64,000 bases of DNA, taken from positions 6,126 through 70,125 of the forward strand of contig JBAYKD010000002.1 in NCBI GenBank assembly GCA_041664745.1, in the 5' to 3' direction. Under the pieces are notes generated by a model, which saw only the letters and a list, made by a program, of their open reading frames with translations, was not told the DNA's origin and made no database searches. Source of the stretch: Minisyncoccota bacterium (GTDB lineage: Bacteria; Patescibacteriota; Minisyncoccia; Phycocordibacterales; UBA9973). Positions 1-64,000 of this stretch are shown here, piece after piece. Each line of letters starts with the position of its first letter. The stretch's first letter is position 1. A program made the translations under genes and the position numbers.

Positions 1-1203
1 ATTTATAGATAAGTTGTCTGAAAAAACCTTCTTGAGTTTATTGTTTAGTAATTTCAAATCTCCGTTATAAGAAATTTTCTCTTTCAGCAATATATATTTT
101 GGTATTTCTTCTACTATTTGAGAAATCTTTTGGTTTTGTTCGGTCATTAATTCTAAAATTACACCAATCCCTACAAGCGCATCTCTTGCAGTATTTATTT
201 TAGGGTAGATGATTCCACCATTTCCTTCTCCACTTAAAGTAGAGCCAATTTCAAACATTTTTTCCACAACATTCAGCTCACCAACTTTTGATCTTATAAG
301 TTTCTTTCCAAAACTTTCTGTTACATCCTTACACATGTTAGATGTCGACATATTTACCACAACATCAGTTTTTTCTTTTTTTAGAATATTTTTGATAGCT
401 AAGGCCATTGTATATTCTTCACTTATTATCTCTCCTTTTTCATTTACTACTAGCAGTCTATCTCCATCTGGGTCAGTAACAAAACCAATGTCTGATTTGT
501 TTTTAATAACATCTATACTTATTTGTTTTAAGTTTTTTACAAGAGGTTCAGGTGGGTGTGCAAATTCACCATCCTGTTTAGCGTTTATAATTTTAACCTT
601 ACAATTAAGCTTTTTTAAGAGTTCTCTTATTATTACGCCACTTGCCCCGTTTATGGTATCAACAGTTACTTTGTATCTAGCCCCTCTTATATCTTTGATA
701 TTAATATTTTTGAGAATTTCACTGATGTGTATTTGTCTAAATTTTTTATTATCTGTTTTTGTATAATGTATTTTTTTATTTGGTATATATTTTTCTTTTA
801 AATGTTCTTTGACTTCATTTATTTGCTCTATTATATTTTTTCCTGCAAATAAACCATCTTTGGTTACAAATTTCAAACCATTATATTCTTTAGGATTATG
901 ACTTGCTGTAATAATAATCCCTCCATCCAATTTTAACTTTTTTACTAATAGAAGTATCGATGGGGTAGGGATAACACCTGCATCTATTACAGAAATTCCT
1001 TCTTTTTTAAAAGCTAACTTTAAAATTTCAAATATTTTTGGACCACTTTTTCTTGAATCTCTACCAATAATGATCTTTTTACCGTTATTTTTTTTAATTA
1101 TTTTTGCGAAAGAAATACCAAAAGAAAAAGCTATTTCTTCATTTAATGTTTCTCCCCATATACCTCTATACCCAGAAACTGTAAGTTTTGGTTTATTTTC
1201 CAT
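1..1203 (-). CDS. phosphoglucomutase/phosphomannomutase-family sugar-phosphate mutase (C-terminus runs off the window)
   Basis: Own minus-strand translation from the ATG at 1203-1201 gives MENKPKLTVSGYRGIWGE... It has the active-site Ser loop TASHNP and the Mg loop DPDGDRL (near 450-480). The frame stays open to base 1. It is absent from the ORF track because there is no stop in the window; the 209..766 + ORF is its antisense shadow. Confidence 0.85.
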   Translation of the reverse strand, partial: MENKPKLTVSGYRGIWGETLNEEIAFSFGISFAKIIKKNNGKKIIIGRDSRKSGPKIFEILKLAFKKEGISVIDAGVIPTPSILLLVKKLKLDGGIIITASHNPKEYNGLKFVTKDGLFAGKNIIEQINEVKEHLKEKYIPNKKIHYTKTDNKKFRQIHISEILKNINIKDIRGARYKVTVDTINGASGVIIRELLKKLNCKVKIINAKQDGEFAHPPEPLVKNLKQISIDVIKNKSDIGFVTDPDGDRLLVVNEKGEIISEEYTMALAIKNILKKEKTDVVVNMSTSNMCKDVTESFGKKLIRSKVGELNVVEKMFEIGSTLSGEGNGGIIYPKINTARDALVGIGVILELMTEQNQKISQIVEEIPKYILLKEKISYNGDLKLLNNKLKKVFSDNLSIN

Positions 1204-1263
1204 TCAGTCATTATAACAGTTTTCATAAAATGAAGAAATAATTTTGTATGCTATAATATATAC

Positions 1264-2535
1264 ATGAATCTTATAGTCATTTTATCAGCCATACCTGTAA
1301 TTATATGGGCGTTTATGGCACCAATAGCCTCTCGTTTCGCAGATCTGAACTCTATAACTACAAGTTTGGGGCAGATTTTGGGCTTGGTAGGGATGGCTCT
1401 TTTTTCTATTAATCTTATCTTAGCAGGACGGTTTAAACTTCTAGACAAGTACTTTAAAGGTTTAGATAAGGTTTATGCAAAGCACGCAAGGATTGGGGCT
1501 ATAGCTTTCTCAATGCTTTTATTCCATCCACTTTTCCTAGTTGTTAAATATTTAGTTATTTCTACACAAGAAGCCGCTCTGTTTTTTGTGCCTTTTACTA
1601 ATATGCCTATCACATGGGGGATCATTGGCTTACTCATAATGATAATCCTTATAAGTTTCACTTTCTATATTAAATTGAGATACAACAAATGGAAGATGTC
1701 GCACTACTTTATGAAGCTGGCATTCTTCTTTGCGGTTATACACACATTTTTAATCTCTAGTGATATATCTAGGAATGACTTACTGCGATACTACATGCTC
1801 GTCCTAGTATTTATTGCGGCTCTCGTAAGTATTCGCAAAGTTGTTTATGATAAACTTTCAATAAAGAAATTTAAATATAAAATTGTAGGAGTAAGAATAC
1901 TCAATCAAGATATAGTAGAAGTAGAAATGGAGGCTTTAAAGAATAAAATGACCTTCAATTCTGGGCAATTTGCTTTTTGGAGCTTCTTTTCATTGGGTGT
2001 TAGTGATGAATCGCACCCATTCTCCATTTCTTCATCGACTAAAGAGAATAATTTGAAGATTACAGTTAAGAATCTTGGCGACTTTACAAGCACTTTTAAA
2101 AGTTTAAAACTAAACGATATTGTCATAGTCGACGGCCCTTATGGCAACTTTTCTTATAGTAATGTAAATAATAAAAATCAGATTTGGATTGCTGGTGGTA
2201 TAGGTATCACTCCATTCTATAGTATGGCTATGAGTTTAGAGAGTGAATACAAAGTAGATCTGTACTATAGTGTGAAAGAAAATACTGAAGCAGTCTATAT
2301 GAAAGAATTCATAGATTTATCACAAAAGAATTCTAATTTTAGATTTAAATTATGGAGTGCCAAAGATAGAGGATATATAAATGGTGAATCAGTTGCAAAT
2401 CTAAGCAGTGGTTTAGCAGATAAAGATATATTCCTCTGTGGGCCGTCTATGTTTATGGAAAGTTTGAAAGATCAATTTGTAAAACAAGGAGTCGATGTTA
2501 AGAAAATTCATTACGAAAATTTTAGTTTTAATTAA
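1264..2535 (+). CDS. ferric reductase / NOX-like membrane flavocytochrome (6-TM ferric-reductase domain plus FAD/NAD(P)H-binding domain)
   Basis: The N-terminal half is polytopic with His-bearing helices. The C-terminal half carries the FNR-type FAD motif HPFSISS and a GGIGITP nucleotide-binding loop. Size (423 aa) and layout match bacterial NOX/FRE-family proteins. Confidence 0.8.
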   Translation: MNLIVILSAIPVIIWAFMAPIASRFADLNSITTSLGQILGLVGMALFSINLILAGRFKLLDKYFKGLDKVYAKHARIGAIAFSMLLFHPLFLVVKYLVISTQEAALFFVPFTNMPITWGIIGLLIMIILISFTFYIKLRYNKWKMSHYFMKLAFFFAVIHTFLISSDISRNDLLRYYMLVLVFIAALVSIRKVVYDKLSIKKFKYKIVGVRILNQDIVEVEMEALKNKMTFNSGQFAFWSFFSLGVSDESHPFSISSSTKENNLKITVKNLGDFTSTFKSLKLNDIVIVDGPYGNFSYSNVNNKNQIWIAGGIGITPFYSMAMSLESEYKVDLYYSVKENTEAVYMKEFIDLSQKNSNFRFKLWSAKDRGYINGESVANLSSGLADKDIFLCGPSMFMESLKDQFVKQGVDVKKIHYENFSFN

Positions 2536-2551
2536 AAAGCATTATATTTAT

Positions 2552-3070
2552 ATGAAAAATTTATCTACTATATCATTGTTTATATTTGGAATTGTTCTCA
2601 CATCTATTCTCACTGCTGGTTTGGTGTTTTATCAAAATAATAAAACGGGGAATAACGTAGAGGGGAATCAAACAGGGAATTTGGTACAAGGCACGATAAG
2701 TAATCTAACATCTGGAGGGAAAAGTATAACTTTGGATATGACAGAAATAGCAAAGCACAATAAATCCATCGATTGTTTTATGCTTATAAGTGGCAAGGTT
2801 TATAACATCACTAGCTTCTTTGGTTCACACCCTGGTGGTAATGCTGCAATGGAGGCTACTTGTGGTACAGATGCGACAGCGGCTTATGCTACGAGGGACC
2901 CTTATGCAAAAACAAGTGGAACAAAAATAAATCATTCTAAAAGTGCTCAAGCAATGCTAGCTAATTATTATATAGGAGATTTGAATCAGACTATAGGTCA
3001 GCAAAAAGTTACTGCTACAAATACTGTAGTAGCTCCAAAGACTAGTGGAGATGATGAGGACGATGATTAA
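2552..3070 (+). CDS. membrane-anchored cytochrome b5-like heme-binding domain protein with acidic tail
   Basis: Start moved to the internal ATG (MKNLSTISLFIFG...), giving one N-terminal TM helix. The b5 signature is present (ISGKVYNITSFFGSHPGG). The C-terminus is SGDDEDDD. Confidence 0.75.
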   Translation: MKNLSTISLFIFGIVLTSILTAGLVFYQNNKTGNNVEGNQTGNLVQGTISNLTSGGKSITLDMTEIAKHNKSIDCFMLISGKVYNITSFFGSHPGGNAAMEATCGTDATAAYATRDPYAKTSGTKINHSKSAQAMLANYYIGDLNQTIGQQKVTATNTVVAPKTSGDDEDDD

Positions 3071-3481
3071 TTACTGAAATTCTATTTCAAATGGATACAT
3101 TCCCATACCGCAGGAGCCGTTTAGGACTCCTGCTTTCTGTGTGCCTAGATCTATGTCAGTTACTCCTGACTGAGGAAGGCTTTTGAAAAAATTCATCGAA
3201 GGAATTCGTATAGAAGAAGAACAATCGAAAGTACCTTTTGTATTCATTCTTAGTATTGTAGGAATACCTGCTTTTGCGATACTCTTTCTGGGAGTGTAGC
3301 CTCCCTTTGCTTGTATTTCTATTATTTGTTCCCCGTCTACTATTGAGACGTTATTCACAGATGCAACTTCGGTGGGAGTATCAGTGTTCTGTTTAATATT
3401 TCCCCCTCCGCTACTAGTAAGAACTAGAGCGAAGATTATCAAAGCTGTGGCTGCTATTATTGCTAAAATTGTGTTTTTCAT
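3071..3481 (-). CDS. small secreted/anchored cupredoxin-like domain protein
   Basis: It has an N-terminal TM/signal segment. Cys and Met ligand candidates are present (FDCSSS, GSCGMGMYPF). It sits downstream of the HMA-permease and copA in the same orientation. Confidence 0.5.
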   Translation of the reverse strand: MKNTILAIIAATALIIFALVLTSSGGGNIKQNTDTPTEVASVNNVSIVDGEQIIEIQAKGGYTPRKSIAKAGIPTILRMNTKGTFDCSSSIRIPSMNFFKSLPQSGVTDIDLGTQKAGVLNGSCGMGMYPFEIEFQ

Positions 3482-3484
3482 AAT

Positions 3485-4510
3485 TTAGAAGTTTAAAAAT
3501 GGTTTTATTAATCCTATTACGACCAAGCTATTAATAATATTCAGTATAGCAAATAATATAACTATTATACCTGCTGTTTTGAAAAAGATACCGGAATTTT
3601 TATTATTCTTTATACTGAACGAACTGAAGCTTACAAGTGCAAGTACCGGCAATGTTCCTAAGGCAAAGGCTAGCATTGTGAGTCCTCCATTCCAAAAACT
3701 TCCAGTCGATAAAGTATATATTTGCATTGATTGCGTGAATCCACAAGGAAGGAAGAACGTCGCTATACCTACCAATAGTGGTGTGAGGGTGTGATTTAGT
3801 TTTGATAAAGCGAAGGCTCTTTTCGAAATGAACTTTGGCATGCTTATCTGAGCTTTTTTAGTAGAGTCGAATATATCTAGAAGATTGATTCCCATGATGA
3901 ACATGACAATACCGATGAATATTCCCAGTCCGAATGTTGCTCCTGTACTAAGTGTGAAGATGCTACCTAAAGCACCAATGACGCCACCAAGTACAAAGAA
4001 TGAGACGAGTCTTCCTCCATGGAAAAGTATTTGAGGCTTCACTTTATCGCCTTCACGTGCGAATGTTGCCGACATAGAAAGTAGAAGACCTCCGACGACC
4101 GCCATACAAGTAGATAGGGAAGCAATGATGCCTATAACAAATGCTGTTCCATAAGTTACCTTTGAAGCATTTACCAAATTCACAAGTCCAACTTTTTGTA
4201 AAATAATAAATAAAACAATAAATAAGAGAGCTATGGGTATTGCAATCTTGAAATCAGATAATTTTTTATCCCTTTTTTGTTTTTCAAGTGAGAGAGTATA
4301 TCCGTGAGGCTTCAAAAGTCTCGTTAATTCTTCAGCTATTTCTCTTTCCGTTTTTTCTCCGAAATCACCTTCGATTTCTACGGAATTATTTTTCAAACTA
4401 GATTTCACATATGAAATATTTGGTAGTTCTTTCAATTCACTTTCCGTTAGTAATACACACGAAGCACAATGCATACCGTTCACATGGAATTTATGTTTTT
4501 CTTTATTCAT
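3485..4510 (-). CDS. heavy-metal-associated (HMA) domain fused to a TauE/DsbD_2-like polytopic permease
   Basis: The N-terminus carries GMHCASC (MxCxxC metal-binding fold). It is followed by about 6 TM helices with membrane-embedded Cys (STCMAVVGG, FFLPCGFTQ). The gene ends 2 nt from the copA stop. Confidence 0.65.
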   Translation of the reverse strand: MNKEKHKFHVNGMHCASCVLLTESELKELPNISYVKSSLKNNSVEIEGDFGEKTEREIAEELTRLLKPHGYTLSLEKQKRDKKLSDFKIAIPIALLFIVLFIILQKVGLVNLVNASKVTYGTAFVIGIIASLSTCMAVVGGLLLSMSATFAREGDKVKPQILFHGGRLVSFFVLGGVIGALGSIFTLSTGATFGLGIFIGIVMFIMGINLLDIFDSTKKAQISMPKFISKRAFALSKLNHTLTPLLVGIATFFLPCGFTQSMQIYTLSTGSFWNGGLTMLAFALGTLPVLALVSFSSFSIKNNKNSGIFFKTAGIIVILFAILNIINSLVVIGLIKPFLNF

Positions 4511-4511
4511 T

Positions 4512-6779
4512 TTATAATTTCTTAGTTTTTAATCGTAATGAGTTTCCGACGACAGAAACACTTGATAATGCCATAGCCATACCAGCGAATATTGGATTTA
4601 ATACTATCCCCCAAACAGGGTAGAGGAGTCCGGCTGCAACTGGAATCCCTATTATATTGTATATGAATGCCCAGAAAAGATTTTGCTTAATTCCTCGCAT
4701 GGTTAATTTTGAAAGGTGGACAGCTTTTGTTATTTTTGAAATATCTCCATGGAGAATTGTTATTCCAGCACTCTCTATTGCTACATCAGTCCCAGTGCCC
4801 ATAGCTATACCTACATCAGCTTGGGCTAAAGCAGGGGCGTCATTTACACCATCTCCAGCCATAGCCACTATATATCCCTTATTTTGCAATTCTTGTATTT
4901 TATTTAGTTTATCTTCTGGCATTACTTCAGATATAACCTCGTCGATACCAACTAATTTACCTATATAGTTTCCAGTATTTTTATTATCCCCTGTGAGCAT
5001 TATGGTTTTGATTCCCATTTTATGAAGATTTTTAATTGCATCTACTGCTTCTGGTTTGATAGCATCAGAGATCATTACAAAGCCCAAAACTTTCTCGAGG
5101 GTTGCCAATATCACAGGAGTTTTACCTTCCATCGTTTCTTTTTCAATTTCTTCTTTATCAAAACTTAGACTTAGATCAGTTAATAATTTTATATTACCTG
5201 CAAAATACTCTATTTTATTTATTGTACCCTTTAATCCTTTGCCTTTTATGATTTCAAAATTTTCAACATCACTTATTTTTATATTTTTTTCTTTGGCGTA
5301 GTTTATTATTGCATGAGCAATAGGGTGCTCGGATTTATTTTCTAAGGTTGCAAGGATTTTTATTAAATCATTATCATTTAAAACTCCGTAATTTTTAATA
5401 CTAACTAATTCAGGTTTACCTTTTGTGATGGTTCCAGTTTTATCTACAACAATTACGTTTACTTTATGTAATTTTTCAAGAGTTGCCGCATCTTTTATAA
5501 GTATTCCTTCTTTAGCACCAAGTCCGACTCCTACAATAATAGCTGTAGGTGTCGCGAGTCCTAGCGCACATGGACAAGCTATCACTAGAATCCCAACAAA
5601 TGATGATAATCCAAATGAAAGAGCAGATGAGAATCCTAAATAGTAAGCTCCTACAGAAAGCCAAATTATAAGGGTTAGAAATGCTATACCGAGAACAATA
5701 GGAACGAAAACGCTAGATATTTTATCTGCGAGTGCTTGTATAGGAGCTCGGCTGCCCTGAGCATTTTCAACCATTTTAATTATATGAGCCAAGAATGTTT
5801 CAGACCCAACCTTTGTCGCCTTGAAAGTGAAGGCACTATTAGTATTGAGAGTGCCTGCGATAACAGTATCACCAATGTTTTTCTCTGCCGGCATTGGTTC
5901 TCCTGTAACCATTGCTTCATCTATAAAAGAACTCCCTTCTGTAATGATTCCATCCACAGGGATTATTCCTCCTGGTTTCACTATTATAAAGTCTCCATGA
6001 ATTACTTCATTAATAGAAATTTCAATTTCTTTTCCATTACGAATTACGAGTGCAGTCTTTGCTTGGAGATTTAAAAGTTTTTCTATTGCATCACCAGTCT
6101 TAATTTTTGAACGAGCCTCAAGATATTTTCCAAGTGTTATAAATGCTATAACTATTATAGTCACATCAAAATATGTTTGATTTACATTTAGATATGGAGC
6201 CAAAGTTTCTTCAAATGCTCCAATGATGAAGCTATACAAGAAAGCAACAGAAGTTCCTATTCCTATCAGAGTATCCATATTTGCTTTTCCATGACGAAGA
6301 AAACGAGATAGTCCAAGTAGATAAGGCTTACCTACGACAAAGAGGGTATAAGTAGCAAATATAGGGAGCAAATGATGGAAGAATTCTTTCCAAATATTTG
6401 GCATTACTCCTACGAGATGTAATTCTGCAAATATATCCCAACCCATAATAAAGACACTAATGATAGCTAGGGGGATAACAGTCATGAGTATTGTCTTCAT
6501 GTTTTTCAACTCCATGAGTTTCTCATGTTTGGAAGTATTCATTCCCATGTGCATCATATGTTCATTTTCTTCATCTAAGGCTAGTGTATATCCCAATGGT
6601 TCTATTTTTTTTGATAGTTGTTTGCCATTTGTTTTATCTTTATCAAAATTTAGTTTGGCAGTTTCTGTCGCGTAGTTTACTTCCACGGATTCTACGCCGT
6701 CAGTTTTTTTGAAAGTTTTCTCTATTATTCCTGCACAACTTGCGCAATGCATACCTTTTATTTTATATGTTTTGTTCAT
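4512..6779 (-). CDS. copA: copper-translocating P1B-type ATPase
   Basis: N-terminal HMA motif GMHCASC, a His/Met-rich linker HMMHMGM, the CPC transmembrane motif (IACPCALGLATP), the phosphorylation site DKTGTIT, and the hinge GDGVNDAPAL. Confidence 0.95.
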   Translation of the reverse strand: MNKTYKIKGMHCASCAGIIEKTFKKTDGVESVEVNYATETAKLNFDKDKTNGKQLSKKIEPLGYTLALDEENEHMMHMGMNTSKHEKLMELKNMKTILMTVIPLAIISVFIMGWDIFAELHLVGVMPNIWKEFFHHLLPIFATYTLFVVGKPYLLGLSRFLRHGKANMDTLIGIGTSVAFLYSFIIGAFEETLAPYLNVNQTYFDVTIIVIAFITLGKYLEARSKIKTGDAIEKLLNLQAKTALVIRNGKEIEISINEVIHGDFIIVKPGGIIPVDGIITEGSSFIDEAMVTGEPMPAEKNIGDTVIAGTLNTNSAFTFKATKVGSETFLAHIIKMVENAQGSRAPIQALADKISSVFVPIVLGIAFLTLIIWLSVGAYYLGFSSALSFGLSSFVGILVIACPCALGLATPTAIIVGVGLGAKEGILIKDAATLEKLHKVNVIVVDKTGTITKGKPELVSIKNYGVLNDNDLIKILATLENKSEHPIAHAIINYAKEKNIKISDVENFEIIKGKGLKGTINKIEYFAGNIKLLTDLSLSFDKEEIEKETMEGKTPVILATLEKVLGFVMISDAIKPEAVDAIKNLHKMGIKTIMLTGDNKNTGNYIGKLVGIDEVISEVMPEDKLNKIQELQNKGYIVAMAGDGVNDAPALAQADVGIAMGTGTDVAIESAGITILHGDISKITKAVHLSKLTMRGIKQNLFWAFIYNIIGIPVAAGLLYPVWGIVLNPIFAGMAMALSSVSVVGNSLRLKTKKL

Positions 6780-6791
6780 TGTGTTTTATAG

Positions 6792-6910
6792 AACACTCCA
6801 TAAAATTATTCTCGGACTCACCACACAATAAAATTCTACTGAATTTTTTGCTCGTACTCGGCTCGTCGGCCTCCGTAAGGGTTCGCTCGAGAACATTTTT
6901 GTTGCGTGTT
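6792..6910 (+). repeat. about 119-nt palindromic intergenic element, copy 1 (fills the csoR-copA spacer)
   Basis: Near-identical to the reverse complement of 58469..58587 and clearly related to 29959..30075. Imperfect ~25-nt terminal inverted repeats (AACACTCCATAAAATTATTCTCGGA / reverse complement AACACGCAACAAAAATGTTCTCGAG). The core is GC-rich (GCTCGTACTCGGCTCGTCGGCCTCCGTAAGGGTTCGCTCGAG). Confidence 0.85.
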
Positions 6911-6912
6911 AT

Positions 6913-7176
6913 TTACTTTCTCTTCAAACCATAAACTTTTAATATTTCCTCCGTCGCCTTTTTTGTTTGACCTTTTTGTATTTGGTGGACGAGGCAGGTG
7001 CCTAGGTGGCTTTCCATTAAAGCATCCTCTACCCCCGAGAGAGCTTGCTTCACGGCCGAAGTCTGAGTAATGATATCTATACAGTATGTTCCTTTTTCGA
7101 CCATTTCCTGTAAGCCTCGAACTTGTCCTTCAATAATCTTTAAACGACGTATTAGTTTTTGATTGTTATTATGCAT
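6913..7176 (-). CDS. csoR: CsoR-family copper-sensing transcriptional repressor
   Basis: 87 aa, DUF156-like helical protein with C-H-C ligand positions (GTYCIDII ... SHLGTC). It lies upstream of copA on the same strand. Confidence 0.85.
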   Translation of the reverse strand: MHNNNQKLIRRLKIIEGQVRGLQEMVEKGTYCIDIITQTSAVKQALSGVEDALMESHLGTCLVHQIQKGQTKKATEEILKVYGLKRK

Positions 7177-7186
7177 TTGTATAGTA

Positions 7187-7204
7187 TATACCCCTAGGGG
7201 GTAT
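7187..7204. promoter_or_regulatory. putative CsoR operator (GC-tract pseudo-palindrome TATACCCCTAGGGGGTAT)
   Basis: An inverted repeat ATACCCC-TA-GGGGGTAT lies about 11-28 nt upstream of the csoR start. It matches the TACCC-N-GGGTA style of known CsoR operators. A TATAAT box follows at about 7219-7224 on the + strand (reverse-complement context). Confidence 0.55.
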
Positions 7205-7227
7205 GAGTCAAGAGGGAGTATAATATG

Positions 7228-7284
7228 TAGGCAAAAAGAAAACCCGCAAGCGAGCTTCTTTTTTGCTACGCTGTCGCGGGTTTT
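7228..7284 (-). terminator. rho-independent terminator of the 7283..7879 gene
   Basis: A hairpin AAAACCCGCGACAGCG...CGCTTGCGGGTTTT (minus-strand sense) is followed by a T-run. Confidence 0.55.
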
Positions 7285-7879
7285 AATTAAATTTTAGACT
7301 GTAGCCTATTACAAACATTGGGATATCCAACGTATGATTATAGGTTACTTCGGTAAAGATTTTTGATTTTTCGCCAATAGAGAAGGTTCTCTTGGCTGAA
7401 ACAAACCAATTCATTGGATCTGTTCTAAACCATAGTACTGATCCGCCAATACGATAGTTTTTGAAAACAGTTATTCCAACTCCTTCATAAGAAAGGAAAA
7501 ATTCTGGTTTTGTTCCAGGACTAGTCAACTCTTTGTCTTTTCCGAAACCAACTCCATTCCAAAGCATTACGTCAATGATTCCTTTTTGGTACGTTATTTG
7601 TGGACCAGTCCAGAGAACATTTTTGTAAACGCCAAAACTCTCAACTATTTGGAAATTTTTAATTTTCTTTCCAATATTAAGAATTGCCCTGTCTGCATTG
7701 GCCTGGATAAAAAGTACTCTGTTTTTGCCATTTGAAAATGATACCTTAGTATCAAGTCCAGAAGTTAGAGCTGTTTTTCCAGATGAAATTGTAATATCAG
7801 AAATCTTGAATTCCTGTGCGTTGACTGTGATTGTCGAAACAATCATGATTACAAATAATAATCCTTTAAAATTTTTCAT
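7283..7879 (-). CDS. secreted beta-strand-rich hypothetical protein (small beta-barrel-like)
   Basis: It has a Sec-type signal peptide (MKNFKGLLFVIMIVSTITVNAQE). Hydrophobic and polar residues alternate throughout. The C-terminal strand is VIGYSLKFN. Confidence 0.45.
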   Translation of the reverse strand: MKNFKGLLFVIMIVSTITVNAQEFKISDITISSGKTALTSGLDTKVSFSNGKNRVLFIQANADRAILNIGKKIKNFQIVESFGVYKNVLWTGPQITYQKGIIDVMLWNGVGFGKDKELTSPGTKPEFFLSYEGVGITVFKNYRIGGSVLWFRTDPMNWFVSAKRTFSIGEKSKIFTEVTYNHTLDIPMFVIGYSLKFN

Positions 7880-8062
7880 TTGTTTGGTTGTTTTGATTTA
7901 TAATTATTGAACTTTCTTTATCTCTCTAAATAAGGGGAACAAAGAAAGTTCAATAAATATAACTAAACCAAAAATATCAAAGAACGATAAAACTACCTAT
8001 AGTATAGCATATTTATTGGTGGTTGTCAATGGGGAAAAGAAGTCTTGTTTCCCAATCCTTTT

Positions 8063-9097
8063 TTATTTAATTGTATTTATTTCAGTATAGAATTTATCTC
8101 TTCCTTTTTGTGTTAAGTCAGGATTGCCATGTTTATCAATAGGGACTTGATTTACATCAATCGCGTTTATTTCCATATCGGTAGTTTCTTTTAGTTTATT
8201 TATTGCTACTATTGAGTCTTCTTCATTTCCATTTATCACAATTCCTTTTGTTTTTACTTCTGGATGTTTCTCTTTTTCAAGTTTTTGGAATTTACTACCA
8301 CTTCCTACATCTCCAAGAGGGGAATCACCAATAATAAGAATTTTATCATATGGAATTTTTATTCCTTTTGCTTCTAATTGTTTTATTAGATATTGCATCT
8401 TATATTCTTTTTTTCCGGGAACGTCTGTATCTGTCGCACAATCTATAAAGGATTCTCCTAGTCCTGCATATTTACAGAGTGCATTTGCAAACTTTTTTGG
8501 ATTTGCTGTCATTCCCACTATTACTACTCCAAGTCTTTTATATAAAGCATTTAATTTATATATAGGTTGTATCTTTGCTTCATCAAAAAATTCTGGATTC
8601 TCTTTCGCTTGCTTCTCTACTGTGCTAGCTGCGATATCGTCAAATTTTTCTAATAGTTTATCGCATTCTATATGTAGAGGGTCATTCGTTTCATCAATAT
8701 GTTCTCCGTCTTTTCCGACAGCTAGAAATTCTTCTTCATATTTATCTGGATTTTTCCATTCCGTTTTTCCTAAATTATAAATAGCGTGCATTCTGTAAAG
8801 TTCACGCCACATTGTTCCTAGTCGGAAACCAGCCAAATGAACACGTCCAACTTCTTCAATTCCATCTAAGGCTACAGCATCTGGCCACATGGCTTTACGA
8901 ATCTCTTTATATGTAGGTTCAAGGTGGAGTAGGGTTTTGTCTATGTCTTCGAAAACAACGAGTGGTGGCTTTCCATCTTTATCAAGTCTAATTGAAAAGG
9001 ATTCAAAATTTCCATCAGCATTTTCTAGATTGGAAGTGAAAGATTTTCGTGTGTATTCGGGTTTGGGTTCTATGGGGTTATTTATTCCTTCATGCAT
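8063..9097 (-). CDS. HAD-superfamily hydrolase-like protein (paralog of 31041..32042)
   Basis: Start moved to MHEGINNP..., because the longer ORF N-terminus reads through a palindromic repeat. It has the HAD motif I DIDKT and the motif IV-like GDSPLGD. It aligns along its length with 31041..32042 (GFRLG..RE..RM..IYNLG..EW). Confidence 0.6.
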   Translation of the reverse strand: MHEGINNPIEPKPEYTRKSFTSNLENADGNFESFSIRLDKDGKPPLVVFEDIDKTLLHLEPTYKEIRKAMWPDAVALDGIEEVGRVHLAGFRLGTMWRELYRMHAIYNLGKTEWKNPDKYEEEFLAVGKDGEHIDETNDPLHIECDKLLEKFDDIAASTVEKQAKENPEFFDEAKIQPIYKLNALYKRLGVVIVGMTANPKKFANALCKYAGLGESFIDCATDTDVPGKKEYKMQYLIKQLEAKGIKIPYDKILIIGDSPLGDVGSGSKFQKLEKEKHPEVKTKGIVINGNEEDSIVAINKLKETTDMEINAIDVNQVPIDKHGNPDLTQKGRDKFYTEINTIK

Positions 9098-9136
9098 AAG
9101 TATATAGTAGCATAAAAAATCACGAGACCGTGAGAC

Positions 9137-9161
9137 TATAGCAAGGACCGTCCTTGCTATA
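9137..9161. repeat. perfect 25-nt palindrome TATAGCAAGGAC-C-GTCCTTGCTATA (TAGCAAGGACC family)
   Basis: Perfect dyad symmetry. The same motif occurs at 60665..60693 and 62695..62732, with half-sites at 60652..60664 and 63212..63223. Confidence 0.8.
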
Positions 9162-9286
9162 GTATGGCGGGAACGTGAGTACACTTATCGATCATTACAT
9201 GACCAGTATCCCAATTCGTTTCGGTTAACACCGAAAAACGAATTGGGCTTCGATTTCCGCACGCTTCATCCGCAGGGATGAAGCTC

Positions 9287-9340
9287 ATCTCCACATAAGA
9301 AAAAACCTCATCGGAATGAGGTTTTTTCTTATGTGGAGAT
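9287..9340 (-). terminator. 25-bp perfect inverted repeat / bidirectional terminator overlapping the tmRNA 3' end
   Basis: ATCTCCACATAAGAAAAAACCTCAT-CGGA-ATGAGGTTTTTTCTTATGTGGAGAT. The inner part is a classic A-tract / hairpin / T-tract. The outer 7 nt are complementary to the tmRNA acceptor 3' strand. Confidence 0.7.
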
Positions 9341-9733
9341 GGCGGGAATCGAACCCGCGTGCAGGAGGGAATCTTATAGAATTCTACATGTTTAGTATGT
9401 TCATTTTGTTTTAACCATTTACTCTAGAGAGCATACAAGAAAAGTAAATAACGAGCTTTAAATTGTAGAACTTTACATCAAGCATTTGTAAAATCGTAAC
9501 CCGATAAATTATGCCCACTCTTTATATCGGATGTCAAAAGAGTAGACATCGTCCAGACCTAAATTTAGGCGAGGGCGAAAGCGGATTGCATACCGAATGC
9601 CGAAGCAAAAGGCGATACTATCGCTCTAGCGACTTTGTTTGCACTTAGTCTTTTCCAAGAAGTTTTAAAAGATTCCTGAGTACTTTACATGCATATATAA
9701 GATGATTCCTCTTGTCGAAGCCGATCATCCCCC
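9334..9733 (-). ncRNA. ssrA: tmRNA (transfer-messenger RNA)
   Basis: The minus-strand 5' end is GGGGGATGATCGGCTTCGAC. The 3' end is GCGGGTTCGATTCCCGCCATCTCCA (T-arm plus acceptor). An internal reading frame at 9565..9642 would encode ANKVARAIVSPFASAFGMQSAFALA*. The gene is directly adjacent to smpB. Confidence 0.9.
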
Positions 9734-9737
9734 TATG

Positions 9738-10184
9738 TTAACGAACTTTATACTCCCTACTTATTTCTATATCGCTTTCTCGTTTTTTAATAGTCTCTCT
9801 TTTATCAAAGACTCTTTTTCCACGAACGATAGCAACAGAAACTTTAATGTAGGGACCCTTACTATACAATGACAAGGGTATAAGAGTCAATCCTTTAGTA
9901 GAGTCTTTGTCGGCCAGTCTTTTAATTTCCCTCTTAGACAAGAGAAGCTTTCTCGTCCTATCTGGATCATAAGCAGGATCTGTATTGTGAGGTTGATATG
10001 GAGGAATATGCATATTCATAATATACGCTTCTCCTCCTCGCACTATAACAAAAGCAGAATTGATAACTCCACTGCCATTTTTTATGGCTTTTACTTCAAA
10101 GCCTTCGAGTTCAATTCCCGCTTCAAAAGTTTCTTCAATACTATAGTTAAAATGTGCTTTTCTATTGTCTATATATGTTGCCAT
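9738..10184 (-). CDS. smpB: SsrA-binding protein SmpB
   Basis: MATYIDNRKAHFNYSIEETFEAGIELEGFEVKAIK..., with the C-terminal basic tail typical of SmpB. Start taken at the second Met. Confidence 0.9.
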   Translation of the reverse strand: MATYIDNRKAHFNYSIEETFEAGIELEGFEVKAIKNGSGVINSAFVIVRGGEAYIMNMHIPPYQPHNTDPAYDPDRTRKLLLSKREIKRLADKDSTKGLTLIPLSLYSKGPYIKVSVAIVRGKRVFDKRETIKKRESDIEISREYKVR

Positions 10185-10262
10185 ACATTTACATGGTACC
10201 ATAAAATTTTTGAATTTCCTCTACCTTTATTTTTATCTAATCTGGTGTATAATGCACTAACT

Positions 10263-12146
10263 ATGGATAAAAACAAAAAATCAACACAACCCAAAATACC
10301 CAACATTGTAAACCAGATAATGATTGCAATATTTATATTTATTAGTATTACCCTTATTTATACTCTTGTAGCGAAGAAGCCTGAAGATATCAAGAAGATG
10401 ACTATTTCCGAAGTAGCGAAAAGTGTCGTAGATGGATCAATAGAGAAAATTGTCGTTTCAGGTGGCGATATAAATATTACTTTCAAAGATAAGACAATTG
10501 GCTCTGCAAAAAAAGAGTTAGAGAGCTCTCTGTCTGAGACTTTATACAATTACGGAGTCACTCCGGTACAATTAGCAGGTACACCGATTGAGATTAAGAC
10601 AGAGTCAGGATTCTGGTATTCTGTTTTAAATATTTTACCATTCCTTCTTCCTGTATTTATAATTATATTTTTTATTTGGATGCTCACTCGCCAAGTGAAA
10701 GGTCAAGGAATGCAAGCTTTCACTTTTGGTCAGTCCAAAGCTCGCATTACAGACCCAGATGATAAAAACAATAAAGTAACTTTTAAAGATGTCGCCGGTG
10801 CAAAAGAAGCGAAAGAAGAATTAAAAGAGATAGTGGATTTTCTAAAGAATCCTAAAAAGTTTTTAGACATAGGCGCAAGGATTCCTAAGGGTGTCCTTCT
10901 TACAGGTGCACCTGGAACAGGGAAGACTTTACTTGCAAGAGCTGTCGCAGGGGAAGCAGAAGTACCGTTCTTCCATTTGTCTGGAAGTGAGTTCGTAGAA
11001 ATGTTTGTTGGAGTTGGAGCAAGCCGTGTACGCGACTTGTTCAAAATGGCAAAAAAAGCTGCTCCTTCAATAGTATTTATCGATGAGATAGATGCAGTAG
11101 GGCGCGTCCGTGGTACGGGAGTCGGTGGGGGAAATGATGAACGTGAGCAGACCTTGAACCAAATACTTGTAGAGATGGATGGTTTTGAACCAAATGAAAA
11201 GGTGATAGTCATGGCTGCAACAAACAGAGGCGATGTACTTGATCCAGCTCTCCTACGTCCAGGACGTTTTGACAGAAGAGTCGTCCTTGATTTACCAGAC
11301 CGCGGTGACCGTGAAGAAATTCTTAAAATACATTCAAACAAGAAACCATTTGCTGAAGATGTAAACTTGAAAGTTATAGCTGAACGTACTCCCGGATTCT
11401 CAGGAGCTGACCTTTCATCAATCATGAACGAAGGAGCAATCTTGGCAGCAAGAGAGGATAGGAAAAAAGTTGCGCAGTTTGACCTCGTACGTTCTATAGA
11501 GAAAGTTATGATGGGCCCAGAGAGAAAGAGTCACTTACTTTCCAAGAAAGAAAAAGAAATAACTGCTTATCATGAAGCTGGGCACGCACTTGTAGCATCG
11601 ATGCTTCCACACGCTGATCCAGTACACAAAGTCTCCATCGTTTCTCGTGGTAATACAGGAGGATATACCTTGAAGCTCCCACTTGAAGAGCGAAGAATGC
11701 AAAGCAAGAAAGAATTTTTAGACGATATCGCAATGTCTCTCGGTGGATACGTTGCAGAAGAAATGGTCTTCGGAGATATAACGACAGGACCATCCAATGA
11801 TCTTCAAGTTGCGACAAGTCTGGCCCGTGCAATGGTAACGAGATGGGGGATGAGCGATGAGATAGGCCCAATAGCACTTGAAAGTGATGGAGGACGAACG
11901 ATGTTCGGACGTGGAGTGAACGACAGTGAATACTCTGAACGCGTCAGTGCTCTTATAGATAGCGAAGTCTCAAAGATTATGAATAATGCTTTCGCTGTGG
12001 CTCGTACCGTCCTTACAGATAAAAGAAAAGTTCTTGATGCTATTGCTCACAAACTAATCGATGTAGAAACTCTAGAACAAGCTGAATACAACGAGATAAT
12101 AGTGGCGAATGGGATCGTGCCAAAGAAAAAAGAAGAAATAAAATAA
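10263..12146 (+). CDS. ftsH: ATP-dependent zinc metalloprotease FtsH
   Basis: Start at MDKNKK..., since the ORF-track N-terminal extension overlaps smpB antisense. Two TM helices, Walker A GAPGTGKT, Walker [12 protein letters not shown] region, and zinc site HEAGHA. Confidence 0.95.
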
Positions 12147-12150
12147 AAAA

Positions 12151-12182
12151 TTGAAAAACCTTACAAAAGTAAGGTTTTTCAA
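12151..12182. terminator. bidirectional hairpin terminator between ftsH and tRNA-Ile
   Basis: TTGAAAAACCTTAC-AAAA-GTAAGGTTTTTCAA. Confidence 0.7.
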
Positions 12183-12185
12183 TTG

Positions 12186-12259
12186 TCCGTCCTCTAGGAT
12201 TTGAACCTAGGACCCCAGAGGTATAAGCTCTGTGCTCTAACCAGCTGAGCTAAGGACGG
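12186..12259 (-). tRNA. tRNA-Ile with anticodon UAU (reads AUA)
   Basis: Cloverleaf by hand: acceptor CCGTCCT/AGGACGG, D-arm GCTC-AGCTGGTTA-GAGC, anticodon arm CAGAG-CTTATAC-CTCTG, T-arm CTAGG-TTCAAAT-CCTAG, discriminator A. Confidence 0.8.
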
Positions 12260-12461
12260 AATTTGGTTATTAATATATTACACCAAATTTTAATTTATTC
12301 AAAATGCAATTTTACGCATTTGACATCATCTATATTTGCATGTTATTATATACATAATGTTTTATATGTTTGATTTTAAGTATATAATTAAACTAATTGA
12401 TATTTAATTACTTTATGAAGTGATATTGATACTATTATTAATAATTTTTTATAATATAGAT

Positions 12462-12752
12462 ATGAAAAATATAGAAGAATTTGTAGACAGATTAATTAAA
12501 GATAAGGGTTTTAAAGAGGAAGACCCCGAAGTTCTTGCTCAAATGAAAAGTGATCTTATGGATCGAGTTGAAAATCGTATCAACGCTATGATTCTTTCCC
12601 ATATAAACTCTGATAAACTTGAAGACTTCGAAAAAATTATTGATGGTGGCAACGAAGAAGAAATTCAAAATTTTGTTAAAAAGGATGTTCCAGATATTGA
12701 TGAGAAGGTTGCAATGGAGCTTTTAACTTTTAAAAACATATACCTAGGCTAA
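12462..12752 (+). CDS. small acidic helical hypothetical protein
   Basis: ATG at 12462 (MKNIEEFVDRLIKDKGF...). It lies 12 nt upstream of the giant ORF on the same strand. Confidence 0.5.
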   Translation: MKNIEEFVDRLIKDKGFKEEDPEVLAQMKSDLMDRVENRINAMILSHINSDKLEDFEKIIDGGNEEEIQNFVKKDVPDIDEKVAMELLTFKNIYLG

Positions 12753-12764
12753 TATTTAAACACT

Positions 12765-15700
12765 ATGGAAAATTTATCAAGCTCAAAATCAGAAAATTCA
12801 AACGATTCTCTCAAGAAAGTATATAAAGCGGGAATAGTAGATTTGTCCGTCTTGGCAGAAGCTCAAGCAAAAGATGTAGCTGATTCTAGGATGACTGAGT
12901 CTAAAGAAGACCGTTCCAAGAATTGGTTCACTCGCACAGCTAAGCGTTTTTGGAAGCATAACGTTGCACAAGAGTGGTATCGTAATCGTGAAGTTGAAAG
13001 AGTCCGTAGTGAAATAGCTGAAACTGGCAATCTATATGCCGGTGAGGATAAGAATGCAAATATAAAAGATTACGAGAAAGCCAAAGAAGCTATTATTGAA
13101 AGATTCACCAGCGAATATGGAGATGAAATGCTAAAGAAAGAAGAGAAAGATTCGAAAAAGCATGTCACAGATGAAAATGTAAAGAAACAAATTAAAGACT
13201 TGATTAAGCAATTTGCCGGAGATCCTAATATGTCAGAGGTGACATTTAACGAAGAGCAGAATAGAATTCTCGCTACTTCCAATCCAGAGTATACAGAGAA
13301 AGGTAAAATGTATGCTAGTAATTTACTTGATATTGCAAAAGAAATTAGAAATTCTATCGCTCACGGTGAGAAATTGGCAGAGTTGGACTTTGATGTTGAG
13401 ATTACTCTAGGTCAAGCTCGTGAGAGTTTGAATACAGAAGCCAAACATAATACTTTCGAGAGGCTCATAGAGAAAACTCAGAATTCAAAGCTTGGTAAAT
13501 ATTTATTTAATGAACCAGCAGCCGTAGCAATTGCGGCAGGATTATATTCTGCTGTTAACTTTTTAGGAGTGAAAGCTCTTCGAAGTAAGCTTGTTAAATG
13601 GGGTACATTTGGAGCCACAGCTATTTTGGCTGGAGGTATTTCAGCAAGTAAAGAAGCTGCTCGACTTAATCGTGAAGATGCTCAGGATAAAAGAGAAAGA
13701 ACAAAAGGCATGGAGTTTAAAGAGAGTGATATGAAGCGTCGCAAAGAATTTGAAAGTAGTAGATATGAGACCAAAAACGCGAGTGAGATCATTTCAAATC
13801 TTGATCAAGATTTAGCAAAAGTAACATCAGGTAATGTAACTCTAGATGAATTGAATGCAATTCTAGTTAATCTTTCTGATTTAGAAGCACGTATCTTACT
13901 TGGAGATAAGGAAAAGATCGATTTAATCGCTTATTCACGATTCAATAAAGTAGAAGAAGAGAGAATGAAGCTGGATTCATACAGAGCAAAAATTAAAGTT
14001 GCAATCAGAAGGGGTGTTGCCGACGGAAGAATTGATTTTGATAAAGGAAATAATTTCGATGATCACCTACGTAAGCTTATAGATGTTCAATCAGAAGGCA
14101 TCACTACTGATGTAGAAAAGAAGAATCAAATATTTAGCACAATGAAAAAGAAAAAGGTTGCATGGGCCTTTGCCAAAACGGCATTTATTGGTGCTTCTGT
14201 TGGATTTGCATTCCAAGAAGTACGAGCATTCTTTCAAGAGGGAACGGATGGATTCTTTGAAGGTATTGCTAAACAATTAAGAGGTGACGAGGAGCATCTA
14301 GCCTCAAAGGCCACTGCTTTCGAAGGTTTGCGACGCTGGTTCACCGGTGATGGTATTCGTGTTCCTTCTGGGGCCTTTCATGAAGTGATGCTTGGTAATA
14401 CTCATATGCAATTACCAGATGGAGTGACTATAAATCAAAATGTAGATGAGACTTGTGATATTCTTCGTGATGGTAAAGTAATTTCAGATAATGTAAAACT
14501 TGGATTTGCTCCCAACGGAGATCTTAATAAGGTTTCAAAAGAATTACTTGAAAAAGATGGCATTCTTACTACTTTTGCACAAACAGGTGGAAAGGTCACT
14601 GAGCATATTACGCGAGAAGCAGGAGAATATACTAATAAACATCCTGAATTAACTAAACAAATTCATCGTAGTTGGATGGATAATAATACTCCTATGCATC
14701 CAGACCCAGAGCACGTAGGTCATTTAATTGGAGCAGATAAAAATGAACTTAAACTTGAATGGGGAGGAGTTAATGGTTCAGGAATAAATGAAAAAGGAGA
14801 TTTCGTATTTCAAGTTAAACATATGACAGACGATGGATCATTCCATGAGGGTCTCTCGGTTGCAGCCCGTGAACAAATGAAAAAGGGTGGTCTTGAGGTA
14901 CTTCTTTCTGTAACTAAAGGCACTCAGCATATGGTAATTCCTGTAAAAATAAATGAATTGGGGGAAGCCACTATTCTTCACACAAGCGATACAGGGAAAA
15001 TGTTGTTTGAAAATGTAAATGGAAAGGCTATCTATGATGGAGCATTCGCAGAAGTTGGACATTCTACAGGATTAGCTTCAGATAGTGGAGAAAATACTCA
15101 AATATTAGCCACTCATATAGGTAAAGGAAGTCCAAAAGATATTATTGAAGAAATAATCAAAGATACAACACATGCAAATGTGAAGCTAGATGTACCTGCT
15201 GATTGGGATTATGAAGTACCCCCATTTATTCCTATTGGTGCTAGGAGACCACTCGAAAGAGGTGCATACAAAGAAGATAAAGAAGAAGCTCCAGCTTTTA
15301 CTTATTATATGGATCATTATGGGTATAATGGTGGTGGTTCACCAAAAGATAGGGCTCTGAAATTGGCTTATTTTGAAAAAAATAGATCTATTACTTTAAA
15401 AGAAAATCCAAATGCTAAATTGGATAACTTTAAAGAAATAAAAATGTATCTAGATAAGCAAGAGCCTATATATTTGGAGAGAGTAAAAAAACTTGCTGAT
15501 CAAACAGAAAAAATGGAAAAAGATTGCAAGCTATGTGCTTGTATACCTGTAGCTGGGCATCAAGAAGGTAAACAAATTTATGAATCTCTAGAAAATTACA
15601 CATATCAGACAGCAAAAAGAGAAGATTTTGAGTTGGTTCTCTTTGTAAATCATCCAGAAAAAGATAAAGAAGGAAAAATCTTAAATGCTACAGAAACATT

Positions 15701-17444
15701 AAGTGAAATAGAAAGATTTAAAAAAGATCATCCAGAGATGAAGGTTAGAGTAATGTATGAAGTGTTAGATAATGCCGAAGCAAGAATAGGTTTAATTAGA
15801 AAAATGTTATCTGATGCGACACTTGTTCGTCAACAAGAGAGAGGTCAAGATGCTAATGATTTAATTATGGTTAGTAATGATGCTGATAATAAAGGATTGG
15901 ATCCAAGGTATATTCAAACCTTCATAAATAATTTTGAGAAAAATCCAGAAGCTGATGGTTTATTAGGTCAGCTTGATTGGGATCCAGAATCATACCAAAA
16001 ATATCCAGCTATACATGTAGGAACTCGTTTGTTTCAATATTTGAGTGCTATTGGGCGTCATAGAAGTAATCGTATGGTTTCAAGTGGAGCAAATTCAGCT
16101 TATCGTTCAAGTATGTATGCGGCAATAGGTGGATATATGGATAGTAAAGAGGGAGGAGAAGATGTAGCCATTGGAGAAGCTATCGTTGCGGCTCGAGCTG
16201 ACAATAGGAATAGTTTTGCTTTTGCAGGAACAGAGACGAGACTGTTTACTTCTTCACGCAGATCAATAAGTGTCTTATTAGAATATGGATTAGCTCCAGT
16301 AGAACAATGGGACAAGGGATTCAGTGTTCATGATGATAAAGTTAGAATGCTTGAAATGAAAGAAGGTAATAAAATTGATTATAAAGATCCTGAAACTCTT
16401 AAAAAAATAAAAACTTCACTAGAGGATGTTATTAATAGGACATTGGATGTTTATGAAGTTGAACAAAAATTAGGAAAGGACAGTCCTTTTTATAGAAAAG
16501 CTGTTGGTTGGATGGGTGTTAAATATAATTTGGATAATAAAGGGAATGCAGTGATAACAGATATGACATCCTTAGTTAAAGGTCTTGAAAAATATCAAAT
16601 TCAAGGTAAATTAATGCGTGATGCAAGATCTGGTAAAACTGAAGCAATAGAGCAATTGAAATCTCTACGTGGGATAAAAAAGGAAGATAAGATAAAAGAA
16701 GAAAAACCAATAGAAGATAAGAAAGAAGTAAAACTAACAAATAGTGAAGAGATGGAAAGAGCTGTGGAGCACTATATAGATGAGCTTCCTAATAATAAAG
16801 AAAAGATAGATTCACTCAATAAACTTCTAGTCAGAAGTTTAAATAATGAATTATTGAAAAAAATAGGATTAAATATTACAGTAAATGAAATTAAGAACAA
16901 TCTAGAAAAATGTAAAAAAATAGAAAGTGGTGCAGATTTTATAAACAAAGTAAAAGAAATAATCAGACCTATCTCTATTGCAATGGATAATAATCCAGCA
17001 GAATTTGCTAACTTTAAAAGAAAAGCATTTAATGAAAGTCATAATTTTAAACCTCTCAATGAAGTATTCTCGTACAGAATAGATGAGGGTGATTTACACC
17101 TCCACATGGCTCCTGCAACTGACCTAAGTACGATTAGTAAAATTAAATTTATTAAAGATGCAATAGAAAAATTACCAGAAATCGTAAAATCTAATAAGAA
17201 AGTTAAAAAGATTTCTGCAACTTCATGGATTGTAGCCAGTAATCCAAAGATTCTTGAAAGAATTGGTTTTAAGGATGAAGGTCCAATAAGTGATGAAACA
17301 AGAAAAAGAGATTTTGAAGGAGAGACAGAGCCTATAAGTAGAGCCACTATATCACGAGAAGAATTTCTTTCTAGATATTCAAAGGGGAGTGAAGGTTTTA
17401 TGAAAAGGTTTTTGAATTTTTTTGGAATGAAATCTAAAAAGTAA
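12765..17444 (+). CDS. giant (1559 aa) multi-domain membrane protein with an internal GT-A (family-2-like) glycosyltransferase domain
   Basis: Uninterrupted 4.7-kb ORF. TM helices lie near aa 250-300 and about 470-490. The GT-A-like region contains CIPVAGHQE..., the DxD-type motif VSNDADN, GANSAYRSSMYAAIGGY and GGEDVAIG. The N- and C-terminal regions are charged/coiled with no family I recognise. Confidence 0.7.
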   Translation: MENLSSSKSENSNDSLKKVYKAGIVDLSVLAEAQAKDVADSRMTESKEDRSKNWFTRTAKRFWKHNVAQEWYRNREVERVRSEIAETGNLYAGEDKNANIKDYEKAKEAIIERFTSEYGDEMLKKEEKDSKKHVTDENVKKQIKDLIKQFAGDPNMSEVTFNEEQNRILATSNPEYTEKGKMYASNLLDIAKEIRNSIAHGEKLAELDFDVEITLGQARESLNTEAKHNTFERLIEKTQNSKLGKYLFNEPAAVAIAAGLYSAVNFLGVKALRSKLVKWGTFGATAILAGGISASKEAARLNREDAQDKRERTKGMEFKESDMKRRKEFESSRYETKNASEIISNLDQDLAKVTSGNVTLDELNAILVNLSDLEARILLGDKEKIDLIAYSRFNKVEEERMKLDSYRAKIKVAIRRGVADGRIDFDKGNNFDDHLRKLIDVQSEGITTDVEKKNQIFSTMKKKKVAWAFAKTAFIGASVGFAFQEVRAFFQEGTDGFFEGIAKQLRGDEEHLASKATAFEGLRRWFTGDGIRVPSGAFHEVMLGNTHMQLPDGVTINQNVDETCDILRDGKVISDNVKLGFAPNGDLNKVSKELLEKDGILTTFAQTGGKVTEHITREAGEYTNKHPELTKQIHRSWMDNNTPMHPDPEHVGHLIGADKNELKLEWGGVNGSGINEKGDFVFQVKHMTDDGSFHEGLSVAAREQMKKGGLEVLLSVTKGTQHMVIPVKINELGEATILHTSDTGKMLFENVNGKAIYDGAFAEVGHSTGLASDSGENTQILATHIGKGSPKDIIEEIIKDTTHANVKLDVPADWDYEVPPFIPIGARRPLERGAYKEDKEEAPAFTYYMDHYGYNGGGSPKDRALKLAYFEKNRSITLKENPNAKLDNFKEIKMYLDKQEPIYLERVKKLADQTEKMEKDCKLCACIPVAGHQEGKQIYESLENYTYQTAKREDFELVLFVNHPEKDKEGKILNATETLSEIERFKKDHPEMKVRVMYEVLDNAEARIGLIRKMLSDATLVRQQERGQDANDLIMVSNDADNKGLDPRYIQTFINNFEKNPEADGLLGQLDWDPESYQKYPAIHVGTRLFQYLSAIGRHRSNRMVSSGANSAYRSSMYAAIGGYMDSKEGGEDVAIGEAIVAARADNRNSFAFAGTETRLFTSSRRSISVLLEYGLAPVEQWDKGFSVHDDKVRMLEMKEGNKIDYKDPETLKKIKTSLEDVINRTLDVYEVEQKLGKDSPFYRKAVGWMGVKYNLDNKGNAVITDMTSLVKGLEKYQIQGKLMRDARSGKTEAIEQLKSLRGIKKEDKIKEEKPIEDKKEVKLTNSEEMERAVEHYIDELPNNKEKIDSLNKLLVRSLNNELLKKIGLNITVNEIKNNLEKCKKIESGADFINKVKEIIRPISIAMDNNPAEFANFKRKAFNESHNFKPLNEVFSYRIDEGDLHLHMAPATDLSTISKIKFIKDAIEKLPEIVKSNKKVKKISATSWIVASNPKILERIGFKDEGPISDETRKRDFEGETEPISRATISREEFLSRYSKGSEGFMKRFLNFFGMKSKK

Positions 17445-17459
17445 AAAGTATAAATAAAA

Positions 17460-18467
17460 ATGGAAGAAATAAACAACTTTAACACAACAAAATATTTCGA
17501 CCCCAATAAAGATAAAATTAATGATGATTTTGAAAATAAAGTACATCAGTTTTTGAAAGAAAACGAGTTAGACTTAGATATCCCCGAAAGAAAAGAAAAC
17601 GTTCAAATTTTAGCAGAATCTGAAAATAAAGAGATTGTTAGTGATTTTGTGATCGCTAATGATTTTAAAATAGCAAATAACATAATTTTATCTTATAAAG
17701 AAGGTGGAAATAAATTACTGGTAGTAAAAAAAACACCGGAAGAAAAAATTAGAGAATTTTCTCAATTAAACCATTGGGGAGATTTAACAGTTGAAGAATA
17801 TTTAAAAGAAAAGAAATTTAGTAGTCCAGATATTATTCTACCTATTGAAACAATAAAAAGGGACGGTACTGTATATCGATTTTATGAAGCATTAGATATG
17901 GACCTTGATCAATATATAGAAAAATACGGAAAGTTACCCCTTGAAACGGCCTTATCAATATGCATCAGAACATGTAATTCTCTTAATAAATTACATGAAA
18001 TAAAAGTAGTTCATGCTGATTTTCTATTAGCAAATATTGTTTTTAAAGATAATATTCCTAAATTGATTGATTTTGATAATTCAGTTAAAAACCCTTCTCT
18101 TGATGGAAAATATAGGAGAGATTATATTGGGGGGAATAGGTTCTCTATGGCCCCCGAACTCTTAGAGGAAAGGCCTGTTTTTGACAAAACAGTTGATATA
18201 TATGCAGCGTCAGCTATTTTGTATAAATTAATTGAGGGTCATTGGCCGTATAATATAGAAGAACAAACAAGAGGCATGCCTTTTGAAGAAAAAATTGCTG
18301 AATACAAAAAAATACACCAATCAGGACAAATAAATTTTTCTGATTTAACTCCAAATAATATCAGAATTATTATTAAAAAAGGAATGGAATCAGACCCAAA
18401 AGAAAGATATCAGGATATAAAAGAATTTATATTAGACCTATTAAATTTTTATAATTCAGAAAAATAA
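17460..18467 (+). CDS. protein-kinase-like fold protein (atypical catalytic loop)
   Basis: Beta3-Lys candidate LLVVKK, catalytic loop VVHADFLLANIVF (HxDxxxxN retained), DFD in place of DFG, SMAPE, DIYAASAILYKLIEGHWPY, and a terminal PKERY. Confidence 0.65.
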   Translation: MEEINNFNTTKYFDPNKDKINDDFENKVHQFLKENELDLDIPERKENVQILAESENKEIVSDFVIANDFKIANNIILSYKEGGNKLLVVKKTPEEKIREFSQLNHWGDLTVEEYLKEKKFSSPDIILPIETIKRDGTVYRFYEALDMDLDQYIEKYGKLPLETALSICIRTCNSLNKLHEIKVVHADFLLANIVFKDNIPKLIDFDNSVKNPSLDGKYRRDYIGGNRFSMAPELLEERPVFDKTVDIYAASAILYKLIEGHWPYNIEEQTRGMPFEEKIAEYKKIHQSGQINFSDLTPNNIRIIIKKGMESDPKERYQDIKEFILDLLNFYNSEK

Positions 18468-18476
18468 AAAAACAAT

Positions 18477-18510
18477 AAAAAATACCCCTTATACAAAGGG
18501 GTATTTTTTA
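18477..18510 (+). terminator. rho-independent terminator after the kinase-like gene
   Basis: AATACCCCTT-ATACA-AAGGGGTATT followed by TTTTA. Confidence 0.65.
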
Positions 18511-18560
18511 TTTGGAATAGTGGTATAATGTAATTATATTAATAATATTGTTATATTTTT

Positions 18561-19397
18561 ATGGATAATAAAGGAATAGATAATAAGACAGAAGTAACAG
18601 CAGAAGCTGTGGTGGAAAATCAAAATAATATGGGTCCGGAGAAGGGTATTAGCAAAGGGGAAGAAAGATATAATCAAATCGCAGGGTCTATAAGTAATGC
18701 TAAGAGTAGAGTTTCTGGATGGCTTAGTAGTGGGGCCGCAAAGTTTGGAAGACTTTTCAAAACTGGAGCTGTGGGAGTGCTTAATAGTCCTGAGGCAGTG
18801 GTTTCTGGTGTGAAAGCAACTGGAGAAGCAATAGGACAAGAAGCAGGATATATTAAAGATGCAGCCAAAGAAGGATATAATTTTGTTGGTGGAAAAGTGT
18901 CAGAAGGAATTAAGTCTGTCGGAGAAGATTTTACACAACTTGATAAATATACTAGCGAGAAAGCAGAACAATTAGGTGTATGGGTAGGTAAAGGAGCTGC
19001 CTCTGTTTATGAAACTACGTCTGAAGGTTTTCAAAAAGCTAAAAATTTTACAGCAGAGAAAACAGTTCAAGCTGGGAATTATATAAAAGATAAAGCTTTA
19101 ACTGTAGAAGCAGTCGGTAGTCTAATGAAAGAAAAAACAGTAGAAAAATTAAATGTTGCCAAAGAAGGAATTAGAAATAATTATGGTAAAGCAGTAGAGT
19201 ATGGCAAGGATGCTATTGATACTGCAACTTTGAGAGCTTGGTATGCCAAGGATGCTTTTAATGCAAAAATGAATGCTATAAAGAAAGCTATTCTAGAAAG
19301 AAAAGCAGAAGTTCAAGCAGATAAACTACAAAAGACATTAGCAAAGCTTGCTCAATATAATCAGGTCGGACAAATGAATAATCTAATTGCAGCATAA
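18561..19397 (+). CDS. amphipathic-helix repeat protein (LEA/apolipoprotein-like composition), hypothetical
   Basis: 278 aa, rich in K/E/A/G with recurring G-x-x-A-x-E/K-G-hydrophobic patterns (KATGEAIGQEAGYIKDAAKEGY, GKVSEGIKSVGEDF, AEKTVQAGNYIKDKALTVEAVG). No TM helix or signal peptide. Confidence 0.5.
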   Translation: MDNKGIDNKTEVTAEAVVENQNNMGPEKGISKGEERYNQIAGSISNAKSRVSGWLSSGAAKFGRLFKTGAVGVLNSPEAVVSGVKATGEAIGQEAGYIKDAAKEGYNFVGGKVSEGIKSVGEDFTQLDKYTSEKAEQLGVWVGKGAASVYETTSEGFQKAKNFTAEKTVQAGNYIKDKALTVEAVGSLMKEKTVEKLNVAKEGIRNNYGKAVEYGKDAIDTATLRAWYAKDAFNAKMNAIKKAILERKAEVQADKLQKTLAKLAQYNQVGQMNNLIAA

Positions 19398-19403
19398 TTA
19401 ATT

Positions 19404-19769
19404 ATGAACATACAAGAATTAAAAGATTTTTTTATAAAGAGTGATTTTTCTGATAGTACAAAGTCTGTCATAGCTTCTATTCTAGCCGACAAGACAGAAG
19501 TGACCCCAGGATTAGTTGCTCAAGTTAAAGATGTTTTACAAAAAGAATTAGACGCTGATTTTAAAGAAATGGGAGTTGATGCGACGAATGATGTAGAGGC
19601 TCAAAAGTTAGAGGGGGAATATATGGATGAATTAAATACAATTGAGAAGGATTTGAATGGTGATATGGAATTTGTCGAAAAAGAATTGGGAGAACTTGAA
19701 GAAACTAGAAAACAAGTATTGAAGATCTCTGATGAAATGGAAGCAGATGTAATAAAACAATCGATCTAA
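19404..19769 (+). CDS. small acidic coiled-coil hypothetical protein
   Basis: 121 aa with a very acidic C-terminal half (EGEYMDELNTIEKDLNGDMEFVEKELGELEE). It begins 6 nt after the preceding gene. Confidence 0.45.
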   Translation: MNIQELKDFFIKSDFSDSTKSVIASILADKTEVTPGLVAQVKDVLQKELDADFKEMGVDATNDVEAQKLEGEYMDELNTIEKDLNGDMEFVEKELGELEETRKQVLKISDEMEADVIKQSI

Positions 19770-19770
19770 T

Positions 19771-19815
19771 AAAAACAAAAAATATCCCTTAAAATAAGGG
19801 GTATTTTTTGTTTTT
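19771..19815. terminator. bidirectional terminator between 19404..19769 and recG
   Basis: AAAAACAAAAAATATCCCTT-AAAAT-AAGGGGTATTTTTTGTTTTT. Confidence 0.7.
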
Positions 19816-19818
19816 ATT

Positions 19819-22185
19819 TTATTCAAAATGCAATTTGAGATTTTTTGATTTAATTATTTCTGAGATGACGGGAAAGGATTTTAGATCTGTGTCAACCTCA
19901 ATCATTTTGATAGCTTCTGTTCGGGCAGCTTCTACCATTTTTATATTCTTTATAGCTTCCATGCCGAGGTCGGTAATGCCCCATTGCTTCTCTCCTCCCA
20001 AGAGTCCTGCTCCACGGAGCGATAGATCGAGCTCAGCAAGCTCAAATCCGTTTGATGCTTTTGTAATAGCCTTCAGTCTCTCGATTGTTTTGTCTGATTT
20101 AGCATCAGCAAATAAGTAGCAGTAGGATTGAAAAGTTGAACGAATAACTCGTCCGCGAAGCTGGTGGAGCTGGGCGAGACCGAAACGTTCTGCTCCTTCT
20201 ATTATGATTACAGTTGCGTTGGGGACGTTCACTCCGACTTCTATAACAGAAGTTGAGACCAATATATCAATTTTTTTATCGGCAAAATCTTTCATAACCT
20301 TCTCTTTTTTCTCCTTCGTCATCTTGCTGTGCATTATCTCAATATTATAATTTGGAAAGATGTCTTTCTTTAGTCTTTTGGCTTCATCATTAACAGTTCG
20401 AAGCTCGGAGATATTACTTCCGTCAGCACGCAATAAATCTCTGGTGAGATTTTTGCTAGTGCTCGGCTCGACTTCCTTACAGGAACAGTACACCTTTTGG
20501 ACACTTTGATTACAAAGTTTCTCAAAAGGTCTTGCGGAAGCTTCAGGTATTCGCTTCCTCACCTGCGTGAGGCTTCCTGAAGCAATATCTCCGAGCTTCT
20601 CACTTTCCTCACCGATTTTTGGACAAATTACATAAAGCTGTCGTCCTTCTTCTAATTCTTTCTTAATTTTTTCATAAGCTTCTGCTCTTTTATTTTCTTT
20701 TACTATTTCTGTGATGACTTGCTTGCGGCCAAGTGGCATCTCATCAATGATACTCAAATCCAAGTCGCCATAAATAGTGAGCGCAAGTGTGCGGGGGATA
20801 GGTGTCGCTGTCATTGATAAATAATGTGGGGCATGGCCATGCTTCTTTACCAACTTCATTCTTTGGTTTGTTCCAAATCTGTGTTGTTCATCTATTATTA
20901 CAAGCCCTAGATCTTTAAACTCTACGGTTTTAGATATGAGAGCATGTGTGCCGATCACTATCGGTATCTCACCATTTTTAATCCATTTCAAAAGCTGATT
21001 CTTGGCAATTGGCGTCCATGTTTTTATTTGTGAGCCTTTCTCCCATGGTGCACTTTTACTAGGGAATTTACGGCAACCAGAGCCTGTCATAAGAGCAATA
21101 GATATGCCAGTATGTTCGAAATATTTGATAAAGTTCTCATAAAGCTGGGTAGCGAGAACTTCTGTCGGAGCCATATAAGCGACTTGCAGATTACCAAAAT
21201 CTCCATACCGAGAAGTTCCTGTAGTATTCTTTATTACTGCGTATGCGATAGTTGCTGCTACGAAAGTTTTTCCACTCCCGACGTCACCTTCAAGTAGGCG
21301 TGACATTGGTTTGTCTTTCACGAAATCGGTCAAAATAGTATCGATTGTATTTGTCTGTGCCTTCGTGGGAGTGAAAGGGAAGCGAGATATAAAGTCATTA
21401 ATATCTTTCTCAGGTATTTTTAATTTATATGAAAAGTTTTCTTGATACTTCTTCTTCTCTTGCTGGCGTGAAAGCTGAATGAAAAAAACTTCTTCGAAAG
21501 CAAATCTTTTGCGAGCTATTTCTGCGTGTTCTCTCTTTTGTGGCATGTGGACCCATATCAAAGCTGTATGTAATGCTGGTAAATTATATTTATTTAATAT
21601 TTCGCTCGGTATATAGTCCACAATATCTTTCACGCAATCCTGCTTTAGTATCTTCTGTATAGCGTGATAGAACCATTTGGAAGTGATACCTCGACTTTCT
21701 CCATATACAGGGAAGCCGAATTGAGTTTGCTTTTCTTTATTATTGAAAAGTGAATCGTCGATATCTATAGGGAGAATATCTTCTTTGTTTATTTCTGGAT
21801 TGGTCAACGTAAGTCCATAAGTTTTATTATTCGTGACTTTGCCCGTTACTCGCACAGTTGAATCCTCCTTAAGCATTTTTGCTAAGTAGGGTTGATGAAA
21901 CCAAATAATATTTATAGAGGAGGTTAAGTCTGTGAGTACCGCTTGCCCCATTGGTATTTTACTTTTGAACCCTTTTTTAGTTTTTAGTCCATTTATTTTC
22001 CCAAGTATTGTTACATTTTCTCCATCCTTTAATGTATTTATATTTCGGACTTCACTTATATCACTGTAGCGAGAGGGGAAGTGATAAAGTAAATCCTTTA
22101 AAGTTTTTAAACCAAGTGTCGCTAGTGCTTTCTTTTGATTTACATCAACACGAAAATGATTTTCGATTTTATCGCCTAGATTCAT
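19819..22185 (-). CDS. recG: ATP-dependent DNA helicase RecG (carries a 66-aa in-frame insertion)
   Basis: Wedge/OB N-terminal domain, Walker A GDVGSGKT, DEQH box, QxxGRxxR-type motif HQLRGRVIRS, and C-terminal TRG region. See the insertion feature at 20400..20599. Confidence 0.9.
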   Translation of the reverse strand: MNLGDKIENHFRVDVNQKKALATLGLKTLKDLLYHFPSRYSDISEVRNINTLKDGENVTILGKINGLKTKKGFKSKIPMGQAVLTDLTSSINIIWFHQPYLAKMLKEDSTVRVTGKVTNNKTYGLTLTNPEINKEDILPIDIDDSLFNNKEKQTQFGFPVYGESRGITSKWFYHAIQKILKQDCVKDIVDYIPSEILNKYNLPALHTALIWVHMPQKREHAEIARKRFAFEEVFFIQLSRQQEKKKYQENFSYKLKIPEKDINDFISRFPFTPTKAQTNTIDTILTDFVKDKPMSRLLEGDVGSGKTFVAATIAYAVIKNTTGTSRYGDFGNLQVAYMAPTEVLATQLYENFIKYFEHTGISIALMTGSGCRKFPSKSAPWEKGSQIKTWTPIAKNQLLKWIKNGEIPIVIGTHALISKTVEFKDLGLVIIDEQHRFGTNQRMKLVKKHGHAPHYLSMTATPIPRTLALTIYGDLDLSIIDEMPLGRKQVITEIVKENKRAEAYEKIKKELEEGRQLYVICPKIGEESEKLGDIASGSLTQVRKRIPEASARPFEKLCNQSVQKVYCSCKEVEPSTSKNLTRDLLRADGSNISELRTVNDEAKRLKKDIFPNYNIEIMHSKMTKEKKEKVMKDFADKKIDILVSTSVIEVGVNVPNATVIIIEGAERFGLAQLHQLRGRVIRSTFQSYCYLFADAKSDKTIERLKAITKASNGFELAELDLSLRGAGLLGGEKQWGITDLGMEAIKNIKMVEAARTEAIKMIEVDTDLKSFPVISEIIKSKNLKLHFE
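20400..20599. mobile_element. palindromic GC-rich element inserted in-frame in recG (198-bp core)
   Basis: Perfect 16-bp terminal inverted repeat GAAGCTCGGAGATATT / AATATCTCCGAGCTTC. 20401..20598 is 198 bp, or 66 codons. It has internal nested hairpins and shares the core ATTTTTGCTnGTnCTCGGCTCG with the intergenic element family. Confidence 0.75.
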
Positions 22186-22245
22186 AATATACGGATTATA
22201 ACATAAGTTGTTTACTTTGAGCTGGTTTCTGATATTATAATTAAC

Positions 22246-22923
22246 ATGAATACACTATCAAATCTAGATCTCAAAAAACTGCTTATTGTATTGTCTATTT
22301 ATCTTACCTCTTTGTTTGCAGCAAATACTTTGGGCCTTAAAATAATGCCTTTTTTGTTCGGTACTCATATTTCAGTAGGAATTATTGCTTTTCCTTTGGT
22401 TTTCATTACTACTGATATTATAGGGGAGGTTTATGGTAAGAAGATTGCTAAAATGTTCGTTTTAGCTGGTATTATTAGTACAGCCCTTTTTACTTTATAT
22501 TCTATTATATGTCTTCTATTCCCTTGGGCAGAGGCAGGTCTCTGGGCAAAGGAAGGGTACAACATGATGTTTGGGATCTCTGCTCGAATCTCTATTGCCT
22601 CCCTCGTTGCTTTCGCTATTGGAGAATATCAGGACGTGATTGCTTTTTTCTTTTTCAAAAATAAAATTGGTAAAAAGAAATTTTGGCTTCGTTCGAATCT
22701 TTCCAATCTTTGGTCTCAGCTTCTCGACACAGTTATATTTATGATGATTGCATTTTATGGAGTTTACGATAATCATACTCTTCTCATCATTATGCTTACT
22801 TGGTGGCTATATAAAGTAGTAATGGGATTCTTTTATACCCCATTATCATATTTAGGAATACGCTTATTAAAAGGTAAAAGTGGTGCACAAAATACCAATG
22901 AAAGTAATACCAATCAAAACTAA
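22246..22923 (+). CDS. queuosine-precursor transporter family protein (YhhQ/VUT, DUF165)
   Basis: Polytopic protein with characteristic FPLVFITTDIIGEVYGKK and SQLLDTVIF motifs. Confidence 0.75.
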   Translation: MNTLSNLDLKKLLIVLSIYLTSLFAANTLGLKIMPFLFGTHISVGIIAFPLVFITTDIIGEVYGKKIAKMFVLAGIISTALFTLYSIICLLFPWAEAGLWAKEGYNMMFGISARISIASLVAFAIGEYQDVIAFFFFKNKIGKKKFWLRSNLSNLWSQLLDTVIFMMIAFYGVYDNHTLLIIMLTWWLYKVVMGFFYTPLSYLGIRLLKGKSGAQNTNESNTNQN

Positions 22924-23611
22924 AATATTTAGAGAGAATGAAGATTTGATAAAATTTATTGTTTCTCATATCAAAAAACTAGAAGAGAATTCTATTTTGG
23001 TTGTGACTTCAAAGATTGTGGCACTTTCCGAGGGGAGAGTTGTAATAGCAAAAGATGAAAAGACTCGTGAAGAAATAATAAAGAAAGAAAGTCAATTTAT
23101 GATGAGAACGAAATACACTTGGCTTACTATCAAGGATGGTATGGTGATGGCTTCAGCTGGTGTTGATGAATCGAATGCCGATGGCAAGATTGTTCTTCTT
23201 CCAAAAGATAGTTTTAAGGCTGCAATAGAAATTCGCAATAAACTTTTGAAATATTATAAAGTGAAGAATCTTGGAATCCTTATAACTGATAGTAGACTTA
23301 TGCCATTGCGAGCAGGAGTGGTGGGTGTTGCTCTTGGTTATTCTGGGTTTAAAGGAGTTAAGAATTATATAGGGCATAAAGATTTGTTTGGAAGGAAATT
23401 AAAATTCTCTAGGACTGATGTGGCTGATAGCTTAGCTACTGCTTCAGTCTACTTGATGGGAGAAGGAAATGAGTGCCAGCCACTTGCAGTTATAACCGAC
23501 TGCAAAGTAGAATTTAAAAATAAGATAGATAAAAATGAACTTAAAATAGATATTAAAGAAGATATCTACCAGCCTCTTTTTGAGAAGATTAGACAGATTA
23601 AATTAGGTTAA
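22898..23611 (+). CDS. CofE-like (F420-0:gamma-glutamyl ligase family) protein
   Basis: Start at ATG 22898 (MKVIPIKTKIF...). Motifs VVTSKIVALSEGRVV and SAGVDESNADGKIVLLP. It overlaps the preceding gene by 26 nt. Confidence 0.65.
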   Translation: MKVIPIKTKIFRENEDLIKFIVSHIKKLEENSILVVTSKIVALSEGRVVIAKDEKTREEIIKKESQFMMRTKYTWLTIKDGMVMASAGVDESNADGKIVLLPKDSFKAAIEIRNKLLKYYKVKNLGILITDSRLMPLRAGVVGVALGYSGFKGVKNYIGHKDLFGRKLKFSRTDVADSLATASVYLMGEGNECQPLAVITDCKVEFKNKIDKNELKIDIKEDIYQPLFEKIRQIKLG

Positions 23612-23619
23612 ATATTAAT

Positions 23620-24582
23620 ATGTTTTATCCAATACAATTATTAGCTGATTTTTTGACTTATAAAATTTTGGGAATTTTTCCTGATACTTTACTTGCAGAT
23701 GCTGTAAATTTTTTCATTTTTGATGTCATTAAAATATTTATTCTTCTCGCCGTTATTATTTTCGTTGTTTCAATAATCAGATCATATTTACCACCAGAGA
23801 AAATACGAATAATATTATCACGTAAAAATAAATATGTAGGTAACATCTTAGCCTCACTACTTGGTATCATAACTCCATTTTGTTCGTGTTCAGCCATTCC
23901 ACTATTTCTTGGATTTGTTCAGGCGGGTGTACCACTCGGAGCTACATTTTCTTTTTTAATTGCTTCACCAATGATTAATGAAGTTGCCCTAATTTTACTC
24001 CTTGGTTTATTTGGTTGGAAAATAGCTCTTATTTATATAGTAAGTGGACTTATTATTTCTATTTTTTCGGGAATAATTATTGGTAAATTAAAAGTAGAAA
24101 ATTTGGTTGAATCTTTTGTTTATGAAAATTCTTTGAATAGAAATAATCTTGATTTACCTAGTATGTCTAGAAAAGAAAGAATTAATTATGCTTTTGATTA
24201 TACATTAAATATTATTGAAAAAGTTTGGCCTTACATATTAATCGGTATAGGCTTAGGTGCTTGGATACATGGATATCTACCTGCTGACTTCTTGGCTCAA
24301 TACGCCGGAAGTGGCAAATGGTATGCTGTGCCCCTAGCTGTTCTTATTGGAATACCTCTCTACTCAAATGCTGCTGGAGTTATACCGCTTGTATCTGCAT
24401 TAACAGAGAAAGGTGTGTCTATGGGCACTACACTAGCATTTATGATGTCTGTTACAGCTTTATCACTTCCTGAATTTATGATTCTAAAGAAGGTTATGAA
24501 AATAAGACTCATATTTATTTTCGCAGGAATTGTAGGAGCAGGAATAATTTTTACAGGATATTTATTTAATTTTATTTTGTAA
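23620..24582 (+). CDS. COG0701-type permease (two-repeat membrane protein with CSC motif)
   Basis: About 8-10 TM helices. It has ITPFCSCSAIPLF, typical of the ArsP/YraQ-like permease family usually paired with ArsR and a thioredoxin-fold protein. Confidence 0.65.
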   Translation: MFYPIQLLADFLTYKILGIFPDTLLADAVNFFIFDVIKIFILLAVIIFVVSIIRSYLPPEKIRIILSRKNKYVGNILASLLGIITPFCSCSAIPLFLGFVQAGVPLGATFSFLIASPMINEVALILLLGLFGWKIALIYIVSGLIISIFSGIIIGKLKVENLVESFVYENSLNRNNLDLPSMSRKERINYAFDYTLNIIEKVWPYILIGIGLGAWIHGYLPADFLAQYAGSGKWYAVPLAVLIGIPLYSNAAGVIPLVSALTEKGVSMGTTLAFMMSVTALSLPEFMILKKVMKIRLIFIFAGIVGAGIIFTGYLFNFIL

Positions 24583-24625
24583 TATATTACTTGACTTATA
24601 TTTTACCATAGTATATCATTCAAAT

Positions 24626-24898
24626 ATGCGTTTGAATGAATTAGCAAAATTAATGAGAACAGCAGGGGATGAAAGCAGACTTAAAATTCTATGCACTATT
24701 TTTAGTAAAAGAAAAGTATGTGTATCTGATATAGCAAAGGAACTTGGTATGAGTGTTGCTATTGTTTCGCACCATCTCCAAGCCTTGTCTCATGAGGGTT
24801 TACTTTTATCAGTAAGAGAAGGGAAGAGGATTTGCTATGAACTACCCCAAGATCCTTTTGTTAAGGATTTAAAGAAGTTTATATGTAAATATAAGTAA
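24626..24898 (+). CDS. ArsR/SmtB-family metalloregulator
   Basis: 90 aa winged-HTH protein (ESRLKILCTIFSKRKVCVSDIAKELGMSVAIVSHHLQAL). Confidence 0.85.
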   Translation: MRLNELAKLMRTAGDESRLKILCTIFSKRKVCVSDIAKELGMSVAIVSHHLQALSHEGLLLSVREGKRICYELPQDPFVKDLKKFICKYK

Positions 24899-24928
24899 TT
24901 ATAAATTAATAATAAAAAAATAAATTAT

Positions 24929-25165
24929 ATGAAAAATCATAATGTTATCGTTTATTCAACACCAACTTGTCCGTATTGCGTTTATGCAAAAGCTTATTTT
25001 AAAAGTAAGGGTGTTGTTTTCAAAGATGTAGATGTTTCAAGGGATAGAGCAGCAGGGGAAGAAATGGTTCGTAAAAGTGGTCAGATGGGTGTGCCAGTTA
25101 TAGATATTGATGGAAATATTTTAGTCGGTTTCCAGCCAAATGAATTTGATAAGTTATTAAAATAA
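24929..25165 (+). CDS. glutaredoxin / NrdH-like redoxin
   Basis: CPYC active site within VYSTPTCPYCVYAK, and GVPVIDIDG (cis-Pro loop). Confidence 0.85.
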   Translation: MKNHNVIVYSTPTCPYCVYAKAYFKSKGVVFKDVDVSRDRAAGEEMVRKSGQMGVPVIDIDGNILVGFQPNEFDKLLK

Positions 25166-25166
25166 T

Positions 25167-25550
25167 ATGAAAAAAACTATAATCATAACTTTAGGAATTG
25201 TTGCACTGGTTGGTGCATTGATAGCTTTTAGTCCTACAAGTGCAGGCGGTCTTTTGAGTTCCTCAGATTTTATATCTAAGTATAAATCTACTCCGAATGC
25301 TGTTTTAGTTGACGTTCGTACGCCAGCTGAATTTGATGCGAGCCACATACAAGGAGCAATAAATGTGGATTACGAGAATGCCAATTTTGGAAGTGAAGTT
25401 AAAAAGTTGGATGCTTCAAAGACGTATTTTGTTTATTGCCGATCAGGTAATAGATCATCTAAATCAATAGTTATTATGAAAGATAATAGAATCAAAAATA
25501 TCTATGATTTACAAGGTGGCATAAGTAATGCTCCCGAATTGTTAAAATAA
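25167..25550 (+). CDS. membrane-anchored single-domain rhodanese (sulfurtransferase)
   Basis: N-terminal TM/signal segment. Motifs DVRTPAEFDASHIQGAINV and the active-site loop CRSGNRS. Confidence 0.85.
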   Translation: MKKTIIITLGIVALVGALIAFSPTSAGGLLSSSDFISKYKSTPNAVLVDVRTPAEFDASHIQGAINVDYENANFGSEVKKLDASKTYFVYCRSGNRSSKSIVIMKDNRIKNIYDLQGGISNAPELLK

Positions 25551-25624
25551 ATGAAAGAAAAAACTGGTTTGGATTGTATCACTAATATAAAGGTCGTATT
25601 AGTAGATATAAAACAATTAAAACA

Positions 25625-26011
25625 ATGAATAAAAAAATATTAGGGTTAGTAGGAGTAGCAACATTAGCACTAGGTGCATTAGTTATACTTCCAAGTATGA
25701 CACTCGCTTATCGAGGGGACGCATCAGTTAAGGGACCAAATTATACAGTAGAACGCCATGATGCAATGGAAAAAGCTTTTGACAACAATGACTTTACAGC
25801 TTGGCAAACACTTATGACAGGACGAGGCAATGTAACACAAGTTGTTACTAAAGATAACTTTGCAAAATTTTCTCAAATTCACAAACTAACAGAAGAAGGT
25901 AAAACAGTAGAAGCCAATGCTTTAAGAGCAGAACTTGGCTTAGGGTTACATAATGGAAAAGGCAATGGTATGGGACAAGGCAGAGGTATGGGAATGATGC
26001 ATAATCGTTAG
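25625..26011 (+). CDS. secreted hypothetical protein with Gly/Met-rich tail
   Basis: Signal peptide, helical body, and C-terminus HNGKGNGMGQGRGMGMMHNR. A hairpin terminator follows (ACCCCGATTTATTCGGGGGT). Confidence 0.5.
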   Translation: MNKKILGLVGVATLALGALVILPSMTLAYRGDASVKGPNYTVERHDAMEKAFDNNDFTAWQTLMTGRGNVTQVVTKDNFAKFSQIHKLTEEGKTVEANALRAELGLGLHNGKGNGMGQGRGMGMMHNR

Positions 26012-26070
26012 TTATTAATTTTTAATTCCTTACCCCGATTTATTCGGGGGTTGGTTTTAAAAAATATATT

Positions 26071-26613
26071 ATGTTTGAATATGAAAACAAAACAGACGAA
26101 GAAGTAGTTCTATATATCCAATCAAAAGATCAGGAGGTATATTTTGTAATAGTAGAGAGATATCAAGCTAAACTCTCGCGTTACGTTAATTCTATTGTTC
26201 ATGATGAAGCTAAGGCATCTGATATAATACAAGAAACTTTTATAAAAGCATTTATTAATTTACGAAGTTTTGATAATAAGAAAAAGTTTTCAAGTTGGAT
26301 TTATCGTATTGCCCACAATGAGGCAATAAATGCAATTAAGAAAAATCGCAAAGAGGTGTCTTTTGAAGAAGATTTTGATATACAAAGTGATGAAAATATA
26401 GTAGATAATTTTGAGAGAAAAGAGATATCTTCCAAGGTGGAAAAATGTATAAGTAAAATGTCGTTAATATACTCTGAACCGTTGGTCCTGTATAGTATAG
26501 AAGATAAATCATATGAAGAGATAAGTGATATTTTAAGAATTCCAATGGGAACAGTTGCCACAAGGATTAGTCGAGCTAAAATTTTAATGAAAAATATATG
26601 TCAAAAGAGTTAA
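26071..26613 (+). CDS. ECF-type sigma-70 family RNA polymerase sigma factor
   Basis: Region 2 (IIQETFIKAFINLRSF..FSSWIYRIAHNEAINAIKK) and region 4 HTH (SYEEISDILRIPMGTVATRISRAK). Confidence 0.85.
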   Translation: MFEYENKTDEEVVLYIQSKDQEVYFVIVERYQAKLSRYVNSIVHDEAKASDIIQETFIKAFINLRSFDNKKKFSSWIYRIAHNEAINAIKKNRKEVSFEEDFDIQSDENIVDNFERKEISSKVEKCISKMSLIYSEPLVLYSIEDKSYEEISDILRIPMGTVATRISRAKILMKNICQKS

Positions 26614-27086
26614 AAAAAACAACAGAAGAGATAATGAGTAAAATTCACAAAGGACAAATCAAAATGCGTCCAAGATTATATTTCGTATTTGGTTATATTT
26701 TCGCAATAATTGGGTTGGTTTTTTCTTTTATTACTTCTATATTCTTTGTAGGATTAACAAGATTCACTTTAAGATCTCACGGACCAATGGGAGAGTATCG
26801 TTTAGAGCAATTACTCTCAACTTTCTCTTGGTGGATGCCAGTATTAGCTATTATTGGATTGATAACTGGTATATGGTTGCTTCGTAAATATGATTTTTCA
26901 TACAAGATAAATTTTAAGTTATTAATTATAGGTTTAGTAGCATCTATATTAATAGCCGGTTTTGTTATAGATATGACGGGATTAAATGATTTTTGGCTTC
27001 ACAGAAGCCAAGGTCAGGGTCAAGGTTATAGACAGGGACAATTTAGGAGTTTAAATAGCTTTCCTGTATTTAATCGTCTTAATTAA
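26598..27086 (+). CDS. putative anti-sigma / membrane protein coupled to the ECF sigma
   Basis: It overlaps the sigma gene by 16 nt. It has 4 predicted TM helices and a Gly/Gln-rich tail SQGQGQGYRQGQFRS. Confidence 0.45.
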   Translation: MSKELKKTTEEIMSKIHKGQIKMRPRLYFVFGYIFAIIGLVFSFITSIFFVGLTRFTLRSHGPMGEYRLEQLLSTFSWWMPVLAIIGLITGIWLLRKYDFSYKINFKLLIIGLVASILIAGFVIDMTGLNDFWLHRSQGQGQGYRQGQFRSLNSFPVFNRLN

Positions 27087-27132
27087 TAATAAGTATTATT
27101 TACTATTTATTATTTTTTAGTATAATAGCCAG

Positions 27133-28341
27133 ATGTTTTCAAATACTCTAGAAGGTAATATTCTCAAATACAATTTATATAAGACTTTTACAAAACGAGT
27201 GTTTTTACCTTTGATAGCTGTTTATTTAACGACGATTGGTAATGTAACTCTTACACAATTGGGAATTATTGCTAGTATTACTGCTGTTGTGAGTCTCTTT
27301 ATGGAAGTGCCTACTGGTTACTTTGCGGATAAGATGGGTCATAAAAAAAGTTTATTACTGGGTTCTTTTATAACTGCAATATCTCCACTTTTTTATGTAA
27401 TTATGCCTAATTTTATTGGTGGTATTTTAGGCTCAGTTTTATTTTTTGCGGGTTCTTCTTTTACACAAGGAGCTATCCAAGTCTTTATTCATGAGACACT
27501 AATAGGATTAAAAAGAGATCAAGATTATGTGAAGATAATGGGTAAGGGACAGAGTTATGGACTCGTTGGCAATACTATACTATTAGCTATAATTCCTTTA
27601 ACTTATAGTATTCATCCATCATTACCATTTATAGCTGGATTTATTTGTCTTTTTATTGCATTTTTATTGGTTCTTTCTTTTAAAGAACCGGATGTTCATT
27701 TAAAAAGTAATGAAGATAACAATGTTTCATTTTTTCATGAGGTAAAAAATTCTTTTTCTCGTAAATTAATTTATAGTATGGCTTTGATTTTTCTAATTTT
27801 TGGAATTGCTACAGCAACTTTTAATAGTAGTACTATTTATCGAGAAATTGTTTTTACAAATTTTAAAATACCAGTTTCCTATTTTGGTTTTATTTTAGCA
27901 TTTGGAAGTCTTTTGGCTGCATTAACCGGCAATTATATTCACCATCTTAAAAAGTTAAAAGCCATTACTTTTTATATTTTTGATGTTTTATATATAGTAA
28001 TTACTTTAATGTTAATTAGTTTTGCTAAAAGTCCGATACTTGTCATATTGGCCTTTAGTTTAATACCAATTTATAGTAGAACGCGTGCTATAATTTTTGA
28101 ATCAGTTATTTTTGAAGAATTTCCGAAAAGTAATTATAAGGCTACACTAATTTCAATAATGAATTTTTTCTACCTTGGAAGTGCGATTGGTATTCCTCTT
28201 ATTTTTGCATTTACGGTTAGTAAATATGGAATAATGAAAGGTCATTTTATTTTTGGCTTAATAATTATTACAATTCTTCTCCCGATCTTTTTGATGCTGT
28301 ATTTGGTAAAAAGGAATAACCCCAACAAAAAGGTGAGTTAG
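27133..28341 (+). CDS. MFS-type transporter
   Basis: About 12 TM helices, with the loop 2-3 motif GYFADKMGHKKS. Confidence 0.7.
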   Translation: MFSNTLEGNILKYNLYKTFTKRVFLPLIAVYLTTIGNVTLTQLGIIASITAVVSLFMEVPTGYFADKMGHKKSLLLGSFITAISPLFYVIMPNFIGGILGSVLFFAGSSFTQGAIQVFIHETLIGLKRDQDYVKIMGKGQSYGLVGNTILLAIIPLTYSIHPSLPFIAGFICLFIAFLLVLSFKEPDVHLKSNEDNNVSFFHEVKNSFSRKLIYSMALIFLIFGIATATFNSSTIYREIVFTNFKIPVSYFGFILAFGSLLAALTGNYIHHLKKLKAITFYIFDVLYIVITLMLISFAKSPILVILAFSLIPIYSRTRAIIFESVIFEEFPKSNYKATLISIMNFFYLGSAIGIPLIFAFTVSKYGIMKGHFIFGLIIITILLPIFLMLYLVKRNNPNKKVS

Positions 28342-28352
28342 AATATTATTTG

Positions 28353-28442
28353 TGGCGGAGCCAGCTGGATTCGAACCAGCGGGGGAAATTACTCCCCGCC
28401 TCTTTAGCAAAGAGGTAGATTAAACCACTCTCCCATGGCTCC
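28353..28442 (-). tRNA. tRNA-Ser (anticodon GCU), CCA encoded
   Basis: GGAGCCA acceptor, anticodon arm CCTCT-TTGCTAA-AGAGG, long variable arm CGGGGAGTAATTTCCCCCG, T-loop TTCGAAT, discriminator G, terminal CCA. Confidence 0.9.
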
Positions 28443-28540
28443 GTAACTCTAAAGTATCATATTTAGACTTATTTCTCAATGATATTTATAAATATAAAAA
28501 ATTGTGCTAATATACATAAAGTTTAGTATTGTATATATAA

Positions 28541-28627
28541 GGAGGCGTGGATGAGTGGTTTAAATCAACAGTTTACTAAACTGTCGAACCTTTACCGGTT
28601 CCGTGAGTTCGAATCTCACCGCCTCCG
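28541..28627 (+). tRNA. class II tRNA with Ser-like architecture and apparent anticodon ACU
   Basis: Acceptor GGAGGCG/CGCCTCC, Ser-type D-arm, anticodon arm ACAGT-TTACTAA-ACTGT (perfect 5-bp stem, 7-nt loop), long variable arm CGAACCTTTACCGGTTCCG, T-loop TTCGAAT, discriminator G. Confidence 0.7.
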
Positions 28628-28663
28628 CAAAGTTTTTATCGAAGCAAATTATTAATTAATTAA

Positions 28664-29956
<1,293 letters not shown>

Positions 29957-29958
29957 AA

Positions 29959-30075
29959 AACACTCCATAAGAATATTCTCGGACTCACCACGCATATTTC
30001 CTTGCTAGGAAATTGCTCTGCTCGGCCCAGTCGGCCTGCGCAAGTGTTCCCTCGAGAACATTCTTATTACGTGTT
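29959..30075 (+). repeat. about 117-nt palindromic intergenic element, copy 2 (3 nt after the eno stop)
   Basis: The termini match copy 1 (AACACTCCATAAGAATATTCTCGGACTCACCAC ... CTCGAGAACATTCTTATTACGTGTT). The central core is diverged (GCTCTGCTCGGCCCAGTCGGCCTGCGCAAGTGTTCC). Confidence 0.8.
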
Positions 30076-30108
30076 TTTTTAAAAAATATTTTGTGATACA
30101 ATATATAT

Positions 30109-30285
30109 ATGGAAACAATACAAACGTTTATACAAACTATTTGGGCCTCGATTCTTGTTCTTGGTTGGGTGAAAGTTATTATTGCGGCTGTCGCAATATC
30201 TGTTTTATCTAAGTATCAATATATCTTAGGTCTCGTTGCCGCAGCACTATTCATTGCATACTTGGCTCATTGGATAGCATTCTAA
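30109..30285 (+). CDS. possible 58-aa two-TM membrane peptide
   Basis: Own translation: METIQTFIQTIWASILVLGWVKVIIAAVAISVLSKYQYILGLVAAALFIAYLAHWIAF*. It is followed by a strong hairpin (AAGGAAAAGAGTGAGGC-GTA-GCCTCGCTCTTTTCCTT). It falls below the ORF-track size cut-off. Confidence 0.35.
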   Translation: METIQTFIQTIWASILVLGWVKVIIAAVAISVLSKYQYILGLVAAALFIAYLAHWIAF

Positions 30286-30350
30286 TATTGGGGGAATAAA
30301 GGAAAAGAGTGAGGCGTAGCCTCGCTCTTTTCCTTGTATTTTGAGAAAAT

Positions 30351-30524
30351 ATGACTACAAGGTATAATAAAAATATGAAACCAGATTCTTATAAAACGTG
30401 GTTAATAATATCTATTATTATTATTGGTAATATTATGGTCTTCGTTATGTTATCGAAAAAATTAGAGAATTATGTAGTGGTTAAGATGGATAGTCAGGAG
30501 GCTATTGATGTGCTAAAACTTTAA
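30351..30524 (+). CDS. possible 57-aa single-TM peptide
   Basis: Own translation: MTTRYNKNMKPDSYKTWLIISIIIIGNIMVFVMLSKKLENYVVVKMDSQEAIDVLKL*. It ends 2 nt before the next gene. Confidence 0.3.
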   Translation: MTTRYNKNMKPDSYKTWLIISIIIIGNIMVFVMLSKKLENYVVVKMDSQEAIDVLKL

Positions 30525-30526
30525 AT

Positions 30527-31063
30527 ATGGCAAACGTAGAATTAACAAAAATACAAATTTTCAAAAAAAATATTTGGAAGCATTTATACAAATATTTTCC
30601 CTGGGTTCAAAAACACTTTTTGAAGTGGCATTTAGTATGGCACGAAAAGGGTCGCCAGCCTTATCATGTCGGATGGCTCGCACCAGGTAAAACCCTAGAA
30701 GAACTCGAAAAGCATTTACATAATGAATGGGGTTTCGGGAACCATTTCGTAGCATGGAAAGATAGTGGGCAAGTTCTTTCGTGGCGCAAGCTTGAAGATT
30801 TTGATAATCAATATCACATAAGAGTCTTTAAAGATGGCGAGATAAGAGGGCACCATGAATTCACCCCTGAGAGTAGGCCACTAGAGCACTTCGTTGAGAT
30901 TAACGAAGAACAAAGAATGGATGAATTTAAGAAATTTTTGGGAAGTTATATTGTAGAGAGAAAATATATTTCACATTTAAAAATAGACAGAAAGACAGCT
31001 CCTGATTCTGAAATTACAGTGGATGATCCACTAGACAAAAATGGAAGACACAGAAAAAATTAA
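30527..31063 (+). CDS. hypothetical protein (His/Trp-rich, no recognised family)
   Basis: 178-aa ORF that overlaps the downstream HAD-like gene by 23 nt, which suggests coupling. Confidence 0.5.
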   Translation: MANVELTKIQIFKKNIWKHLYKYFPWVQKHFLKWHLVWHEKGRQPYHVGWLAPGKTLEELEKHLHNEWGFGNHFVAWKDSGQVLSWRKLEDFDNQYHIRVFKDGEIRGHHEFTPESRPLEHFVEINEEQRMDEFKKFLGSYIVERKYISHLKIDRKTAPDSEITVDDPLDKNGRHRKN

Positions 31064-32042
31064 AAATACAATAAAGATTTATTCAGAACTTCCCGGGATT
31101 AATGGGAATTTCAGCTCGATTTCTATAACTCTCGGAGAGGATGGTACGCCCGCGGCTTTGGCCTTTTTTGATATTGATAAGACTTTGGCAGAATTGAAGA
31201 ACATCCATGGAGCAGCTATTAGGACTTTATTCAAAGAGCTTTTCGATAAAGAGTTTGAGGGGATAGAAGAAGTTTATTTTAAGGGCTTCCGCTTAGGAAA
31301 TTCATTCCGCGAATTTGACCGCATGAACGGGATTTATAATTTAGGTTTTAAAGAGTGGATTGATGAGGATGTCTATATTAAAGAACGGCTAAATCATAAA
31401 AAGAAGGAGATAGATAGTGATGGCAACGAGACCCATAAAATCGCCAAAATGTATCTCGATAGATACGCTATTATTGCATCAAAAATAGCGGAAGATATTT
31501 ATAGAAATGATAAAGAAGAATTTGAAACTTCAAAAATCAAGCCAGTATTTGCGCTCGCAAAGTTCTACCAAAGTATGGGGATACCAATGTTCGGCATGAC
31601 AGCCAATGGCAAAGACTTTGTCCATACTATTGCCAAGTATTTAGGCTTGTCAGAGTTATTTATAGATATAGCGACCGATGAAGACATGGTAGGAGGTGGA
31701 AAAGAAATAATAATTCCAAAACTTATTAAACGAATGGAAGATAAGGGAATTAAAATTTCAAAAGAGAAGCTCGTCATAGTAGGAGATTCACTTTTTGGTG
31801 ATATTGGTAGTGGTTATAGATTCAAAGAGAATGGGCAAGAAGTTTTCATTAAAGGAATCCTTGTTCTAAAAGACATGAATGAATTACAAGTAATGAAAAA
31901 TCAAATCGAAAAGAATAGTGAATTAAAAAAGATTATAGAGAATACTGATACAGAAGCTTTTATAGTAGAAAATGTAAAAACAGACGCAAACGGCACCCCA
32001 CTAATCATGGGGGACAAAAAGAATTTCTTAATTAAGCTTTGA
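31041..32042 (+). CDS. HAD-superfamily hydrolase-like protein (paralog of 8063..9097)
   Basis: FFDIDKTL (motif I), GMTANGK, and VGDSLFGDIGSG (motif IV-like). It is collinear with the 8063..9097 product. Confidence 0.6.
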   Translation: MEDTEKIKNTIKIYSELPGINGNFSSISITLGEDGTPAALAFFDIDKTLAELKNIHGAAIRTLFKELFDKEFEGIEEVYFKGFRLGNSFREFDRMNGIYNLGFKEWIDEDVYIKERLNHKKKEIDSDGNETHKIAKMYLDRYAIIASKIAEDIYRNDKEEFETSKIKPVFALAKFYQSMGIPMFGMTANGKDFVHTIAKYLGLSELFIDIATDEDMVGGGKEIIIPKLIKRMEDKGIKISKEKLVIVGDSLFGDIGSGYRFKENGQEVFIKGILVLKDMNELQVMKNQIEKNSELKKIIENTDTEAFIVENVKTDANGTPLIMGDKKNFLIKL

Positions 32043-33236
32043 TTCTGGATAAATTATATCCCAGAGGGCAGCAGCTACGTTGTGAGACTTGCCTACTAGA
32101 GGGAAGTGATGAAGATCGATGAAGGGAGCGGAATTACATTCGATGACTCCGCATTTTGGTTGGTCTTTCCATGAAACAGATACATCATCCATAATGAAGT
32201 CTACTCCTATAAGTGGATCGTTTAGAACTTTGCCGATTTTTTCTAGCATTTCTTTATTATCAGGATGGACGACATCAGTCATATCCGTGAGTCCTCCGCC
32301 GACTGCACGACTCGTCTTCTGGCCGAGTGTCACTATCTCTTTATCTTTGGGAATTGTGTCGGCATTTTTACCCCAGTGTGTGAGTTCTTTGATGGCTTCA
32401 TCGTCTAGTGCAAGTTGATGAAAGATTGGTCCAGCTCGAAGTGGATTCTTGTTCTCAAGATCTATAAGTTCACGCACGTTGTGTACTCCATCACCGATTA
32501 CATAAGCTGGCTCACGACGAAGAACTGCTATCAATTTACCGCCGATAACTGTGCCTCTGTGTACATAGCCAGTAAGTTCTTCTTCAATCATAACCCAAGG
32601 TGAAAGTTGATGCGCAAGCTTATAAGCTTTGATTAATTCTTCTTCTGTCGATATATGCGTTGTAGTATGACGACTTCTGGAGCCTAAGTTTGGCTTTGTT
32701 ATTACTGGCTTATTTATTGAATTAAATATTTTCAATGCTTCTTTTTTACTACTTGCTATTCCTCCAGCTGCAACCTTGATGCCTTCTTTTGCAAAGTGCT
32801 TTTTCATTTCATTCTTATTATCCATCCATTCGAGACCTTTTGGATTATAGTCCTTTGTCCTTGGTAATACATCGAAAAATCTCATCTCGCCTTTAAATTT
32901 TGAAATAAATATATCATTACCGATTCCAAATAAGTGGAATTCTTTCATTGCGATTCCTCTTTTGGTAGCTTCCTCCCACAAGACTTTTGTTCGGAGACTA
33001 TCTTTATCATTTAAGGCTGTTGTTACATTACCAAAATGAAGTATTGTTAGAATTTTTATTAGTATTGGACCTATCCATTCTAGTTTATCTTCTGGTATCC
33101 ATCTGCCCATCCAGTTAGTCCAAGGTTCTATCTTGTTACTCAACCAAATAGAAATATAAACGAGCCTATGATTCACCTGTGCACCTCCGCAATCTACACA
33201 ATAATTTTTCTTTTTTTGTTCTGACATATAAAACAT
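32028..33236 (-). CDS. ATP-grasp family ligase (cyanophycin-synthetase-N-terminal-like / RimK-type)
   Basis: Start moved to MFYMSEQKKK (or MSEQ at 33227), because the ORF-track N-terminus reads through a GC-rich repeat. It has an N-terminal CxxC (YCVDCGG) and an ATP-grasp core (KPVITKPNLGSRSRHT..., VMIEEELTGYVHRGTVIGGKLIAVLRREPAYVIGDG, GVIECNSAP). Confidence 0.6.
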   Translation of the reverse strand: MFYMSEQKKKNYCVDCGGAQVNHRLVYISIWLSNKIEPWTNWMGRWIPEDKLEWIGPILIKILTILHFGNVTTALNDKDSLRTKVLWEEATKRGIAMKEFHLFGIGNDIFISKFKGEMRFFDVLPRTKDYNPKGLEWMDNKNEMKKHFAKEGIKVAAGGIASSKKEALKIFNSINKPVITKPNLGSRSRHTTTHISTEEELIKAYKLAHQLSPWVMIEEELTGYVHRGTVIGGKLIAVLRREPAYVIGDGVHNVRELIDLENKNPLRAGPIFHQLALDDEAIKELTHWGKNADTIPKDKEIVTLGQKTSRAVGGGLTDMTDVVHPDNKEMLEKIGKVLNDPLIGVDFIMDDVSVSWKDQPKCGVIECNSAPFIDLHHFPLVGKSHNVAAALWDIIYPESKLN

Positions 33237-33261
33237 AATAACATATTTATTTTTAATATAA

Positions 33262-33324
33262 AAAAGGGGAGGAAGAATTCGTCGCCCCCTGCGAAGGGGG
33301 AGATGCCGGAGGCAGAGGGGGTGT
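33262..33324 (-). repeat. GC-rich C-tract/G-tract hairpin element (family B), between comF and the ATP-grasp gene
   Basis: The reverse complement reads GACACCCCCTCTGCCTCCGGCATCTCCCCCTTCGCAGGGGGCGA. This is collinear with GACCCCTCCGCCTATGGCACCTCCCCTTAGCAGGGGAGGA at 58420..58458. Confidence 0.65.
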
Positions 33325-34011
33325 CTAATGTGCAACAGCAAAGCCGACGACCTTTTTCGCTCCAGACTTTTTCAAAAGCTTTATCATTTCTCCTAGTGTG
33401 CCGCCTGTAGTCGTGACGTCATCGATGATGATTATTATTTTACCCATAATCTGCTCCGCATCTTTTATTTCAAAAGCTCCTTTTATATTTTTCAATCTTT
33501 TGTTTCTATTTTCTATCCGAGCTTGTGGAACAGTATTGGCTTTTTTATAAATAATATCTTTTTTAATTGTAAATAAATTTGTATCTGCGAAATTACAAAA
33601 ACCTTTTGCTATTATTTCAGATTGATTATACCCACGGACCTTTCTTTTATCATTTGATATAGGTACTGGTACTATATAGATAGGGGAGCCAGCCGAAAAC
33701 ATTCGCAAAAGTTGTATCTCTTCTAAAAAAGATGAGTACAATAATTCTCCCAATTTTCTCCCCAAGTAGGGGGAGTGATAATACTTGAGTTTCCATATAG
33801 CCTTCTTAATTAAAGGGTCTCGATAGTCATATAAAGCCATTATTTTTTCTTCGGTGGGTCTTTCTGCCAAACGGAGCCCATCTATACAATTTTCACATAG
33901 TATTTGGCCTCCTTTTCTACACCCAAGACACTTGGAAGGGAATAGTATTTCTAAAATTAGACTGAATCCTCTTTTTATTGTATTAATAGTTTTTTTTGTA
34001 GTTCCCCCCAT
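33325..34011 (-). CDS. comF: ComF-family protein (phosphoribosyltransferase domain with N-terminal double CxxC)
   Basis: PSKCLGCRKGGQILCENC zinc-finger-like N-terminus and the PRT signature IIIIDDVTTTGGT. Confidence 0.8.
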   Translation of the reverse strand: MGGTTKKTINTIKRGFSLILEILFPSKCLGCRKGGQILCENCIDGLRLAERPTEEKIMALYDYRDPLIKKAIWKLKYYHSPYLGRKLGELLYSSFLEEIQLLRMFSAGSPIYIVPVPISNDKRKVRGYNQSEIIAKGFCNFADTNLFTIKKDIIYKKANTVPQARIENRNKRLKNIKGAFEIKDAEQIMGKIIIIIDDVTTTGGTLGEMIKLLKKSGAKKVVGFAVAH

Positions 34012-34054
34012 TTCATAATTTTACTATATATGTGTTATACTTAACAGTAGCACT

Positions 34055-35203
34055 ATGGATAATTCATTAAAGAATATAATATCATCTGGGTTAGCTAGCT
34101 TATCTCTAATGTTTTCTTCTGATAAATCCACTCAGAGTATTTTAGGTATCGATATCGGTTCTTCGGCTATAAAAATTGTTCAATTGAAGAAGAAAAATGG
34201 TAAGGCAATTCTTGAAACTTACGGGGCTATTTCACTTGGTCCTTATGGTAATACAGAGATAGGCACAGTCACCAATTTACAGGCGGATGATATAGTTCGA
34301 GCACTTTTAGATGTGATCAAGGAATCCAATGTAACAATTAAGTCAGGTGTTATAGCTATACCTTCTTCTGCAAGTCTAATTTTTACCATATCATTACCTG
34401 CCAATATCACTGAAGAAAAGTTGGCAAGCGTGGTTCCTATTGAAGCACGTAAATATATTCCTGTACCTATCGCCGAAGTAACTTTAGATTGGTTTATTTT
34501 ACCAAAGGAGACTGAGTCATCCGAGAATAACATCATGGAGCAGTCTAAAGTACAAACACCTGCTACTTCTAATACAGAAGTTCTTGTTGTAGCAATTCAT
34601 AACGACATATTAACTCGTTACCAAGAGATATTGAAAAAGACTGAATTGCATTCAGACTCTTTTGAAATGGAAATTTTCAGTAATATAAGATCTTCCTTTG
34701 CTCACGATTTAACTCCTGTATTACTTATGGATTTTGGCGCTTCGAAAACCAAGCTTTCTATTATTGAAGAGGGAGTTGTTCATGTTTTCCATGTTGTGAA
34801 TAGAGGAGGGGCTGAAATTACGAAAAATATTGCCTCATCTCTAAGTATTTCCTTTACAGAAGCTGAGAAATTAAAGCGCACTACAGGGCTTGATCTGAAT
34901 AGTAATCCTGAAGTTGCAGATATTGTCCGTTTGTCGATGGATTATATTCTTTCAGATACTAATAGTATTGTGTTTGCTTATCAGAAGAAGTATAATAAAA
35001 ACATCAGTAAAGTTATTTTGACTGGCGGCGGGTCTCTCACGAAAGGACTCATGGAAAGAGCAACATCCAATTTTCACACCGAAGTTGTTTACAGTAATCC
35101 TTTCGGGAAAACAGAAGCTCCAGCTTTCTTGACACCAATACTAGAGCTTAGTGGACCAGAATTTAGTGTAGCTGTAGGTTTAGCATTGAGACAATTATTG
35201 TAA
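34055..35203 (+). CDS. pilM: type IV pilus assembly protein PilM (actin-like ATPase fold)
   Basis: ILGIDIGSSAIKIVQLKKKNGK..., LLMDFGASKTKLSII, and ILTGGGS. Confidence 0.85.
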   Translation: MDNSLKNIISSGLASLSLMFSSDKSTQSILGIDIGSSAIKIVQLKKKNGKAILETYGAISLGPYGNTEIGTVTNLQADDIVRALLDVIKESNVTIKSGVIAIPSSASLIFTISLPANITEEKLASVVPIEARKYIPVPIAEVTLDWFILPKETESSENNIMEQSKVQTPATSNTEVLVVAIHNDILTRYQEILKKTELHSDSFEMEIFSNIRSSFAHDLTPVLLMDFGASKTKLSIIEEGVVHVFHVVNRGGAEITKNIASSLSISFTEAEKLKRTTGLDLNSNPEVADIVRLSMDYILSDTNSIVFAYQKKYNKNISKVILTGGGSLTKGLMERATSNFHTEVVYSNPFGKTEAPAFLTPILELSGPEFSVAVGLALRQLL

Positions 35204-35208
35204 TAATT

Positions 35209-35940
35209 ATGGAGAATTCATTTCAAACATCATTTATACCCAAAAAGCCTATTATACCTAATGCCACTTCTTCAGGTGGTGGCAGTACCACTAGTATTTC
35301 TATGGTTGTATCTGTTTTCATTCTTGTAGTAATGATATTGGCCTTTGGTGGGCTCTATGTTTATAAGAATTTTTATTTATTAAAAAATAAAGAATCGTTA
35401 TCAGCCAATTTATTTAAAATACGTGATAGTTTTAACAAAGATACAATAACTCTACTTGAGACCTTTGATAAACGTACCAGCATCGCCAAACAAATTCTAG
35501 AAGGCCACGTCGTTCTATCTCCTTTATTTGAGAAAATTAATGAGCTTACTCTTTCTTCTATTCAATACACAAAATTTGAACACAAGGTTAATAACAATCT
35601 TTTTATTGTTAGAATGTCTGGGATAGCTCGTGATTATAAATCTATAGCTATTCAAGCTGATATTTTTAATGCGGATAAAGGGCAAGTATTTAAAAATGTA
35701 ATATTTTCTAATTTAACTAAAGATAAGAATAATTTTGTTACTTTTGATGTTGAGTTTAGTGTAGATCCATCTCTTCTTTCTTATTCTAATAATGTTTCAA
35801 ATTCTAAACCAGAAACATCAGCTCCAGCTCCAGCTCAAATTCAAATCCCAACACCAGCTCCAAATCCAACTACAACAACCACTAATCCTGCCCAACCAAA
35901 TGTAGCTACTCCTTTATCAGTTACAAATAACACACAATAA
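35209..35940 (+). CDS. PilN-like bitopic pilus-assembly protein with Pro/Thr-rich tail
   Basis: It occupies the position after pilM and has a single TM helix. The C-terminus is PETSAPAPAQIQIPTPAPNPTTTTTNPAQPN. Confidence 0.4.
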   Translation: MENSFQTSFIPKKPIIPNATSSGGGSTTSISMVVSVFILVVMILAFGGLYVYKNFYLLKNKESLSANLFKIRDSFNKDTITLLETFDKRTSIAKQILEGHVVLSPLFEKINELTLSSIQYTKFEHKVNNNLFIVRMSGIARDYKSIAIQADIFNADKGQVFKNVIFSNLTKDKNNFVTFDVEFSVDPSLLSYSNNVSNSKPETSAPAPAQIQIPTPAPNPTTTTTNPAQPNVATPLSVTNNTQ

Positions 35941-35942
35941 TT

Positions 35943-36533
35943 ATGAAACTTATTTTCCCAATTTTGTTCGTAGGAATATCTATAGTTATTTTTATTTTTG
36001 GTGTTAATCCAATATATAGTGAAGTTTCAGGTTTGAAAGCTGACATCGCTACTTATAATAGAGCTCTTGATAATTCCACAAACCTTCAAAAGACAGAGGA
36101 TTCTCTTATCAAATCTTATAATGAAATAAGTCAGTCAGACAAAGATCGTTTAAGTAGTTTTCTCCCAGATTCTGTGAATAATATTCAATTTATTCTTGAG
36201 CTTGAGCGTATTGCTAATCTTCATAATATGCCAATAAAGGATATTAAATTTGAAGCTAAAAGTAATAGTAACACTTCTGCTGATCCCAATGTTGTAGTTT
36301 CAGCAATTTCAACCGACACTCGTCCTTATGGAGTTTTCCCCATTGAATTCACGACAGAAGGGGATTATAATTCATTTGTTCTTTTCATAAAAGACCTTGA
36401 GTATAATCTAAGAGTTGCTGATATAAAATCTATATCATTTACTGTTCCAGATGCTGGTGCTAAGCCTGTAGCTGGTTTTGACCCGAATGTTTATCGTTAC
36501 TTAGTAAAAGTCGAGACTTACTGGCTTAAATAA
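35943..36533 (+). CDS. PilO-like pilus-assembly protein
   Basis: N-terminal TM helix, a coiled-coil segment, and a ferredoxin-like C-terminal half. Its gene order is the same as pilMNO. Confidence 0.5.
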   Translation: MKLIFPILFVGISIVIFIFGVNPIYSEVSGLKADIATYNRALDNSTNLQKTEDSLIKSYNEISQSDKDRLSSFLPDSVNNIQFILELERIANLHNMPIKDIKFEAKSNSNTSADPNVVVSAISTDTRPYGVFPIEFTTEGDYNSFVLFIKDLEYNLRVADIKSISFTVPDAGAKPVAGFDPNVYRYLVKVETYWLK

Positions 36534-36539
36534 TTCTAT

Positions 36540-37202
36540 ATGCATAAAAAATATAATAAATTTTTAATAGTATCATTTATAATAGTTTCCATTCTTGGAG
36601 TTTATTCTTATTTTTATAATGATCTAAGATCAGAAGCTGCTACAACAGCAGACGAGGAAAGTCCTCTCACTTCATCACTCGACACAACTACTACAGCACC
36701 AACAGATACAGTAACTGCAAGTAGCCAAGCCACAGAAGACACGGCCTTTCTCATGAAATTAGTTTCCCTCACGAAAATTAAAGTTGATTCATCTCTATTT
36801 AATAATAAAGCCTTTCAGCTTCTAGTAGATAACAATATTAAACTAGAAACTGTTCCATATGGACGTACTAATCCATTTTCTCCTACGACAGGTTCTGTTG
36901 TAAATGCTAATAATAACAAAATTACTTTTTTATTGAAAACCAATCCTGCTACTTTAATAACAAGCAAATCAGTAATTTTGAACGGTTCTCTTGAAGGGGT
37001 TACGTCTGACAATATTTATTTTGAATATGGTACGACAGAAACTCTAGGTAAGGTTACACCTAAAGTTATTCCTTCTTTGATTGGAAATTTTGCTTCAAAT
37101 TTAATAGGTCTTACAAGTAAGACAACATATTTCTTCCGTGCGGCTGCCTTTGTAAATGGTGCGCTCACCTTAGGAGATATAACGTCATTCACTACAAACT
37201 AG
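36540..37202 (+). CDS. bitopic hypothetical protein with C-terminal Ig/Fn3-like domain (pilus-locus associated)
   Basis: TM helix, Thr-rich linker, and a C-terminal beta-domain (ILNGSLEGVTSDNIYFEYGTTETLG...TYFFRAAAF). Confidence 0.4.
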   Translation: MHKKYNKFLIVSFIIVSILGVYSYFYNDLRSEAATTADEESPLTSSLDTTTTAPTDTVTASSQATEDTAFLMKLVSLTKIKVDSSLFNNKAFQLLVDNNIKLETVPYGRTNPFSPTTGSVVNANNNKITFLLKTNPATLITSKSVILNGSLEGVTSDNIYFEYGTTETLGKVTPKVIPSLIGNFASNLIGLTSKTTYFFRAAAFVNGALTLGDITSFTTN

Positions 37203-37203
37203 T

Positions 37204-38931
37204 ATGATGATTCTAGAAGAATTAGTAAAACATGGTCTTCTTACTGAAGATCAAGTACCTGAGATAGTAAAAAAAGCAGAAGATAGATATGGCGGCGATA
37301 TAGAACAGGCGCTTATCAATAGTAATATCAGTGAAGATTCAATCCTTGAAATGAAAGGAACTATTTATAATATTCCAGTGAAGAAAATAGACCCAAGTAT
37401 GGTGACTGCCTCAATTTTAAAAATAATTCCAGCAGAAACAGCAAAGACATACCATTTTATACCAATAGGAGTTGCAAATAATGTTTTAGAAATTGGAATA
37501 ATTGATCCAGAAAATGTTCAAGCTATTGATGTCCTAACTTTCATTACTGCTAAGTTGGATAAGCCATTCAAACTATTTTTAATTAGTAATTCCGTTTTTA
37601 TTAAACTAATAGAAAGATATGATGCACTTGGAAGTGAAGTTGATTTAGCTCTTTCCGAACTTGATCAAGAGATTGCCAACGCAGGAGAAGGTAAGGATAA
37701 AGATAAAAAAGTAAAAAGTGCCCTAGAATTACAAGAGGAAGAGAAAATCACAGAAGATGCTCCGATTATTAAAATTGTGGCAGTTATCTTGAGGCATGCC
37801 GTTGAAGGTAATGCTTCTGATATACACATAGAGCACTCAGGGGATAGGATAAGGGTACGTTTCCGTGTTGATGGTATCCTTCACAATTCTCTAACATTAC
37901 CTGTTGGTGTTTATAACGGAGTTGTTGCTCGTATTAAAATATTAGCGAAGCTCAGGCTTGATGAAAAACGTAAGCCACAGGACGGAGGATTCTCTACGAA
38001 AATGGAAGGACGCAAGATTGACTATCGTGTATCTACGATGCCATCGTACTATGGGGAGAAGATCGTGATGCGTATACTTGATTCACAAAGAGGAGTTAAG
38101 CCACTCGATGATTTGGATATGTCATCTGACAACTTAGCTTTAGTCCGTGAAGCTCTTGATAAACCTTATGGGCTCATTCTTATTACAGGTCCGACGGGAT
38201 CAGGTAAAACAACGACATTAAACTCAATGATAAGTGAACTTGATCATGAAAAAGAAAATATTATTACTCTTGAAGATCCAGTTGAGTATCATATAGATGG
38301 AGTTAACCAATCTCAAGTTGCGCCTGAAATTGGCTATACATTTGCTTCAGGACTTCGTTCTATCTTAAGACAAGACCCGGATATTATAATGGTGGGAGAG
38401 ATTCGTGATAAGGAGACAGCCGAACTAGCTATTCAGGCCGCACTTACTGGCCACCTCGTGTTCTCAACTCTCCACACAAACAGTGCTGTCGGAGCAATCC
38501 CTCGTCTTATCGATATGGGTATCGATCCATACCTTATAGCTCCGACCTTAATTCTTTGTATGGCACAACGTTTGGCTCGTAAAATACATCCAAGCTCCAA
38601 ACAACAGATTCCAATAGATGAAGCTACTCAAATCATGTTTGATAAACATTTTGGAGACTTACCTATCGAATTTAAATCTAAAATTAATTTCTCAAAAGAT
38701 ATCTATGAAGCAGTGCCATCACCTGAATGTCCTTCTGGAATGCTTGGACGTGTCCCTGTCTATGAAATGTTTAAAATTGATAAAGAAATGCAGAAAATAA
38801 TTCTCCAAAAGCCACAAGAGGAGGAAATATATAGACTAGCACGCTCTCGTGGAATGCTTACTATTCGTGAAGATGCCATCATAAAGAGTATGAATGGGCT
38901 CATCCCATTTAAAGAAGTGTATAATTTCTAG
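37204..38931 (+). CDS. pilB: type IV pilus assembly ATPase PilB (GspE family)
   Basis: N-terminal T2SSE_N domain, Walker A GPTGSGKTTT, Asp box, Walker B IIMVGEIRD, His box TGHLVFSTLHTN, and a tetra-Cys-like region. Confidence 0.93.
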   Translation: MMILEELVKHGLLTEDQVPEIVKKAEDRYGGDIEQALINSNISEDSILEMKGTIYNIPVKKIDPSMVTASILKIIPAETAKTYHFIPIGVANNVLEIGIIDPENVQAIDVLTFITAKLDKPFKLFLISNSVFIKLIERYDALGSEVDLALSELDQEIANAGEGKDKDKKVKSALELQEEEKITEDAPIIKIVAVILRHAVEGNASDIHIEHSGDRIRVRFRVDGILHNSLTLPVGVYNGVVARIKILAKLRLDEKRKPQDGGFSTKMEGRKIDYRVSTMPSYYGEKIVMRILDSQRGVKPLDDLDMSSDNLALVREALDKPYGLILITGPTGSGKTTTLNSMISELDHEKENIITLEDPVEYHIDGVNQSQVAPEIGYTFASGLRSILRQDPDIIMVGEIRDKETAELAIQAALTGHLVFSTLHTNSAVGAIPRLIDMGIDPYLIAPTLILCMAQRLARKIHPSSKQQIPIDEATQIMFDKHFGDLPIEFKSKINFSKDIYEAVPSPECPSGMLGRVPVYEMFKIDKEMQKIILQKPQEEEIYRLARSRGMLTIREDAIIKSMNGLIPFKEVYNF

Positions 38932-38965
38932 GAGAACTATTGTAATTGTATTATAATGTATAGGT

Positions 38966-39355
38966 ATGGAAACGAACAAAAAAATTCTTATTATTGATGA
39001 TGATAATTTCCTTTTGGATATGTATGCACTCAAATTTGGCAAGTCTTCATTTGACGTGACTTCGGCCTTAGGTCCTGAAATTGCTCTCGAGAAATTACGT
39101 GGAGGCTTGCTTCCCGATATAATATTACTAGATATCGTCATGCCGGTAATGGATGGATTCGAATTATTGGAAAAAATGAAAGAAGAAAATTTATCGCCTG
39201 ATTCTATTAAAATTATTCTTTCAAACAGAGGTCAGCCTTCTGATATTGCCCGCGGAGAAGCTCTCGGTGCATCTGGATACATAGTGAAAGCTTCAAGTAC
39301 ACCGACAGAAGTAATAGATAAAGTAAGAAGTATTATTAGCGAACATAAAAAGTAA
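38966..39355 (+). CDS. stand-alone response-regulator receiver domain (CheY-like)
   Basis: ILIIDDD, phospho-acceptor context ILLDIVMPVMDG, and conserved Ser/Lys positions (ILSN..., YIVKA). Confidence 0.85.
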   Translation: METNKKILIIDDDNFLLDMYALKFGKSSFDVTSALGPEIALEKLRGGLLPDIILLDIVMPVMDGFELLEKMKEENLSPDSIKIILSNRGQPSDIARGEALGASGYIVKASSTPTEVIDKVRSIISEHKK

Positions 39356-39359
39356 CAAA

Positions 39360-40418
39360 ATGGATTATAATAAATTTTTAGAAGAAATATTAACAAGTTT
39401 AATTCATGAAGATGGATCAGATTTGCACTTAGGAGAAGGGCGTAAGCCAGCTGTTCGTGTAAATGGCCAACTTGTTTTTCTTTCGAATAAAGAAGTTTTA
39501 AAGAAAGAAGATATAACTAGCCTTCTAGATATACTTCTTGGAAAAGAAAAGACTCTTAAATTTTTAGAAGAAAAGGAAGTTGATTTTTCATATTCTTTTA
39601 AAGGAGTTACTCACCTACGTGGTAATGCTTTTTTCCAAAGAGGTGGCATATGTATAGCTATACGACTTGTTCCTAAGGCCAAAACTTTTGAAGAGCTTAA
39701 TCTACCAGCAATTCTTAAAACATTTGCACTAAAGAAACAAGGATTTTTCCTTGTTGTTGGACCTGTCGGTCAAGGTAAATCTACTACACTCTCGACAATG
39801 ATTAACTTTATAAACAAAGAAAGTACTACTCATATAATAACCATAGAAGATCCTATCGAATATGTTTATCAACAAGATAGATCCATCATTGATCAAAGAG
39901 AAATCGGACTTGATACAAAAGATTTCCCTATCGCTCTCCGGTCAGTTTTCCGTGAAGACGTGAATGTGATTCTGATAGGTGAGATGCGTAGTAATGATAC
40001 AATGTCAGCGGCAGTTACAGCAGCTGAGACGGGGCACTTAGTCTTCTCTACGCTTCATACGAACAATGCCCCTCAGACTATCGATCGCATTATAGATTCA
40101 TTCCCAGCCAATCAACAAGAACAGATTAGATTACAATTAGCATCGAGTTTGCTCGGCATACTTTCAGAGCGTTTGATTCCTCGTGTTACAGGTGGCAGAA
40201 TTCCTGCTTTTGAATTGCTTATTAATAATAATGCAGTTGCCAATCTAATAAGAGAGAAAAGAACTCATGAGATAAATACTGTCATCGAAACATCCTCCGA
40301 GCAGGGGATGATAGATATGAATAGATATCTTATAGAATTGGTAGCAAAAGGAGAAATAACTCTTGAAAGTGCTTATCAATTCTCATTTAATCCTAAGGCT
40401 CTTGAACGCATGATTTAA
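39360..40418 (+). CDS. pilT: twitching-motility (retraction) ATPase PilT
   Basis: Walker A GPVGQGKSTT, ITIEDPIEY, ILIGEMR, TGHLVFSTLHTN, and the AIANLIRE-like motif AVANLIREKR. Confidence 0.92.
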   Translation: MDYNKFLEEILTSLIHEDGSDLHLGEGRKPAVRVNGQLVFLSNKEVLKKEDITSLLDILLGKEKTLKFLEEKEVDFSYSFKGVTHLRGNAFFQRGGICIAIRLVPKAKTFEELNLPAILKTFALKKQGFFLVVGPVGQGKSTTLSTMINFINKESTTHIITIEDPIEYVYQQDRSIIDQREIGLDTKDFPIALRSVFREDVNVILIGEMRSNDTMSAAVTAAETGHLVFSTLHTNNAPQTIDRIIDSFPANQQEQIRLQLASSLLGILSERLIPRVTGGRIPAFELLINNNAVANLIREKRTHEINTVIETSSEQGMIDMNRYLIELVAKGEITLESAYQFSFNPKALERMI

Positions 40419-40423
40419 ACTTT

Positions 40424-41629
40424 ATGTTATTTAATTATGAATCCATCACAAATACAGGAGAGAAGAAGGTTGGCTCTATAGATGCTTCATCTAAAGATTC
40501 GGCTATTTCAGCCCTTCAGCGAAGAGGATTGATAGTTTCTTCCATTAAAGAAGAAGGAATTAAGAATGGTATATTCCATACATCTTTTTTTCAAAAAAGA
40601 ATAAAGATGAAGGATGTTGTGATCATGTCACGACAAATCTCTACTTTATTTGAAGCACAAGTCTCTGCCTTGAAAGCTTTTAATTTACTTGCTTCAAATA
40701 CTGAGAATCCTGCCTTAGTAAAAATTTTAAATACAATATCTGCTGATATAGAGTCTGGTGTTTCTATTTCTGAAGCTCTCGCTCGTCACCCCGATATCTT
40801 TTCTGTCTTTTATGTAAACATGGTTAAAGCAGGGGAGGAATCAGGTAAGCTCACACAAACCTTCTCATATCTAGCAGAATACCTTGATCGTCAATATCAA
40901 CTTACTTCTAAGACGAAGAATGCTCTTATATATCCATCATTTGTTATCGGAGTCTTTCTCATCGTTATGGTTTTGATGTTCGTTTTTATTGTTCCTAAAT
41001 TAGCTGCTATTATTAAAGATTCAGGACAAGAAATTCCTTTTTCTACGAAGATTGTTTTTGCGTTAAGTGATTTATTAATCAATTATGGATTATTTGTAGT
41101 TATTGGAATTTTCATTTTTGTTATTTATATAATTAGATTAAGCAAAACGCAATCTGGTCAAAAATATTTAGACAGACTAAAACTAACTACTCCTGTTTTA
41201 AAAAATATATATATCAAGCTTTATCTTTCCCGTATTGCCGACAACTTAGATACACTATTATCTTCTGGTGTTACTATTATTCGTTCGATTGAACTCACTT
41301 CTGTTGTTGTAGGCAATAGAGTCTATGAAGATTTACTGAAAGATGTAACTGAGAAAGTTAAAGGAGGCAATTCTTTATCCGAAGCCTTTTCATCTTCTCC
41401 GGAAATTCCACCAATTATGACGGGTATGATTCGTGTTGGTGAGGAGACGGGTTCTCTCGGAAGTATTTTGAAAACTTTAGGTAAATTTTACAATCGTGAG
41501 GTAAACGAAGCTGTGGATACAATGGTTTCTTTGATAGAACCGATGATGATTGTGGCTCTTGGATTAGGAGTTGGACTCCTCCTTACTTCCGTTTTGATGC
41601 CGATTTACAATATTGCTGGTGGAATTTAA
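40424..41629 (+). CDS. pilC: type IV pilus platform protein PilC (GspF family)
   Basis: Two T2SSF repeats, 3 TM helices, and the C-terminal LLTSVLMPIYNIAGGI. Confidence 0.92.
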   Translation: MLFNYESITNTGEKKVGSIDASSKDSAISALQRRGLIVSSIKEEGIKNGIFHTSFFQKRIKMKDVVIMSRQISTLFEAQVSALKAFNLLASNTENPALVKILNTISADIESGVSISEALARHPDIFSVFYVNMVKAGEESGKLTQTFSYLAEYLDRQYQLTSKTKNALIYPSFVIGVFLIVMVLMFVFIVPKLAAIIKDSGQEIPFSTKIVFALSDLLINYGLFVVIGIFIFVIYIIRLSKTQSGQKYLDRLKLTTPVLKNIYIKLYLSRIADNLDTLLSSGVTIIRSIELTSVVVGNRVYEDLLKDVTEKVKGGNSLSEAFSSSPEIPPIMTGMIRVGEETGSLGSILKTLGKFYNREVNEAVDTMVSLIEPMMIVALGLGVGLLLTSVLMPIYNIAGGI

Positions 41630-41714
41630 ATAAATCAGTGATTTTTGACTTATCCACATCTTACTCTTGTGCTTTAAAGAATTTTATATGATATAATATG
41701 AGTATTAAAAAATG

Positions 41715-41750
41715 AGGTCGCGGTCTTTTATACTAAAGACAAAATTATTA
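41715..41750 (+). promoter_or_regulatory. conserved pilin-leader motif, copy 1 (AGGTCGCGGTCTTTTATACTAAAGACAAAATTATTA)
   Basis: The motif recurs upstream of the second pilin (42234..42267). It contains the hairpin GTCTTT-N-AAAGAC and lies downstream of an extended -10 (TGATATAAT, 41689..41697). Confidence 0.4.
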
Positions 41751-41764
41751 ATTAAAATTTAATC

Positions 41765-42223
41765 ATGAAAAAAAATAAAGGTTTTACGCTTATTGAACTT
41801 CTCGTCGTTATCGCAATTATTGGTATTTTGGCTTCAGTAGTTTTAGCGTCCTTAACGAGTGCTCGAATAAAGGGTAAAGTTGCTGCTATAGAGTCTACGA
41901 TGTCTTCAATGCGAGCTGCAGCCGAGATTGGAATGTCAAATGGTAAATATATTGCACATATTTGTACCGTTCCGAGTACGGGTGGGGGTATACAGACATT
42001 ATTGGCATCTATTCAGTTAGTTTCTTCTAAGGCTACAGACGTACGATGCGCTAGTGATGCTGGACATTTCAAATGGGGTGTTTCTGCTACTCTTCCTGCT
42101 ACTTCTTCTACTCCAGCTGGTACCGTCTTCTGTGTTGATAGTACGGGATATTCTGGTACAGTTACAGGTGCTACTAAGATAGTAGCAGGTGATGATACTA
42201 GTACCGCTACTACTTGTTTATAA
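41765..42223 (+). CDS. type IV major pilin (prepilin)
   Basis: Class III signal MKKNKG|FTLIELLVVIAIIGILASVVLASL, with a variable C-terminal half containing Cys pairs. Confidence 0.9.
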   Translation: MKKNKGFTLIELLVVIAIIGILASVVLASLTSARIKGKVAAIESTMSSMRAAAEIGMSNGKYIAHICTVPSTGGGIQTLLASIQLVSSKATDVRCASDAGHFKWGVSATLPATSSTPAGTVFCVDSTGYSGTVTGATKIVAGDDTSTATTCL

Positions 42224-42233
42224 TTATTAGTTA

Positions 42234-42267
42234 AGGTCGCGTCTTTTTATAAAGACAAATTATTATT
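42234..42267 (+). promoter_or_regulatory. conserved pilin-leader motif, copy 2 (AGGTCGCGTCTTTTTATAAAGACAAATTATTATTA)
   Basis: See copy 1. This copy sits in the pilin1-pilin2 spacer. Confidence 0.4.
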
Positions 42268-42302
42268 AAGTTATTAAATTTCTACCTTTGGTAGAAAATA
42301 TT

Positions 42303-42812
42303 ATGAAAAAAAATAAAGGTTTTACACTTATTGAACTTCTAGTTGTTATTGCAATTATTGGTATATTAGCATCTGTTGTCTTGGCTTCACTTTCAAGTGC
42401 TCGAAATAAAGGAAAGGATGCCGCTGTTAAATCTCAACTCTCAAGTATGAGAGCTCAAGCAGAAATTTTCTATTCAACAGCTGAGACTTATGTTGGTATT
42501 TGTACAGGAGATATTGCTACAGTGCCAGGTGCATTTGGTGGTACAGGAGGATTACTCACTGCTATTGTAGCTTCTGAAGGTGTTTCAACTTCTGTAAATG
42601 CAGTAAACACAGTTGCAGGAAATGCTACTACTTCTCCATATTCTGTAACTTGTCACTCTATAGCTGATGCATGGGTAGCCGAGGCTCCTTTGGTCTCTGT
42701 AGCTGCAGTTGCTCCCGCTACTGTTAAAATGTACTGTGTAGATAGCACTGGTGCTTCTAAGGAAACAAGTACAGCTATAGCATCAGATGCAACAGCTTGT
42801 CCAACAAACTAA
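42303..42812 (+). CDS. type IV pilin paralog (prepilin)
   Basis: Start at ATG 42303. Its first ~30 aa are identical or near-identical to the upstream pilin (MKKNKGFTLIELLVVIAIIGILASVVLASL), and the C-terminal domain is diverged. Confidence 0.9.
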   Translation: MKKNKGFTLIELLVVIAIIGILASVVLASLSSARNKGKDAAVKSQLSSMRAQAEIFYSTAETYVGICTGDIATVPGAFGGTGGLLTAIVASEGVSTSVNAVNTVAGNATTSPYSVTCHSIADAWVAEAPLVSVAAVAPATVKMYCVDSTGASKETSTAIASDATACPTN

Positions 42813-42829
42813 ATTTTAATTAATTTTAC

Positions 42830-42861
42830 AAAAAACCACTTCAATCTTGAGTGGTTTTTTG
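42830..42861 (+). terminator. rho-independent terminator after the pilin pair
   Basis: AAAAAACCACT-TCAATCTTG-AGTGGTTTTTTG. Confidence 0.7.
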
Positions 42862-42886
42862 TTTGTTTGGATGTTATACTATATAC

Positions 42887-43699
42887 ATGAATACACTTGT
42901 CTTTATCTTTATCTTTTTACTAGGGACTATTATTGGTAGTTTCTTGAATGTCATTATTTTTAGATTTAATACTGGTAAAACTATCGTTTCCGGCCGATCT
43001 ATTTGTATGACTTGTAATCGCACCTTGAGATGGTACGAACTTATCCCTCTTTTCTCTTTTTTAATACAATCCGGCAAGTGTAGACGCTGCGCCGAGAAAA
43101 TATCTCACCAATATCCACTTGTTGAATTCATAACAGGATTAATGTTTGTTTTGGTTGCTTATCACTTCATTCCAATAATATTCTTTTCCCCATTATTATA
43201 TTTACTGATTGTTGTTTTATTTGCTTTTATTTTTTCAATTTTAATTGTTATTTCTGTATATGATATTCGTCATAAGGTTATTCCTGATAAGCTTGTCTTT
43301 ATTTTTTCTCTCACTGCTTTCCTTTCTATTTTTATAAATTATTCTGATTTTGGTACTTTGTTTGTCTTGCCGAGCGCTTCTGCAATTCTTGCGGGGCCAC
43401 TACTTGCTTTGCCATTTTTCTTTATCTGGCTTTTATCTCGTGGTAAATGGATGGGCCTAGGTGATGCTAAACTTATGCTTGGACTAGGTTGGATTCTTGG
43501 TATTTATATGGGTCTTGCTTCTATGATTTTGGCTTTTTGGATTGGAGCTATCGTCGGTCTTTTCATTATGTTCTTCTTGAAAAAGAAAGTTAGCATGAAG
43601 ACTGAGATACCATTTGCCCCATTTTTGATTATAAGTGCGTTTATTGTCTTTCTCTTTAGTATAGATATTTTTACTTTAGCAGCATTATTTCAGTTTTAA
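42887..43699 (+). CDS. pilD: prepilin peptidase / N-methyltransferase PilD (A24 family)
   Basis: Start at MNTLVFIF. Two CxxC pairs (CMTCNRTL...CRRCAEKI) and catalytic Asp contexts VYDIRHKVIPD and GLGDAKLM. Confidence 0.9.
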   Translation: MNTLVFIFIFLLGTIIGSFLNVIIFRFNTGKTIVSGRSICMTCNRTLRWYELIPLFSFLIQSGKCRRCAEKISHQYPLVEFITGLMFVLVAYHFIPIIFFSPLLYLLIVVLFAFIFSILIVISVYDIRHKVIPDKLVFIFSLTAFLSIFINYSDFGTLFVLPSASAILAGPLLALPFFFIWLLSRGKWMGLGDAKLMLGLGWILGIYMGLASMILAFWIGAIVGLFIMFFLKKKVSMKTEIPFAPFLIISAFIVFLFSIDIFTLAALFQF

Positions 43700-43711
43700 T
43701 TTATTTATTCG

Positions 43712-44380
43712 ATGTATAAGAATATAAACAGAATAATAAAATACAAGTTGCAGTTGCCTTATAATAAAGGATTAACCTTGATAGAGTTAATGGTAGTTAT
43801 TTCTATTTTCCTTGTAATTACGACTACTGTAATTTTTAATTATGGTACTTTTAACTCAAATGTTTCCTTGCAAAATCTTACAGACGACGTAGCCCTCTCT
43901 ATTCGTAAAGCTCAAGGTTTTGCTATTGGTGCCCGTGCGGTTGGGGACAATTTTAGAAATAGTTATGGCATGCATTTCTCTGTGGACAGTAGCCCATCTG
44001 GTTCTTTATCAGGATCCAATAAATCGTTTTTAATGTTCTCTGTTCCAACTGCTGATACTAAAAAATATACTGACAATGGTAGTATGAGTGACGTTTGTGG
44101 TAATAATACCAATCAATGTATAGAATTATTTAACATAACGAGTGCTGATAATATAAAAGAACTAAGAATAGATGATGTTTCAAAAGTAGCAGGATCTATA
44201 GATATTATCTTTACTCGTCCGAACACCAGAGCTTATTTTTGCTATAGAGCCAATACAAGTAGTGATTGTGTTACTGCTTCTAGGGTAGATATTGTAATTT
44301 CAAATGGACAGACAGATGTAGGTAAAGAAAGAACTAAAACAATTTCTGTTCAAAATACTGGACAGATAAGTATTCAATAA
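43712..44380 (+). CDS. minor pilin / pseudopilin
   Basis: Prepilin N-terminus NKG|LTLIELMVVISIFLVI. Confidence 0.75.
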   Translation: MYKNINRIIKYKLQLPYNKGLTLIELMVVISIFLVITTTVIFNYGTFNSNVSLQNLTDDVALSIRKAQGFAIGARAVGDNFRNSYGMHFSVDSSPSGSLSGSNKSFLMFSVPTADTKKYTDNGSMSDVCGNNTNQCIELFNITSADNIKELRIDDVSKVAGSIDIIFTRPNTRAYFCYRANTSSDCVTASRVDIVISNGQTDVGKERTKTISVQNTGQISIQ

Positions 44381-44381
44381 T

Positions 44382-45035
44382 ATGACATTCATAAAGAAAC
44401 AAGAAAATACAGGGTTTACCCCCACACCAACTTTCAAGAGTAGGGGAAAGTTGGTGTGGGGGTTTACACTTATAGAGCTAATGATCGCTACTTCATTATT
44501 TACTGTTATTATGCTTATGGGAGTAGGATCTCTAGTTGTGTCTTCAAATTCATCGAAGGCTTCCCAAAAGCTTAGAATCACAGTGGATAATGTAAATTTT
44601 GCTATGGAGAACATGACTCGTGAGCTTCGCATGGGAACTAATTATGAGTGTGCAACATCATTTGTTAATTTAGCTAGCCCAATTCCCACTGATTGTCCCT
44701 TGGGAACTACACCTGGGAATATAATTGCTTTTAATCCACAGCAAACCTTAGGTGCTCCACTTAGAGTTTCTTATCAATTAAAACCAAGAAATGACGCTAC
44801 AGGAACTAACAGCCTAGAGAGATGTGAGATCAATACAACTCCTTGTTCCGAGATTGTTTCACCGGATGTTGATATAAAGACGTTAAAATTTTTTGTAAAA
44901 GGTTCCCAAACTAATGATACTATTCAACCTAGTGTAGAAATTTTAATAAAAGGAGTTGTGACTATTAAGAATAAAAATATTTCTAAATCCTTTACTCTCC
45001 AAACAATGACTTCGCAACGTTCAGCAGAAAAATAA
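44382..45035 (+). CDS. minor pilin / pseudopilin
   Basis: Long leader followed by G|FTLIELMIATSLFTVI. Confidence 0.75.
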   Translation: MTFIKKQENTGFTPTPTFKSRGKLVWGFTLIELMIATSLFTVIMLMGVGSLVVSSNSSKASQKLRITVDNVNFAMENMTRELRMGTNYECATSFVNLASPIPTDCPLGTTPGNIIAFNPQQTLGAPLRVSYQLKPRNDATGTNSLERCEINTTPCSEIVSPDVDIKTLKFFVKGSQTNDTIQPSVEILIKGVVTIKNKNISKSFTLQTMTSQRSAEK

Positions 45036-45036
45036 T

Positions 45037-45615
45037 ATGAATAAATACAAGAAAAAAATGAATAAAGGTTTTACAATTGTAGAAGCGATGGTAGCAATTT
45101 TCATTTTGACTATTTCTGTTTCATCTATGTTAGGCATTACTGCTTCGAGTGCAGCTTCTGCTAGATATTCTAATAATGAAATTACGGCCAACTATCTCCT
45201 ACAAGAAGCGATTGACTCTATAAGAAATAGCCGTGATACTATTGCTTTCCAGATCAAAGATGGAAGTGGAGGTTGGGATAAATTCTTAGAAAGATATGGT
45301 TATCCACTAGATAAATGTTTTTCTACAGGAGGTTGTTACTTGTCCATGGATACTTTCAAGGTTGGAGATTTAACTGGATCTGATATTAGTAATTGTGGTT
45401 TAAATTGTCCTTATTTAAAATATGATGATACTGGAGGAAATCTTTTCTATAATTATACAGGGGGAGACACGAGTGAGTTTAAAAGAACTGTAAATATGAA
45501 AGAAATAACTCCAGATGAAGTAAAAGTCACTGCGACACTAGAGTGGTTAAATGGTAATGCTACAACACCAAGAACTCAGGTTTTAACAGTGTATCTTTTG
45601 AATTGGCAAAAATAA
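45037..45615 (+). CDS. minor pilin / pseudopilin
   Basis: MNKG|FTIVEAMVAIFILTISV. Confidence 0.75.
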   Translation: MNKYKKKMNKGFTIVEAMVAIFILTISVSSMLGITASSAASARYSNNEITANYLLQEAIDSIRNSRDTIAFQIKDGSGGWDKFLERYGYPLDKCFSTGGCYLSMDTFKVGDLTGSDISNCGLNCPYLKYDDTGGNLFYNYTGGDTSEFKRTVNMKEITPDEVKVTATLEWLNGNATTPRTQVLTVYLLNWQK

Positions 45616-45616
45616 G

Positions 45617-46108
45617 ATGAAAATATTTAAGAAAAAAAAGAATGGAGGATATGCGATACTATTTACGGTGGTTGTAGTCGGTATTATTTCTATGATTACT
45701 ATAGGTCTATCAAATGCCGCTTACAAACAGTTAATTCTTTCTTCTGTTGCTCGCGATTCTACAGCAGCCTTCTATCAGGCAGATATTGGCTCAGAGTGTG
45801 CATTGTATGCTGATAATGAATATAATATGACAAACATACCAGCAAATACGACATGTGGTTCAGATCCTACGGATTCTTTAAACCCTGGAATCCCTCTATC
45901 CTTTACTCCACCTGTTACCAATAATGGAGTAACTAGTTACAATTTAATTTTGGCAGATGAAAATTTGAATAAAAAATGTTTCCGTATTAATGTGACTAAA
46001 ACAGAGTCCGACGTTTCTATTTCTACAAGAGTACAAGCTATGGGTTATAATATATGTAAGAAAAGTAATAGTAGAACCGTTGAACGTGCTATTGAAGTCA
46101 ATTATTAA
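45617..46108 (+). CDS. PilX-like minor pilin (no Glu5)
   Basis: KKKNGGYAILFTVVVVGIISM hydrophobic N-terminus. It is the last gene of the back-to-back minor-pilin run. Confidence 0.5.
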   Translation: MKIFKKKKNGGYAILFTVVVVGIISMITIGLSNAAYKQLILSSVARDSTAAFYQADIGSECALYADNEYNMTNIPANTTCGSDPTDSLNPGIPLSFTPPVTNNGVTSYNLILADENLNKKCFRINVTKTESDVSISTRVQAMGYNICKKSNSRTVERAIEVNY

Positions 46109-46110
46109 TT

Positions 46111-48198
46111 ATGGAAGATAAAAAATTAAAAAACCGAATAGTTAAACTTCGGAAAGAGATTTCTCGTCTTCGCTCTGAATATCATGAGAAGAATAATCCG
46201 AAAGTTACCGATGATGTATATGAGTCCTTATCTCGCGAGCTTAAAGATCTTGAAAGTAAATATCCCGAATATCTCGATCCAAATAGCGCTATAAATAGAG
46301 TAGCGGGCAAACCTCTACCGAGTTTCCAAAAAGTGAAGCATGACATAAGAATGCTTTCTTTGAATGATGTTTTTTCTGAAGAAGAGATTACAGATTGGGA
46401 AACTCGTATCTCAAAAATTTTAGAGAATTCCAATTCTTTAAATTATTTTTGTGAAGTGAAGCTTGATGGTTTGTCAGCCTCGCTCCACTATAAAGATGGA
46501 GTTTTTGTGAGAGGGGCCACGAGAGGAGACGGATGGATAGGGGAAGATGTAACCGAAAATTTAAAAATGATTTCGTCTATACCACTTCGATTGGATGGCG
46601 ATATCAAGGGCGATGTTGAAGTTCGTGGTGAAGTTGTAATGACGAAAAAGGCGTGGGAGAAATTGAATAAAAAACAAGAAGAATCTGGCAAAACAATTTT
46701 TGCAAATACTCGTAATGCTGCTGCAGGGAGCCTCCGTCAGCTTGATCCGCAAATAGTAAAGGAGAGGAATCTTGATTTTTTTGCTTGGGATATAGCACAA
46801 TATCCTACAAGTATTTCTAACCACAGCGATAAGCATAAAATTTTGAAAGATATTGGTTTTCAAATTGCCCCATACGATAAAAAGGCCAAGAATTTAAAAG
46901 AAGTTTTTTCTTTTATAAAAGAGATTGGAAAAGTACGAGCAGGTTTTCCTTATGGTACTGATGGTATGGTTATCTCTATTGATAATTTAGAGATACAAGA
47001 AAGTTTAGGCTATGTGGGTAAGGCACCAAGATATATGACTGCGTATAAATACGAAGCGGAGAGAGCGACAACAGTAGTGACCGATATAACTGTGAATGTT
47101 GGAAGAACGGGCGTGATGACTCCACTAGCACACTTTAATTCGACTCTGGTTGCTGGTTCGACTATTTCAAAAGCAACATTACACAATATGGATCAGATAG
47201 AACGCCTTGATATAAGAGTGGGTGATACTGTCGTTATTCAAAAAGCTGGCGATGTTATTCCTGAGATTGTAGAAGTACTTATAAATATGCGTACTGGGAA
47301 AGAGAAGAAATTTAAAATGCCAGAATTTTGTCCGGTATGTAATTCTAAAATTGAACGTAAGACTGGAGTCGGAGAAAGTCCTATGAGCAACTGGTCTGGC
47401 ACCGGCTCCCGTCCCCCTCGTCCGAGGACCTTGCGAAGAGGAGCTTTCTCCGACTCCAGTCTGTCTTCTTCTGTGGCTTTTTACTGCACTAATAAAAACT
47501 GTCCTGCTAGAAGTAGGAGAGGCATGCAACATTTTGTAAATATATTTGAAATTTATGAGATAGGCCCAAAAATTCTTGATAGATTAAAAGATGAAGGACT
47601 TGTCACAGATGCGGCTGATTTATTTACACTTGAGAAGGTTGACCTTTCAGGGCTCGAAAGGTTTGGGGAAAAATCTGCCGACAACATTATTAAATCTATT
47701 GATATTCACAGAGTGGTTTTACTTTGGAGATTTATATATGCTCTTGGAATTATTCATGTAGGGGAGCAGACGGCTCGCGATCTTGCGAACCATTTTGGTT
47801 CTCTTACCGAGATATCAAAAGCCAGTGAAGAGAGTATAAATAGTATAGAAAATATTGGACCTGTAGTGAGTAAGAGTATATATGAATATTTTAGACAAAA
47901 AGAAAATATAGCTTTTATGGACAAGTTATTTAAAAATGGAGTTATTATTGATAATACATCTTTAAAGGGAACTTTTAGACTTAAAGATAAAATATTTGTT
48001 TTAACAGGAACTCTGGAAACCTTATCTAGAGATGATGCCAAAAAAATGATTATCAAAGAAGGTGGCAGAGTCTCTTCTTCTGTCTCAAATAAGACGGATT
48101 ATGTAGTGGTTGGAGCAGAACCTGGAAGTAAATATGAAGATGCTAAGAAAATTGGGGTAAAAACTCTCACAGAAGATGAATTTCTAAAAATATTGTAA
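46111..48198 (+). CDS. ligA: NAD-dependent DNA ligase LigA (carries a ~33-aa in-frame insertion in the Zn-finger)
   Basis: Adenylation site CEVKLDG, OB fold, Zn-finger CPVC...C..NC, HhH repeats, and C-terminal BRCT (FVLTGTL...). Confidence 0.95.
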   Translation: MEDKKLKNRIVKLRKEISRLRSEYHEKNNPKVTDDVYESLSRELKDLESKYPEYLDPNSAINRVAGKPLPSFQKVKHDIRMLSLNDVFSEEEITDWETRISKILENSNSLNYFCEVKLDGLSASLHYKDGVFVRGATRGDGWIGEDVTENLKMISSIPLRLDGDIKGDVEVRGEVVMTKKAWEKLNKKQEESGKTIFANTRNAAAGSLRQLDPQIVKERNLDFFAWDIAQYPTSISNHSDKHKILKDIGFQIAPYDKKAKNLKEVFSFIKEIGKVRAGFPYGTDGMVISIDNLEIQESLGYVGKAPRYMTAYKYEAERATTVVTDITVNVGRTGVMTPLAHFNSTLVAGSTISKATLHNMDQIERLDIRVGDTVVIQKAGDVIPEIVEVLINMRTGKEKKFKMPEFCPVCNSKIERKTGVGESPMSNWSGTGSRPPRPRTLRRGAFSDSSLSSSVAFYCTNKNCPARSRRGMQHFVNIFEIYEIGPKILDRLKDEGLVTDAADLFTLEKVDLSGLERFGEKSADNIIKSIDIHRVVLLWRFIYALGIIHVGEQTARDLANHFGSLTEISKASEESINSIENIGPVVSKSIYEYFRQKENIAFMDKLFKNGVIIDNTSLKGTFRLKDKIFVLTGTLETLSRDDAKKMIIKEGGRVSSSVSNKTDYVVVGAEPGSKYEDAKKIGVKTLTEDEFLKIL
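47360..47462. mobile_element. palindromic GC-rich element inserted in-frame in ligA
   Basis: Perfect 19-bp inverted repeat AGACTGGAGTCGGAGAAAG / CTTTCTCCGACTCCAGTCT flanking a GC-rich core (GGCACCGGCTCCCGTCCCCCTCGTCCGAGGACCTTGCGAAGAGG). 47362..47460 is 99 bp, or 33 codons. Confidence 0.75.
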
Positions 48199-48216
48199 AT
48201 ATGTTATTCTTGTTAT

Positions 48217-48513
48217 ATGGAACTAGAAGAGATTAAAAAGCTTGCAGATTTAGCTCGTGTAGAGATGAGCGACGAGGAAATGATAGGACTCGCCAAGGAT
48301 TTTGACGCTATTTTAGCATATGTGGGTCAGGTTCAAGAAGTTTCCAAATTAAAAAATACACAACCATTACATGACAATTCGGATAACTATTTCCTTCAAA
48401 ATGTAATGCGCGAAGATATTGTAACTAATAAGAGAGGTGAATACACAGAGAAAATTTTAGACAATGCCCCAGGTACTCAAGATGGATTTTTGAAAGTTAA
48501 GCAAATATTATAA
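48217..48513 (+). CDS. gatC: Asp/Glu-tRNA amidotransferase subunit C
   Basis: 98 aa (LADLARVEMSDEEMIGLAKDFDAILAYVGQV), immediately upstream of gatA. Confidence 0.85.
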   Translation: MELEEIKKLADLARVEMSDEEMIGLAKDFDAILAYVGQVQEVSKLKNTQPLHDNSDNYFLQNVMREDIVTNKRGEYTEKILDNAPGTQDGFLKVKQIL

Positions 48514-48514
48514 T

Positions 48515-49939
48515 ATGGCAATAGATTTAAAAAATTTAAATATAAAGAAGGTAAACGAACATTTTAAAAATGGTGATTTTACTATTCGAGAATTAGTAGA
48601 TGAATATCTTAAAGTTATTAAAGAAAAAAATACTGTTATAAATGCTTATCTAGAAATTTATGATAAAGATATAGATTCTCAAATAAAAATTGCCGAAGAA
48701 ATGTTTCAGAATGGTACAGCAACAGTCCTTACAGGTATACCAATTTCATTAAAAGATAATATTTTATTTAAAGGGCATGTTGCTTCTGCTGGTTCGAAAA
48801 TTTTAGAAAATTACAAAGCGACTTATGATGCCTTTGTTATTGAAAAATTACAAAAACACGGAGTAATTTTCTTAGGTAGAACAAATATGGATGAATTCGC
48901 TATGGGGAGTTCTACACAAACAAGTGCTTTTGGAGTAACAAGGAATCCTCATGATATAACACGAGTTCCTGGAGGAACTTCTGGAGGTCCAGCAGCTTCG
49001 GTCGCAGCAGATATGACTCTTGTTGCATTAGGGACAGAGACTTGTGGTTCAGTCAGACAGCCATCTGCCTTTTGTGGTGTTGTGGGGTTAAAACCTACTT
49101 ATGGAGCAGTGTCTCGTTCTGGAATTATAGCCATGGGGAGTTCTCTTGACCAAGTAGGTCCGATGGGAAAAAACGTAGATGATGTTGAAATTTTATTTAA
49201 AGCGATAACTGGTTATGATAGTAAGGATAGCACTTCTATTCCAGATGAAAGGAGGATTTTTAATAAAGGACCAATTAGAAAACGTATTGCAGTACCCCGA
49301 GAATTTTTAAATGGAGAAGGTATTGAAAGTGAGATTTTGAAAAATTTTGAAGAAAGTTGTGAAAAATTAAAAAAAGCTGGTTATGAAGTAGTTGATGTTG
49401 ATTTACCATCTATTAAATATTCTTTGGCTGTTTATTACGTTATAATGCCAGCGGAGGTTTCAAGTAATCTCGCTCGTTATGATGGTATAAGGTACGGATT
49501 ATCAGAAGAAGCTAATAATCTTTTAGGTGTTTATAGAAAAAGTAGAGGAAAAGGTTTTGGAGAAGAAGTTCGTCGTCGTGTCTTACTTGGTACTTATGTG
49601 TTGTCCCATGGTTATTATGATGCTTATTATAATACAGCGGTGAAAGTTCGTCAGATTATTAAAGAGGAATTAAATGAAATGTTTAAAGATTTTGATGCTT
49701 TTATAACTCCGACAGCTCCATCGTTGCCGTTTAAATTAGGAGAAAAAATGGACGATCCAATAGCTATGTATCTATCCGATATTTTTTCAGCTCCAGCCAA
49801 TTTAGCTGATTTATCTTCTATCGCTATTCCATCTGGATATACAAAAGAAGGTTTACCATTTAGTATACAATTCACAACCCCATTTTTAAGAGAGGATGTT
49901 CTCTTCACCATTGGGAAAGATTTTGAAAAGCTAGTATAA
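48515..49939 (+). CDS. gatA: Asp/Glu-tRNA amidotransferase subunit A
   Basis: Amidase signature GGTSGGPAASVAA..., with the catalytic Ser-cisSer-Lys context (KDNI, GSSTQTS, GGSVRQPSAFCGVVGLKPTYG). Confidence 0.95.
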   Translation: MAIDLKNLNIKKVNEHFKNGDFTIRELVDEYLKVIKEKNTVINAYLEIYDKDIDSQIKIAEEMFQNGTATVLTGIPISLKDNILFKGHVASAGSKILENYKATYDAFVIEKLQKHGVIFLGRTNMDEFAMGSSTQTSAFGVTRNPHDITRVPGGTSGGPAASVAADMTLVALGTETCGSVRQPSAFCGVVGLKPTYGAVSRSGIIAMGSSLDQVGPMGKNVDDVEILFKAITGYDSKDSTSIPDERRIFNKGPIRKRIAVPREFLNGEGIESEILKNFEESCEKLKKAGYEVVDVDLPSIKYSLAVYYVIMPAEVSSNLARYDGIRYGLSEEANNLLGVYRKSRGKGFGEEVRRRVLLGTYVLSHGYYDAYYNTAVKVRQIIKEELNEMFKDFDAFITPTAPSLPFKLGEKMDDPIAMYLSDIFSAPANLADLSSIAIPSGYTKEGLPFSIQFTTPFLREDVLFTIGKDFEKLV

Positions 49940-49946
49940 TGTAATT

Positions 49947-50558
49947 ATGCAACCAAATGTAATACAAACTGTTACACAAAAGCCTCTCTTTGATCCAACA
50001 TATTTAAATATAGAATATTTTTTTGATAAGCTAGCCAATGGCATAGCACCTGTTGTTGATATTATCAAGAATCCAAATACATGGAGTACTCTAGGTACCA
50101 TATCTGTGCTTATTTCAATGATTTTTGTTTTTATAATTATTTTCTCAATAGTTCGATTATATGAAATTCAAGTTTTTGATAAACTAGAAATTGAACATGA
50201 GATTAATCATGCTTTAGCAAAAGATAAAGAAACAGATAAAAGTCAAAATCCACGATGGAAGTATATTCTTACCCTAGTTGAAAGTCCTAATGATTCTGAT
50301 TGGCGAATAGCGATAATAGAAGCAGATAGTCTACTCGAAGAATCTTTTAAAGAGAAGGATTTAATAGGAGACAATATGTCAGAGCTTTTAGAAGATGCGA
50401 AGTCGAATGGATATCCTAGTATTCAAAGTGCTTGGGATGCACATGTTGTACGTAATAGAATTGCTCATGAAGGACAAGAATTTTCACTTACTCAAATAGA
50501 AGCCCGTCGTGTAATAAAGCTCTATCAAAATATTTTTGAAGACTTGAATATAATTTAG
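49947..50558 (+). CDS. hypothetical single-TM protein
   Basis: 203-aa ORF with one TM helix (TLGTISVLISMIFVFIIIFSIV) and a helical C-terminal domain. Confidence 0.5.
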   Translation: MQPNVIQTVTQKPLFDPTYLNIEYFFDKLANGIAPVVDIIKNPNTWSTLGTISVLISMIFVFIIIFSIVRLYEIQVFDKLEIEHEINHALAKDKETDKSQNPRWKYILTLVESPNDSDWRIAIIEADSLLEESFKEKDLIGDNMSELLEDAKSNGYPSIQSAWDAHVVRNRIAHEGQEFSLTQIEARRVIKLYQNIFEDLNII

Positions 50559-50586
50559 AAAAAATCACCTTTATAGGTGATTTTTT
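50558..50586. terminator. bidirectional terminator between 49947..50558 and tRNA-Asp
   Basis: AAAAAATCACCT-TTAT-AGGTGATTTTTT. Confidence 0.7.
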
Positions 50587-50592
50587 CATTTG

Positions 50593-50666
50593 CGCAGTCG
50601 AAGGGATTTGAACCCTCAACCTCCCACGTGACAGGCGGGTGCTCTAACCAGTTGAGCTACGACTGC
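50593..50666 (-). tRNA. tRNA-Asp (GUC)
   Basis: GCAGTCG acceptor, anticodon arm CCCGC-CTGTCAC-GTGGG, T-loop TTCAAAT, discriminator G. Confidence 0.9.
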
Positions 50667-50730
50667 AAATAAACTATAACTGCAAACATTTCAAACATAA
50701 CATAAATTAGAAAAAAATTCTAATCTATTG

Positions 50731-50804
50731 TGTCGGTGGGAGGGCTCGAACCTCCGACCTCGGGCTTATGAGTCCCGCGCTCTAACCAGCTGAGCTACAC
50801 CGAC
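50731..50804 (-). tRNA. tRNA with CAU anticodon, elongator type (Met; Ile-lysidine type not excluded)
   Basis: GTCGGTG/CACCGAC acceptor with a G1:C72 pair, D-stem GCTC/GAGC (C11:G24), loop CTCATAA, T-loop TTCGAGC. Confidence 0.85.
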
Positions 50805-50807
50805 ATT

Positions 50808-50883
50808 ATTCGCTTTAGTCTAACCAAAACAGCTACACAAACACCATTCGCTTTAGTCTAACCAAAACAGCTACACATACATT
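50808..50883 (-). repeat. two tandem 38-nt units that are decayed copies of the 5' acceptor/D-arm part of the adjacent tRNA
   Basis: In tRNA sense, GT(A/G)T(G/T)TGTGTAGCTGTTTTGGTTAGACTAAAGCGAAT occurs twice, compared with the genuine GTCGGTGTAGCTCAGCTGGTTAGAGCG. A further GTCGGTGTA fragment lies at about 50892-50900. Confidence 0.75.
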
Positions 50884-50948
50884 ATTAATTTACACCGACA
50901 CTATTTCGGTTTCATAGACATAATTGTGGTATGTCACTTACCGAATTG

Positions 50949-51019
50949 TTGCGGGAGGTCGAATCGAACGACCGTCTTAAGGTTATGAGCCTTACGAGAT
51001 ACCATTTCTCTATCCCGCT
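50949..51019 (-). tRNA. tRNA-Met (CAU), initiator-like
   Basis: Acceptor AGCGGGA/TCCCGCA with an A1xA72 mismatch, A11:U24 in the D-stem (GAGA/TCTC), anticodon arm TAAGG-CTCATAA-CCTTA, T-loop TTCGATT. Confidence 0.75.
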
Positions 51020-51148
51020 ATAATATACTTACTAACGAGATACCTTTTATATCCCGCTATGTTGTAAAGTCATATTATAACAAAAAATATAGATTTTGCA
51101 ATGATTGAAAATAAGCTTAATTTATAGTATTCTAAGTGGAGTTGAAAA

Positions 51149-51220
51149 GCCGTCATAGCTTAGTGGCAAAGCACTCCCTTGGTAAGGGAGAGAGCGTGAG
51201 TCCGATTCTCACTGACGGCT
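51149..51220 (+). tRNA. tRNA-Thr (GGU)
   Basis: GCCGTCA acceptor, anticodon arm CTCCC-TTGGTAA-GGGAG. Confidence 0.9.
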
Positions 51221-51240
51221 CTGTACCAATTTTTGTTTTA

Positions 51241-51313
51241 GCCGAAGTAGCTCAGTTGGTAGAGCGGCGGTATCGTAAACCGCAGGTCGCCAGTTCAATC
51301 CTGGCCTTCGGCT
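51241..51313 (+). tRNA. tRNA-Thr (CGU)
   Basis: GCCGAAG acceptor, anticodon arm GCGGT-ATCGTAA-ACCGC, T-loop TTCAATC. Confidence 0.9.
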
Positions 51314-51315
51314 CA

Positions 51316-52503
51316 TTAAATTTTCCCGTAGAATTTTTTAATTTTTTCGGCGGCGATTTTTACGTCTGTAAGTGGTGGAACTAAAGCAAATCTTACATAT
51401 TCATTTCCGGGGTTAAAATTATCTTTATCTATATCAGAAATCCAAGCTCCCGGTGTGACTACTATTGCAAGTTCTTTAGAAAGTAGTTCTTTAGCAAATT
51501 CTACAGAGTCCATTCCATTGGGAGTTTTGAGCCAGAGGTAAAATGTCGCTTCACTTTTAGGATTTTCCCATCCTGCAGTTTTAAATGCTTCAAGCATTAT
51601 ATTTCTTTTCTCTTTGTATTGCTTCCTCATTTCTTCCGCGTGGCTTTCATCTGTCAGTGCTGCTATGGATCCAGCTTGGATAAAGTCGGGAGTTCCCGAA
51701 TCTATATTTGTTTTTAACTTTTTAAATTTCTCTATTATGTTCTCATCTCCTGCTACCCAGCCGACTCTGTAGCCCGTCATATTATTCCTCTTACTTAATG
51801 AATAGAAAGTGATGATTCCTTTCGTACCGCATTCTAATATTGATATTGGTTTCTCATTGAAATAAATATCTATATAACAACCTTCATCAGACGCTATAAT
51901 TATATTATATTTCTCTGCCCAAGCTATTAATCCTTCATAGTATTGTCGTGTTGCACAAGCTCCCGTTGGGGAGTTCGGATAATTGATCCAGATAATTTTT
52001 GCTTTTTCTGCTACTTCCTCGGGTATAGATTTATAATCAAGTAAAAAGTTATTTTCTTCTCTTAGAGAGACGAAGTAGGGTATGCCTCCGGCAAAGATAG
52101 TTCCTGTCTTCATCGGTGGATATCCAGGGTTGGGTAATATGACTATATCTCCTTCATTGATAAAAGCTTGTGGCAAGTGAAAGACGGCTTCTTTGGATCC
52201 GATAGTCGCGCAAATCTCTTTATCAGTATCAAGAGTAATTCCAAATCTTTTCTTCATCCACTTTGCTATTTCTTCTCTATATGCTAATTGCCCTATGTAG
52301 CTTGGATAGCCAGCACTTCCATATACATCAAGTGCTTCCTTCACAGCCTTTTTTACGAACTCTGGCGTAGGAGCTGTCGGGTCGCCTACTCCGAAATCTA
52401 TCGGATTTATACCATCAACTTTCAATTTAGCTACTAATTTATTCACTTCATCAAAAGCGTAGCCTCCGATTTTATTTAATTTTTCTGACGCAATTATATT
52501 CAT
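51316..52503 (-). CDS. dapL: LL-diaminopimelate aminotransferase-like class I/II aminotransferase
   Basis: PLP-enzyme motifs NYPNSPTG and SLSKRNNMTGYRVGW. It overlaps dapA by 4 nt in a dapB-dapA-dapL operon. Confidence 0.7.
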   Translation of the reverse strand: MNIIASEKLNKIGGYAFDEVNKLVAKLKVDGINPIDFGVGDPTAPTPEFVKKAVKEALDVYGSAGYPSYIGQLAYREEIAKWMKKRFGITLDTDKEICATIGSKEAVFHLPQAFINEGDIVILPNPGYPPMKTGTIFAGGIPYFVSLREENNFLLDYKSIPEEVAEKAKIIWINYPNSPTGACATRQYYEGLIAWAEKYNIIIASDEGCYIDIYFNEKPISILECGTKGIITFYSLSKRNNMTGYRVGWVAGDENIIEKFKKLKTNIDSGTPDFIQAGSIAALTDESHAEEMRKQYKEKRNIMLEAFKTAGWENPKSEATFYLWLKTPNGMDSVEFAKELLSKELAIVVTPGAWISDIDKDNFNPGNEYVRFALVPPLTDVKIAAEKIKKFYGKI

Positions 52504-53393
52504 ATAATTCTCATCTGCTTCAATAATTCTTTCACTTGCTTTCCATGTTCTTCACTTATTTCGCACATTGGTAATCTGTAAACATTTTGGCAAAGACCCA
52601 TTTCATATGATGCATATTTTACTGGTATTGGATTTGTTTCTATAAATAACATTTTGAATAATGGATTTAATTTGTCATTCGCTTCTTCCGCTTCTTTTAT
52701 TTTTCCATCCAAGGCAAGGTTTACCATTTCAATCATTTTTTCTGGCACAATATTTGAAGTGACAGAAATTACTCCATTGACTCCGCAATCTTTTATCATT
52801 TTGAAAGTTATATTATCATCACCTGAAAGCACGACGAAGTCATCAGGTTTTGAATCACAAACAGCTCTAATCTGGTCCAAATCTCCAGATGCTTCTTTGA
52901 CTCCGACAATATTTTTCATTTCATTTGCTAGTCTGACTAAAGTAGGAGTCTCAATATTTACACCCGTGCGTCCTTTTATATTGTATAAGATTATTGGTAG
53001 GTCTGTGGACTCTGCTATGGCTTTAAAGTGCCTATATAGTCCCTCTTGAGTTGGTTTATTATAATAAGGGTTCACAAGTATTATCATATCGGCTCCGGCA
53101 TCTTTCGCAATTTTTGTCTTATAGATAGATTTCTCTGTATTATTTGTCCCAGTTCCTGCCATTATAAGGCACTTACTGCCAACTTTTTCTTTGGCTCTTT
53201 TTACAAGATTGCAACACTCATCATCATTTAATGTAGGGGATTCTCCAGTCGTCCCGCTGATTACAAGCCCTACTATATGAGCTTCTAGTTGCCTCTCTAC
53301 AAGACGATCAAAAGCTTCCCAATCAATAGAGCCATCCACTTTAAATGGAGTTATGAGAGCAGTCCAGACACCTTGTAGTTTTTCTTTATTCAT
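52500..53393 (-). CDS. dapA: 4-hydroxy-tetrahydrodipicolinate synthase
   Basis: GTTGESPTL, YNIKGRTG, and the Schiff-base Lys context VGVKEASGD. Confidence 0.92.
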   Translation of the reverse strand: MNKEKLQGVWTALITPFKVDGSIDWEAFDRLVERQLEAHIVGLVISGTTGESPTLNDDECCNLVKRAKEKVGSKCLIMAGTGTNNTEKSIYKTKIAKDAGADMIILVNPYYNKPTQEGLYRHFKAIAESTDLPIILYNIKGRTGVNIETPTLVRLANEMKNIVGVKEASGDLDQIRAVCDSKPDDFVVLSGDDNITFKMIKDCGVNGVISVTSNIVPEKMIEMVNLALDGKIKEAEEANDKLNPLFKMLFIETNPIPVKYASYEMGLCQNVYRLPMCEISEEHGKQVKELLKQMRII

Positions 53394-53394
53394 A

Positions 53395-54132
53395 TTATTT
53401 ATTTAAAAAATCATTCATATTAAAAAATCCCTTCTTATCTTTCAGCCACTCTGCCACCTTTACGGCTCCCAACGCATACCCACCTCGGTCACGAGCATTG
53501 TGGATGATGGTTATAGAATCCGAAGGAGAATCAAAACTGATAGTATGGTTGAAGTTTATGGCTCCACCACGAGTAGAAGAGAAGTGAATTTCATTGGGGT
53601 TTATTTTCCTATCTAATTTATCATAGATGACTTCGGTTTTCCTTTTAACATTTTCCAATAATATTTTAGATATTTCTTTGGCTGTGCCTGAAGGCGAGTC
53701 GACTTTATTATTGTGATGAAGTTCATTGCCCCAGATATCATATTCGTCATATTGATTTACCAGTTCGGCTGCCTTGGCGATAACTTTATAATACATATTT
53801 ACACCGATAGAGAAATTCGCAGACCAGAGTACTCCTATTCCACTTTCTTTTGCAATCTTTTCTACTTCTCCCATTTGTTCATACCAGCCAGTCGTGCCGA
53901 TTATCAAATTTTTCTTAAAAGAGGCGCAGACTTTTACATTCTCTAAGACGGCAGTTGCACTAGAGAAATCTATAACTATATCTGCATCTTTCAAGTCTGC
54001 TTCATTTATATTTTTGAAAGTTGCTTCTTTGCTTATTGGATCAACGATGACGTTTACAATATGCCCTCGTTTTTCTGCGATTTCTTTTATCTTAATACCC
54101 ATAAAGCCAAAGCCAATAATAGCGATATTCAT
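53395..54132 (-). CDS. dapB: 4-hydroxy-tetrahydrodipicolinate reductase
   Basis: Start at MNIAIIGFGFMG (Rossmann GxGxxG). Motifs ELHHNNKVDSPSGTA and a DapB C-terminal domain. Confidence 0.85.
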   Translation of the reverse strand: MNIAIIGFGFMGIKIKEIAEKRGHIVNVIVDPISKEATFKNINEADLKDADIVIDFSSATAVLENVKVCASFKKNLIIGTTGWYEQMGEVEKIAKESGIGVLWSANFSIGVNMYYKVIAKAAELVNQYDEYDIWGNELHHNNKVDSPSGTAKEISKILLENVKRKTEVIYDKLDRKINPNEIHFSSTRGGAINFNHTISFDSPSDSITIIHNARDRGGYALGAVKVAEWLKDKKGFFNMNDFLNK

Positions 54133-54222
54133 ATATCCGAATTCTATCAAAAATAGGCGTTTATAGCAAAAAACTATTTTTTCTCAATTTCTTAAATTTT
54201 TATATTTTGGTATGATAAGAAG

Positions 54223-55110
54223 ATGGCTCAAGATACCGAGGAAATAAAAAATGAAATAGAGAAACTTGAAGCGGAGATGACGCAAGGGAATTTCTGGGAA
54301 GATAAAGTGAAAGCTCAAGCGACAATCAGGCAGATATCTTCATTGAAAGATGAATTACTTGGCGCTCATAAATACGACAAAGGAAATGCAATTCTTTCTA
54401 TTCTCTCTGGTGCCGGTGGTGATGATGCGGAAGATTTTTCCGCTATGTTGCTTCGTATGTATTTGAAATATATTGAGAGGAAGGGTTGGCAGGTTGCACT
54501 TATACACGAAAATAAGAATGATGTCGGTGGGTATAGGAATATTACCTTAGAAGTATTAGGGAAGGGGACCTATGGTACGCTCAAGAATGAGTCTGGTGTT
54601 CATCGTCTCATTCGTATTTCACCTTTTAATGCGAAATCACTTCGCCACACATCTTTTTCTTTGGTGGAAGTAGTACCAAAATTAGAGAAGAATGATAATG
54701 CCATAGAAATACCACCTGAGGATTTAAAGATTGAATTCTCAAAGTCTGGTGGTCCTGGAGGTCAGAATGTAAATAAAAGGGAGACAGCCGTCAGGATTAT
54801 TCACTTACCTACCAATATATCTGTCCATGTCACAACCGAGCGTTCCCAAGAGCAGAACAGAGAACGCGCCATAGAGATACTAAAAGGCAAGCTTTATAAG
54901 AAACGAGAAGTTGACAAACTTAAAGAAAAGGCTGGTTTATCACCTACGAAGATGACAGAGATAGAATGGGGGAGCCAAATCCGCTCATATGTGCTTCATC
55001 CTTACAAGATGGTCAAGGATCATAGGACTAGTGTAGAAACGAATGATGTTGACTCTGTGCTCGAAAGTGGCATGATTGATGAATTTATTGTAGCTGAAGT
55101 CGATTTGTGA
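54223..55110 (+). CDS. prfB: peptide chain release factor 2 (compact, no programmed frameshift)
   Basis: SPF tripeptide (RISPFNAK) and GGQ loop (SGGPGGQNVNK). At 295 aa it lacks most of domain 1. Confidence 0.9.
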   Translation: MAQDTEEIKNEIEKLEAEMTQGNFWEDKVKAQATIRQISSLKDELLGAHKYDKGNAILSILSGAGGDDAEDFSAMLLRMYLKYIERKGWQVALIHENKNDVGGYRNITLEVLGKGTYGTLKNESGVHRLIRISPFNAKSLRHTSFSLVEVVPKLEKNDNAIEIPPEDLKIEFSKSGGPGGQNVNKRETAVRIIHLPTNISVHVTTERSQEQNRERAIEILKGKLYKKREVDKLKEKAGLSPTKMTEIEWGSQIRSYVLHPYKMVKDHRTSVETNDVDSVLESGMIDEFIVAEVDL

Positions 55111-55126
55111 TAAAATTAGGAAATTG

Positions 55127-55804
55127 ATGATTTACTTTGATAATGTAACAAAAAAATACAAAGATAATTATTCACTTGAGGAGATTACTCTATCCATCGC
55201 TCAGGGGGAATTCGTTTCCATCGTGGGGCACTCAGGTGCTGGCAAGACGACTTTGACCAAGCTTATTCTAGCCGAGGAAGCTCCTACTTCAGGAACTGTC
55301 TCTTTTGAATCTACTGATATACACAGGCTTTCTAAAAAAGACCTAATGAATTTCCGACGCAAGGTAGGGACAGTTTTCCAAGATTTCCGTCTTTTGCCAG
55401 GGCGTACGGCTTACGAGAATATAGCTTTCGCTATGGAAGCAACGGGGAAGAGCGATGAAGACATCATGGAGGACGTTCCCCATGTACTTGAGCTTGTAGA
55501 TCTTACCAATAGAGCTTTCCATTTCCCTCACCAGCTCTCAGGTGGAGAGAAGCAGCGCCTCGCTATTGCTCGCGCTATCATTACCCAGCCTGATATTATT
55601 ATTGCTGATGAGCCGACAGGAAATCTTGATCCGATGAATGCGATGGAAGTTATAAATATACTTAAGAAAATTAATGATTTAGGGACGACGGTGATACTGA
55701 CCACCCACAATAAGGGACTGGTGGATGGAATTAAAAAGCGAGTTATTACTCTTGAAAATGGACGTGTTATAAGGGATGATAAAGAAGGTAAGTATGTGTT
55801 ATAA
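55127..55804 (+). CDS. ftsE: cell-division ABC transporter ATP-binding protein FtsE
   Basis: Walker [10 protein letters not shown], signature LSGGEKQR, and Walker [13 protein letters not shown]. It lies upstream of ftsX. Confidence 0.9.
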
Positions 55805-55813
55805 TTAAACTAT

Positions 55814-56737
55814 ATGATAATTCACTCTAGAAGAATAGTAAGAACAGGATGGTACAACTTTATACGTAGTGGCTTTACTTCAATTGCCAGTATTCTTATC
55901 ATGACCATCACTCTTTTTGTGATAACTTCTCTTATCTTTGTTCAAGCAGCTCTCAATGCATCACTCAATGACATAAAAGAAAAGGTAGACGTCACTGTTT
56001 ACTTTCTACCAGGGGCAGAAGAAGTAGCTATTCAAAAAGTTGAGGATTCTCTTTCTAAATTACCTGAAGTTAAAAGTGTGACTTATACATCTGCGGTAGA
56101 AGCACTCACTAACTTCAAGGATAAACATGGTAATGATTACCTCACTTTGCAGGCTCTAGATGAGCTCAATAGTAATCCACTAGGAGCATCACTCAATGTA
56201 AAAGCTAATGATCCTTCTCAATATGAAAGTATCGCCAATTATTTTGAAAATGATAGTGCTATATCTAAAGGCAGCCTCACTATTATAGACAAAGTGGATT
56301 ACCATCAAAATAAATTAGTCATAGATAGGCTTACTTCTATTATCAAAGGAGCTCGCAGTCTTGGCTTTATCGTTTCTCTATTTCTGATTCTTATTTCTAT
56401 TATTATTACTTTCAATACTATACGTCTCATTATTTATATGTCCAAAGATGAGATTTCAGTTATGAAGCTGGTAGGCGCAGGGTCTCGTTACGTCCAAGGT
56501 CCGTTCATTGTTTCTGGTGTTTTGGTTGGAATCTGTGCATCTCTTTTAGCTATACTCATATTCATTCCTATTTCTATTTGGCTCGGGAATAATATGACTG
56601 ACTTTATTGGTATTAATTTATATCAATACTACAAATCAAACTTCTTACAATTATTTATTATAATGCTTGGTTCTGGTGTACTTCTTGGAGGTATTTCTAG
56701 CTTCTTTGCTATTAGCAGATACTTAAGAAAAAAGTAA
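55814..56737 (+). CDS. ftsX: cell-division permease-like protein FtsX
   Basis: One TM helix, a periplasmic-type domain, and three C-terminal TM helices, with the MKLVGA motif (ISVMKLVGAGSRYV). Confidence 0.85.
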   Translation: MIIHSRRIVRTGWYNFIRSGFTSIASILIMTITLFVITSLIFVQAALNASLNDIKEKVDVTVYFLPGAEEVAIQKVEDSLSKLPEVKSVTYTSAVEALTNFKDKHGNDYLTLQALDELNSNPLGASLNVKANDPSQYESIANYFENDSAISKGSLTIIDKVDYHQNKLVIDRLTSIIKGARSLGFIVSLFLILISIIITFNTIRLIIYMSKDEISVMKLVGAGSRYVQGPFIVSGVLVGICASLLAILIFIPISIWLGNNMTDFIGINLYQYYKSNFLQLFIIMLGSGVLLGGISSFFAISRYLRKK

Positions 56738-56739
56738 AT

Positions 56740-58419
56740 ATGAAAAAAGCACCAGACGAAAAGCTAGAAAAAAAATTATCTAACTGTAAGTATATATTTG
56801 TAGTTGGTGGAGTTATTTCAGGCGTCGGTAAGGGAGTCACTGCTTCATCTCTCGCTCGTATTCTCTCTGACAGAGGTCAGATTGTGACAGCTATAAAGAT
56901 TGATCCATATATAAATATAGACGCAGGAACCATGAATCCAACGGAGCATGGCGAAGTTTTCGTCCTTGATGATGGAGATGAAACTGATCAGGATATGGGT
57001 AACTATGAACGCTTCCTAGGAGTGGATCTTTCTCGTGCGAACTATATGACGACGGGGCGTGTATATCAGAGCGTCATCGAAAGGGAGAGAAATCTAGAAT
57101 ACGATGGTGCTTGCGTGCAAGTCGTTCCACATATTCCACTTGAAGTGATTAACCGCATAGAGAATGCACGTGCGAAAGTAAATGCAGATGTAGTCATTAT
57201 AGAGATTGGCGGTACAGTGGGGGAATACGAGAACATTCTTTTCCTTGAAGCTGCTCGCTTGATGAAGCTTCGCATGCCGAACCATGTATTCTTCGTCATG
57301 GTTTCTTACTTACCAATACCAAGCAATGTGGGCGAAATGAAAACCAAGCCGACTCAGCATGCCGTCCGAACTTTGAACTCTTCTGGAATTCAGCCGGACA
57401 TTATCGTTGCTCGTAGTAAAATGCCGTTAGATGATAAAAGGAAAGAAAAGATTTCTATGTTTTGTAACATTCCGAAGGAGAATATTATCTCTGCGCCCGA
57501 TGTTGCTAGTATCTACGATATACCAGTAAACTTTGAGAAGGAAGGATTGGGCGATATGATCTGCAACAAGATAGACATGGTCTGTGGTCCAGCCTTAAAT
57601 GCTGGCTCTACAAAATGGAAAAAGTTTGCAAAATCCACACATGTGAAGAACAATGTAGTGAATATTGCAATCGTTGGTAAATATTTCAACACAGGAGACT
57701 TTACACTTTCAGATTCATACCTTTCTGTTATCGAAGCTATTAAATATTCTTCATATAAATCAGGTAGTAGGCCAGTCCTCACTTGGATATCATCGATGGA
57801 CTTTGAGAAGAATCCAAAATCCATCAAAAATTTGTCCAAGTACGACGGGATTATTGTTCCTGGCGGATTCGGGACAAGAGGTATAGAAGGAATAATAAAG
57901 ACGATAGAATTTGCTCGAAAGAATAAAATTCCTTACTTTGGTTTATGTTATGGTATGCAGCTTATGGTCATCGAGTACGCTCGTAATATTCTAGGCATCA
58001 AGGATGCTACGACTCGTGAAGTGAATCCGAATTCTAATAGTTTAGTCATAGATATTATGGAGGATCAGAAGGCAAAAGTAGAGAATAAAAAGATGGGCGG
58101 TAGCATGCGCTTGGGTGCATATTCTGCAAATCTTAAGAAGGGTACAATTGCCCAAATGGCCTATAAATCATCATCCATTAGCGAACGTCATAGACACCGC
58201 TATGAGGTCTCAAATGCTTACAGAGAGGCTCTAGAGGACGCAGGGCTCGTATTCTCAGGAGTATCTCCTGATGGGAAGCTTTGCGAGATTGCCGAGCTTC
58301 CAGCCGACAAGCATCCATTCTTCCTAGGCACACAATTCCACCCAGAATTCAAAGCGCGCCCTCTTTCCCCACACCCACTTTTCACTGCATTCATCAAAGC
58401 TTGTCAGAAGAATAAGTAG
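56740..58419 (+). CDS. pyrG: CTP synthase
   Basis: KYIFVVGGVISGVGKG, a glutamine amidotransferase domain with GLCYGMQ, and HRHRYEV. Confidence 0.97.
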   Translation: MKKAPDEKLEKKLSNCKYIFVVGGVISGVGKGVTASSLARILSDRGQIVTAIKIDPYINIDAGTMNPTEHGEVFVLDDGDETDQDMGNYERFLGVDLSRANYMTTGRVYQSVIERERNLEYDGACVQVVPHIPLEVINRIENARAKVNADVVIIEIGGTVGEYENILFLEAARLMKLRMPNHVFFVMVSYLPIPSNVGEMKTKPTQHAVRTLNSSGIQPDIIVARSKMPLDDKRKEKISMFCNIPKENIISAPDVASIYDIPVNFEKEGLGDMICNKIDMVCGPALNAGSTKWKKFAKSTHVKNNVVNIAIVGKYFNTGDFTLSDSYLSVIEAIKYSSYKSGSRPVLTWISSMDFEKNPKSIKNLSKYDGIIVPGGFGTRGIEGIIKTIEFARKNKIPYFGLCYGMQLMVIEYARNILGIKDATTREVNPNSNSLVIDIMEDQKAKVENKKMGGSMRLGAYSANLKKGTIAQMAYKSSSISERHRHRYEVSNAYREALEDAGLVFSGVSPDGKLCEIAELPADKHPFFLGTQFHPEFKARPLSPHPLFTAFIKACQKNK

Positions 58420-58458
58420 ACCCCTCCGCCTATGGCACCTCCCCTTAGCAGGGGAGGA
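58420..58458 (+). repeat. GC-rich C-tract/G-tract hairpin element (family B), immediately after the pyrG stop
   Basis: GACCCCTCCGCCTATGGCACCTCCCCTTAGCAGGGGAGG, with stem CCTCCCC/GGGGAGG. It is collinear with the reverse complement of 33262..33324. Confidence 0.65.
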
Positions 58459-58468
58459 AAAATACAAA

Positions 58469-58587
58469 AACACGTAATAAAAATGTTCTCGAGCGAACCC
58501 TTACGGAGGCCGACGGGCCGAGTACGAGCAAAAAATTCAACAGAATTTTATTGTGTGGTGAGTCCGAGAATGTTTTTATGGAGTGTT
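58469..58587 (-). repeat. about 119-nt palindromic intergenic element, copy 3 (inverted orientation)
   Basis: Its reverse complement differs from copy 1 (6792..6910) at only a handful of positions. Confidence 0.85.
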
Positions 58588-58603
58588 TTTTAAATTGTGA
58601 TAC

Positions 58604-59329
58604 CTAGTTCAGCTCGTCCTCTCCATTTCGTATTTTGCTTTTCTTTATGATGTCGAGAACTTGATCCATATCATCAGTTATTACACATCTATCTATATCA
58701 AATTGTGATATAGTTTTATATTTTTCTATGAATTGTTCTTGGATTAAATTTTTTATAGGAGTCCAGAATTCTGTACCGAATAGAACTATAGGTATTGGGC
58801 CTATCTTGCCAGTCTGTAGGTGAGTGAGCATTTCGAAGAATTCATACATCGTGCCTGTACCTCCTGCACAGTATATACAAGCTTCAGTTGTGTATTGCAT
58901 GGAAACTTGTCGAGCGAAAAAGAAATGAAAAGGAATCTCTTTGGTCACATAAGGGTTCGTGAATTGTTCTTTGGGAAGTTTGATGGTGAGACCGATGGAT
59001 TCTACTCCGGCGTCGAAGGCTCCTTTGTTTGCAGCTTCCATTATTCCACCTCCTCCACCTGACATAACGATGTAGCCTAATTCTTTAGCTATTCTATAAG
59101 ATAAATTATAAGCCTTGATATACTCAGGATGGTCAGACTTTAGTCTTGCTGAACCATAGAAAGTAACCGAAGGACCTAGATTCGTCATTGCATCTATCCC
59201 TTGGCGGAATTCTCCCTCTATCATGCAGAGCTTTGCTTCCTCGCCATCTTTACCGGCTAGAGTTATGCAACCATTTTTAATATCATCCGCTGTTATGTGC
59301 CTAGGCTCATATTTTATTTCTGTTGTCAT
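58604..59329 (-). CDS. LOG-family / TIGR00730 Rossmann-fold nucleotide-binding protein (lysine-decarboxylase-like)
   Basis: VMSGGGGGIMEAANKGA and CAGGTGTMYEFFE (PGGxGTxxE-type motif). Confidence 0.8.
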   Translation of the reverse strand: MTTEIKYEPRHITADDIKNGCITLAGKDGEEAKLCMIEGEFRQGIDAMTNLGPSVTFYGSARLKSDHPEYIKAYNLSYRIAKELGYIVMSGGGGGIMEAANKGAFDAGVESIGLTIKLPKEQFTNPYVTKEIPFHFFFARQVSMQYTTEACIYCAGGTGTMYEFFEMLTHLQTGKIGPIPIVLFGTEFWTPIKNLIQEQFIEKYKTISQFDIDRCVITDDMDQVLDIIKKSKIRNGEDELN

Positions 59330-59471
59330 AGGTCTTATTCTACCGCAAAAATTCCTTTAATTCAAACTGTCTTTTTTACCATTTTGTGGTAATATGTTGG
59401 TGTTGATGGGTCTTGAGATTCTAAAAGGGAAGTTAGAAGATTTTTTAAAAAATAATATTTGTACCCAAAGC

Positions 59472-59542
59472 TGCGGGATCGTCTAATGGTAGGACCGCAG
59501 TTTCTGGAACTGTGTATTTAGGTTCGAATCCTAGTCCCGCAG
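59472..59542 (+). tRNA. tRNA-Gln (CUG)
   Basis: U1:A72 acceptor TGCGGGA/TCCCGCA, D-loop TCTAATGGTAGGA, anticodon arm GCAGT-TTCTGGA-ACTGT, T-loop TTCGAAT, discriminator G. Confidence 0.88.
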
Positions 59543-59559
59543 CTTTGGGTGTAAATAAA

Positions 59560-59760
59560 GTAGTCGCCTCATCGGCGACCCGCCGAGAAGGCGGGGACAC
59601 TCCCTCTGGAGGAGGTTATCTTGGTTCTATGTATACCGAAGAGGCATAGAGTCCAAGCCTCCCAGCTCTGCAAATAAAAATAGACAATAGGCCCTCTGGA
59701 GGAGTCAATTTTGTTAATGTTTGGGAAACGTACTTGTTGTCCAAGCCCGACATCAAGGTT
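59560..59760 (+). ncRNA. candidate structured RNA / repeat region of unknown class downstream of tRNA-Gln
   Basis: There are three consecutive GC hairpins (GTCGCC-TCATC-GGCGAC, CCGCC-GAGAA-GGCGG, CTCC-CTCTG-GAGG). They are followed by a ~90-nt two-fold pattern [CCCTCTGGAGGAG ... GTCCAAGCC] at 59602/59692 and 59651/59739. No ORF is present. Confidence 0.3.
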
Positions 59761-59805
59761 ATATAAAATAAGTATTATCTTTATTAAAGTTAGCTGTAAT
59801 TATGT

Positions 59806-60606
59806 ATGATAATAAAAGAACTGTTTAATCAAGTTAGAGATTTTTTAGGAGAAAATAATGAATTAGTTGAGTCAACGAATATTGCTATAAAAGAACGCAT
59901 GATCTCTCCTTTTTATGGATATTTTATTTGTTCATGGTTTCTTTTTAATTGGAAAATTTTTTATGTAGCTTTTTTTGTAAGTCAAGATAATATTATTTCA
60001 CAGACTGGTTTATTAAGACATCAATATTTACAAAAAATATTTCCTATTTTAGGAAGTCTAGACTTTTGGTGTTATTTTGTAATATATCCTTTCGTTTCAA
60101 CAATAATTTTCTTTTGGATTTTTCCATATATAACTAGGGTTTATTATAGAAAAAGTTTAAAGAACGAAAAAGCTCTTAAGAAAATTCAAATTCAGGAAAG
60201 CATAGAAATTAAAAAAGAAGAGAAAAAGTTAATACAAGAAGAAACTCGTATTATAGATGAAAATATAAGAAAAGCAAAGCAAGAGAAAAGAGCGCAAACA
60301 GAGACACCGGAAATATTATGGGAAAACGAATTTGCAAATTTCAGAAGAAGTTCTTTATTTAGAAAGTTTGATCACATATTAGATTCTATTTATAAATATG
60401 CTGGCTTAATTAGAGTTAAGGGTAATTTTTATGGTCAATATGAGTTTGAATTAGAACGTGATATTTTAATTTTTGCCGACTCTAACGATCTTATAAAAAT
60501 TAATGGTGATTCTATATTATTTACCGACAAGGGAAAGTTTTTTGCAAAAAGATATTCTCAAATAAAAGGAGGTGTTATTGTTACAACAAATACAGCACAA
60601 GCGTAA
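59806..60606 (+). CDS. hypothetical membrane protein with coiled-coil segment
   Basis: 266-aa ORF with 3 TM helices in the N-terminal half, then a KE-rich helix and a small C-terminal domain. Confidence 0.5.
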   Translation: MIIKELFNQVRDFLGENNELVESTNIAIKERMISPFYGYFICSWFLFNWKIFYVAFFVSQDNIISQTGLLRHQYLQKIFPILGSLDFWCYFVIYPFVSTIIFFWIFPYITRVYYRKSLKNEKALKKIQIQESIEIKKEEKKLIQEETRIIDENIRKAKQEKRAQTETPEILWENEFANFRRSSLFRKFDHILDSIYKYAGLIRVKGNFYGQYEFELERDILIFADSNDLIKINGDSILFTDKGKFFAKRYSQIKGGVIVTTNTAQA

Positions 60607-60664
60607 ATTTATTTAATTTGACTTTAAATTTTTATGAAAATTTTTTAAGTATATAGCAAGAACC

Positions 60665-60693
60665 TATATAGCAAGGACCGTCCTTGCTATATA
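60665..60693. repeat. perfect 29-nt palindrome TATATAGCAAGGAC-C-GTCCTTGCTATATA (TAGCAAGGACC family)
   Basis: Perfect dyad, preceded by an extra half-site TATAGCAAGAACC at 60652..60664. It lies between convergent genes. Confidence 0.8.
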
Positions 60694-60843
60694 AAGAAGC
60701 AAAAAATCCTCATAAGGGTTTTGGAATAATGGTAGAAAAAACTTGGTATTGGTACGAAAATTGGTTAGATTTTGTAAAAAAACACTGCAAAGATAATAAG
60801 CAACTTTACTTGCAAACTAATATTAAGGATTACATTTATTAAT

Positions 60844-61695
60844 TTAAAGAAAAAGATTTTTTTGACTCAATTCTTTTTCTTGTTTCTCTTTTAATTCTTT
60901 TAGTTCATTTTTGTGGCGTTTCTTTATTTGTTCAATATCTTCTGCTGGGGGAAGATCTTCAGGAAAGATATCCGTTTTAGTTAAAGCCTCTCTGATATTT
61001 TTATTATTACTTTTGTGTTCCTCATTTATTTTATTAACACCATAAAGATTCTTTTTGCGAGTATTTTCTGTTGTCATAGCAGTTGCTAGATCTTTTGCTT
61101 TTAGAGTTACATTTGGAAGAAAGTTGGCTAAGGGTTTGTTAGCGGGAATATCCATTTTTTCTTTTAGTCTTAGGGTTGATAATCCACCAAATAATTCTTT
61201 ATCTCCCTCACTTCGAATTATTGCAATTCCTTTATCATCAACACCTTGAGAAAATAGAGTAAAAGCAAAGTCTTTCTCTGTAATTTTTAATTTATCACGT
61301 GTTTCTAGACGTGCAAATTCTTCCATTTTTGCCTGTAAAACCTCAAGACGTCTCGTCTGTGTAACGAAATAGGCTTGAGCAAATGCAATCTCTTGTCTGT
61401 GAGGGTCGCCATTTATAGCTATTAAATAACAAGCATAACGTCTTAATTTAATATCATCAATACTTTTCTCTTCTGTTGGGTATTGATCTAGAAAATGATT
61501 TTCTGGATTTCCTCCTGCGTTTAAACAGGCCAATTTAGCTTGTTTAATAACAGGAATAAAGGTTTCCCACTTAGAATAGCCCAATGCAAGATAAAGTTCT
61601 CTTGCGTACCAAAAATCAGCCCCAGATTCATCTGTGTGTCTTATATCATCTAATGTCACAAAAAGCATTTTTAGTTGCCCAGATTCCATATTCAA
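60844..61695 (-). CDS. dinD: DNA-damage-inducible protein D-like (DinD / Bro-N-type)
   Basis: Collinear with the DinD pattern: ...WYARELYLALGYSKWETFIPVIKQAKLACLNAG, LRRYACYLIAINGDP, and AQAYFVTQTRR. Confidence 0.7.
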   Translation of the reverse strand: MNMESGQLKMLFVTLDDIRHTDESGADFWYARELYLALGYSKWETFIPVIKQAKLACLNAGGNPENHFLDQYPTEEKSIDDIKLRRYACYLIAINGDPHRQEIAFAQAYFVTQTRRLEVLQAKMEEFARLETRDKLKITEKDFAFTLFSQGVDDKGIAIIRSEGDKELFGGLSTLRLKEKMDIPANKPLANFLPNVTLKAKDLATAMTTENTRKKNLYGVNKINEEHKSNNKNIREALTKTDIFPEDLPPAEDIEQIKKRHKNELKELKEKQEKELSQKNLFL

Positions 61696-61897
61696 TAATT
61701 ATACCTGATCTAACTAAAAATACCACCCGTTTAATGCAATAAAACATCTTTCACTTTTGTCACATTTTAAGTCGCTCGAGATACATAGTTTTAGTATAAT
61801 AAAAGTAACCCAAATAGCATTATGGGGTAATAAATTAAAAGGTCCTAACTCGAGACGGCTAGCAGACTTTTTAAGTCTGTTTTGGTATAATAAACTT

Positions 61898-62260
61898 ATG
61901 CAAAAACTAATAAAGATTGATAATATAATGTTTTACGTAAAAGACCTTGATAAATCTATTAATTTTTATTCAAATATTCTTGGGTTGGAACAGATTTGGA
62001 AAGATGAAAAAAATAAAATGGTTGGATTTGTTTTTCCAAATACAAAACAAGAAATTGTTATTCATTCAAATCCTTCTATTTCAAATCCAGATTTTAGTTT
62101 CTTGGTTTCAGATGTTGAAGATTTTGTAAAGAATTATAAAGAAAATGGATTCAATGTTATAAAAGAACCTTTTAATGTTAGGTGTGGAAGGTTTGCCATA
62201 CTAGCAGATTTAGATGGAAATGTTATAAATATAATTGATTTTTCTTTGAAAGAAAATTAA
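61898..62260 (+). CDS. VOC/glyoxalase-family protein
   Basis: Start at ATG 61898, downstream of the TGGTATAAT extended -10. Motifs IDNIMFYVKDLDKSINFYSNILGLE and a C-terminal GRFAILADLDGNVI. Confidence 0.75.
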   Translation: MQKLIKIDNIMFYVKDLDKSINFYSNILGLEQIWKDEKNKMVGFVFPNTKQEIVIHSNPSISNPDFSFLVSDVEDFVKNYKENGFNVIKEPFNVRCGRFAILADLDGNVINIIDFSLKEN

Positions 62261-62263
62261 TTT

Positions 62264-62686
62264 ATGATAAAAGTTGATTTTTACGATTTAAATACAATAG
62301 AAGAAGACAAACTTGGATTTGCTGTTATTATGGCTAGATATAATAACAAATGGATATATGCTAAACATAAACAAAGGGATACTTGGGAGATTCCAGGTGG
62401 ACATAGAGAAAATCTTGAAAAAATAGAAGCGTGTGCTTTTAGAGAATTAGTTGAAGAAACAGGAGCAGATAAATTCAAACTAACTCCATTATGTATTTAT
62501 TCAGTCGATAAAGATGGAGTAAAAGATTTTGGCCAGATATTTTGTGCTGAAGTTGAAAATCTAAATAAGTTACCAGATTCCGAAATAGAAAGAATAGAAT
62601 TTTTTGATAATATACCAGATAATTTAACTTATCCATTAATCCAGCCTTTTATTTTTAAAAAAGCCTTAGAAATTTTAAAACAATAA
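62264..62686 (+). CDS. NUDIX hydrolase
   Basis: Nudix box GGHRENLEKIEACAFRELVEETGA. Confidence 0.85.
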   Translation: MIKVDFYDLNTIEEDKLGFAVIMARYNNKWIYAKHKQRDTWEIPGGHRENLEKIEACAFRELVEETGADKFKLTPLCIYSVDKDGVKDFGQIFCAEVENLNKLPDSEIERIEFFDNIPDNLTYPLIQPFIFKKALEILKQ

Positions 62687-62694
62687 AAATACAA

Positions 62695-62732
62695 AGTAGC
62701 AAGGACCAAAGTATCAAGGACGGTCCTTGCTA
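62695..62732. repeat. split TAGCAAGGACC palindrome (11-bp arms, 14-nt spacer)
   Basis: The arm TAGCAAGGACC (within AGTAGCAAGGACC at 62695..62707) pairs with GGTCCTTGCTA (62722..62732). Extra CAAGGAC copies lie at about 62716 and 62747. Confidence 0.75.
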
Positions 62733-62773
62733 TCCTTATCTTATACAAGGACGATTTATGTTATAATAAATTC

Positions 62774-63211
62774 ATGACTGAAAGATTTAAATACATTGGT
62801 TCATCATATTTGATTCTAATTAAGGATAATAATATCTTGCTTTTAAAGAGAGCCAATACAGGCTTCATGGATGGATATTATGGACTTCCGTCTGGTCATT
62901 TGGATGGTGGCGAGACAGCTAGAGAGGGAGGAGCTAGGGAAGTAAGGGAAGAAATTGGGGTAAATATAGATCCGCTTGATTTTAAGGTTGTTCATATTAT
63001 GCATAGAAAAGGAGAAAATGATGAACGTATAGATTTCTTTATGACAACAGAAAAATATACAGGCGAAATAAAAAATTGTGAACCAGAAAAATGCGAAGAA
63101 CTCAAATGGTTTCCATTAGATAGTCTACCCGAGAACATAATTCCTTACATTAAAGAAGCCATTAAAAATTCCCAAGAAAATGTTTTTTATTTAGAATGGG
63201 GGTGGAAATAA
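62774..63211 (+). CDS. NUDIX hydrolase
   Basis: Nudix box GHLDGGETAREGGAREVREEIGV. Confidence 0.85.
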   Translation: MTERFKYIGSSYLILIKDNNILLLKRANTGFMDGYYGLPSGHLDGGETAREGGAREVREEIGVNIDPLDFKVVHIMHRKGENDERIDFFMTTEKYTGEIKNCEPEKCEELKWFPLDSLPENIIPYIKEAIKNSQENVFYLEWGWK

Positions 63212-63297
63212 AGTAGCAAGACCATTCTTACTAGGTTTCAGTTACTCTCGTTTGAGTAGCTGGGTTTTTTATCTAAAAATAATGATATAATTAATCC

Positions 63298-63939
63298 ATG
63301 AAATTAACCTTCAAATACAATCAAGATAAAGATATTTGGTGTCTATTAAATAAAGGTAAGAGTTCTATTAATTCTCCATACCCAACAAAAGTATATAAGG
63401 AATTAGAGAAAGAATTTGGAGAGAATCCTTCCGAAAAAGACATCAAATTATTTGTTGAAAAGTATATTTCAAACAATAATTTGAATATAAAAGATTTCGT
63501 AGAAAAATATCAAAAAGATTGGGATAGTATTTCGGGTGAATATCAAAAAATAGCAGAGAAAATATTTAAAGCATCTTTACCCAAAGATATAATTGCTTAT
63601 CTTACTATAAATAACAGATGCCCTTACAACATAAAAGATAATTTTTTCTTTGTGAGTATACCAGATGAATTGCACCTAAGAAAGATAGTGATGCATGAAT
63701 TATGGCATTTCTATACATGGTATAAATTTGGCTATATATGGGAAAGTAAAATTGGGAAAGAAAAATATAATGAATTGAAGGAATCGCTTACTGTATTACT
63801 AAACATTGAGTGTAAAAATTTATTATCCGAAAGCATTATTGATAAAGGGTATCCACAACATAAAGAATTAAGAGAGAAAATACTTAAGTTATGGGAAAAA
63901 ACAAAAGACATAGACAAAGTTTGGGATAGTTTAATTTAA
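63298..63939 (+). CDS. hypothetical protein with HExxH motif (possible zinc metallopeptidase-like)
   Basis: 213-aa ORF containing VMHELWHFY. Confidence 0.45.
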   Translation: MKLTFKYNQDKDIWCLLNKGKSSINSPYPTKVYKELEKEFGENPSEKDIKLFVEKYISNNNLNIKDFVEKYQKDWDSISGEYQKIAEKIFKASLPKDIIAYLTINNRCPYNIKDNFFFVSIPDELHLRKIVMHELWHFYTWYKFGYIWESKIGKEKYNELKESLTVLLNIECKNLLSESIIDKGYPQHKELREKILKLWEKTKDIDKVWDSLI

Positions 63940-64000
63940 ATTATTAACTTAGATTTTTAACTATTATTTTGATATAATATAATTATGGAAATAGAATTTT

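What the first reader, a model, noticed from the sequence alone, without database searches (positions are those of the whole stretch)
6792..6910. Family of ~119-nt intergenic palindromic (MITE/REP-like) elements: three copies in the window
The three copies are at 6792..6910 (+), 29959..30075 (+) and 58469..58587 (inverted). Copies 1 and 3 differ at only a few positions. Copy 2 keeps both termini but has a diverged centre. All have imperfect ~25-nt terminal inverted repeats (AACAC-TCCATAA...TTCTCGGA / TCTCGAGAACA...CGTGTT) and a GC-rich centre in an AT-rich genome. All abut gene ends within a few nt and are flanked by A- and T-runs. They are too short to encode a transposase, so they are non-autonomous. 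They could act as RNA hairpins for mRNA stability or termination.
Basis: seen in the sequence. Interest (0 to 1): 0.6.

Follow-up and report, generated by a model that had tools for sequence, protein, structure and literature searches.

The report
Palindromic repeat that also colonises genes
The three ~119-base palindromic repeats are real members of a gained-and-lost repeat family of tiny uncultivated (CPR/Nomurabacteria) bacteria that sits after stop codons and also lies in frame inside essential genes, much like the 'Rickettsia palindromic elements', and I found no description of it in the papers I could search.

Summary
There are three copies, at 6792-6910, 29959-30075 and 58469-58587, plus a decayed fourth copy inside recG at about 20400-20590.

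The MITE/REP label is only partly right. An exact-core scan found 37 more copies in 20 Nomurabacteria/Paceibacterota assemblies. About a quarter lie in frame and stop-free inside long ORFs: KsgA, UvrD (two sites), a CCA-adding enzyme and the PolA 5'-3' exonuclease.

Sites turn over:
- csoR-copA is filled in the window and empty in a contig encoding the identical CsoR.
- The KsgA and RecG loops are empty, filled, flipped or occupied by other palindromic families among close relatives.
- One loss is a 96-nt deletion that leaves only the outer arms.

The arms covary strongly (31 of 44 pairs with double changes), and the centre is the most conserved part. I found no target-site duplication, no partner transposase and no Rfam, phage or plasmid match. 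In-gene copies show no third-codon-position excess, so conservation is at the nucleotide level.

Best reading: an RPE-like, hairpin-forming selfish DNA family whose arms are kept complementary at the DNA level. It possibly doubles as a terminator at copies 2 and 3. The mobilising machinery is unknown.

The parts
6792..6910 (-). Copy 1 (subfamily A1). It lies between the csoR-like stop (6913) and the copA start (6779), inside an operon. Strand given is the G.U-rich 'element-sense' strand.
   Evidence: CM R1 scores 110.9 bits on the - strand against 22.2 on the + strand. Flanking genes by Pfam. The site is empty in L040, which encodes the identical CsoR protein.
29959..30075 (-). Copy 2 (subfamily A2, with a CAGTC/GACTG loop in hairpin P3). 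It starts 2 nt after the enolase stop codon and is followed by T7.
   Evidence: CM 111.9 bits. 91% identical to L021 from another MAG but only 71-73% to copies 1 and 3. Enolase by Pfam.
58469..58587 (+). Copy 3 (subfamily A1). It lies between the convergent pyrG (stop 58419) and a LOG-family gene (stop 58604), with T-runs after the stem in both reading directions.
   Evidence: CM 122.3 bits. 96.6% identical to L024 of Nomurabacteria GWE2_34_25 at a non-orthologous site.
58469..58491 (+). Copy 3, 5' strand of the terminal stem P1 (AACAC, a 3-nt internal loop, then 15 pairs). Its partner is 58565-58587.
   Evidence: MFE folds. Covariation of helices 1 and 2 in 49 copies: 18 of 25 pairs with double changes.
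58565..58587 (+). Copy 3, 3' strand of the terminal stem P1.
58508..58519 (+). Copy 3, inner hairpin P3 (GGCC GACG GGCC). It covaries in intergenic copies and is degraded in many in-gene copies.
   Evidence: Helix 4: 4 of 4 pairs with double changes, 76% of cells paired.
58528..58554 (+). Copy 3, inner hairpin P2 (AU-rich stem, CAGCAG-type loop). This is the most conserved module and is shared with the related 'class 2' elements.
   Evidence: Helix 5: 7 of 11 pairs with double changes, 91% of cells paired.
20400..20590 (-). Decayed in-frame copy inside recG (ORF 19819-22185, - strand). It carries a second ~32-codon palindromic piece nested in it, and its outer arms AAGCTCGGAGATATT / AATATCTCCGAGCTT are perfect.
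   Evidence: nhmmer hit at 20423-20479. CM 17.7 bits. About 62 aa inserted relative to RecG 1gm5. Sequence and translation. Orthologues carry the simple A-type insertion or none.

Best explanation
The three repeats belong to a family, and a wider superfamily, of ~97-125-nt non-autonomous palindromic DNA elements of Nomurabacteria/Paceibacterota (CPR bacteria). They behave like Rickettsia palindromic elements.

Shown:
- Copies are dispersed and are gained, lost and found flipped at the same sites between related genomes.
- Intergenic variants carry TAA-rich arms and sit right after stop codons.
- Stop-free variants sit in frame inside essential genes, where they appear to be carried as extra loops. 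Translation is inferred from intact frames and a low-confidence modelled loop, not observed.

Inferred:
- The element persists as a hairpin or cruciform-forming sequence.
- Its two arms are kept complementary by DNA-level arm-to-arm templating (quasipalindrome-type template switching) and/or by selection for the hairpin.
- Loss occurs by deletions at the hairpin, which can leave the outer arms as a small palindromic scar.
- The nearly invariant, strand-asymmetric centre (junction plus two small hairpins) is what an unidentified trans-acting factor recognises on one strand.

At copies 2 and 3 the stem followed by a T-run probably also terminates or stabilises the neighbouring transcripts. That would be a side effect, not the reason the family exists.
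For: Family and spread:
- 37 exact-core copies in 36 loci from 20 assemblies; 6 lie on the 704-kb contig of Nomurabacteria GW2011_GWD2_36_14.
- Subfamilies are shared between MAGs at non-orthologous sites, with median identity 85-92% depending on the subfamily.

In-gene residence:
- Two copies lie inside one UvrD ORF, and both are insertions relative to PcrA 1pjr.
- Other hosts are KsgA, a CCA-adding enzyme, the PolA 5'-3' exonuclease and RecG.
- All in-gene copies are stop-free and in frame.
- A KsgA AlphaFold model has pLDDT below 50 at the insertion (residues 98-126) and otherwise only at the N-terminal 11 residues.

Turnover:
- Among 120 KsgA homologues the same loop is empty in 23, carries the element in one orientation in 48 (plus 9 A-type), carries it in the other orientation in 7, and holds something else in 33 (mostly other palindromic families; the automatic classes are approximate). 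These states are scattered over the tree.
- Of 120 RecG homologues, 58 have a short spacer and about 55 carry the element.
- csoR-copA is filled in the window and empty in L040.
- Orthologous intergenic sites carry flipped copies of different subtype: copy 1 versus L003, and L020 versus L027.

Loss:
- L089 (filled) and L088 (empty) are 91% identical in nucleotides. The empty site GAGGTCGG|CGACCTC is just the outer arms of the filled allele, a 96-nt in-frame deletion.
- L045 versus L046 is an 81-nt deletion that leaves the left arm.

Structure:
- 89.7% of cells are paired, against 39-51% when the partners are slid. 31 of 44 pairs show double changes. 0 of 500 shuffles reach the observed values. 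RNAalifold agrees.
- The arms of the window and L089 RecG copies differ by two fully compensated double substitutions in coding DNA at about 10% divergence.

Constraint is on nucleotides, not the peptide:
- Variability at codon positions 1/2/3 is 0.084/0.099/0.082 in 16 in-gene copies.
- At orthologous sites the elements are 85-93% identical, against 75-83% for the flanking coding DNA in the L007/L011/L017 trio.

Strand asymmetry is intrinsic:
- G.U 183 against A.C 78 on one strand.
- CM 111-122 bits on that strand against 22-28 on the other.
- On reading the per-copy counts, the asymmetry holds whatever the host transcription direction.

No match to a known family in Rfam, phages, plasmids or viral contigs.
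Against: - No insertion event is caught between near-identical genomes, so 'gain' is inferred from the distribution. Several 'empty' sites are demonstrably secondary losses.
- No mobilising enzyme, target-site duplication or autonomous partner was found, so the mode of spread is unknown.
- The conservation of the centre, which exceeds that of the flanking coding DNA, is more than a purely selfish, decaying repeat would predict. It could mean a host-level function.
- The exact-core scan biases the first 40 copies towards conserved centres.
- Arm-to-arm templating is inferred from a few compensated changes, not demonstrated.
- Translation of in-gene copies is inferred from intact frames, not observed.
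Confidence: 0.7

Rival explanations
1. A classical MITE: a deletion derivative of an insertion sequence, moved in trans by that IS's transposase, which binds the terminal inverted repeats.
For: Inverted-repeat arms, small size, many dispersed copies, presence/absence polymorphism and clustering with related elements.
Against: On reading the flanks of about 15 intergenic copies and the filled/empty pairs I saw no consistent flanking direct repeats. The termini are the most variable part and differ completely between subfamilies, while the centre is conserved; this is the reverse of what transposase-bound TIRs predict. No solo arms or longer partner were found in the window plus 87 loci. No transposase genes were seen among the neighbouring genes checked.
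Confidence: 0.12
2. A functional structured RNA (a cis-acting 3' UTR element, bidirectional terminator or small RNA) maintained by selection on RNA structure. In-gene and flipped copies would be by-products.
For: Strong covariation, a three-way junction with an invariant junction including a possible tandem G.A motif, and G.U pairs concentrated on one strand. Copies 2 and 3 are followed by T-runs directly after stop codons. Elements are more conserved than flanking coding DNA.
Against: Orientation relative to co-directional flanking genes is mixed, about 5 against 5. The G.U-rich strand is not consistently the transcribed one. Copies are present or absent between relatives encoding identical neighbouring proteins. 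Copy 1 sits inside an operon that must be read through. Hairpin P3 decays in many copies, and some diverged copies replace the junction by a perfect stem (L063). There is no Rfam family. Compensated arm changes can arise by DNA-level templating without any RNA selection.
Confidence: 0.12
3. Folded single-strand recombination sites (attC-like or Xer/IMEX-like) used by a tyrosine recombinase. This would explain the strand asymmetry, the conserved mismatches, the flipping and the precise loss.
For: Structure is conserved more than sequence in the arms, with conserved asymmetric mismatches and one preferred strand. Flipped copies occur at identical sites. One locus has a Xer-like recombinase gene flanked by two copies (L009).
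Against: The copies are dispersed rather than arranged in cassette arrays. I did not see R''/R' core-site consensus at the ends on reading the sequences. The single recombinase association is about what chance gives: an unrelated NTP-transferase gene is flanked in the same way (L027). In-gene copies have no parallel in integrons.
Confidence: 0.06

Closest known systems
Rickettsia palindromic elements (RPE-1 to RPE-10; Ogata et al. 2000, as summarised in PMC10969869)
   Same: A ~100-150-bp palindromic, non-autonomous repeat with tens of copies in a small reduced genome. Copies are intergenic and also in frame and stop-free inside unrelated housekeeping genes, at positions compatible with the protein fold. 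No transposase or target duplication is known, and copies proliferate and decay.
   Different: An unrelated phylum (CPR/Patescibacteria rather than Alphaproteobacteria). Sequence homology was not tested. Here the centre is a conserved branched module with variable, covarying arms. The same protein loops are hit repeatedly, in both orientations, and by several families. Hairpin-symmetric excision scars are visible.
Correia/NEMIS elements of Neisseria and other bacterial MITEs (ERIC, RUP, BOX) (PMC10969869)
   Same: Small inverted-repeat elements near gene ends. They are transcribed into hairpins that can affect termination or RNase processing, they cluster and nest, and Correia elements can invert.
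   Different: Those have conserved TIR termini, a TA (or other) target duplication and mostly intergenic locations. Here I found no duplication, the termini are variable, and in-frame residence in genes is frequent.
REP/BIME sequences with RAYT (TnpA-REP) transposases (my own knowledge of the family)
   Same: Palindromic, multi-copy, sited at gene 3' ends, more conserved than a neutral repeat, and possibly recognised as a hairpin on one strand.
   Different: REPs are 20-40 nt simple hairpins with a GTAG head, present in hundreds of copies and strictly extragenic, and they flank a RAYT gene. On reading the copies none of the sequence features holds here, and no RAYT was looked for systematically.
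Integron attC sites (my own knowledge of the family)
   Same: Imperfect palindromes of 57-141 bp at gene 3' ends. Folded single-strand structure and strand matter more than sequence, and the central part can be branched.
   Different: attC sites have conserved outer core sites and a variable centre, the reverse of this element. They occur in cassette arrays next to intI and are not found inside ORFs.

Membership tests
Rickettsia palindromic element-type repeats (functional class) | A 100-150-bp palindromic repeat, multi-copy and dispersed | tested here: met
   119 nt with a long terminal stem. 3 copies plus 1 remnant in the window. 37 further exact-core copies in 20 assemblies.
Rickettsia palindromic element-type repeats (functional class) | Copies inserted in frame, without stops, inside unrelated protein-coding genes as well as intergenic | tested here: met
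   UvrD (two sites), KsgA, RecG, CCA-adding enzyme and PolA 5'-3' exonuclease. These are insertions relative to the solved structures PcrA 1pjr and RecG 1gm5.
Rickettsia palindromic element-type repeats (functional class) | Insertion sits where the host fold tolerates it (a surface loop) | tested here: met
   In the KsgA AlphaFold model, pLDDT is below 50 at residues 98-126 (the insertion) and 1-11, and is high elsewhere (mean 82.9, 172 residues at 90 or above). The flanking strands and motifs are intact. This is a model, not an experiment.
Rickettsia palindromic element-type repeats (functional class) | Sequence homology to RPE families of Rickettsiales | not tested
   No RPE consensus was available in the tools. 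Homology is unlikely given the phylum, and the claim made here is 'works like', not 'is a member of RPE-1..10'.
Classical MITE | Conserved terminal inverted repeats that match a transposase-encoding IS | tested here: not met
   Arms are inverted repeats but are the least conserved part. No solo arms or longer partner were found in the window plus 87 loci. Coverage of whole genomes is limited.
Classical MITE | Target-site duplication flanking each copy | tested here: not met
   I saw no consistent direct repeat on reading the flanks of about 15 intergenic copies or the filled/empty pairs. This is by inspection, with no statistical test.
REP/BIME | A 20-40-nt simple hairpin with a conserved GTAG-type head, extragenic only, associated with a RAYT gene | tested here: not met
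   119 nt with a branched centre. I saw no GTAG head on reading the copies. About a quarter of copies are intragenic. RAYT was not searched genome-wide.
Integron attC site | R''/L''...L'/R' core sites (RYYYAAC...GTTRRRY), cassette arrays, an adjacent intI | tested here: not met
   The ends read AACAC...GTGTT or are variable (by inspection). Copies are dispersed singly among housekeeping genes.
Any described RNA family (Rfam 15) | A match at or near the gathering score | tested here: not met
   No hit at the copies with gathering thresholds on the window and 19 loci. The best permissive hit was E=0.15 and unrelated.
Intrinsic (bidirectional) terminator | A stable stem directly followed by a U-run on the transcribed strand, at a gene's 3' end | tested here: inconclusive
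   Copy 2 is followed by T7, and copy 3 by T5/T6 in both directions. Copy 1 has none in the transcribed direction and lies inside an operon. The simple scan cannot score branched stems. There are no transcript data.

The most novel reading that the evidence does not exclude
The family may not be passive junk. Its strand-asymmetric centre stays almost invariant across species, more so than the neighbouring coding DNA, while the arms are continually re-perfected. Copies are found inserted, flipped and cleanly excised at the same loops of essential enzymes. This could reflect a dedicated, still unknown single-strand-specific machinery (a recombinase or nuclease, or an RNA-level partner) that drives an insert/flip/excise cycle and recodes protein loops in CPR bacteria. 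That would be a new kind of intragenic mobile or invertible element system.
Probability: 0.25. Interest if true: 0.85.

Novelty: new variant of a known kind. Interest (0 to 1): 0.62.

Why it matters
How Rickettsia palindromic elements enter genes in frame has, to my knowledge, never been explained, partly because that system is small and confined to one genus. This looks like an independent and much larger natural experiment.

- Several palindromic families sit in uncultivated CPR bacteria, for which thousands of metagenome genomes exist.
- Insertion hot spots recur in KsgA, UvrD and RecG, with filled, empty and flipped alleles among close relatives.
- Excision scars are visible.

That should make the mechanism approachable by comparative genomics, for example through phyletic profiling of candidate enzymes and dated gain/loss events.

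There are also practical consequences.
- The elements inflate and diversify CPR protein sequences.
- They probably break assemblies (see L074).
- They produce strong 'RNA covariation' signals that may come from DNA-level palindrome maintenance, which is a caution for ncRNA discovery pipelines.

Tried and rejected
- Rfam at gathering and permissive thresholds gave nothing at the copies.
- I suspected that copies far from ORFs lay in rRNA operons. This was wrong: they lie inside long ORFs that my first ORF filter had hidden.
- A profile search with the encoded peptide against the protein database returned only four tiny ORFs and cost one capped search.
- A riboswitch or 5'-leader reading of copy 1 and of L007/L011/L017 was rejected, because the upstream genes end at the element and orientation is mixed.
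- An intron-like reading was rejected. All in-gene copies keep the frame and lack stops, including in the KsgA loci that were fetched without reference to the element.
- For ribozyme cores (hammerhead, twister, pistol, hatchet, HDV) I recognised no motif by eye, and there is no Rfam hit.
- A tRNA-like or T-loop resemblance of GGGTTCG and CACCA is not supported by any arrangement of the parts.
- DNA uptake sequence was rejected: the element is too long and too rare.
- PARCELs (PMC2996958) are tandem 25-residue repeats in surface proteins, which is a different thing.
- Viral contigs, phage records and plasmids gave no match.
- A regex search of the window for the other palindromic peptide families found none.
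- GC skew shows no replichore switch in the window, and copy orientation is 3 against 1, which is uninformative.
- The terminator scan does not flag the elements, because it handles only simple hairpins.
- The recombinase flanked by two copies (L009) is judged to be chance.

Full report
**1. The observation**

Two 17-mers from the conserved flanks of the centre each occur exactly three times in 64 kb, against 0.05 and 0.16 expected, and no shuffle reaches three. Copies 1 and 3 are 94% identical. Copy 2 is 71-73% identical to them and changes its inner hairpin compensatorily.

Each copy folds into a terminal stem of about 23 pairs, closing a junction with two small hairpins.

The neighbours are ordinary housekeeping genes:
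- Copy 1 lies between csoR and copA.
- Copy 2 follows enolase.
- Copy 3 lies between the convergent pyrG and a LOG-family gene.

The window comes from a Paceibacterota/Nomurabacteria (CPR) metagenome contig, ENA ERZ27249449 k141_1677615, 119 kb.

**2. It is a widespread family**

One exact-pattern scan of species-representative genomes (core 16-mer, 45-75 nt, core 9-mer) returned 37 copies in 36 loci from 20 Nomurabacteria/Paceibacterota assemblies. Six lie on the 704-kb contig of GW2011_GWD2_36_14.

Rfam has no matching family, at curated or permissive thresholds, in the window or in 19 loci. Phage, plasmid and viral collections have no match. Five of six full-text searches bore on this and found no description of such elements in CPR bacteria. 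That library is incomplete, so the family may still have been described elsewhere.

**3. The surprise: copies inside genes**

Copies that seemed far from any ORF actually lie inside long ORFs.

- L015 has two copies inside one 731-aa UvrD/PcrA gene. Alignment to PcrA 1pjr shows both as insertions: query 56-106 against PcrA 79-84, and query 371-436 against PcrA 346-351.
- Other hosts are KsgA/RsmA, a CCA-adding enzyme and the PolA 5'-3' exonuclease.
- All are stop-free and in frame. Nearly all are read on the G.U-rich strand, giving NVLERTLGRSDGDGQRKFSAENFRGESENIL. L005 is read on the other strand at the same KsgA site, giving IFSDSPQKFSAENFLCP...PRVHSRT.
- The window has such a copy too. Its RecG carries about 62 extra residues relative to RecG 1gm5, exactly where nhmmer and the covariance model find a decayed copy, and a second palindromic piece is nested inside it.
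- In an AlphaFold model of a KsgA with the insertion, the inserted residues (98-126) and the first 11 residues have pLDDT below 50, while most of the rest is above 90.

This is the behaviour described for Rickettsia palindromic elements (PMC10969869).

**4. Turnover**

- **KsgA.** Among the 120 best KsgA homologues, the loop between DILxF and YKIIANIPY is empty in 23. It carries the element in the common orientation in 48 (plus 9 of the A-type) and in the opposite orientation in 7. In 33 it holds something else, mostly other palindromic families; the automatic classes are approximate, and a few of the 33 look like misfiled copies of this element. The states are scattered over the gene tree, and sisters often differ.
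- **RecG.** Among 120 RecG homologues, 58 have a short spacer (30-38 residues) and about 55 carry the element.
- **Copy 1.** Contigs encoding the identical 87-aa CsoR have csoR-TAA-T-ATG-copA with no element (L040, and a second contig known from gene coordinates only). The window and two other samples are filled.
- **Flips.** Orthologous intergenic sites carry copies of different subtype in opposite orientation: copy 1 against L003, with csoR 91% identical and the elements 84% identical, and L020 against L027.
- **Losses.** L089 and L088 (RecG, 91% nucleotide identity) differ by a 96-nt in-frame deletion. The empty allele, GAGGTCGG|CGACCTC, is just the outer arms of the filled one, GAGGTCGGACATATTG...CAATATGTCCGACCTC. 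L045 and L046 (KsgA, 91% identity) differ by an 81-nt deletion that leaves the left arm.

So some 'empty' sites are scars. Gains are inferred from the scattered distribution, the flipped copies and the different subtypes. No gain was caught directly.

**5. Architecture and what is conserved**

In an alignment of 49 non-redundant copies, 89.7% of cells in the proposed pairs are standard pairs, against 39-51% when the partners are slid. 31 of 44 pairs show changes on both sides, and no shuffle of 500 reaches the observed values. RNAalifold independently recovers the terminal stem and hairpin P2.

Unlike a transposon's inverted repeats, the outermost arms are the most variable part. Compare AACACGTAAT.../...ATGGAGTGTT with AAAGAAAGAGAAAGT/ACTTTCTCTTTCTTT. 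The centre is nearly invariant.

Related 'class 2' elements share only the two inner hairpins. Diverged in-gene copies can replace the junction by a perfect 21-bp stem (L063), and hairpin P3 decays in many copies.

Strand asymmetry is strong: G.U 183 against A.C 78, and covariance model scores of 111-122 bits against 22-28. On reading the per-copy counts it stays on the same element strand whatever the direction of host transcription.

**6. What kind of constraint**

In 16 in-gene copies the three codon positions vary equally (0.084, 0.099, 0.082). The peptide is therefore not what is conserved.

In the orthologous trio L007/L011/L017 the elements are 85-93% identical, while the flanking coding DNA is 75-83%. 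Subfamilies are shared between species at non-orthologous sites at a median of 85-92%, and copy 3 is closer to a copy in another species (96.6%) than to copy 1. This means nucleotide-level selection, homogenisation between copies, or horizontal spread. The data cannot separate these.

The arms of the orthologous RecG copies in the window and L089 differ by two substitutions, each mirrored exactly on the other arm, in coding DNA at about 10% divergence. L008 and L051 show another compensated pair. Such clean double changes fit arm-to-arm templated correction of quasipalindromes, which is established for replication template switching (my own knowledge). They warn that the covariation need not reflect RNA selection.

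**7. Mechanism**

Shown:
- a dispersed palindromic family
- in-frame residence in genes
- polymorphism, flips and hairpin-related deletions
- nucleotide-level conservation and strand asymmetry

Inferred:
- persistence as a hairpin or cruciform
- DNA-level maintenance of the arms
- recognition of the centre by an unknown trans-acting factor

Not found:
- I saw no target-site duplication on reading the flanks.
- There are no partner elements or solo arms.
- There is no transposase among the neighbours checked.
- One Xer-like recombinase gene is flanked by two copies (L009), but so is an unrelated transferase gene (L027). That is roughly what chance gives.

A terminator or stabiliser side-role is plausible at copies 2 and 3, where a stem is followed by T5-T7. 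The genome's ordinary gene-end hairpins have similar AT-rich arms. Copy 1 sits in an operon without a downstream T-run, and orientation relative to flanking genes is mixed.

**8. Verdict**

The closest known kind is the Rickettsia palindromic element. The differences are:
- a different phylum
- a conserved branched centre with covarying arms
- recurrent hot spots hit in both orientations and by several families
- visible excision scars

I rate it a new variant of a known kind, of moderate to high interest. The three window copies are ordinary-looking intergenic repeats. The family they belong to opens a tractable route to the question of how palindromic repeats come to sit in frame inside essential genes.

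Noticed in passing
window 20400-20590 (recG, ORF 19819-22185 -): A fourth, decayed in-frame copy of the family, with a second ~32-codon palindromic piece (GCTTCAGGAAGCCTCACGCAGGTGAGGAAGCGAATACCTGAAGC...) nested inside it. The outer arms form a perfect 15-bp inverted repeat encoding KLGDI / NISEL.
   Followed up: yes
KsgA, UvrD and RecG loops in P0005-P0244, L015, L013, L029, L058, L062, L064, L068, L077: At least four or five other unrelated insert families occupy the same protein loops. Their peptide signatures are FSQVLGS.GP.P, FLNGLAG.GT..TEDL, FSSLRPS..T.WDPRE, F.SGPR.SGSLS.PDHSKN and DPLRPSGTSPLAGGG. Some loops carry two inserts in tandem (P0009, P0045, P0063).
   Followed up: partly
L030 2104-2154, L014 722-772, L011 5983-6033, L024 7593-7643: 'Class 2' elements share the two inner hairpins (loops CTGCTG and CCGTCG) with the window family but have different long arms (AAATAGCTCTTCTCAGAGGG.../...CCCCTCTGATAAGACTATTT). 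In L014 and L030 they lie directly next to a class 1 copy, in a BIME-like cluster.
   Followed up: partly
L074 1663-1785: The copy has the left flank of the UvrD-site copy and the right flank of the KsgA-site copy seen 1.3 kb apart in L051. This is either a deletion by recombination between two direct copies or an assembly chimera at the repeat.
   Followed up: no
L009 2034-3205: A 306-aa Xer-like tyrosine recombinase gene (Phage_integrase plus SAM-like N domain) is flanked on both sides by copies of the family. An NTP-transferase gene in L027 is flanked in the same way, so this is probably chance.
   Followed up: partly
window 19770-19816, 18474-18512, 12149-12184, 9286-9341, 7893-7966, 42816-42874: Plain AT-armed palindromic hairpins with a small GC apex sit at gene ends (bidirectional-terminator-like). 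The covariance model matches them weakly as 'arms only'. Whether any are excision scars of the element, like the one in L088, is unknown.
   Followed up: no
window 58438-58457: A GC-rich hairpin CCTCCCC-TGCTAA-GGGGAGG (read on the - strand) lies between the pyrG stop and copy 3. It has no U-run after it on either transcribed strand.
   Followed up: no
hairpin P2 of in-gene copies (e.g. L015 7700-7725, L005 3255-3280): The palindromic hairpin GAAAATTTTC-NGCN-GAAAATTTTC encodes the same peptide KFSAENF whichever strand is read, so both orientations share this stretch of the inserted loop.
   Followed up: yes
window 9331-9732 (-), 50593-51313, 12186-12259, 28541-28627, 59472-59542: A tmRNA gene (130.6 bits), with smpB nearby according to L037, and eight tRNA genes including a cluster at 50.6-51.3 kb. 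These are ordinary features.
   Followed up: no

Follow-up and report, generated by a model that had tools for sequence, protein, structure and literature searches.

The locus analyzed here raises the question of why the same short palindrome recurs in the spacers of a small bacterial genome, and whether it is a binding site for a regulator, a terminator or a substrate for recombination. The locus is a 64,000-nucleotide stretch of contig JBAYKD010000002.1 from a Minisyncoccota bacterium (GCA_041664745.1), referred to as the window. The initial annotation described perfect palindromes and half-sites in accessory-gene spacers and favored a dimeric DNA-binding protein or a cruciform or recombination site; it held that enrichment near particular gene families, a co-varying regulator or recombinase, and a position at the boundaries of variable regions would bear on the matter. 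The window is AT-rich (~35% GC) and carries a tmRNA and nine tRNA genes, and an Rfam search at gathering thresholds returned only the tmRNA and tRNAs.

Analysis of the window showed that the recurrence is real. The full sites are three palindromes of the form TAGCAAGGAC-N-GTCCTTGCTA, located at 9135-9163, 60665-60693, and 62712-62732 (copies 1, 2, and 3). When up to one mismatch was allowed, TAGCAAGGAC matched the window 10 times against 3.0 ± 1.7 times in shuffled sequences, a count attained by no shuffle out of 100. With three mismatches at most, the 21-mer TAGCAAGGACNGTCCTTGCTA matched three times, compared with zero in all 100 shuffles. Copy 1 had been described as a perfect 25-nt palindrome at 9137..9161; it is indeed perfect, but its length is 29 nt. 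The perfect 29-nt copy 2 with its preceding half-site, and the split version at 62695..62732, could be read in the sequence as described, the latter being a direct half-copy ahead of a full palindrome in which a single position is mismatched. The half-site at 63212-63223 does contain the arm sequence, but it is not isolated, as it forms the left part of a decayed palindrome. All features are listed in the following table.

Palindromic features of the window (positions are those of the window; the label REP anticipates the reading preferred below)
Feature	Position	Strand	Sequence and remarks
REP copy 1	9135..9163	.	perfect 29-nt palindrome ACTATAGCAAGGAC-C-GTCCTTGCTATAGT; read directly, exact core match
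Half-copy ('stutter') of left arm and flank	60652..60664	+	TATAGCAAGAACC; begins 15 bp ahead of copy 2's left arm
REP copy 2	60665..60693	.	perfect 29-nt palindrome TATATAGCAAGGAC-C-GTCCTTGCTATATA
REP copy 3 and stutter	62695..62732	.	direct half-copy TAGCAAGGAC (62697-62706), then palindrome 62712-62732
Partial core	62744..62754	+	ATACAAGGACG; downstream of copy 3; read directly
Decayed REP copy	63214..63233	.	TAGCAAGACC-ATT-CTTACTA; weak fold, z -1.6

All window copies are intergenic, in agreement with the initial annotation, and the adjoining genes encode a HAD-like hydrolase, a Bro-N domain protein, a glyoxalase, and two NUDIX hydrolases. Copy 1 is bordered by the HAD-like gene, which starts at 9097 on the minus strand, and by a conserved candidate small RNA that runs from 9164 on the plus strand. 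Copy 2 occupies the gap between two convergent genes, 59806-60606 (plus) and 60844-61695 (minus, Bro-N domain). Copy 3 starts 9 nt past the stop codon of one NUDIX gene (62264-62686) and ends 41 nt ahead of the other (62774-63211), and the decayed copy begins 2 nt past the stop codon of the latter; beyond this copy stands a distinct canonical terminator (63237-63264 plus a T-run).

The one-nucleotide center had been regarded as unfavorable for a simple RNA terminator hairpin. Folded as single-stranded DNA, copy 1 gives a hairpin whose stem spans 13 bp and whose loop has 3 nt (-12.3 kcal/mol, z = -9.3), so the center is no bar to a hairpin. Copy 2 yields a hairpin of -10.9 kcal/mol (z -6.6). 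The palindrome of copy 3, TATCAAGGAC-G-GTCCTTGCTA, has one arm mismatch and a half-copy 15 bp ahead of it, and its right arm can pair instead with this outer half-copy (11 bp, -12.8 kcal/mol).

The distribution of the motif was determined by scanning AGCAAGGACNGTCCTTGCT (18 fixed bases) against 185,579 species genomes (one genome per species, 596 Gb), for which we estimated ~9 matches by chance. At least 118 genome blocks carried the 19-mer core; among the matches listed, ~100 were labelled Patescibacteria, 11 were unclassified 'bacterium', and seven had other labels. At least two of these seven are tiny contigs and probably mis-binned; the seven include Nocardia, Mycoplana, Lachnospiraceae, and Armatimonadota, where the site falls inside a called ORF. 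The identical 18-base core was present in metagenome-assembled genomes (MAGs) labelled Nomura-, Taylor-, Staskawicz-, and Zambryskibacteria, Paceibacterota, Minisyncoccia, and Saccharibacteria. A literature search for the motif string returned only unrelated primer matches.

Comparison of the sites revealed what is constrained in the repeat. The center base is free (T in 40, G in 38, A in 35, and C in 30 of the 143 sites in the 118 blocks listed). The flanks beyond the core vary from site to site and are commonly still complementary, giving a longer stem. In 75% of sites, AGCAAGGAC is preceded by a T, which pairs with an A following the right arm, and the position beyond it shows no constraint. 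In 29 of 138 sites in other genomes, the arm end and its local flank are repeated in tandem with a modal period of 11 nt, an arrangement that we term stutter; the outer end of these copies is fixed and the inner end variable. Because the local flank is repeated with them, the half-sites are duplications and not independently selected boxes, and the half-sites of the window are examples of the same stutter. Tandem duplications larger than the palindrome were also seen in the downstream flank of locus L123 and the upstream flanks of L139, L146, L105, and L033; one comprises ~90 nt of a transposase 3' end plus the repeat, and the others consist of two to three repeats of the palindrome and promoter-proximal sequence.

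Gene context was evaluated for 145 sites (the 143 in listed blocks and two in the window), with ORFs called by a simple rule. Tandem genes flanked 61 sites, divergent genes 15, and convergent genes 13; a further 23 fell within a called ORF, 18 overlapped the end of a gene, and 15 were at a block edge. Sites in tandem gaps were located a median of 46 nt from the upstream stop codon and 89 nt from the next start, and many sites overall lay within about 5-30 nt of a stop codon; four copies in the window and its contig start 2-31 nt after stops. Such proximity to the upstream gene would be expected if the hairpins were primarily RNA elements at gene 3' ends, either T-less terminators or mRNA-stabilizing stem-loops, with any association with a transposase being secondary, and side effects of this kind are known for classical REPs (PMC3733652). 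However, the flanks show no T enrichment after the hairpin, canonical terminators often stand separately beside the copies, before or after them, and 15 sites lie between divergent genes. We therefore consider a primary role in RNA improbable, and two further observations given below, the use of the repeat as a promoter element and its co-variation with an enzyme, tell against it as well. A plain intrinsic terminator, which the initial annotation had kept in view, was rejected on account of the missing T-tract and the separate terminators nearby.

The stop-proximal position also argues against an operator. The initial annotation had favored a dimeric regulator, and the perfect dyad with its free center base, the extra half-sites at 15-bp or 11-bp spacing, and the overlap of the site with the -35 element of a transposase gene (see below) are features that the operator of a dimeric transcription factor for accessory or stress genes could share. 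To characterize the neighbors, 150 genes within 200 nt of a site were compared with Pfam (E ≤ 1e-4). They matched 99 families, among which Y1_Tnp alone clearly recurs (nine members) and the others shown have one to four members; housekeeping genes such as those for EF-G-type GTPases, GrpE, ArgRS, trigger factor, and ClpP are included. The flanking genes are thus functionally unrelated and do not resemble an accessory-gene regulon. In addition, some sites separate convergent genes or directly follow stop codons, the site-specific complementary flanks extend the palindrome in a way that a protein operator does not require, the half-site repeats are duplications that carry local flank, and no candidate regulator co-occurs with the sites. 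Taken together, these data make an operator very improbable. A LexA/SOS box, considered because of the Bro-N/DinD-like neighbor, and other known operators were rejected because no regulon appeared in the neighbor census. The one family that clearly recurred among the neighbors is the Y1/HUH transposase (PF01797).

The transposase was first noticed as genes starting MLRKDPF..., located ~30 nt downstream of several sites. The protein has ~225 amino acids and matches Pfam PF01797 (Y1_Tnp, IS200-like) at 32.1 bits against a cut-off of 23 bits; its score for the REP-associated tyrosine transposase equivalog NF047646 of NCBIfam (REP_Tyr_transpos) is 24.7 bits, below the cut-off of 80. HUH and YIHxNP motifs are present, and H86-F87-H88, Y147, and N151 are invariant in 31 homologs. 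An hhalign comparison placed HFH, Y147, and N151 on H59-M60-H61, Y115, and N119 (YIYIN) of Escherichia coli RayT (E = 1.4e-3), the residues whose catalytic roles have been described (PMC3479197). Sequence and profile searches of the PDB returned nothing relevant, and an AlphaFold2 model built from 31 close homologs was too poor for use (pLDDT 42.6).

A tblastn search detected a homolog of this transposase in 15 of the 118 listed blocks. In these 15, a palindrome lies up to ~60 bp upstream of the gene and, in most, another lies at or just past its stop codon; at the palindrome-selected loci L044, L107, L013, L099, L067, and L058, the palindrome abuts both gene ends. The resulting hairpin-transposase-hairpin unit is compact (~740 bp). 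The family comprises at least 970 clusters at 90% identity, named 'transposase' by their sources. The window occupies positions 6144-70143 of a 119-kb metagenome contig (ENA ERZ27249449 k141_1677615). Over the ~80 kb of this source contig that we examined (the window and blocks L119 and L202), the search for a transposase gene was negative, which leaves the cognate enzyme of this genome putative.

As the loci above had been reached through the palindrome, an unbiased test was made with 80 metagenome loci picked by the protein alone, 74 of which have both flanks. In 59 of the 74, a 12-mer or longer is common to the upstream and downstream flanks, and it was recognized as a hairpin by eye where inspected. 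Within the clade of at least 56% identity, the hairpin core is GCAAGGAC, GCAAGAAC, in which the change is compensated in both arms, or GCTAGGAC. The stems of the clade of 40-47% identity have very different sequences (for example, CACAGGG-TTC-CCCTGTG and CAAAGG-TTTAA-CCTTTG), and most keep an ..AGG / CCT.. apex. The hairpin sequence co-varies with the transposase clade, which is what a specific protein-hairpin relationship predicts. A primary role in RNA leaves this co-variation unexplained. In the close relatives L131 and L136, the outer stem of the downstream flank differs and is self-complementary in each (TTCAGCAAGG... and GAGACTCTCAGCAAGG..., respectively), a hint that some templated process, and not independent mutation, homogenizes or extends the arms.

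The upstream copy stands in a fixed relation to the transposase gene. At 32 of the 38 loci compared, a TATAAT-like -10 hexamer follows the outer right-arm end, TTGCnn, at a distance of 16-18 nt, or of 19 nt at one locus (mode 17); the repeat therefore supplies the -35 element of a predicted transposase promoter, a placement that also speaks against a primarily 3'-terminal RNA element. The distance from the end of this hexamer to the ATG is 6 nt at 29 of these 32 loci (transposase loci L121-L160), implying a leaderless transposase mRNA. We infer that hairpin extrusion, or binding of the enzyme, at the -35 element would shut off the transposase's own gene. The window copies showed nothing comparable. 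A promoter scanner found no canonical -35/-10 pair overlapping any of them, and at the outward TTGCTA arm ends inspected by eye, no -10 hexamer stood 17 nt away. The TGCTATAGT on both sides of copy 1 is a sequence match to an extended -10 and nothing more, and the promoter of the HAD-like gene proposed at 9137 was accordingly not borne out.

Since the transposase is flanked by the same hairpin on both sides and the hairpin co-varies with the transposase clade, we interpret the sites as REP elements of a REP-RAYT system. The palindromes are most probably REP-type repeats, the non-coding partners of a RAYT-like Y1/HUH transposase that is widespread in Patescibacteria. The system is an unusual form of a known kind of selfish or domesticated DNA and not a regulator binding site. 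Dispersal of the repeat away from the transposase, a feature of REP-RAYT systems, is evident in the 103 of 118 listed blocks without the gene and in the intergenic position of most sites. The cruciform or recombination-site reading of the initial annotation was therefore correct in kind, the palindrome being a likely substrate for a Y1/HUH single-strand transposase. The initial annotation had also set a regulator or recombination site apart from generic REP elements scattered at hundreds of copies. Generic REP elements are essentially what we found, except in number: solo copies near transposase loci occur at a low density of six in 192 kb, and the total looks like tens per genome, not hundreds.

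The proposed mechanism draws on homology with E. coli TnpA(REP) and the IS200/IS605 transposases. Where the DNA becomes single-stranded, for example at a replication fork, each copy would fold into a hairpin with a stem of 9-13 bp or longer. The transposase would recognize the conserved apex ..CAAGGAC-N-GTCCTTG.. of the folded strand and cleave it a short distance (a few bases) beyond the stem, with formation of a 5'-phosphotyrosine link. Rejoining of the strand elsewhere could then allow copies to spread, duplicate, or be deleted. The stutter copies may be footprints of this cut-and-rejoin process, in which a cleaved end is joined to a 3' end stalled in the hairpin, or they may have arisen by slippage. 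The window copies are passive members of the repeat population, concentrated in a stretch of accessory genes, and effects on neighboring genes, through an RNA 3' hairpin or promoter fragments, would be secondary.

Comparison with the REP/BIME system of E. coli and its RayT (TnpA-REP, b0228) revealed both similarities and differences. Both have a Y1/HUH enzyme in which the HUH motif and the Y-x-x-x-N helix align, a gene flanked by the hairpin repeat, and short extragenic palindromes dispersed mainly after genes. However, the stems are perfect here and imperfect in E. coli, the copy number here is apparently lower (tens rather than hundreds), and the protein is ~60 amino acids longer at its C-terminus (224 vs 165 aa) and does not conserve H123. 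E. coli TnpA(REP), whose structure with bound REP is available (PMC3479197), requires a GTAG/GTGG tag, whereas no such unpaired 5' tag occurs at the foot of the hairpin here: the T at -1 pairs with the A at +1, and -2 is free. In other clades, GC, TC, or CT precedes CAAG and is also paired. REPs have been described as species-specific (PMC6006769); in contrast, the core found here is common to many labelled lineages.

The putative single transposase locus flanked by repeats, the non-autonomous repeat population, and the slowly evolving transposase recall the Pseudomonas REPIN-RAYT systems described by Bertels and Rainey (PMC3116915, PMC5581495). REPINs, however, are doublets of two short REPs with a spacer, whereas the element here is one long perfect hairpin with a loop of 1-3 nt, and its hosts have genomes of roughly 0.7-1 Mb. 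Small palindromes mostly between unidirectional and convergent genes, downstream of coding regions, are also characteristic of the GTAG- and CGTC-tagged REP superfamilies (PMC3733652); the repeats here differ from these in having no conserved unpaired tag.

The IS200/IS605 elements (IS608, ISDra2) share Pfam PF01797 and hairpin ends, which in the present system would likewise be recognized as single-stranded DNA. IS200/IS605 elements carry different, imperfect left and right hairpins on one strand, insert beside a target of 4-5 nt, occur as multiple whole copies, and often include tnpB. The solo palindromes might accordingly be leftovers or miniatures of an autonomous IS200-like element that moves as a unit and spreads horizontally, rather than a stably inherited REP population served by a single-copy domesticated transposase. 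The compact ~740-bp unit fits such an element, no further copy lies within ±6 kb at 14 of 20 long transposase loci, and horizontal spread could account for the presence of one identical core in many lineages. Against this, most copies are solo, the gene being absent from 103 of the 118 listed palindrome blocks, and MAGs with several blocks hold it in only one block among the matches listed. The transposases are highly conserved (72-79% identity in the best 120 of at least 970 clusters), and most of these clusters occur on only one or two contigs. The same perfect palindrome stands on both flanks, unlike the distinct left and right ends of IS200/IS605, and no second large transposase-type gene was seen beside the transposase in the loci inspected. 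Moreover, two transposases of ~67% identity (L089 and L145) are both next to a shared neighbor, a tRNA gene. An autonomous element is thus unlikely.

The setting of the copies on the source contig raised a further possibility. The contig holds seven to eight palindrome copies in the ~80 kb examined, including one upstream of the window (L202 3646-3680) and three downstream (L119 14279, 14869, 15779), and at least six of the seven to eight are within ~9 kb rich in short same-strand genes. From 61757 to 64000 and on through L119 8601-18553 there is a run of ~19 short genes, all on the plus strand, with at least five REP copies scattered among them; four of the genes encode NUDIX proteins, others a glyoxalase and Maf, and many have no Pfam match. 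The layout of this run resembles a cassette array, and no integrase was seen in it.

An attC site is an imperfect hairpin with R/L boxes and extrahelical bases, and it neighbors an intI integrase. An integron-like array with the palindromes as attC-like sites would have as its cassettes the small same-strand genes found at 61.7-74 kb, including the four NUDIX genes and the glyoxalase. The clustering of at least six sites in ~9 kb, several directly after a short same-strand gene of typical 'cassette' function, would agree with this, as would a similar single-gene spacing in block L071. However, the precomputed Pfam annotations of called genes contain no integrase-family match in the ~80 kb, the stems are perfect and have neither extrahelical bases nor R/L boxes, the same hairpin occurs singly beside housekeeping genes, and it flanks a Y1 transposase rather than a tyrosine recombinase. 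The integron reading was rejected for lack of an integrase annotation and because of the perfect stems, and we regard attC-like sites as extremely improbable.

A bolder extension of the REP-RAYT interpretation is that the hairpin and the Y1 transposase are an ancient co-evolving pair across much of Patescibacteria, and that the enzyme also moves single genes bracketed by two hairpins. The bracketing seen at the transposase, in which one hairpin precedes the ATG by ~40 nt and a second lies at the stop codon, recurs at the NUDIX gene 62774-63211 and in the arrays of L071 and L119. We give this extension only a slim chance of being right; if it were, REP pairs would be a cassette-shuffling device for accessory genes in tiny genomes.

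To our knowledge, REP-RAYT systems have been studied almost only in Proteobacteria, where the repeats are species-specific and have a GTAG guide. The related system proposed here, in ultra-small and gene-dense Patescibacteria, has a core common to many lineages, no guide tag, and a repeat that is the -35 element of a leaderless gene. A literature search of incomplete coverage returned no paper linking REPs or RAYTs with Patescibacteria. If confirmed, the system would allow a widespread repeat that now goes unannotated to be annotated by a simple rule, would supply a natural series of hairpin-enzyme pairs that co-vary, for studying how HUH enzymes read DNA hairpins, and might mark or drive accessory-gene turnover.

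The window from 5.4 to 12 kb is syntenic with a Candidatus Nomurabacteria MAG (L082), and copy 1 lies at a break in this synteny: 7283-9163, comprising a 198-aa ORF, the HAD-like gene, and the repeat, is replaced in L082 (3104-5280) by other genes and a different REP. The position at a variable-region boundary that the initial annotation suggested checking was observed in this one case. The segment from a CsoR-like gene to the candidate small RNA is wholly different in the two genomes, and each version contains a REP. In block L112, a REP is also present at the same position beside the conserved small-RNA block. The HAD-like gene itself has a paralog of 39% identity at 31041-32042 of the window.

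The candidate small RNA directly beside copy 1 is ~130 nt long (9164-9292, plus strand) and continues to a terminator at ~9290-9335. It is conserved and structured, with homologs in L112 and L084 and two in L082. Among the five sequences, compensatory changes affect 20 of 38 predicted pairs, and G-U pairs favor the plus strand. Comparison with Rfam gave no match at E ≤ 1. In both the window and L082, it is convergent with the tmRNA gene, and a bidirectional terminator is common to the two.

Three smaller features were noted. Between copy 1 and the start codon of the HAD-like gene, a small terminator-like hairpin, TCACGGTCTCGTGA followed by a T-run, is located at 9120-9133 on the minus strand. 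A putative 37-codon ORF (MVEKTWYWYENWLDF...) occupies 60729-60842 on the plus strand between copy 2 and the Bro-N gene; a homolog search found none beyond the same contig. Finally, ARAGORN identified a tRNA-Ser with anticodon ACT (28541-28628, plus strand) and a tRNA-Ile with anticodon TAT (12185-12259, minus strand), both of which are unusual anticodons.

What the first reader, a model, noticed from the sequence alone, without database searches (positions are those of the whole stretch)
20400..20599. 198-bp GC-rich palindromic element sitting in-frame inside recG
The RecG ORF reads ...YVICPKIGESEKL-[GDIASGSLTQVRKRIPEASARPFEKLCNQSVQKVYCSCKEVEPSTSKNLTRDLLRADGSNISEL]-RTVNDEAKRLKKDIFPNYNIEIMHSKM. 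The bracketed ~66 aa have no counterpart in this part of RecG as I know it, where the conserved pattern runs ...CPLIEESEKL...(short helix)...LLHGRM. At the DNA level the extra segment is bounded by a perfect 16-bp inverted repeat (GAAGCTCGGAGATATT at 20400-20415; AATATCTCCGAGCTTC at 20584-20599). Its 15-bp-core-to-core length is 198 bp, or 66 codons, so the frame is preserved. It is visibly more GC-rich than the surrounding gene and contains nested hairpins (GCTTCAGG..CCTCAC-CTGC-GTGAGG..CCTGAAGC). This is the signature of a selfish palindromic element inserted into a coding region without breaking it. Such behaviour is known for Rickettsia palindromic elements (RPEs). I do not know of it being described for this kind of genome.
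Basis: partly seen in the sequence, partly recalled or inferred. Interest (0 to 1): 0.82.

Follow-up and report, generated by a model that had tools for sequence, protein, structure and literature searches.

The report
In-frame palindromic repeat element in recG
The extra segment in this candidate-phyla-radiation bacterium's RecG helicase is a copy of a small hairpin-forming repeat that also sits between genes and in-frame in other essential genes, behaviour known from Rickettsia that I found no report of in this bacterial group.

Summary
A perfect 16-bp inverted repeat (20400-20415 / 20584-20599) bounds a GC-richer 200-nt segment, in frame, in recG of a Candidatus Paceibacterota contig. It adds about 58-62 residues between the two helicase lobes.

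The segment is composite. A roughly 110-nt member of a multi-copy palindromic repeat family carries a further unique 90-nt palindromic piece (20472-20561) nested in one of its internal hairpins.

The family has three intergenic copies in this window and about 65 hits in Nomurabacteria/Paceibacteria assemblies. These lie between genes in either orientation, or in frame in RecG and in TsaD, always in the same orientation and reading frame.

Forty-two distinct copies share a three-way-junction fold with strong compensatory variation. Synonymous sites inside the element are about half as variable as in flanking recG. RecG orthologs 97% identical elsewhere differ in carrying it. Ancestral empty alleles, deletion footprints and nested-expansion alleles all exist.

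A second, unrelated in-frame palindrome splits the LigA zinc finger (47360-47462).

The closest known case is the Rickettsia palindromic elements. I found no report of this for Patescibacteria. The mobilising enzyme, translation of the insert and any function remain untested.

The parts
19819..22185 (-). Host gene recG (788 aa). The wedge, DEAD, Helicase_C and RecG_dom3_C domains are all intact.
   Evidence: The product is identical to an NCBI protein named 'ATP-dependent DNA helicase RecG [Candidatus Paceibacterota bacterium]'. The source contig is ENA ERZ27249449 k141_1677615.
20400..20599 (-). Composite in-frame palindromic insert: a family-1 element plus a nested piece. It encodes about residues 529-595 of RecG, between strand 516-520 and helix 598-609.
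   Evidence: AlphaFold2 gives pLDDT of about 25 and coil for residues 526-594.
20400..20415 (.). Outer stem of the palindrome. This arm encodes ..NISEL.
   Evidence: Perfect 16-bp complement of 20584-20599.
20584..20599 (.). Outer stem of the palindrome. This arm encodes (E)KLGDI.
   Evidence: In orthologs the two arms co-vary: ELGQSV with NTLSEL, EVGHI with NMSDL.
20400..20471 (-). 3' (coding-sense) part of the family-1 element. It holds half of the H1 hairpin, the junction sequence GAGCACTAGC, the H2 hairpin (20430-20456) and the right arm. It encodes EPSTSKNLTRDLLRADGSNISEL.
   Evidence: nhmmer against the family profile gives E = 1.5e-11. The covariance model scores 57 bits, E = 1.4e-11. 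The closest short-form relative is the L053 recG insert.
20472..20561 (-). Nested 90-nt (30-codon) piece in place of the H1 loop. It encodes VRKRIPEASARPFEKLCNQSVQKVYCSCKE(V) and has its own internal palindrome at 20492-20530.
   Evidence: Alignment to short-form alleles. The self-palindrome scores 46 against a null maximum of 35. No relative was found in 0.49 Mb of fetched loci or among the 120 closest RecG orthologs. A peptide word search returned nothing, but it also failed to recover this RecG, so it is uninformative.
20562..20599 (-). 5' (coding-sense) part of the family-1 element: the left arm and junction, encoding KLGDIASGSLTQ.
   Evidence: nhmmer hit on the left arm at E = 0.014. Alignment to L002 and L053.
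6784..6918 (-). Intergenic family-1 copy between the csoR-like gene and copA. The orthologous junction is empty in L004 and L059.
   Evidence: 134 bits.
29951..30083 (-). Intergenic family-1 copy immediately after the enolase stop codon. The orthologous site is empty in L058 and L059, and L004 has a degraded copy.
   Evidence: 97 bits.
58461..58595 (+). Intergenic family-1 copy between the convergent genes pyrG and a LOG-family gene.
   Evidence: 141.9 bits.
47360..47462 (+). A second, unrelated in-frame palindromic element ('family 3') inside the LigA zinc finger. It has a 19-bp perfect inverted repeat and 60% GC.
   Evidence: E. coli LigA (2owo) aligns to residues 6-420 and 459-695. The Pfam ZBD model matches only its second half. 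The element core matches an insert in the TsaD of L011.
58414..58460 (+). A small GC-rich hairpin repeat ('X type'). It is the same kind that occupies the recG linker in frame in P0011-like orthologs.
   Evidence: E = 0.004. A second weak copy lies at 33278-33327 (E = 0.007).

Best explanation
The repeat-bounded segment is a copy of a non-autonomous, hairpin-forming repeat family of Paceibacteria (Nomurabacteria-type Patescibacteria). It sits in frame in the linker that follows the first strand of RecG's second RecA-like lobe.

The family unit is about 100-135 nt. It folds, as single-stranded DNA or RNA, into a three-way junction. A long outer stem has a sequence that differs by subfamily and host site. 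It encloses a conserved core with two small hairpins: H1 (GGCC-N4-GGCC) and H2 (AAAATTC-AGCA-GAATTTT).

Copies lie in the very short intergenic spacers of these 89%-coding genomes. In one orientation and frame, which has no stop codons, they also lie inside recG and tsaD. There the element is most probably translated as a hydrophilic, disordered surface loop that the enzyme tolerates (inferred, not shown).

In this genome the recG copy acquired a further 90-nt palindromic piece in the H1 loop. Other copies have expansions at the same spot. The element therefore grows by nested insertion or fold-back synthesis and shrinks by deletion between its arms, which leaves stubs such as EEVGDL.

The nucleotide sequence and pairing, not the peptide, are what is conserved.

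Shown here: family membership, in-frame state, fold covariation, presence/absence polymorphism and nested architecture. Inferred: transposition-like spread, translation, neutrality to RecG, and preference for hairpin loops as targets.
For: Family membership
- The family profile hits the recG insert at E = 1.5e-11, and the covariance model gives 57 bits.
- The core of the L002 recG insert is about 90% identical to the window's intergenic copies.

Census
- Pattern scans of genome and metagenome collections returned 51 loci, nearly all Nomurabacteria/Paceibacteria.
- nhmmer found about 65 copies. About 19 are in frame in RecG and 9 in frame in TsaD, all in the same strand and frame. The rest are intergenic in both orientations, filling the spacers.

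Fold
- Across 42 distinct copies, 95.2% of cells are paired, against 36-54% when the partners are slid.
- 22 of 33 pairs show changes on both sides.
- The covariation score is 0.452, against 0.04-0.10 for the slid controls.
- One covarying pair links a non-synonymous site to a synonymous one (ACG..AGT versus GCG..AGC).

Nucleotide-level rather than protein-level constraint
- Codon-position entropy is 0.30/0.27/0.49 in the element, against 0.36/0.17/1.04 and 0.27/0.16/1.03 in the two flanks.
- H2 stem variants encode KKFSRIL, KKPSKVL and KNLSRDL.

Polymorphism
- Among 120 orthologs, 52 are empty, 48 short, 9 nested, 6 footprints and 5 carry another element.
- Pairs 97% identical outside the linker differ in state.
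- Filled and empty intergenic sites were compared directly.

Other points
- The empty linker resembles that of T. maritima.
- Nested expansions sit at H1 in the window, L041, L052 and P0051.
- AlphaFold2 predicts the insert as low-confidence coil between conserved secondary-structure elements.
- A second family lies in frame in LigA and TsaD.
- At least five insert families occupy the same TsaD loop.
Against: - No transposase or other mobilising gene was identified. Pfam found none in the window's ORFs.
- No target-site duplication is visible at the two filled-versus-empty intergenic sites.
- Only two host genes were found for family 1, far fewer than for Rickettsia palindromic elements.
- RecG alleles with the insert also differ from empty alleles in the adjacent residues (KAV or RTV against KSV). 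This fits allele exchange by recombination at least as well as repeated insertion.
- Covariation in the outer stem partly reflects non-homologous stems of different subfamilies rather than stepwise compensatory change.
- The tested structure was derived from the same alignment on which the pairs were counted.
- Translation is not demonstrated.
- The AlphaFold2 model is mediocre overall (mean pLDDT 63.6).
- The nested 90-nt piece has no detectable relative, so its origin is open.
Confidence: 0.78

Rival explanations
1. The three-way-junction element is a functional structured nucleic acid, such as a mobile bidirectional terminator, an mRNA-stability module or a protein-binding single-stranded DNA site. 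It would be kept by purifying selection. The genic copies would persist because the structure matters, for example for recG or tsaD mRNA, and not merely because the insert is tolerated.
For: - Synonymous sites in the element are about half as variable as in flanking recG.
- Compensatory changes are strong in H1, H2 and the 3-bp junction helix.
- Intergenic copies from different assemblies are about 90-95% identical, although their RecG proteins are only about 80% identical.
- Subfamily-I copies are bracketed by A5CAC...GTGT5 and often sit just after stop codons or between convergent genes.
- G-U pairs outnumber A-C 46 to 11 in intergenic copies.
Against: - There is no Rfam match, even at E = 10.
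- The simple terminator scan does not call the elements.
- Intergenic copies occur in both orientations and also between divergent genes.
- Many close relatives lack the recG copy without apparent consequence.
- The G-U excess rests on a few inherited columns and is absent in genic copies, 24 to 17.
- High similarity between copies can equally come from recent spread or gene conversion.
Confidence: 0.22
2. The palindromes are not transposed. They would arise and grow in place by quasi-palindrome template switching (fold-back synthesis). They would then spread between lineages as recG or tsaD alleles through DNA uptake and homologous recombination. The arms would co-vary because template switching perfects imperfect palindromes, not because of selection.
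For: - Host-specific outermost arms extend the palindrome into host codons, for example AAGCTC with GAGCTT.
- The nested piece begins with an inverted copy-like stretch of the upstream arm, GCTTCAGGAAGCCTCAC-GCAG-GTGAGGAAGC..CCTGAAGC.
- No target-site duplication is seen.
- Residues adjacent to the insert co-segregate with the insert state.
- The window encodes a type IV pilus apparatus typical of DNA-uptake systems.
Against: - The same roughly 60-nt core occurs at many non-orthologous intergenic sites and in two unrelated genes. In-place growth cannot produce that.
- The similarity of the nested piece to the arms is not above the shuffled controls: scores of 18-21 against null means of 14-17.
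Confidence: 0.12
3. The segment is simply a lineage-specific protein loop or domain of RecG under protein-level selection, and the DNA palindromy is incidental.
For: - The insert is always open and in frame. A homologous peptide is present in about half of the 120 closest orthologs.
- It contains Cys residues (CNQS..CSC) that could hint at metal binding.
Against: - The same DNA occurs between genes and in TsaD.
- Codon position 2 is more variable, and position 3 far less variable, than in the host gene.
- Stem variants encode chemically unrelated residues.
- The Cys-containing part is unique to this contig.
- There is no Pfam match for the peptide.
- AlphaFold2 predicts coil at pLDDT of about 25.
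- Orthologs 97% identical elsewhere lack it.
Confidence: 0.04
4. The insert is not part of the mature protein. It would be removed as an intron or intein, or skipped by programmed translational bypassing.
For: It forms a very stable hairpin inside a coding region, as bypassed elements do.
Against: - Every genic copy examined keeps the frame and has no stop codon. Lengths range from 38 to 71 aa, and nested expansions also preserve the frame.
- At 64 aa it is too short for an intein, and it lacks the terminal Cys/Ser...Asn residues.
- There is no intron or ribozyme match in Rfam.
Confidence: 0.03

Closest known systems
Rickettsia palindromic elements (RPE-1 and related families)
   Same: - They are roughly 100-150-bp palindromic repeats present both between genes and in frame within unrelated housekeeping genes.
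- They encode a conserved peptide and are tolerated by the host protein.
- The mobilising enzyme is unknown.
Source: review PMC10969869, read. That base-pairing is kept by compensatory changes, and that the inserts lie on protein surfaces, is my recollection of Ogata et al. 2000/2002, which I did not read here.
   Different: - The host phylum is unrelated (Patescibacteria, not Alphaproteobacteria).
- No sequence relationship was tested.
- Only two host genes were found for this family, against dozens of genic insertions for RPEs.
- Several unrelated families recurrently occupy the same loops (RecG linker, TsaD loop).
- The core is a conserved three-way junction with interchangeable outer stems.
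- There are nested expansions at a fixed internal hairpin.
ERIC/IRU elements of enterobacteria
   Same: They are roughly 127-bp imperfect palindromes in transcribed regions. Size variants arise by internal insertions and deletions at fixed sites, intragenic copies occur occasionally, and no transposase is known (own knowledge; intragenic ERIC elements are mentioned in PMC10969869).
   Different: ERIC elements are essentially extragenic. In-frame occupation of essential enzymes is not their hallmark. They belong to a different taxon with no sequence relationship.
Classical bacterial MITEs (Correia/NEMIS, Nezha, RUP, BOX)
   Same: They are short and non-autonomous, have terminal inverted repeats and are multi-copy. 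Some act as terminators or create in-frame fusions (PMC10969869).
   Different: MITEs have conserved ends that match a parent insertion sequence, and they leave target-site duplications. Here the core is conserved while the outer stem varies. No duplication is seen and no parent insertion sequence was found.
REP/BIME elements with RAYT, and IS200/IS605-derived palindromic elements
   Same: Recognition would be of a hairpin rather than a sequence. There is no target-site duplication, and insertion into or next to other hairpins is known. These features could explain the structure-level conservation and nested insertions (own knowledge; REP tags in the abstract of PMC3733652).
   Different: REP elements are 20-40 nt, extragenic and carry a 5' GTAG or CGTC tag. 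No Y1/HUH transposase gene was found in the window. The association is untested.
Translationally bypassed 'byp' palindromes of yeast mitochondria, and the phage T4 gene 60 gap
   Same: They are GC-rich hairpin-forming mobile inserts inside coding regions of AT-rich genomes (own knowledge).
   Different: Those inserts break the frame and are skipped by the ribosome. Here every copy is open and a multiple of three in length, so translation is the economical reading.

Membership tests
In-frame palindromic repeats of the RPE kind (behavioural class) | Multi-copy palindromic unit of about 100-150 bp in one genome | tested here: met
   Four copies in 64 kb by covariance model. Several copies per assembly elsewhere.
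In-frame palindromic repeats of the RPE kind (behavioural class) | Copies inside ORFs that keep the reading frame and the host protein's domains | tested here: met
   RecG and TsaD copies are all open and in one frame. The RecG domains are intact.
In-frame palindromic repeats of the RPE kind (behavioural class) | Orthologs without the insert exist (insertion, not ancestral sequence) | tested here: met
   52 of 120 orthologs have the Thermotoga-like 13-14-aa linker. Pairs 97% identical elsewhere differ in state.
In-frame palindromic repeats of the RPE kind (behavioural class) | Insert lies on the protein surface, away from catalytic motifs | tested here: inconclusive
   AlphaFold2 places it as coil (pLDDT about 25) between strand 516-520 and helix 598-609. 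The model has mean pLDDT 63.6, so its position in space is unreliable.
Rickettsia palindromic element families proper (RPE-1 to RPE-10) | Sequence homology to an RPE consensus | not tested
The taxon and base composition make homology unlikely. I do not file the element as an RPE family member.
Classical MITE | Target-site duplication flanking the terminal inverted repeats | tested here: not met
   Filled-versus-empty comparisons at csoR|copA and downstream of enolase show no direct duplication.
Classical MITE | Parent insertion sequence with the same termini, or a transposase in the genome | tested here: inconclusive
   No transposase Pfam family in the window's ORFs. Only 64 kb of the genome was examined.
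REP/BIME | 20-40-nt extragenic palindrome with a 5' GTAG or CGTC tag and an associated RAYT gene | tested here: not met
   The unit is about 100-135 nt and partly genic. CGTC/GACG occurs only as the H1 loop. No RAYT-like gene is in the window.
Intein | At least about 130 aa, N-terminal Cys/Ser, C-terminal His-Asn followed by Cys/Ser/Thr, and Hint-domain motifs | tested here: not met
   The insert is 64 aa and runs GDI...SEL. It has no Pfam match.
Known structured RNA families (introns, ribozymes, riboswitches, sRNAs in Rfam 15) | Match to a curated covariance model | tested here: not met
   No match at gathering score over the window, nor at E up to 10 over an intergenic copy.
Programmed translational bypass element | Coding gap that breaks the frame or carries a stop after the take-off codon | tested here: not met
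   All genic copies are stop-free and in frame.

The most novel reading that the evidence does not exclude
Paceibacteria may harbour a whole population of hairpin elements: family 1, family 3, the X type and at least three more seen in TsaD. These would insert without target duplication, preferentially into existing hairpin loops. Under this reading a few permissive loops of essential enzymes (RecG linker, TsaD loop, LigA zinc finger) become self-perpetuating landing pads. Elements would be gained, nested, swapped and deleted there faster than the proteins diverge. The conserved three-way-junction core would be the recognition structure of an unidentified enzyme acting on single-stranded DNA, or a functional RNA module. 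The system would then be a structure-guided, in-frame-compatible mobile element type that continuously remodels protein loops in ultra-small genomes.
Probability: 0.3. Interest if true: 0.82.

Novelty: new member of a known kind. Interest (0 to 1): 0.66.

Why it matters
In-frame 'protein-coding palindromes' have been treated as a peculiarity of Rickettsia. This window shows the same behaviour in a free-standing lineage of the candidate phyla radiation, with several unrelated families. That suggests it is a general outcome when selfish hairpin repeats live in very compact genomes, here 89% coding.

- **Annotation.** It explains part of the unexplained 'extra loops' in Patescibacteria proteins. 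Such inserts should not be read as functional domains.
- **Population markers.** It provides natural presence/absence markers for population genetics of uncultivated bacteria.
- **An open evolutionary question.** Synonymous sites inside an essential gene are held by nucleic-acid structure, or by concerted evolution, rather than by the protein.
- **A search target.** The conserved three-way-junction core gives a concrete handle for finding the mobilising enzyme.

Tried and rejected
- **Rfam.** The whole window at gathering score and an intergenic copy at E up to 10 gave no family for the element.
- **Pfam on the 64-aa insert.** No match.
- **Peptide profile search.** A profile of the insert peptide against 1.84 billion representative proteins gave only two real hits, both TsaD. 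The other four were low-complexity eukaryote-like repeat proteins. Host range is probably underestimated, because cluster representatives may lack the insert.
- **Short-peptide searches.** The first query was too short. The second found no candidate, not even this RecG, so it is uninformative.
- **Relatives of the nested 90-nt piece.** None below E = 0.05 in 0.49 Mb of loci. Its similarity to the element's own arms is not above shuffled controls.
- **Phage carriage.** There is no match in IMG/VR or in GenBank phages.
- **Intrinsic-terminator scan.** It does not call the intergenic copies.
- **G-U versus A-C asymmetry.** This was meant to decide between RNA-level and DNA-level folding. The result was inconclusive.
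- **Orientation of intergenic copies relative to neighbouring genes.** Mixed, with no strand rule.
- **Target-site duplication.** None seen.
- **Transposase in the window.** None found by Pfam.
- **DNA of P0051.** This is another nested-expansion allele. Its DNA could not be fetched.
- **Neighbour-joining tree of RecG.** The tree is poorly resolved. I therefore relied on pairwise identities rather than on counting gains and losses.
Full report
**1. The observation**

The window carries a 788-aa ORF on the minus strand (19819..22185). Pfam and PDB searches identify it as RecG: the wedge, DEAD, Helicase_C and RecG_dom3_C domains, and 1gm5 at E = 2.5e-123. The identical protein is deposited as RecG of a 'Candidatus Paceibacterota bacterium', on a 119-kb ENA contig.

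The inverted repeat is as reported. GAAGCTCGGAGATATT at 20400-20415 is the exact reverse complement of 20584-20599, and the pairing extends to 33-nt arms at 82%. Such repeats are far from chance. Perfect 16-mer inverted repeats within 300 nt occupy 26 positions in the window, against 0.125 in simulated sequence.

The segment is 46.5% GC, against 37.8% for the rest of the gene. It folds with z = -8.9 on the sense strand and -9.6 on the other.

T. maritima RecG aligns on either side, to residues 11-532 and 603-764, but has nothing in between.

There are two minor corrections. The segment is 200 nt, and the bracketed peptide is 64 aa.

**2. It is a member of a repeat family**

A permissive search of the insert against the window found two intergenic relatives. 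Profile searches then defined three intergenic copies: 6784-6918 on the minus strand, 29951-30083 on the minus strand, and 58461-58595 on the plus strand. The recG insert matches their profile at E = 1.4e-7, improving to 1.5e-11 with a better profile.

Read in the coding orientation, the intergenic copies translate to ...LTEADEPSTSKKFSRILL.... That is almost the peptide inserted in the RecG of another assembly, P0002 (...LTQADGPSTSKKFSRILL...). At the DNA level the cores are about 90% identical.

**3. RecG orthologs show every stage**

The 120 closest RecG proteins (68-90% identity over the whole protein; 75-96% in the alignment) are alike except at this linker. By linker type they divide as follows:

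| State | Count | Linker |
|---|---|---|
| Empty | 52 | 13-14 aa, e.g. DEEDKIKLDV; resembles Thermotoga's EESDKLNV and is therefore ancestral |
| Short insert | 48 | 38-41 aa |
| Nested expansion | 9 | 45-71 aa, including this window |
| Footprint | 6 | Stubs that keep only the arm ends, e.g. EEVGDL = GAGGTCGG|CGACCTC in L003 |
| Other element | 5 | A different small GC hairpin insert (PLRPSGTSPLAGGG) |

In the short inserts, the N- and C-terminal residues are reverse-complement translations of each other: ELGQSV with NTLSEL, EVGHI with NMSDL, and KLGDI with NISEL here. The palindrome is therefore maintained while its sequence changes.

The insert state changes faster than the protein. P0072/P0102 and P0024/P0034 are 97% identical outside the linker but differ in state. 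The nearest neighbour shares the state in only 79 of 120 cases. My neighbour-joining tree was too poorly resolved to count events.

**4. The window's copy is composite**

I aligned the window's copy to short alleles (L002, and L053 as the closest). The window has the normal left arm and junction (20562-20599) and the normal right part (20400-20471). In place of the H1 loop it has 90 extra nucleotides (20472-20561, 30 codons).

That piece is itself palindromic: 20492-20530 scores 46 against a null maximum of 35. It has no detectable relative anywhere I could look.

Other copies carry different expansions at the same internal hairpin. L041 and L052 have 24 nt. P0051, P0081 and P0059 show expansions at the peptide level.

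**5. Census and host range**

One degenerate 36-nt pattern from the core was scanned over species-representative genomes and over JGI metagenomes. It returned 21 and 30 loci respectively, almost all Nomurabacteria/Paceibacteria, with up to three contigs per assembly. The viral collection and the phage records gave nothing.

nhmmer over these loci found about 65 copies.
- About 19 are in frame in RecG.
- Nine are in frame in a second gene, whose product is TsaD (PF00814, named TsaD by several sources). There the insert lies between GGPEI and LPRPM, for example ENVVPGSIAQAVEPSTSKKHSSVLLRADGNNISSE.
- RecG and TsaD copies use the same orientation and the same reading frame.
- The remainder are intergenic. 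They fill spacers to within a few bases of the neighbouring ORFs, in both orientations, between tandem, convergent and divergent genes.

A profile of the peptide searched against 1.84 billion representative proteins recovered only TsaD. Family 1 therefore has few coding hosts, with the caveat that cluster representatives may lack the insert.

Two intergenic copies in the window can be compared with empty orthologous sites. These are csoR|copA in L004 and L059, and the site after enolase in L058 and L059. The copies are bounded by ..A5CAC and GTGT5.., and no target-site duplication is visible.

**6. Structure is what is conserved**

Forty-two distinct copies align over 139 columns. RNAalifold proposes a three-way junction with these parts:
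- an outer stem of 14 or more pairs;
- a 3-bp helix closing the H1 hairpin (GGCC-N4-GGCC);
- the 12-pair H2 hairpin.

On that structure, 95.2% of cells are paired, against 36-54% when the partners are slid by one to three columns. Twenty-two of 33 pairs show changes on both sides. The covariation score is 0.452, against 0.04-0.10 for the slid controls.

Two caveats apply. The structure was derived from this same alignment. In addition, the outer stems of different subfamilies are probably not homologous, so their 'covariation' is partly a matter of different palindromes.

H1, H2 and the junction helix do vary within a homologous context:
- H1 appears as GGCC/GGCC, GGCT/AGCC, GGGC/GCCC and GGAC/GTCC.
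- H2 appears as AAAATTC/GAATTTT, AAAACCT/AGGTTTT and AAATCTC/GAGATTT.
- One covarying pair couples a Thr/Ala codon change (ACG to GCG) with a synonymous Ser change 20 nt away (AGT to AGC).

The H2 variants encode KKFSRIL, KKPSKVL and KNLSRDL, so the peptide is not what is being kept.

I measured per-codon-position entropy over 11 distinct RecG alleles that carry the insert:

| Region | Position 1 | Position 2 | Position 3 |
|---|---|---|---|
| Upstream flank | 0.36 | 0.17 | 1.04 |
| Element | 0.30 | 0.27 | 0.49 |
| Downstream flank | 0.27 | 0.16 | 1.03 |

Third positions inside the element are about half as variable as in the host gene, and second positions are more variable.

Whether the fold matters as RNA or as single-stranded DNA could not be decided. 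The G-U versus A-C asymmetry is 46:11 in intergenic copies but rests on a few inherited columns, and it is 24:17 in genic copies. No Rfam family matches.

**7. The protein**

AlphaFold2, run with 93 orthologs, gives a mediocre model (mean pLDDT 63.6). It reproduces the expected secondary structure. Residues 526-594 come out as coil at pLDDT of about 25, between strand 516-520 (YVICP) and helix 598-609.

The peptide is hydrophilic and has no Pfam match. All helicase domains are intact.

The economical reading is a tolerated, disordered surface loop. Translation itself is inferred only from the strict preservation of frame and the absence of stop codons in every genic copy.

**8. The phenomenon is broader than this element**

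A scan of the window for long inverted repeats inside ORFs found one other GC-rich case. At 47360-47462 there is a 19-bp perfect inverted repeat with 60% GC, against 37% in the flanks. It lies in frame in NAD-dependent DNA ligase.

E. coli LigA aligns to residues 6-420 and 459-695. About 34 residues are therefore inserted between the two cysteine pairs of the zinc finger. The Pfam ZBD model matches only its second half.

The core of this element, read on the other strand, matches an insert in the TsaD of L011 (E = 2e-4; peptide FSGPRTKGAGAVPDH). There it sits behind a remnant of the family-1 left arm, ENVVPGS.

Among 120 TsaD orthologs, the same loop carries family 1, a sister variant (GSATARARGIFQQKNIRA, also seen in distant RecG alleles), family 3, at least three further insert types, empty 17-20-aa loops and footprints.

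The small 'X' hairpin that occupies the RecG linker in P0011-like orthologs also occurs between genes in this window, at 58414-58460.

**9. How it most likely works**

*Shown:* a multi-copy hairpin unit with a conserved core; presence/absence at orthologous intergenic and genic sites; in-frame copies in two genes; growth by nested pieces at a fixed hairpin; decay by deletion between arms.

*Inferred:*
- The units spread by an unidentified mechanism that leaves no target duplication.
- In an 89%-coding genome the surviving copies are those in tiny spacers, or in a stop-free frame within permissive loops.
- Existing hairpins attract further insertions. This would explain why several unrelated families pile up in the same few loops, and why cores and stems appear shuffled between subfamilies.

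No transposase-like gene is present in the window.

The main alternatives are three. The core could be a functional structured module under selection. The palindromes could grow in place by template switching. The alleles could move by recombination, which fits the co-segregating adjacent residues KAV or RTV against KSV. These are not mutually exclusive with the main reading.

**10. Comparison with what is known, and novelty**

The behaviour matches the Rickettsia palindromic elements as summarised in PMC10969869. Those are palindromic repeats of about 150 bp, in several families, many of them in frame in housekeeping genes, with no known mobilising enzyme.

I do not file this as an RPE family member, because homology was not tested and the taxon differs. 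It fails the classical MITE test for target-site duplication and the REP definition. It is not an intein, not a known RNA family and not a bypass element.

Four full-text searches combined palindromic-element or MITE terms with Patescibacteria, CPR, Parcubacteria or Nomurabacteria. None found a paper describing such elements. This is a limit of that library, not proof of absence.

I therefore rate it a new member of a known kind. It has features worth following up: the conserved three-way-junction core, nested growth, multi-family hot-spot loops, and constraint on synonymous sites.

Noticed in passing
window 47360-47462 (ligA ORF 46111..48198, + strand): A second in-frame palindromic insert. 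It has a 19-bp perfect inverted repeat, 60% GC and adds about 34 aa, splitting the C4 zinc finger of NAD-dependent DNA ligase. Its core matches an insert type found in TsaD orthologs ('family 3').
   Followed up: partly
window 58414-58460 and 33278-33327; L059 11573-11647: A small GC-rich hairpin repeat (GACCCCTCCGCC..GGCACCTCCCCTTAGCAGGGGAGG). It is intergenic here, but lies in frame at the same RecG linker in P0011-like orthologs (peptide PLRPSGTSPLAGGG).
   Followed up: partly
TsaD orthologs P0121-P0245 (loop between GGPEI and LPRPM): The same TsaD loop carries at least five different insert families, plus empty 17-20-aa loops and truncated footprints, among orthologs 60-82% identical. It is a hot spot for in-frame inserts.
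   Followed up: partly
L041 692-850 and L052 4273-4431: Intergenic family-1 copies with a 24-nt expansion (TGATTAGTAAATCATATCGTGAGATAAG) in the H1 loop. This is the same position as the 90-nt nested piece in the window's recG.
   Followed up: no
window 9120-9178 and 60665-60693: Another repeated palindrome, CTATAGCAAGGAC/GTCCTTGCTATAG, occurs twice in the window. One copy is about 150 nt beyond the 3' end of the tmRNA gene.
   Followed up: no
window 59456-59557: A 23-nt inverted repeat (91% complementary) brackets the tRNA-Gln gene (59472-59543), extending beyond the acceptor stem.
   Followed up: no
window 21016-21084 (RecG residues about 368-390): RecG has a further stretch of about 20 aa (RKFPSKSAPWEKGSQIKTW) in helicase lobe 1 with no counterpart in T. 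maritima or E. coli RecG. It is conserved among the orthologs and is not an obvious palindrome.
   Followed up: no
window 34055-45615: A type IV pilus / pseudopilin gene cluster (PilM, two T2SSE ATPases, T2SSF, prepilin peptidase, several N_methyl pilins). This is the usual DNA-uptake apparatus of these bacteria and is relevant to allele exchange.
   Followed up: no
window 12185-12259 and 28541-28628: ARAGORN calls a tRNA-Ile with anticodon TAT and a tRNA-Ser with anticodon ACT. Both anticodons are unusual for bacterial gene sets.
   Followed up: no
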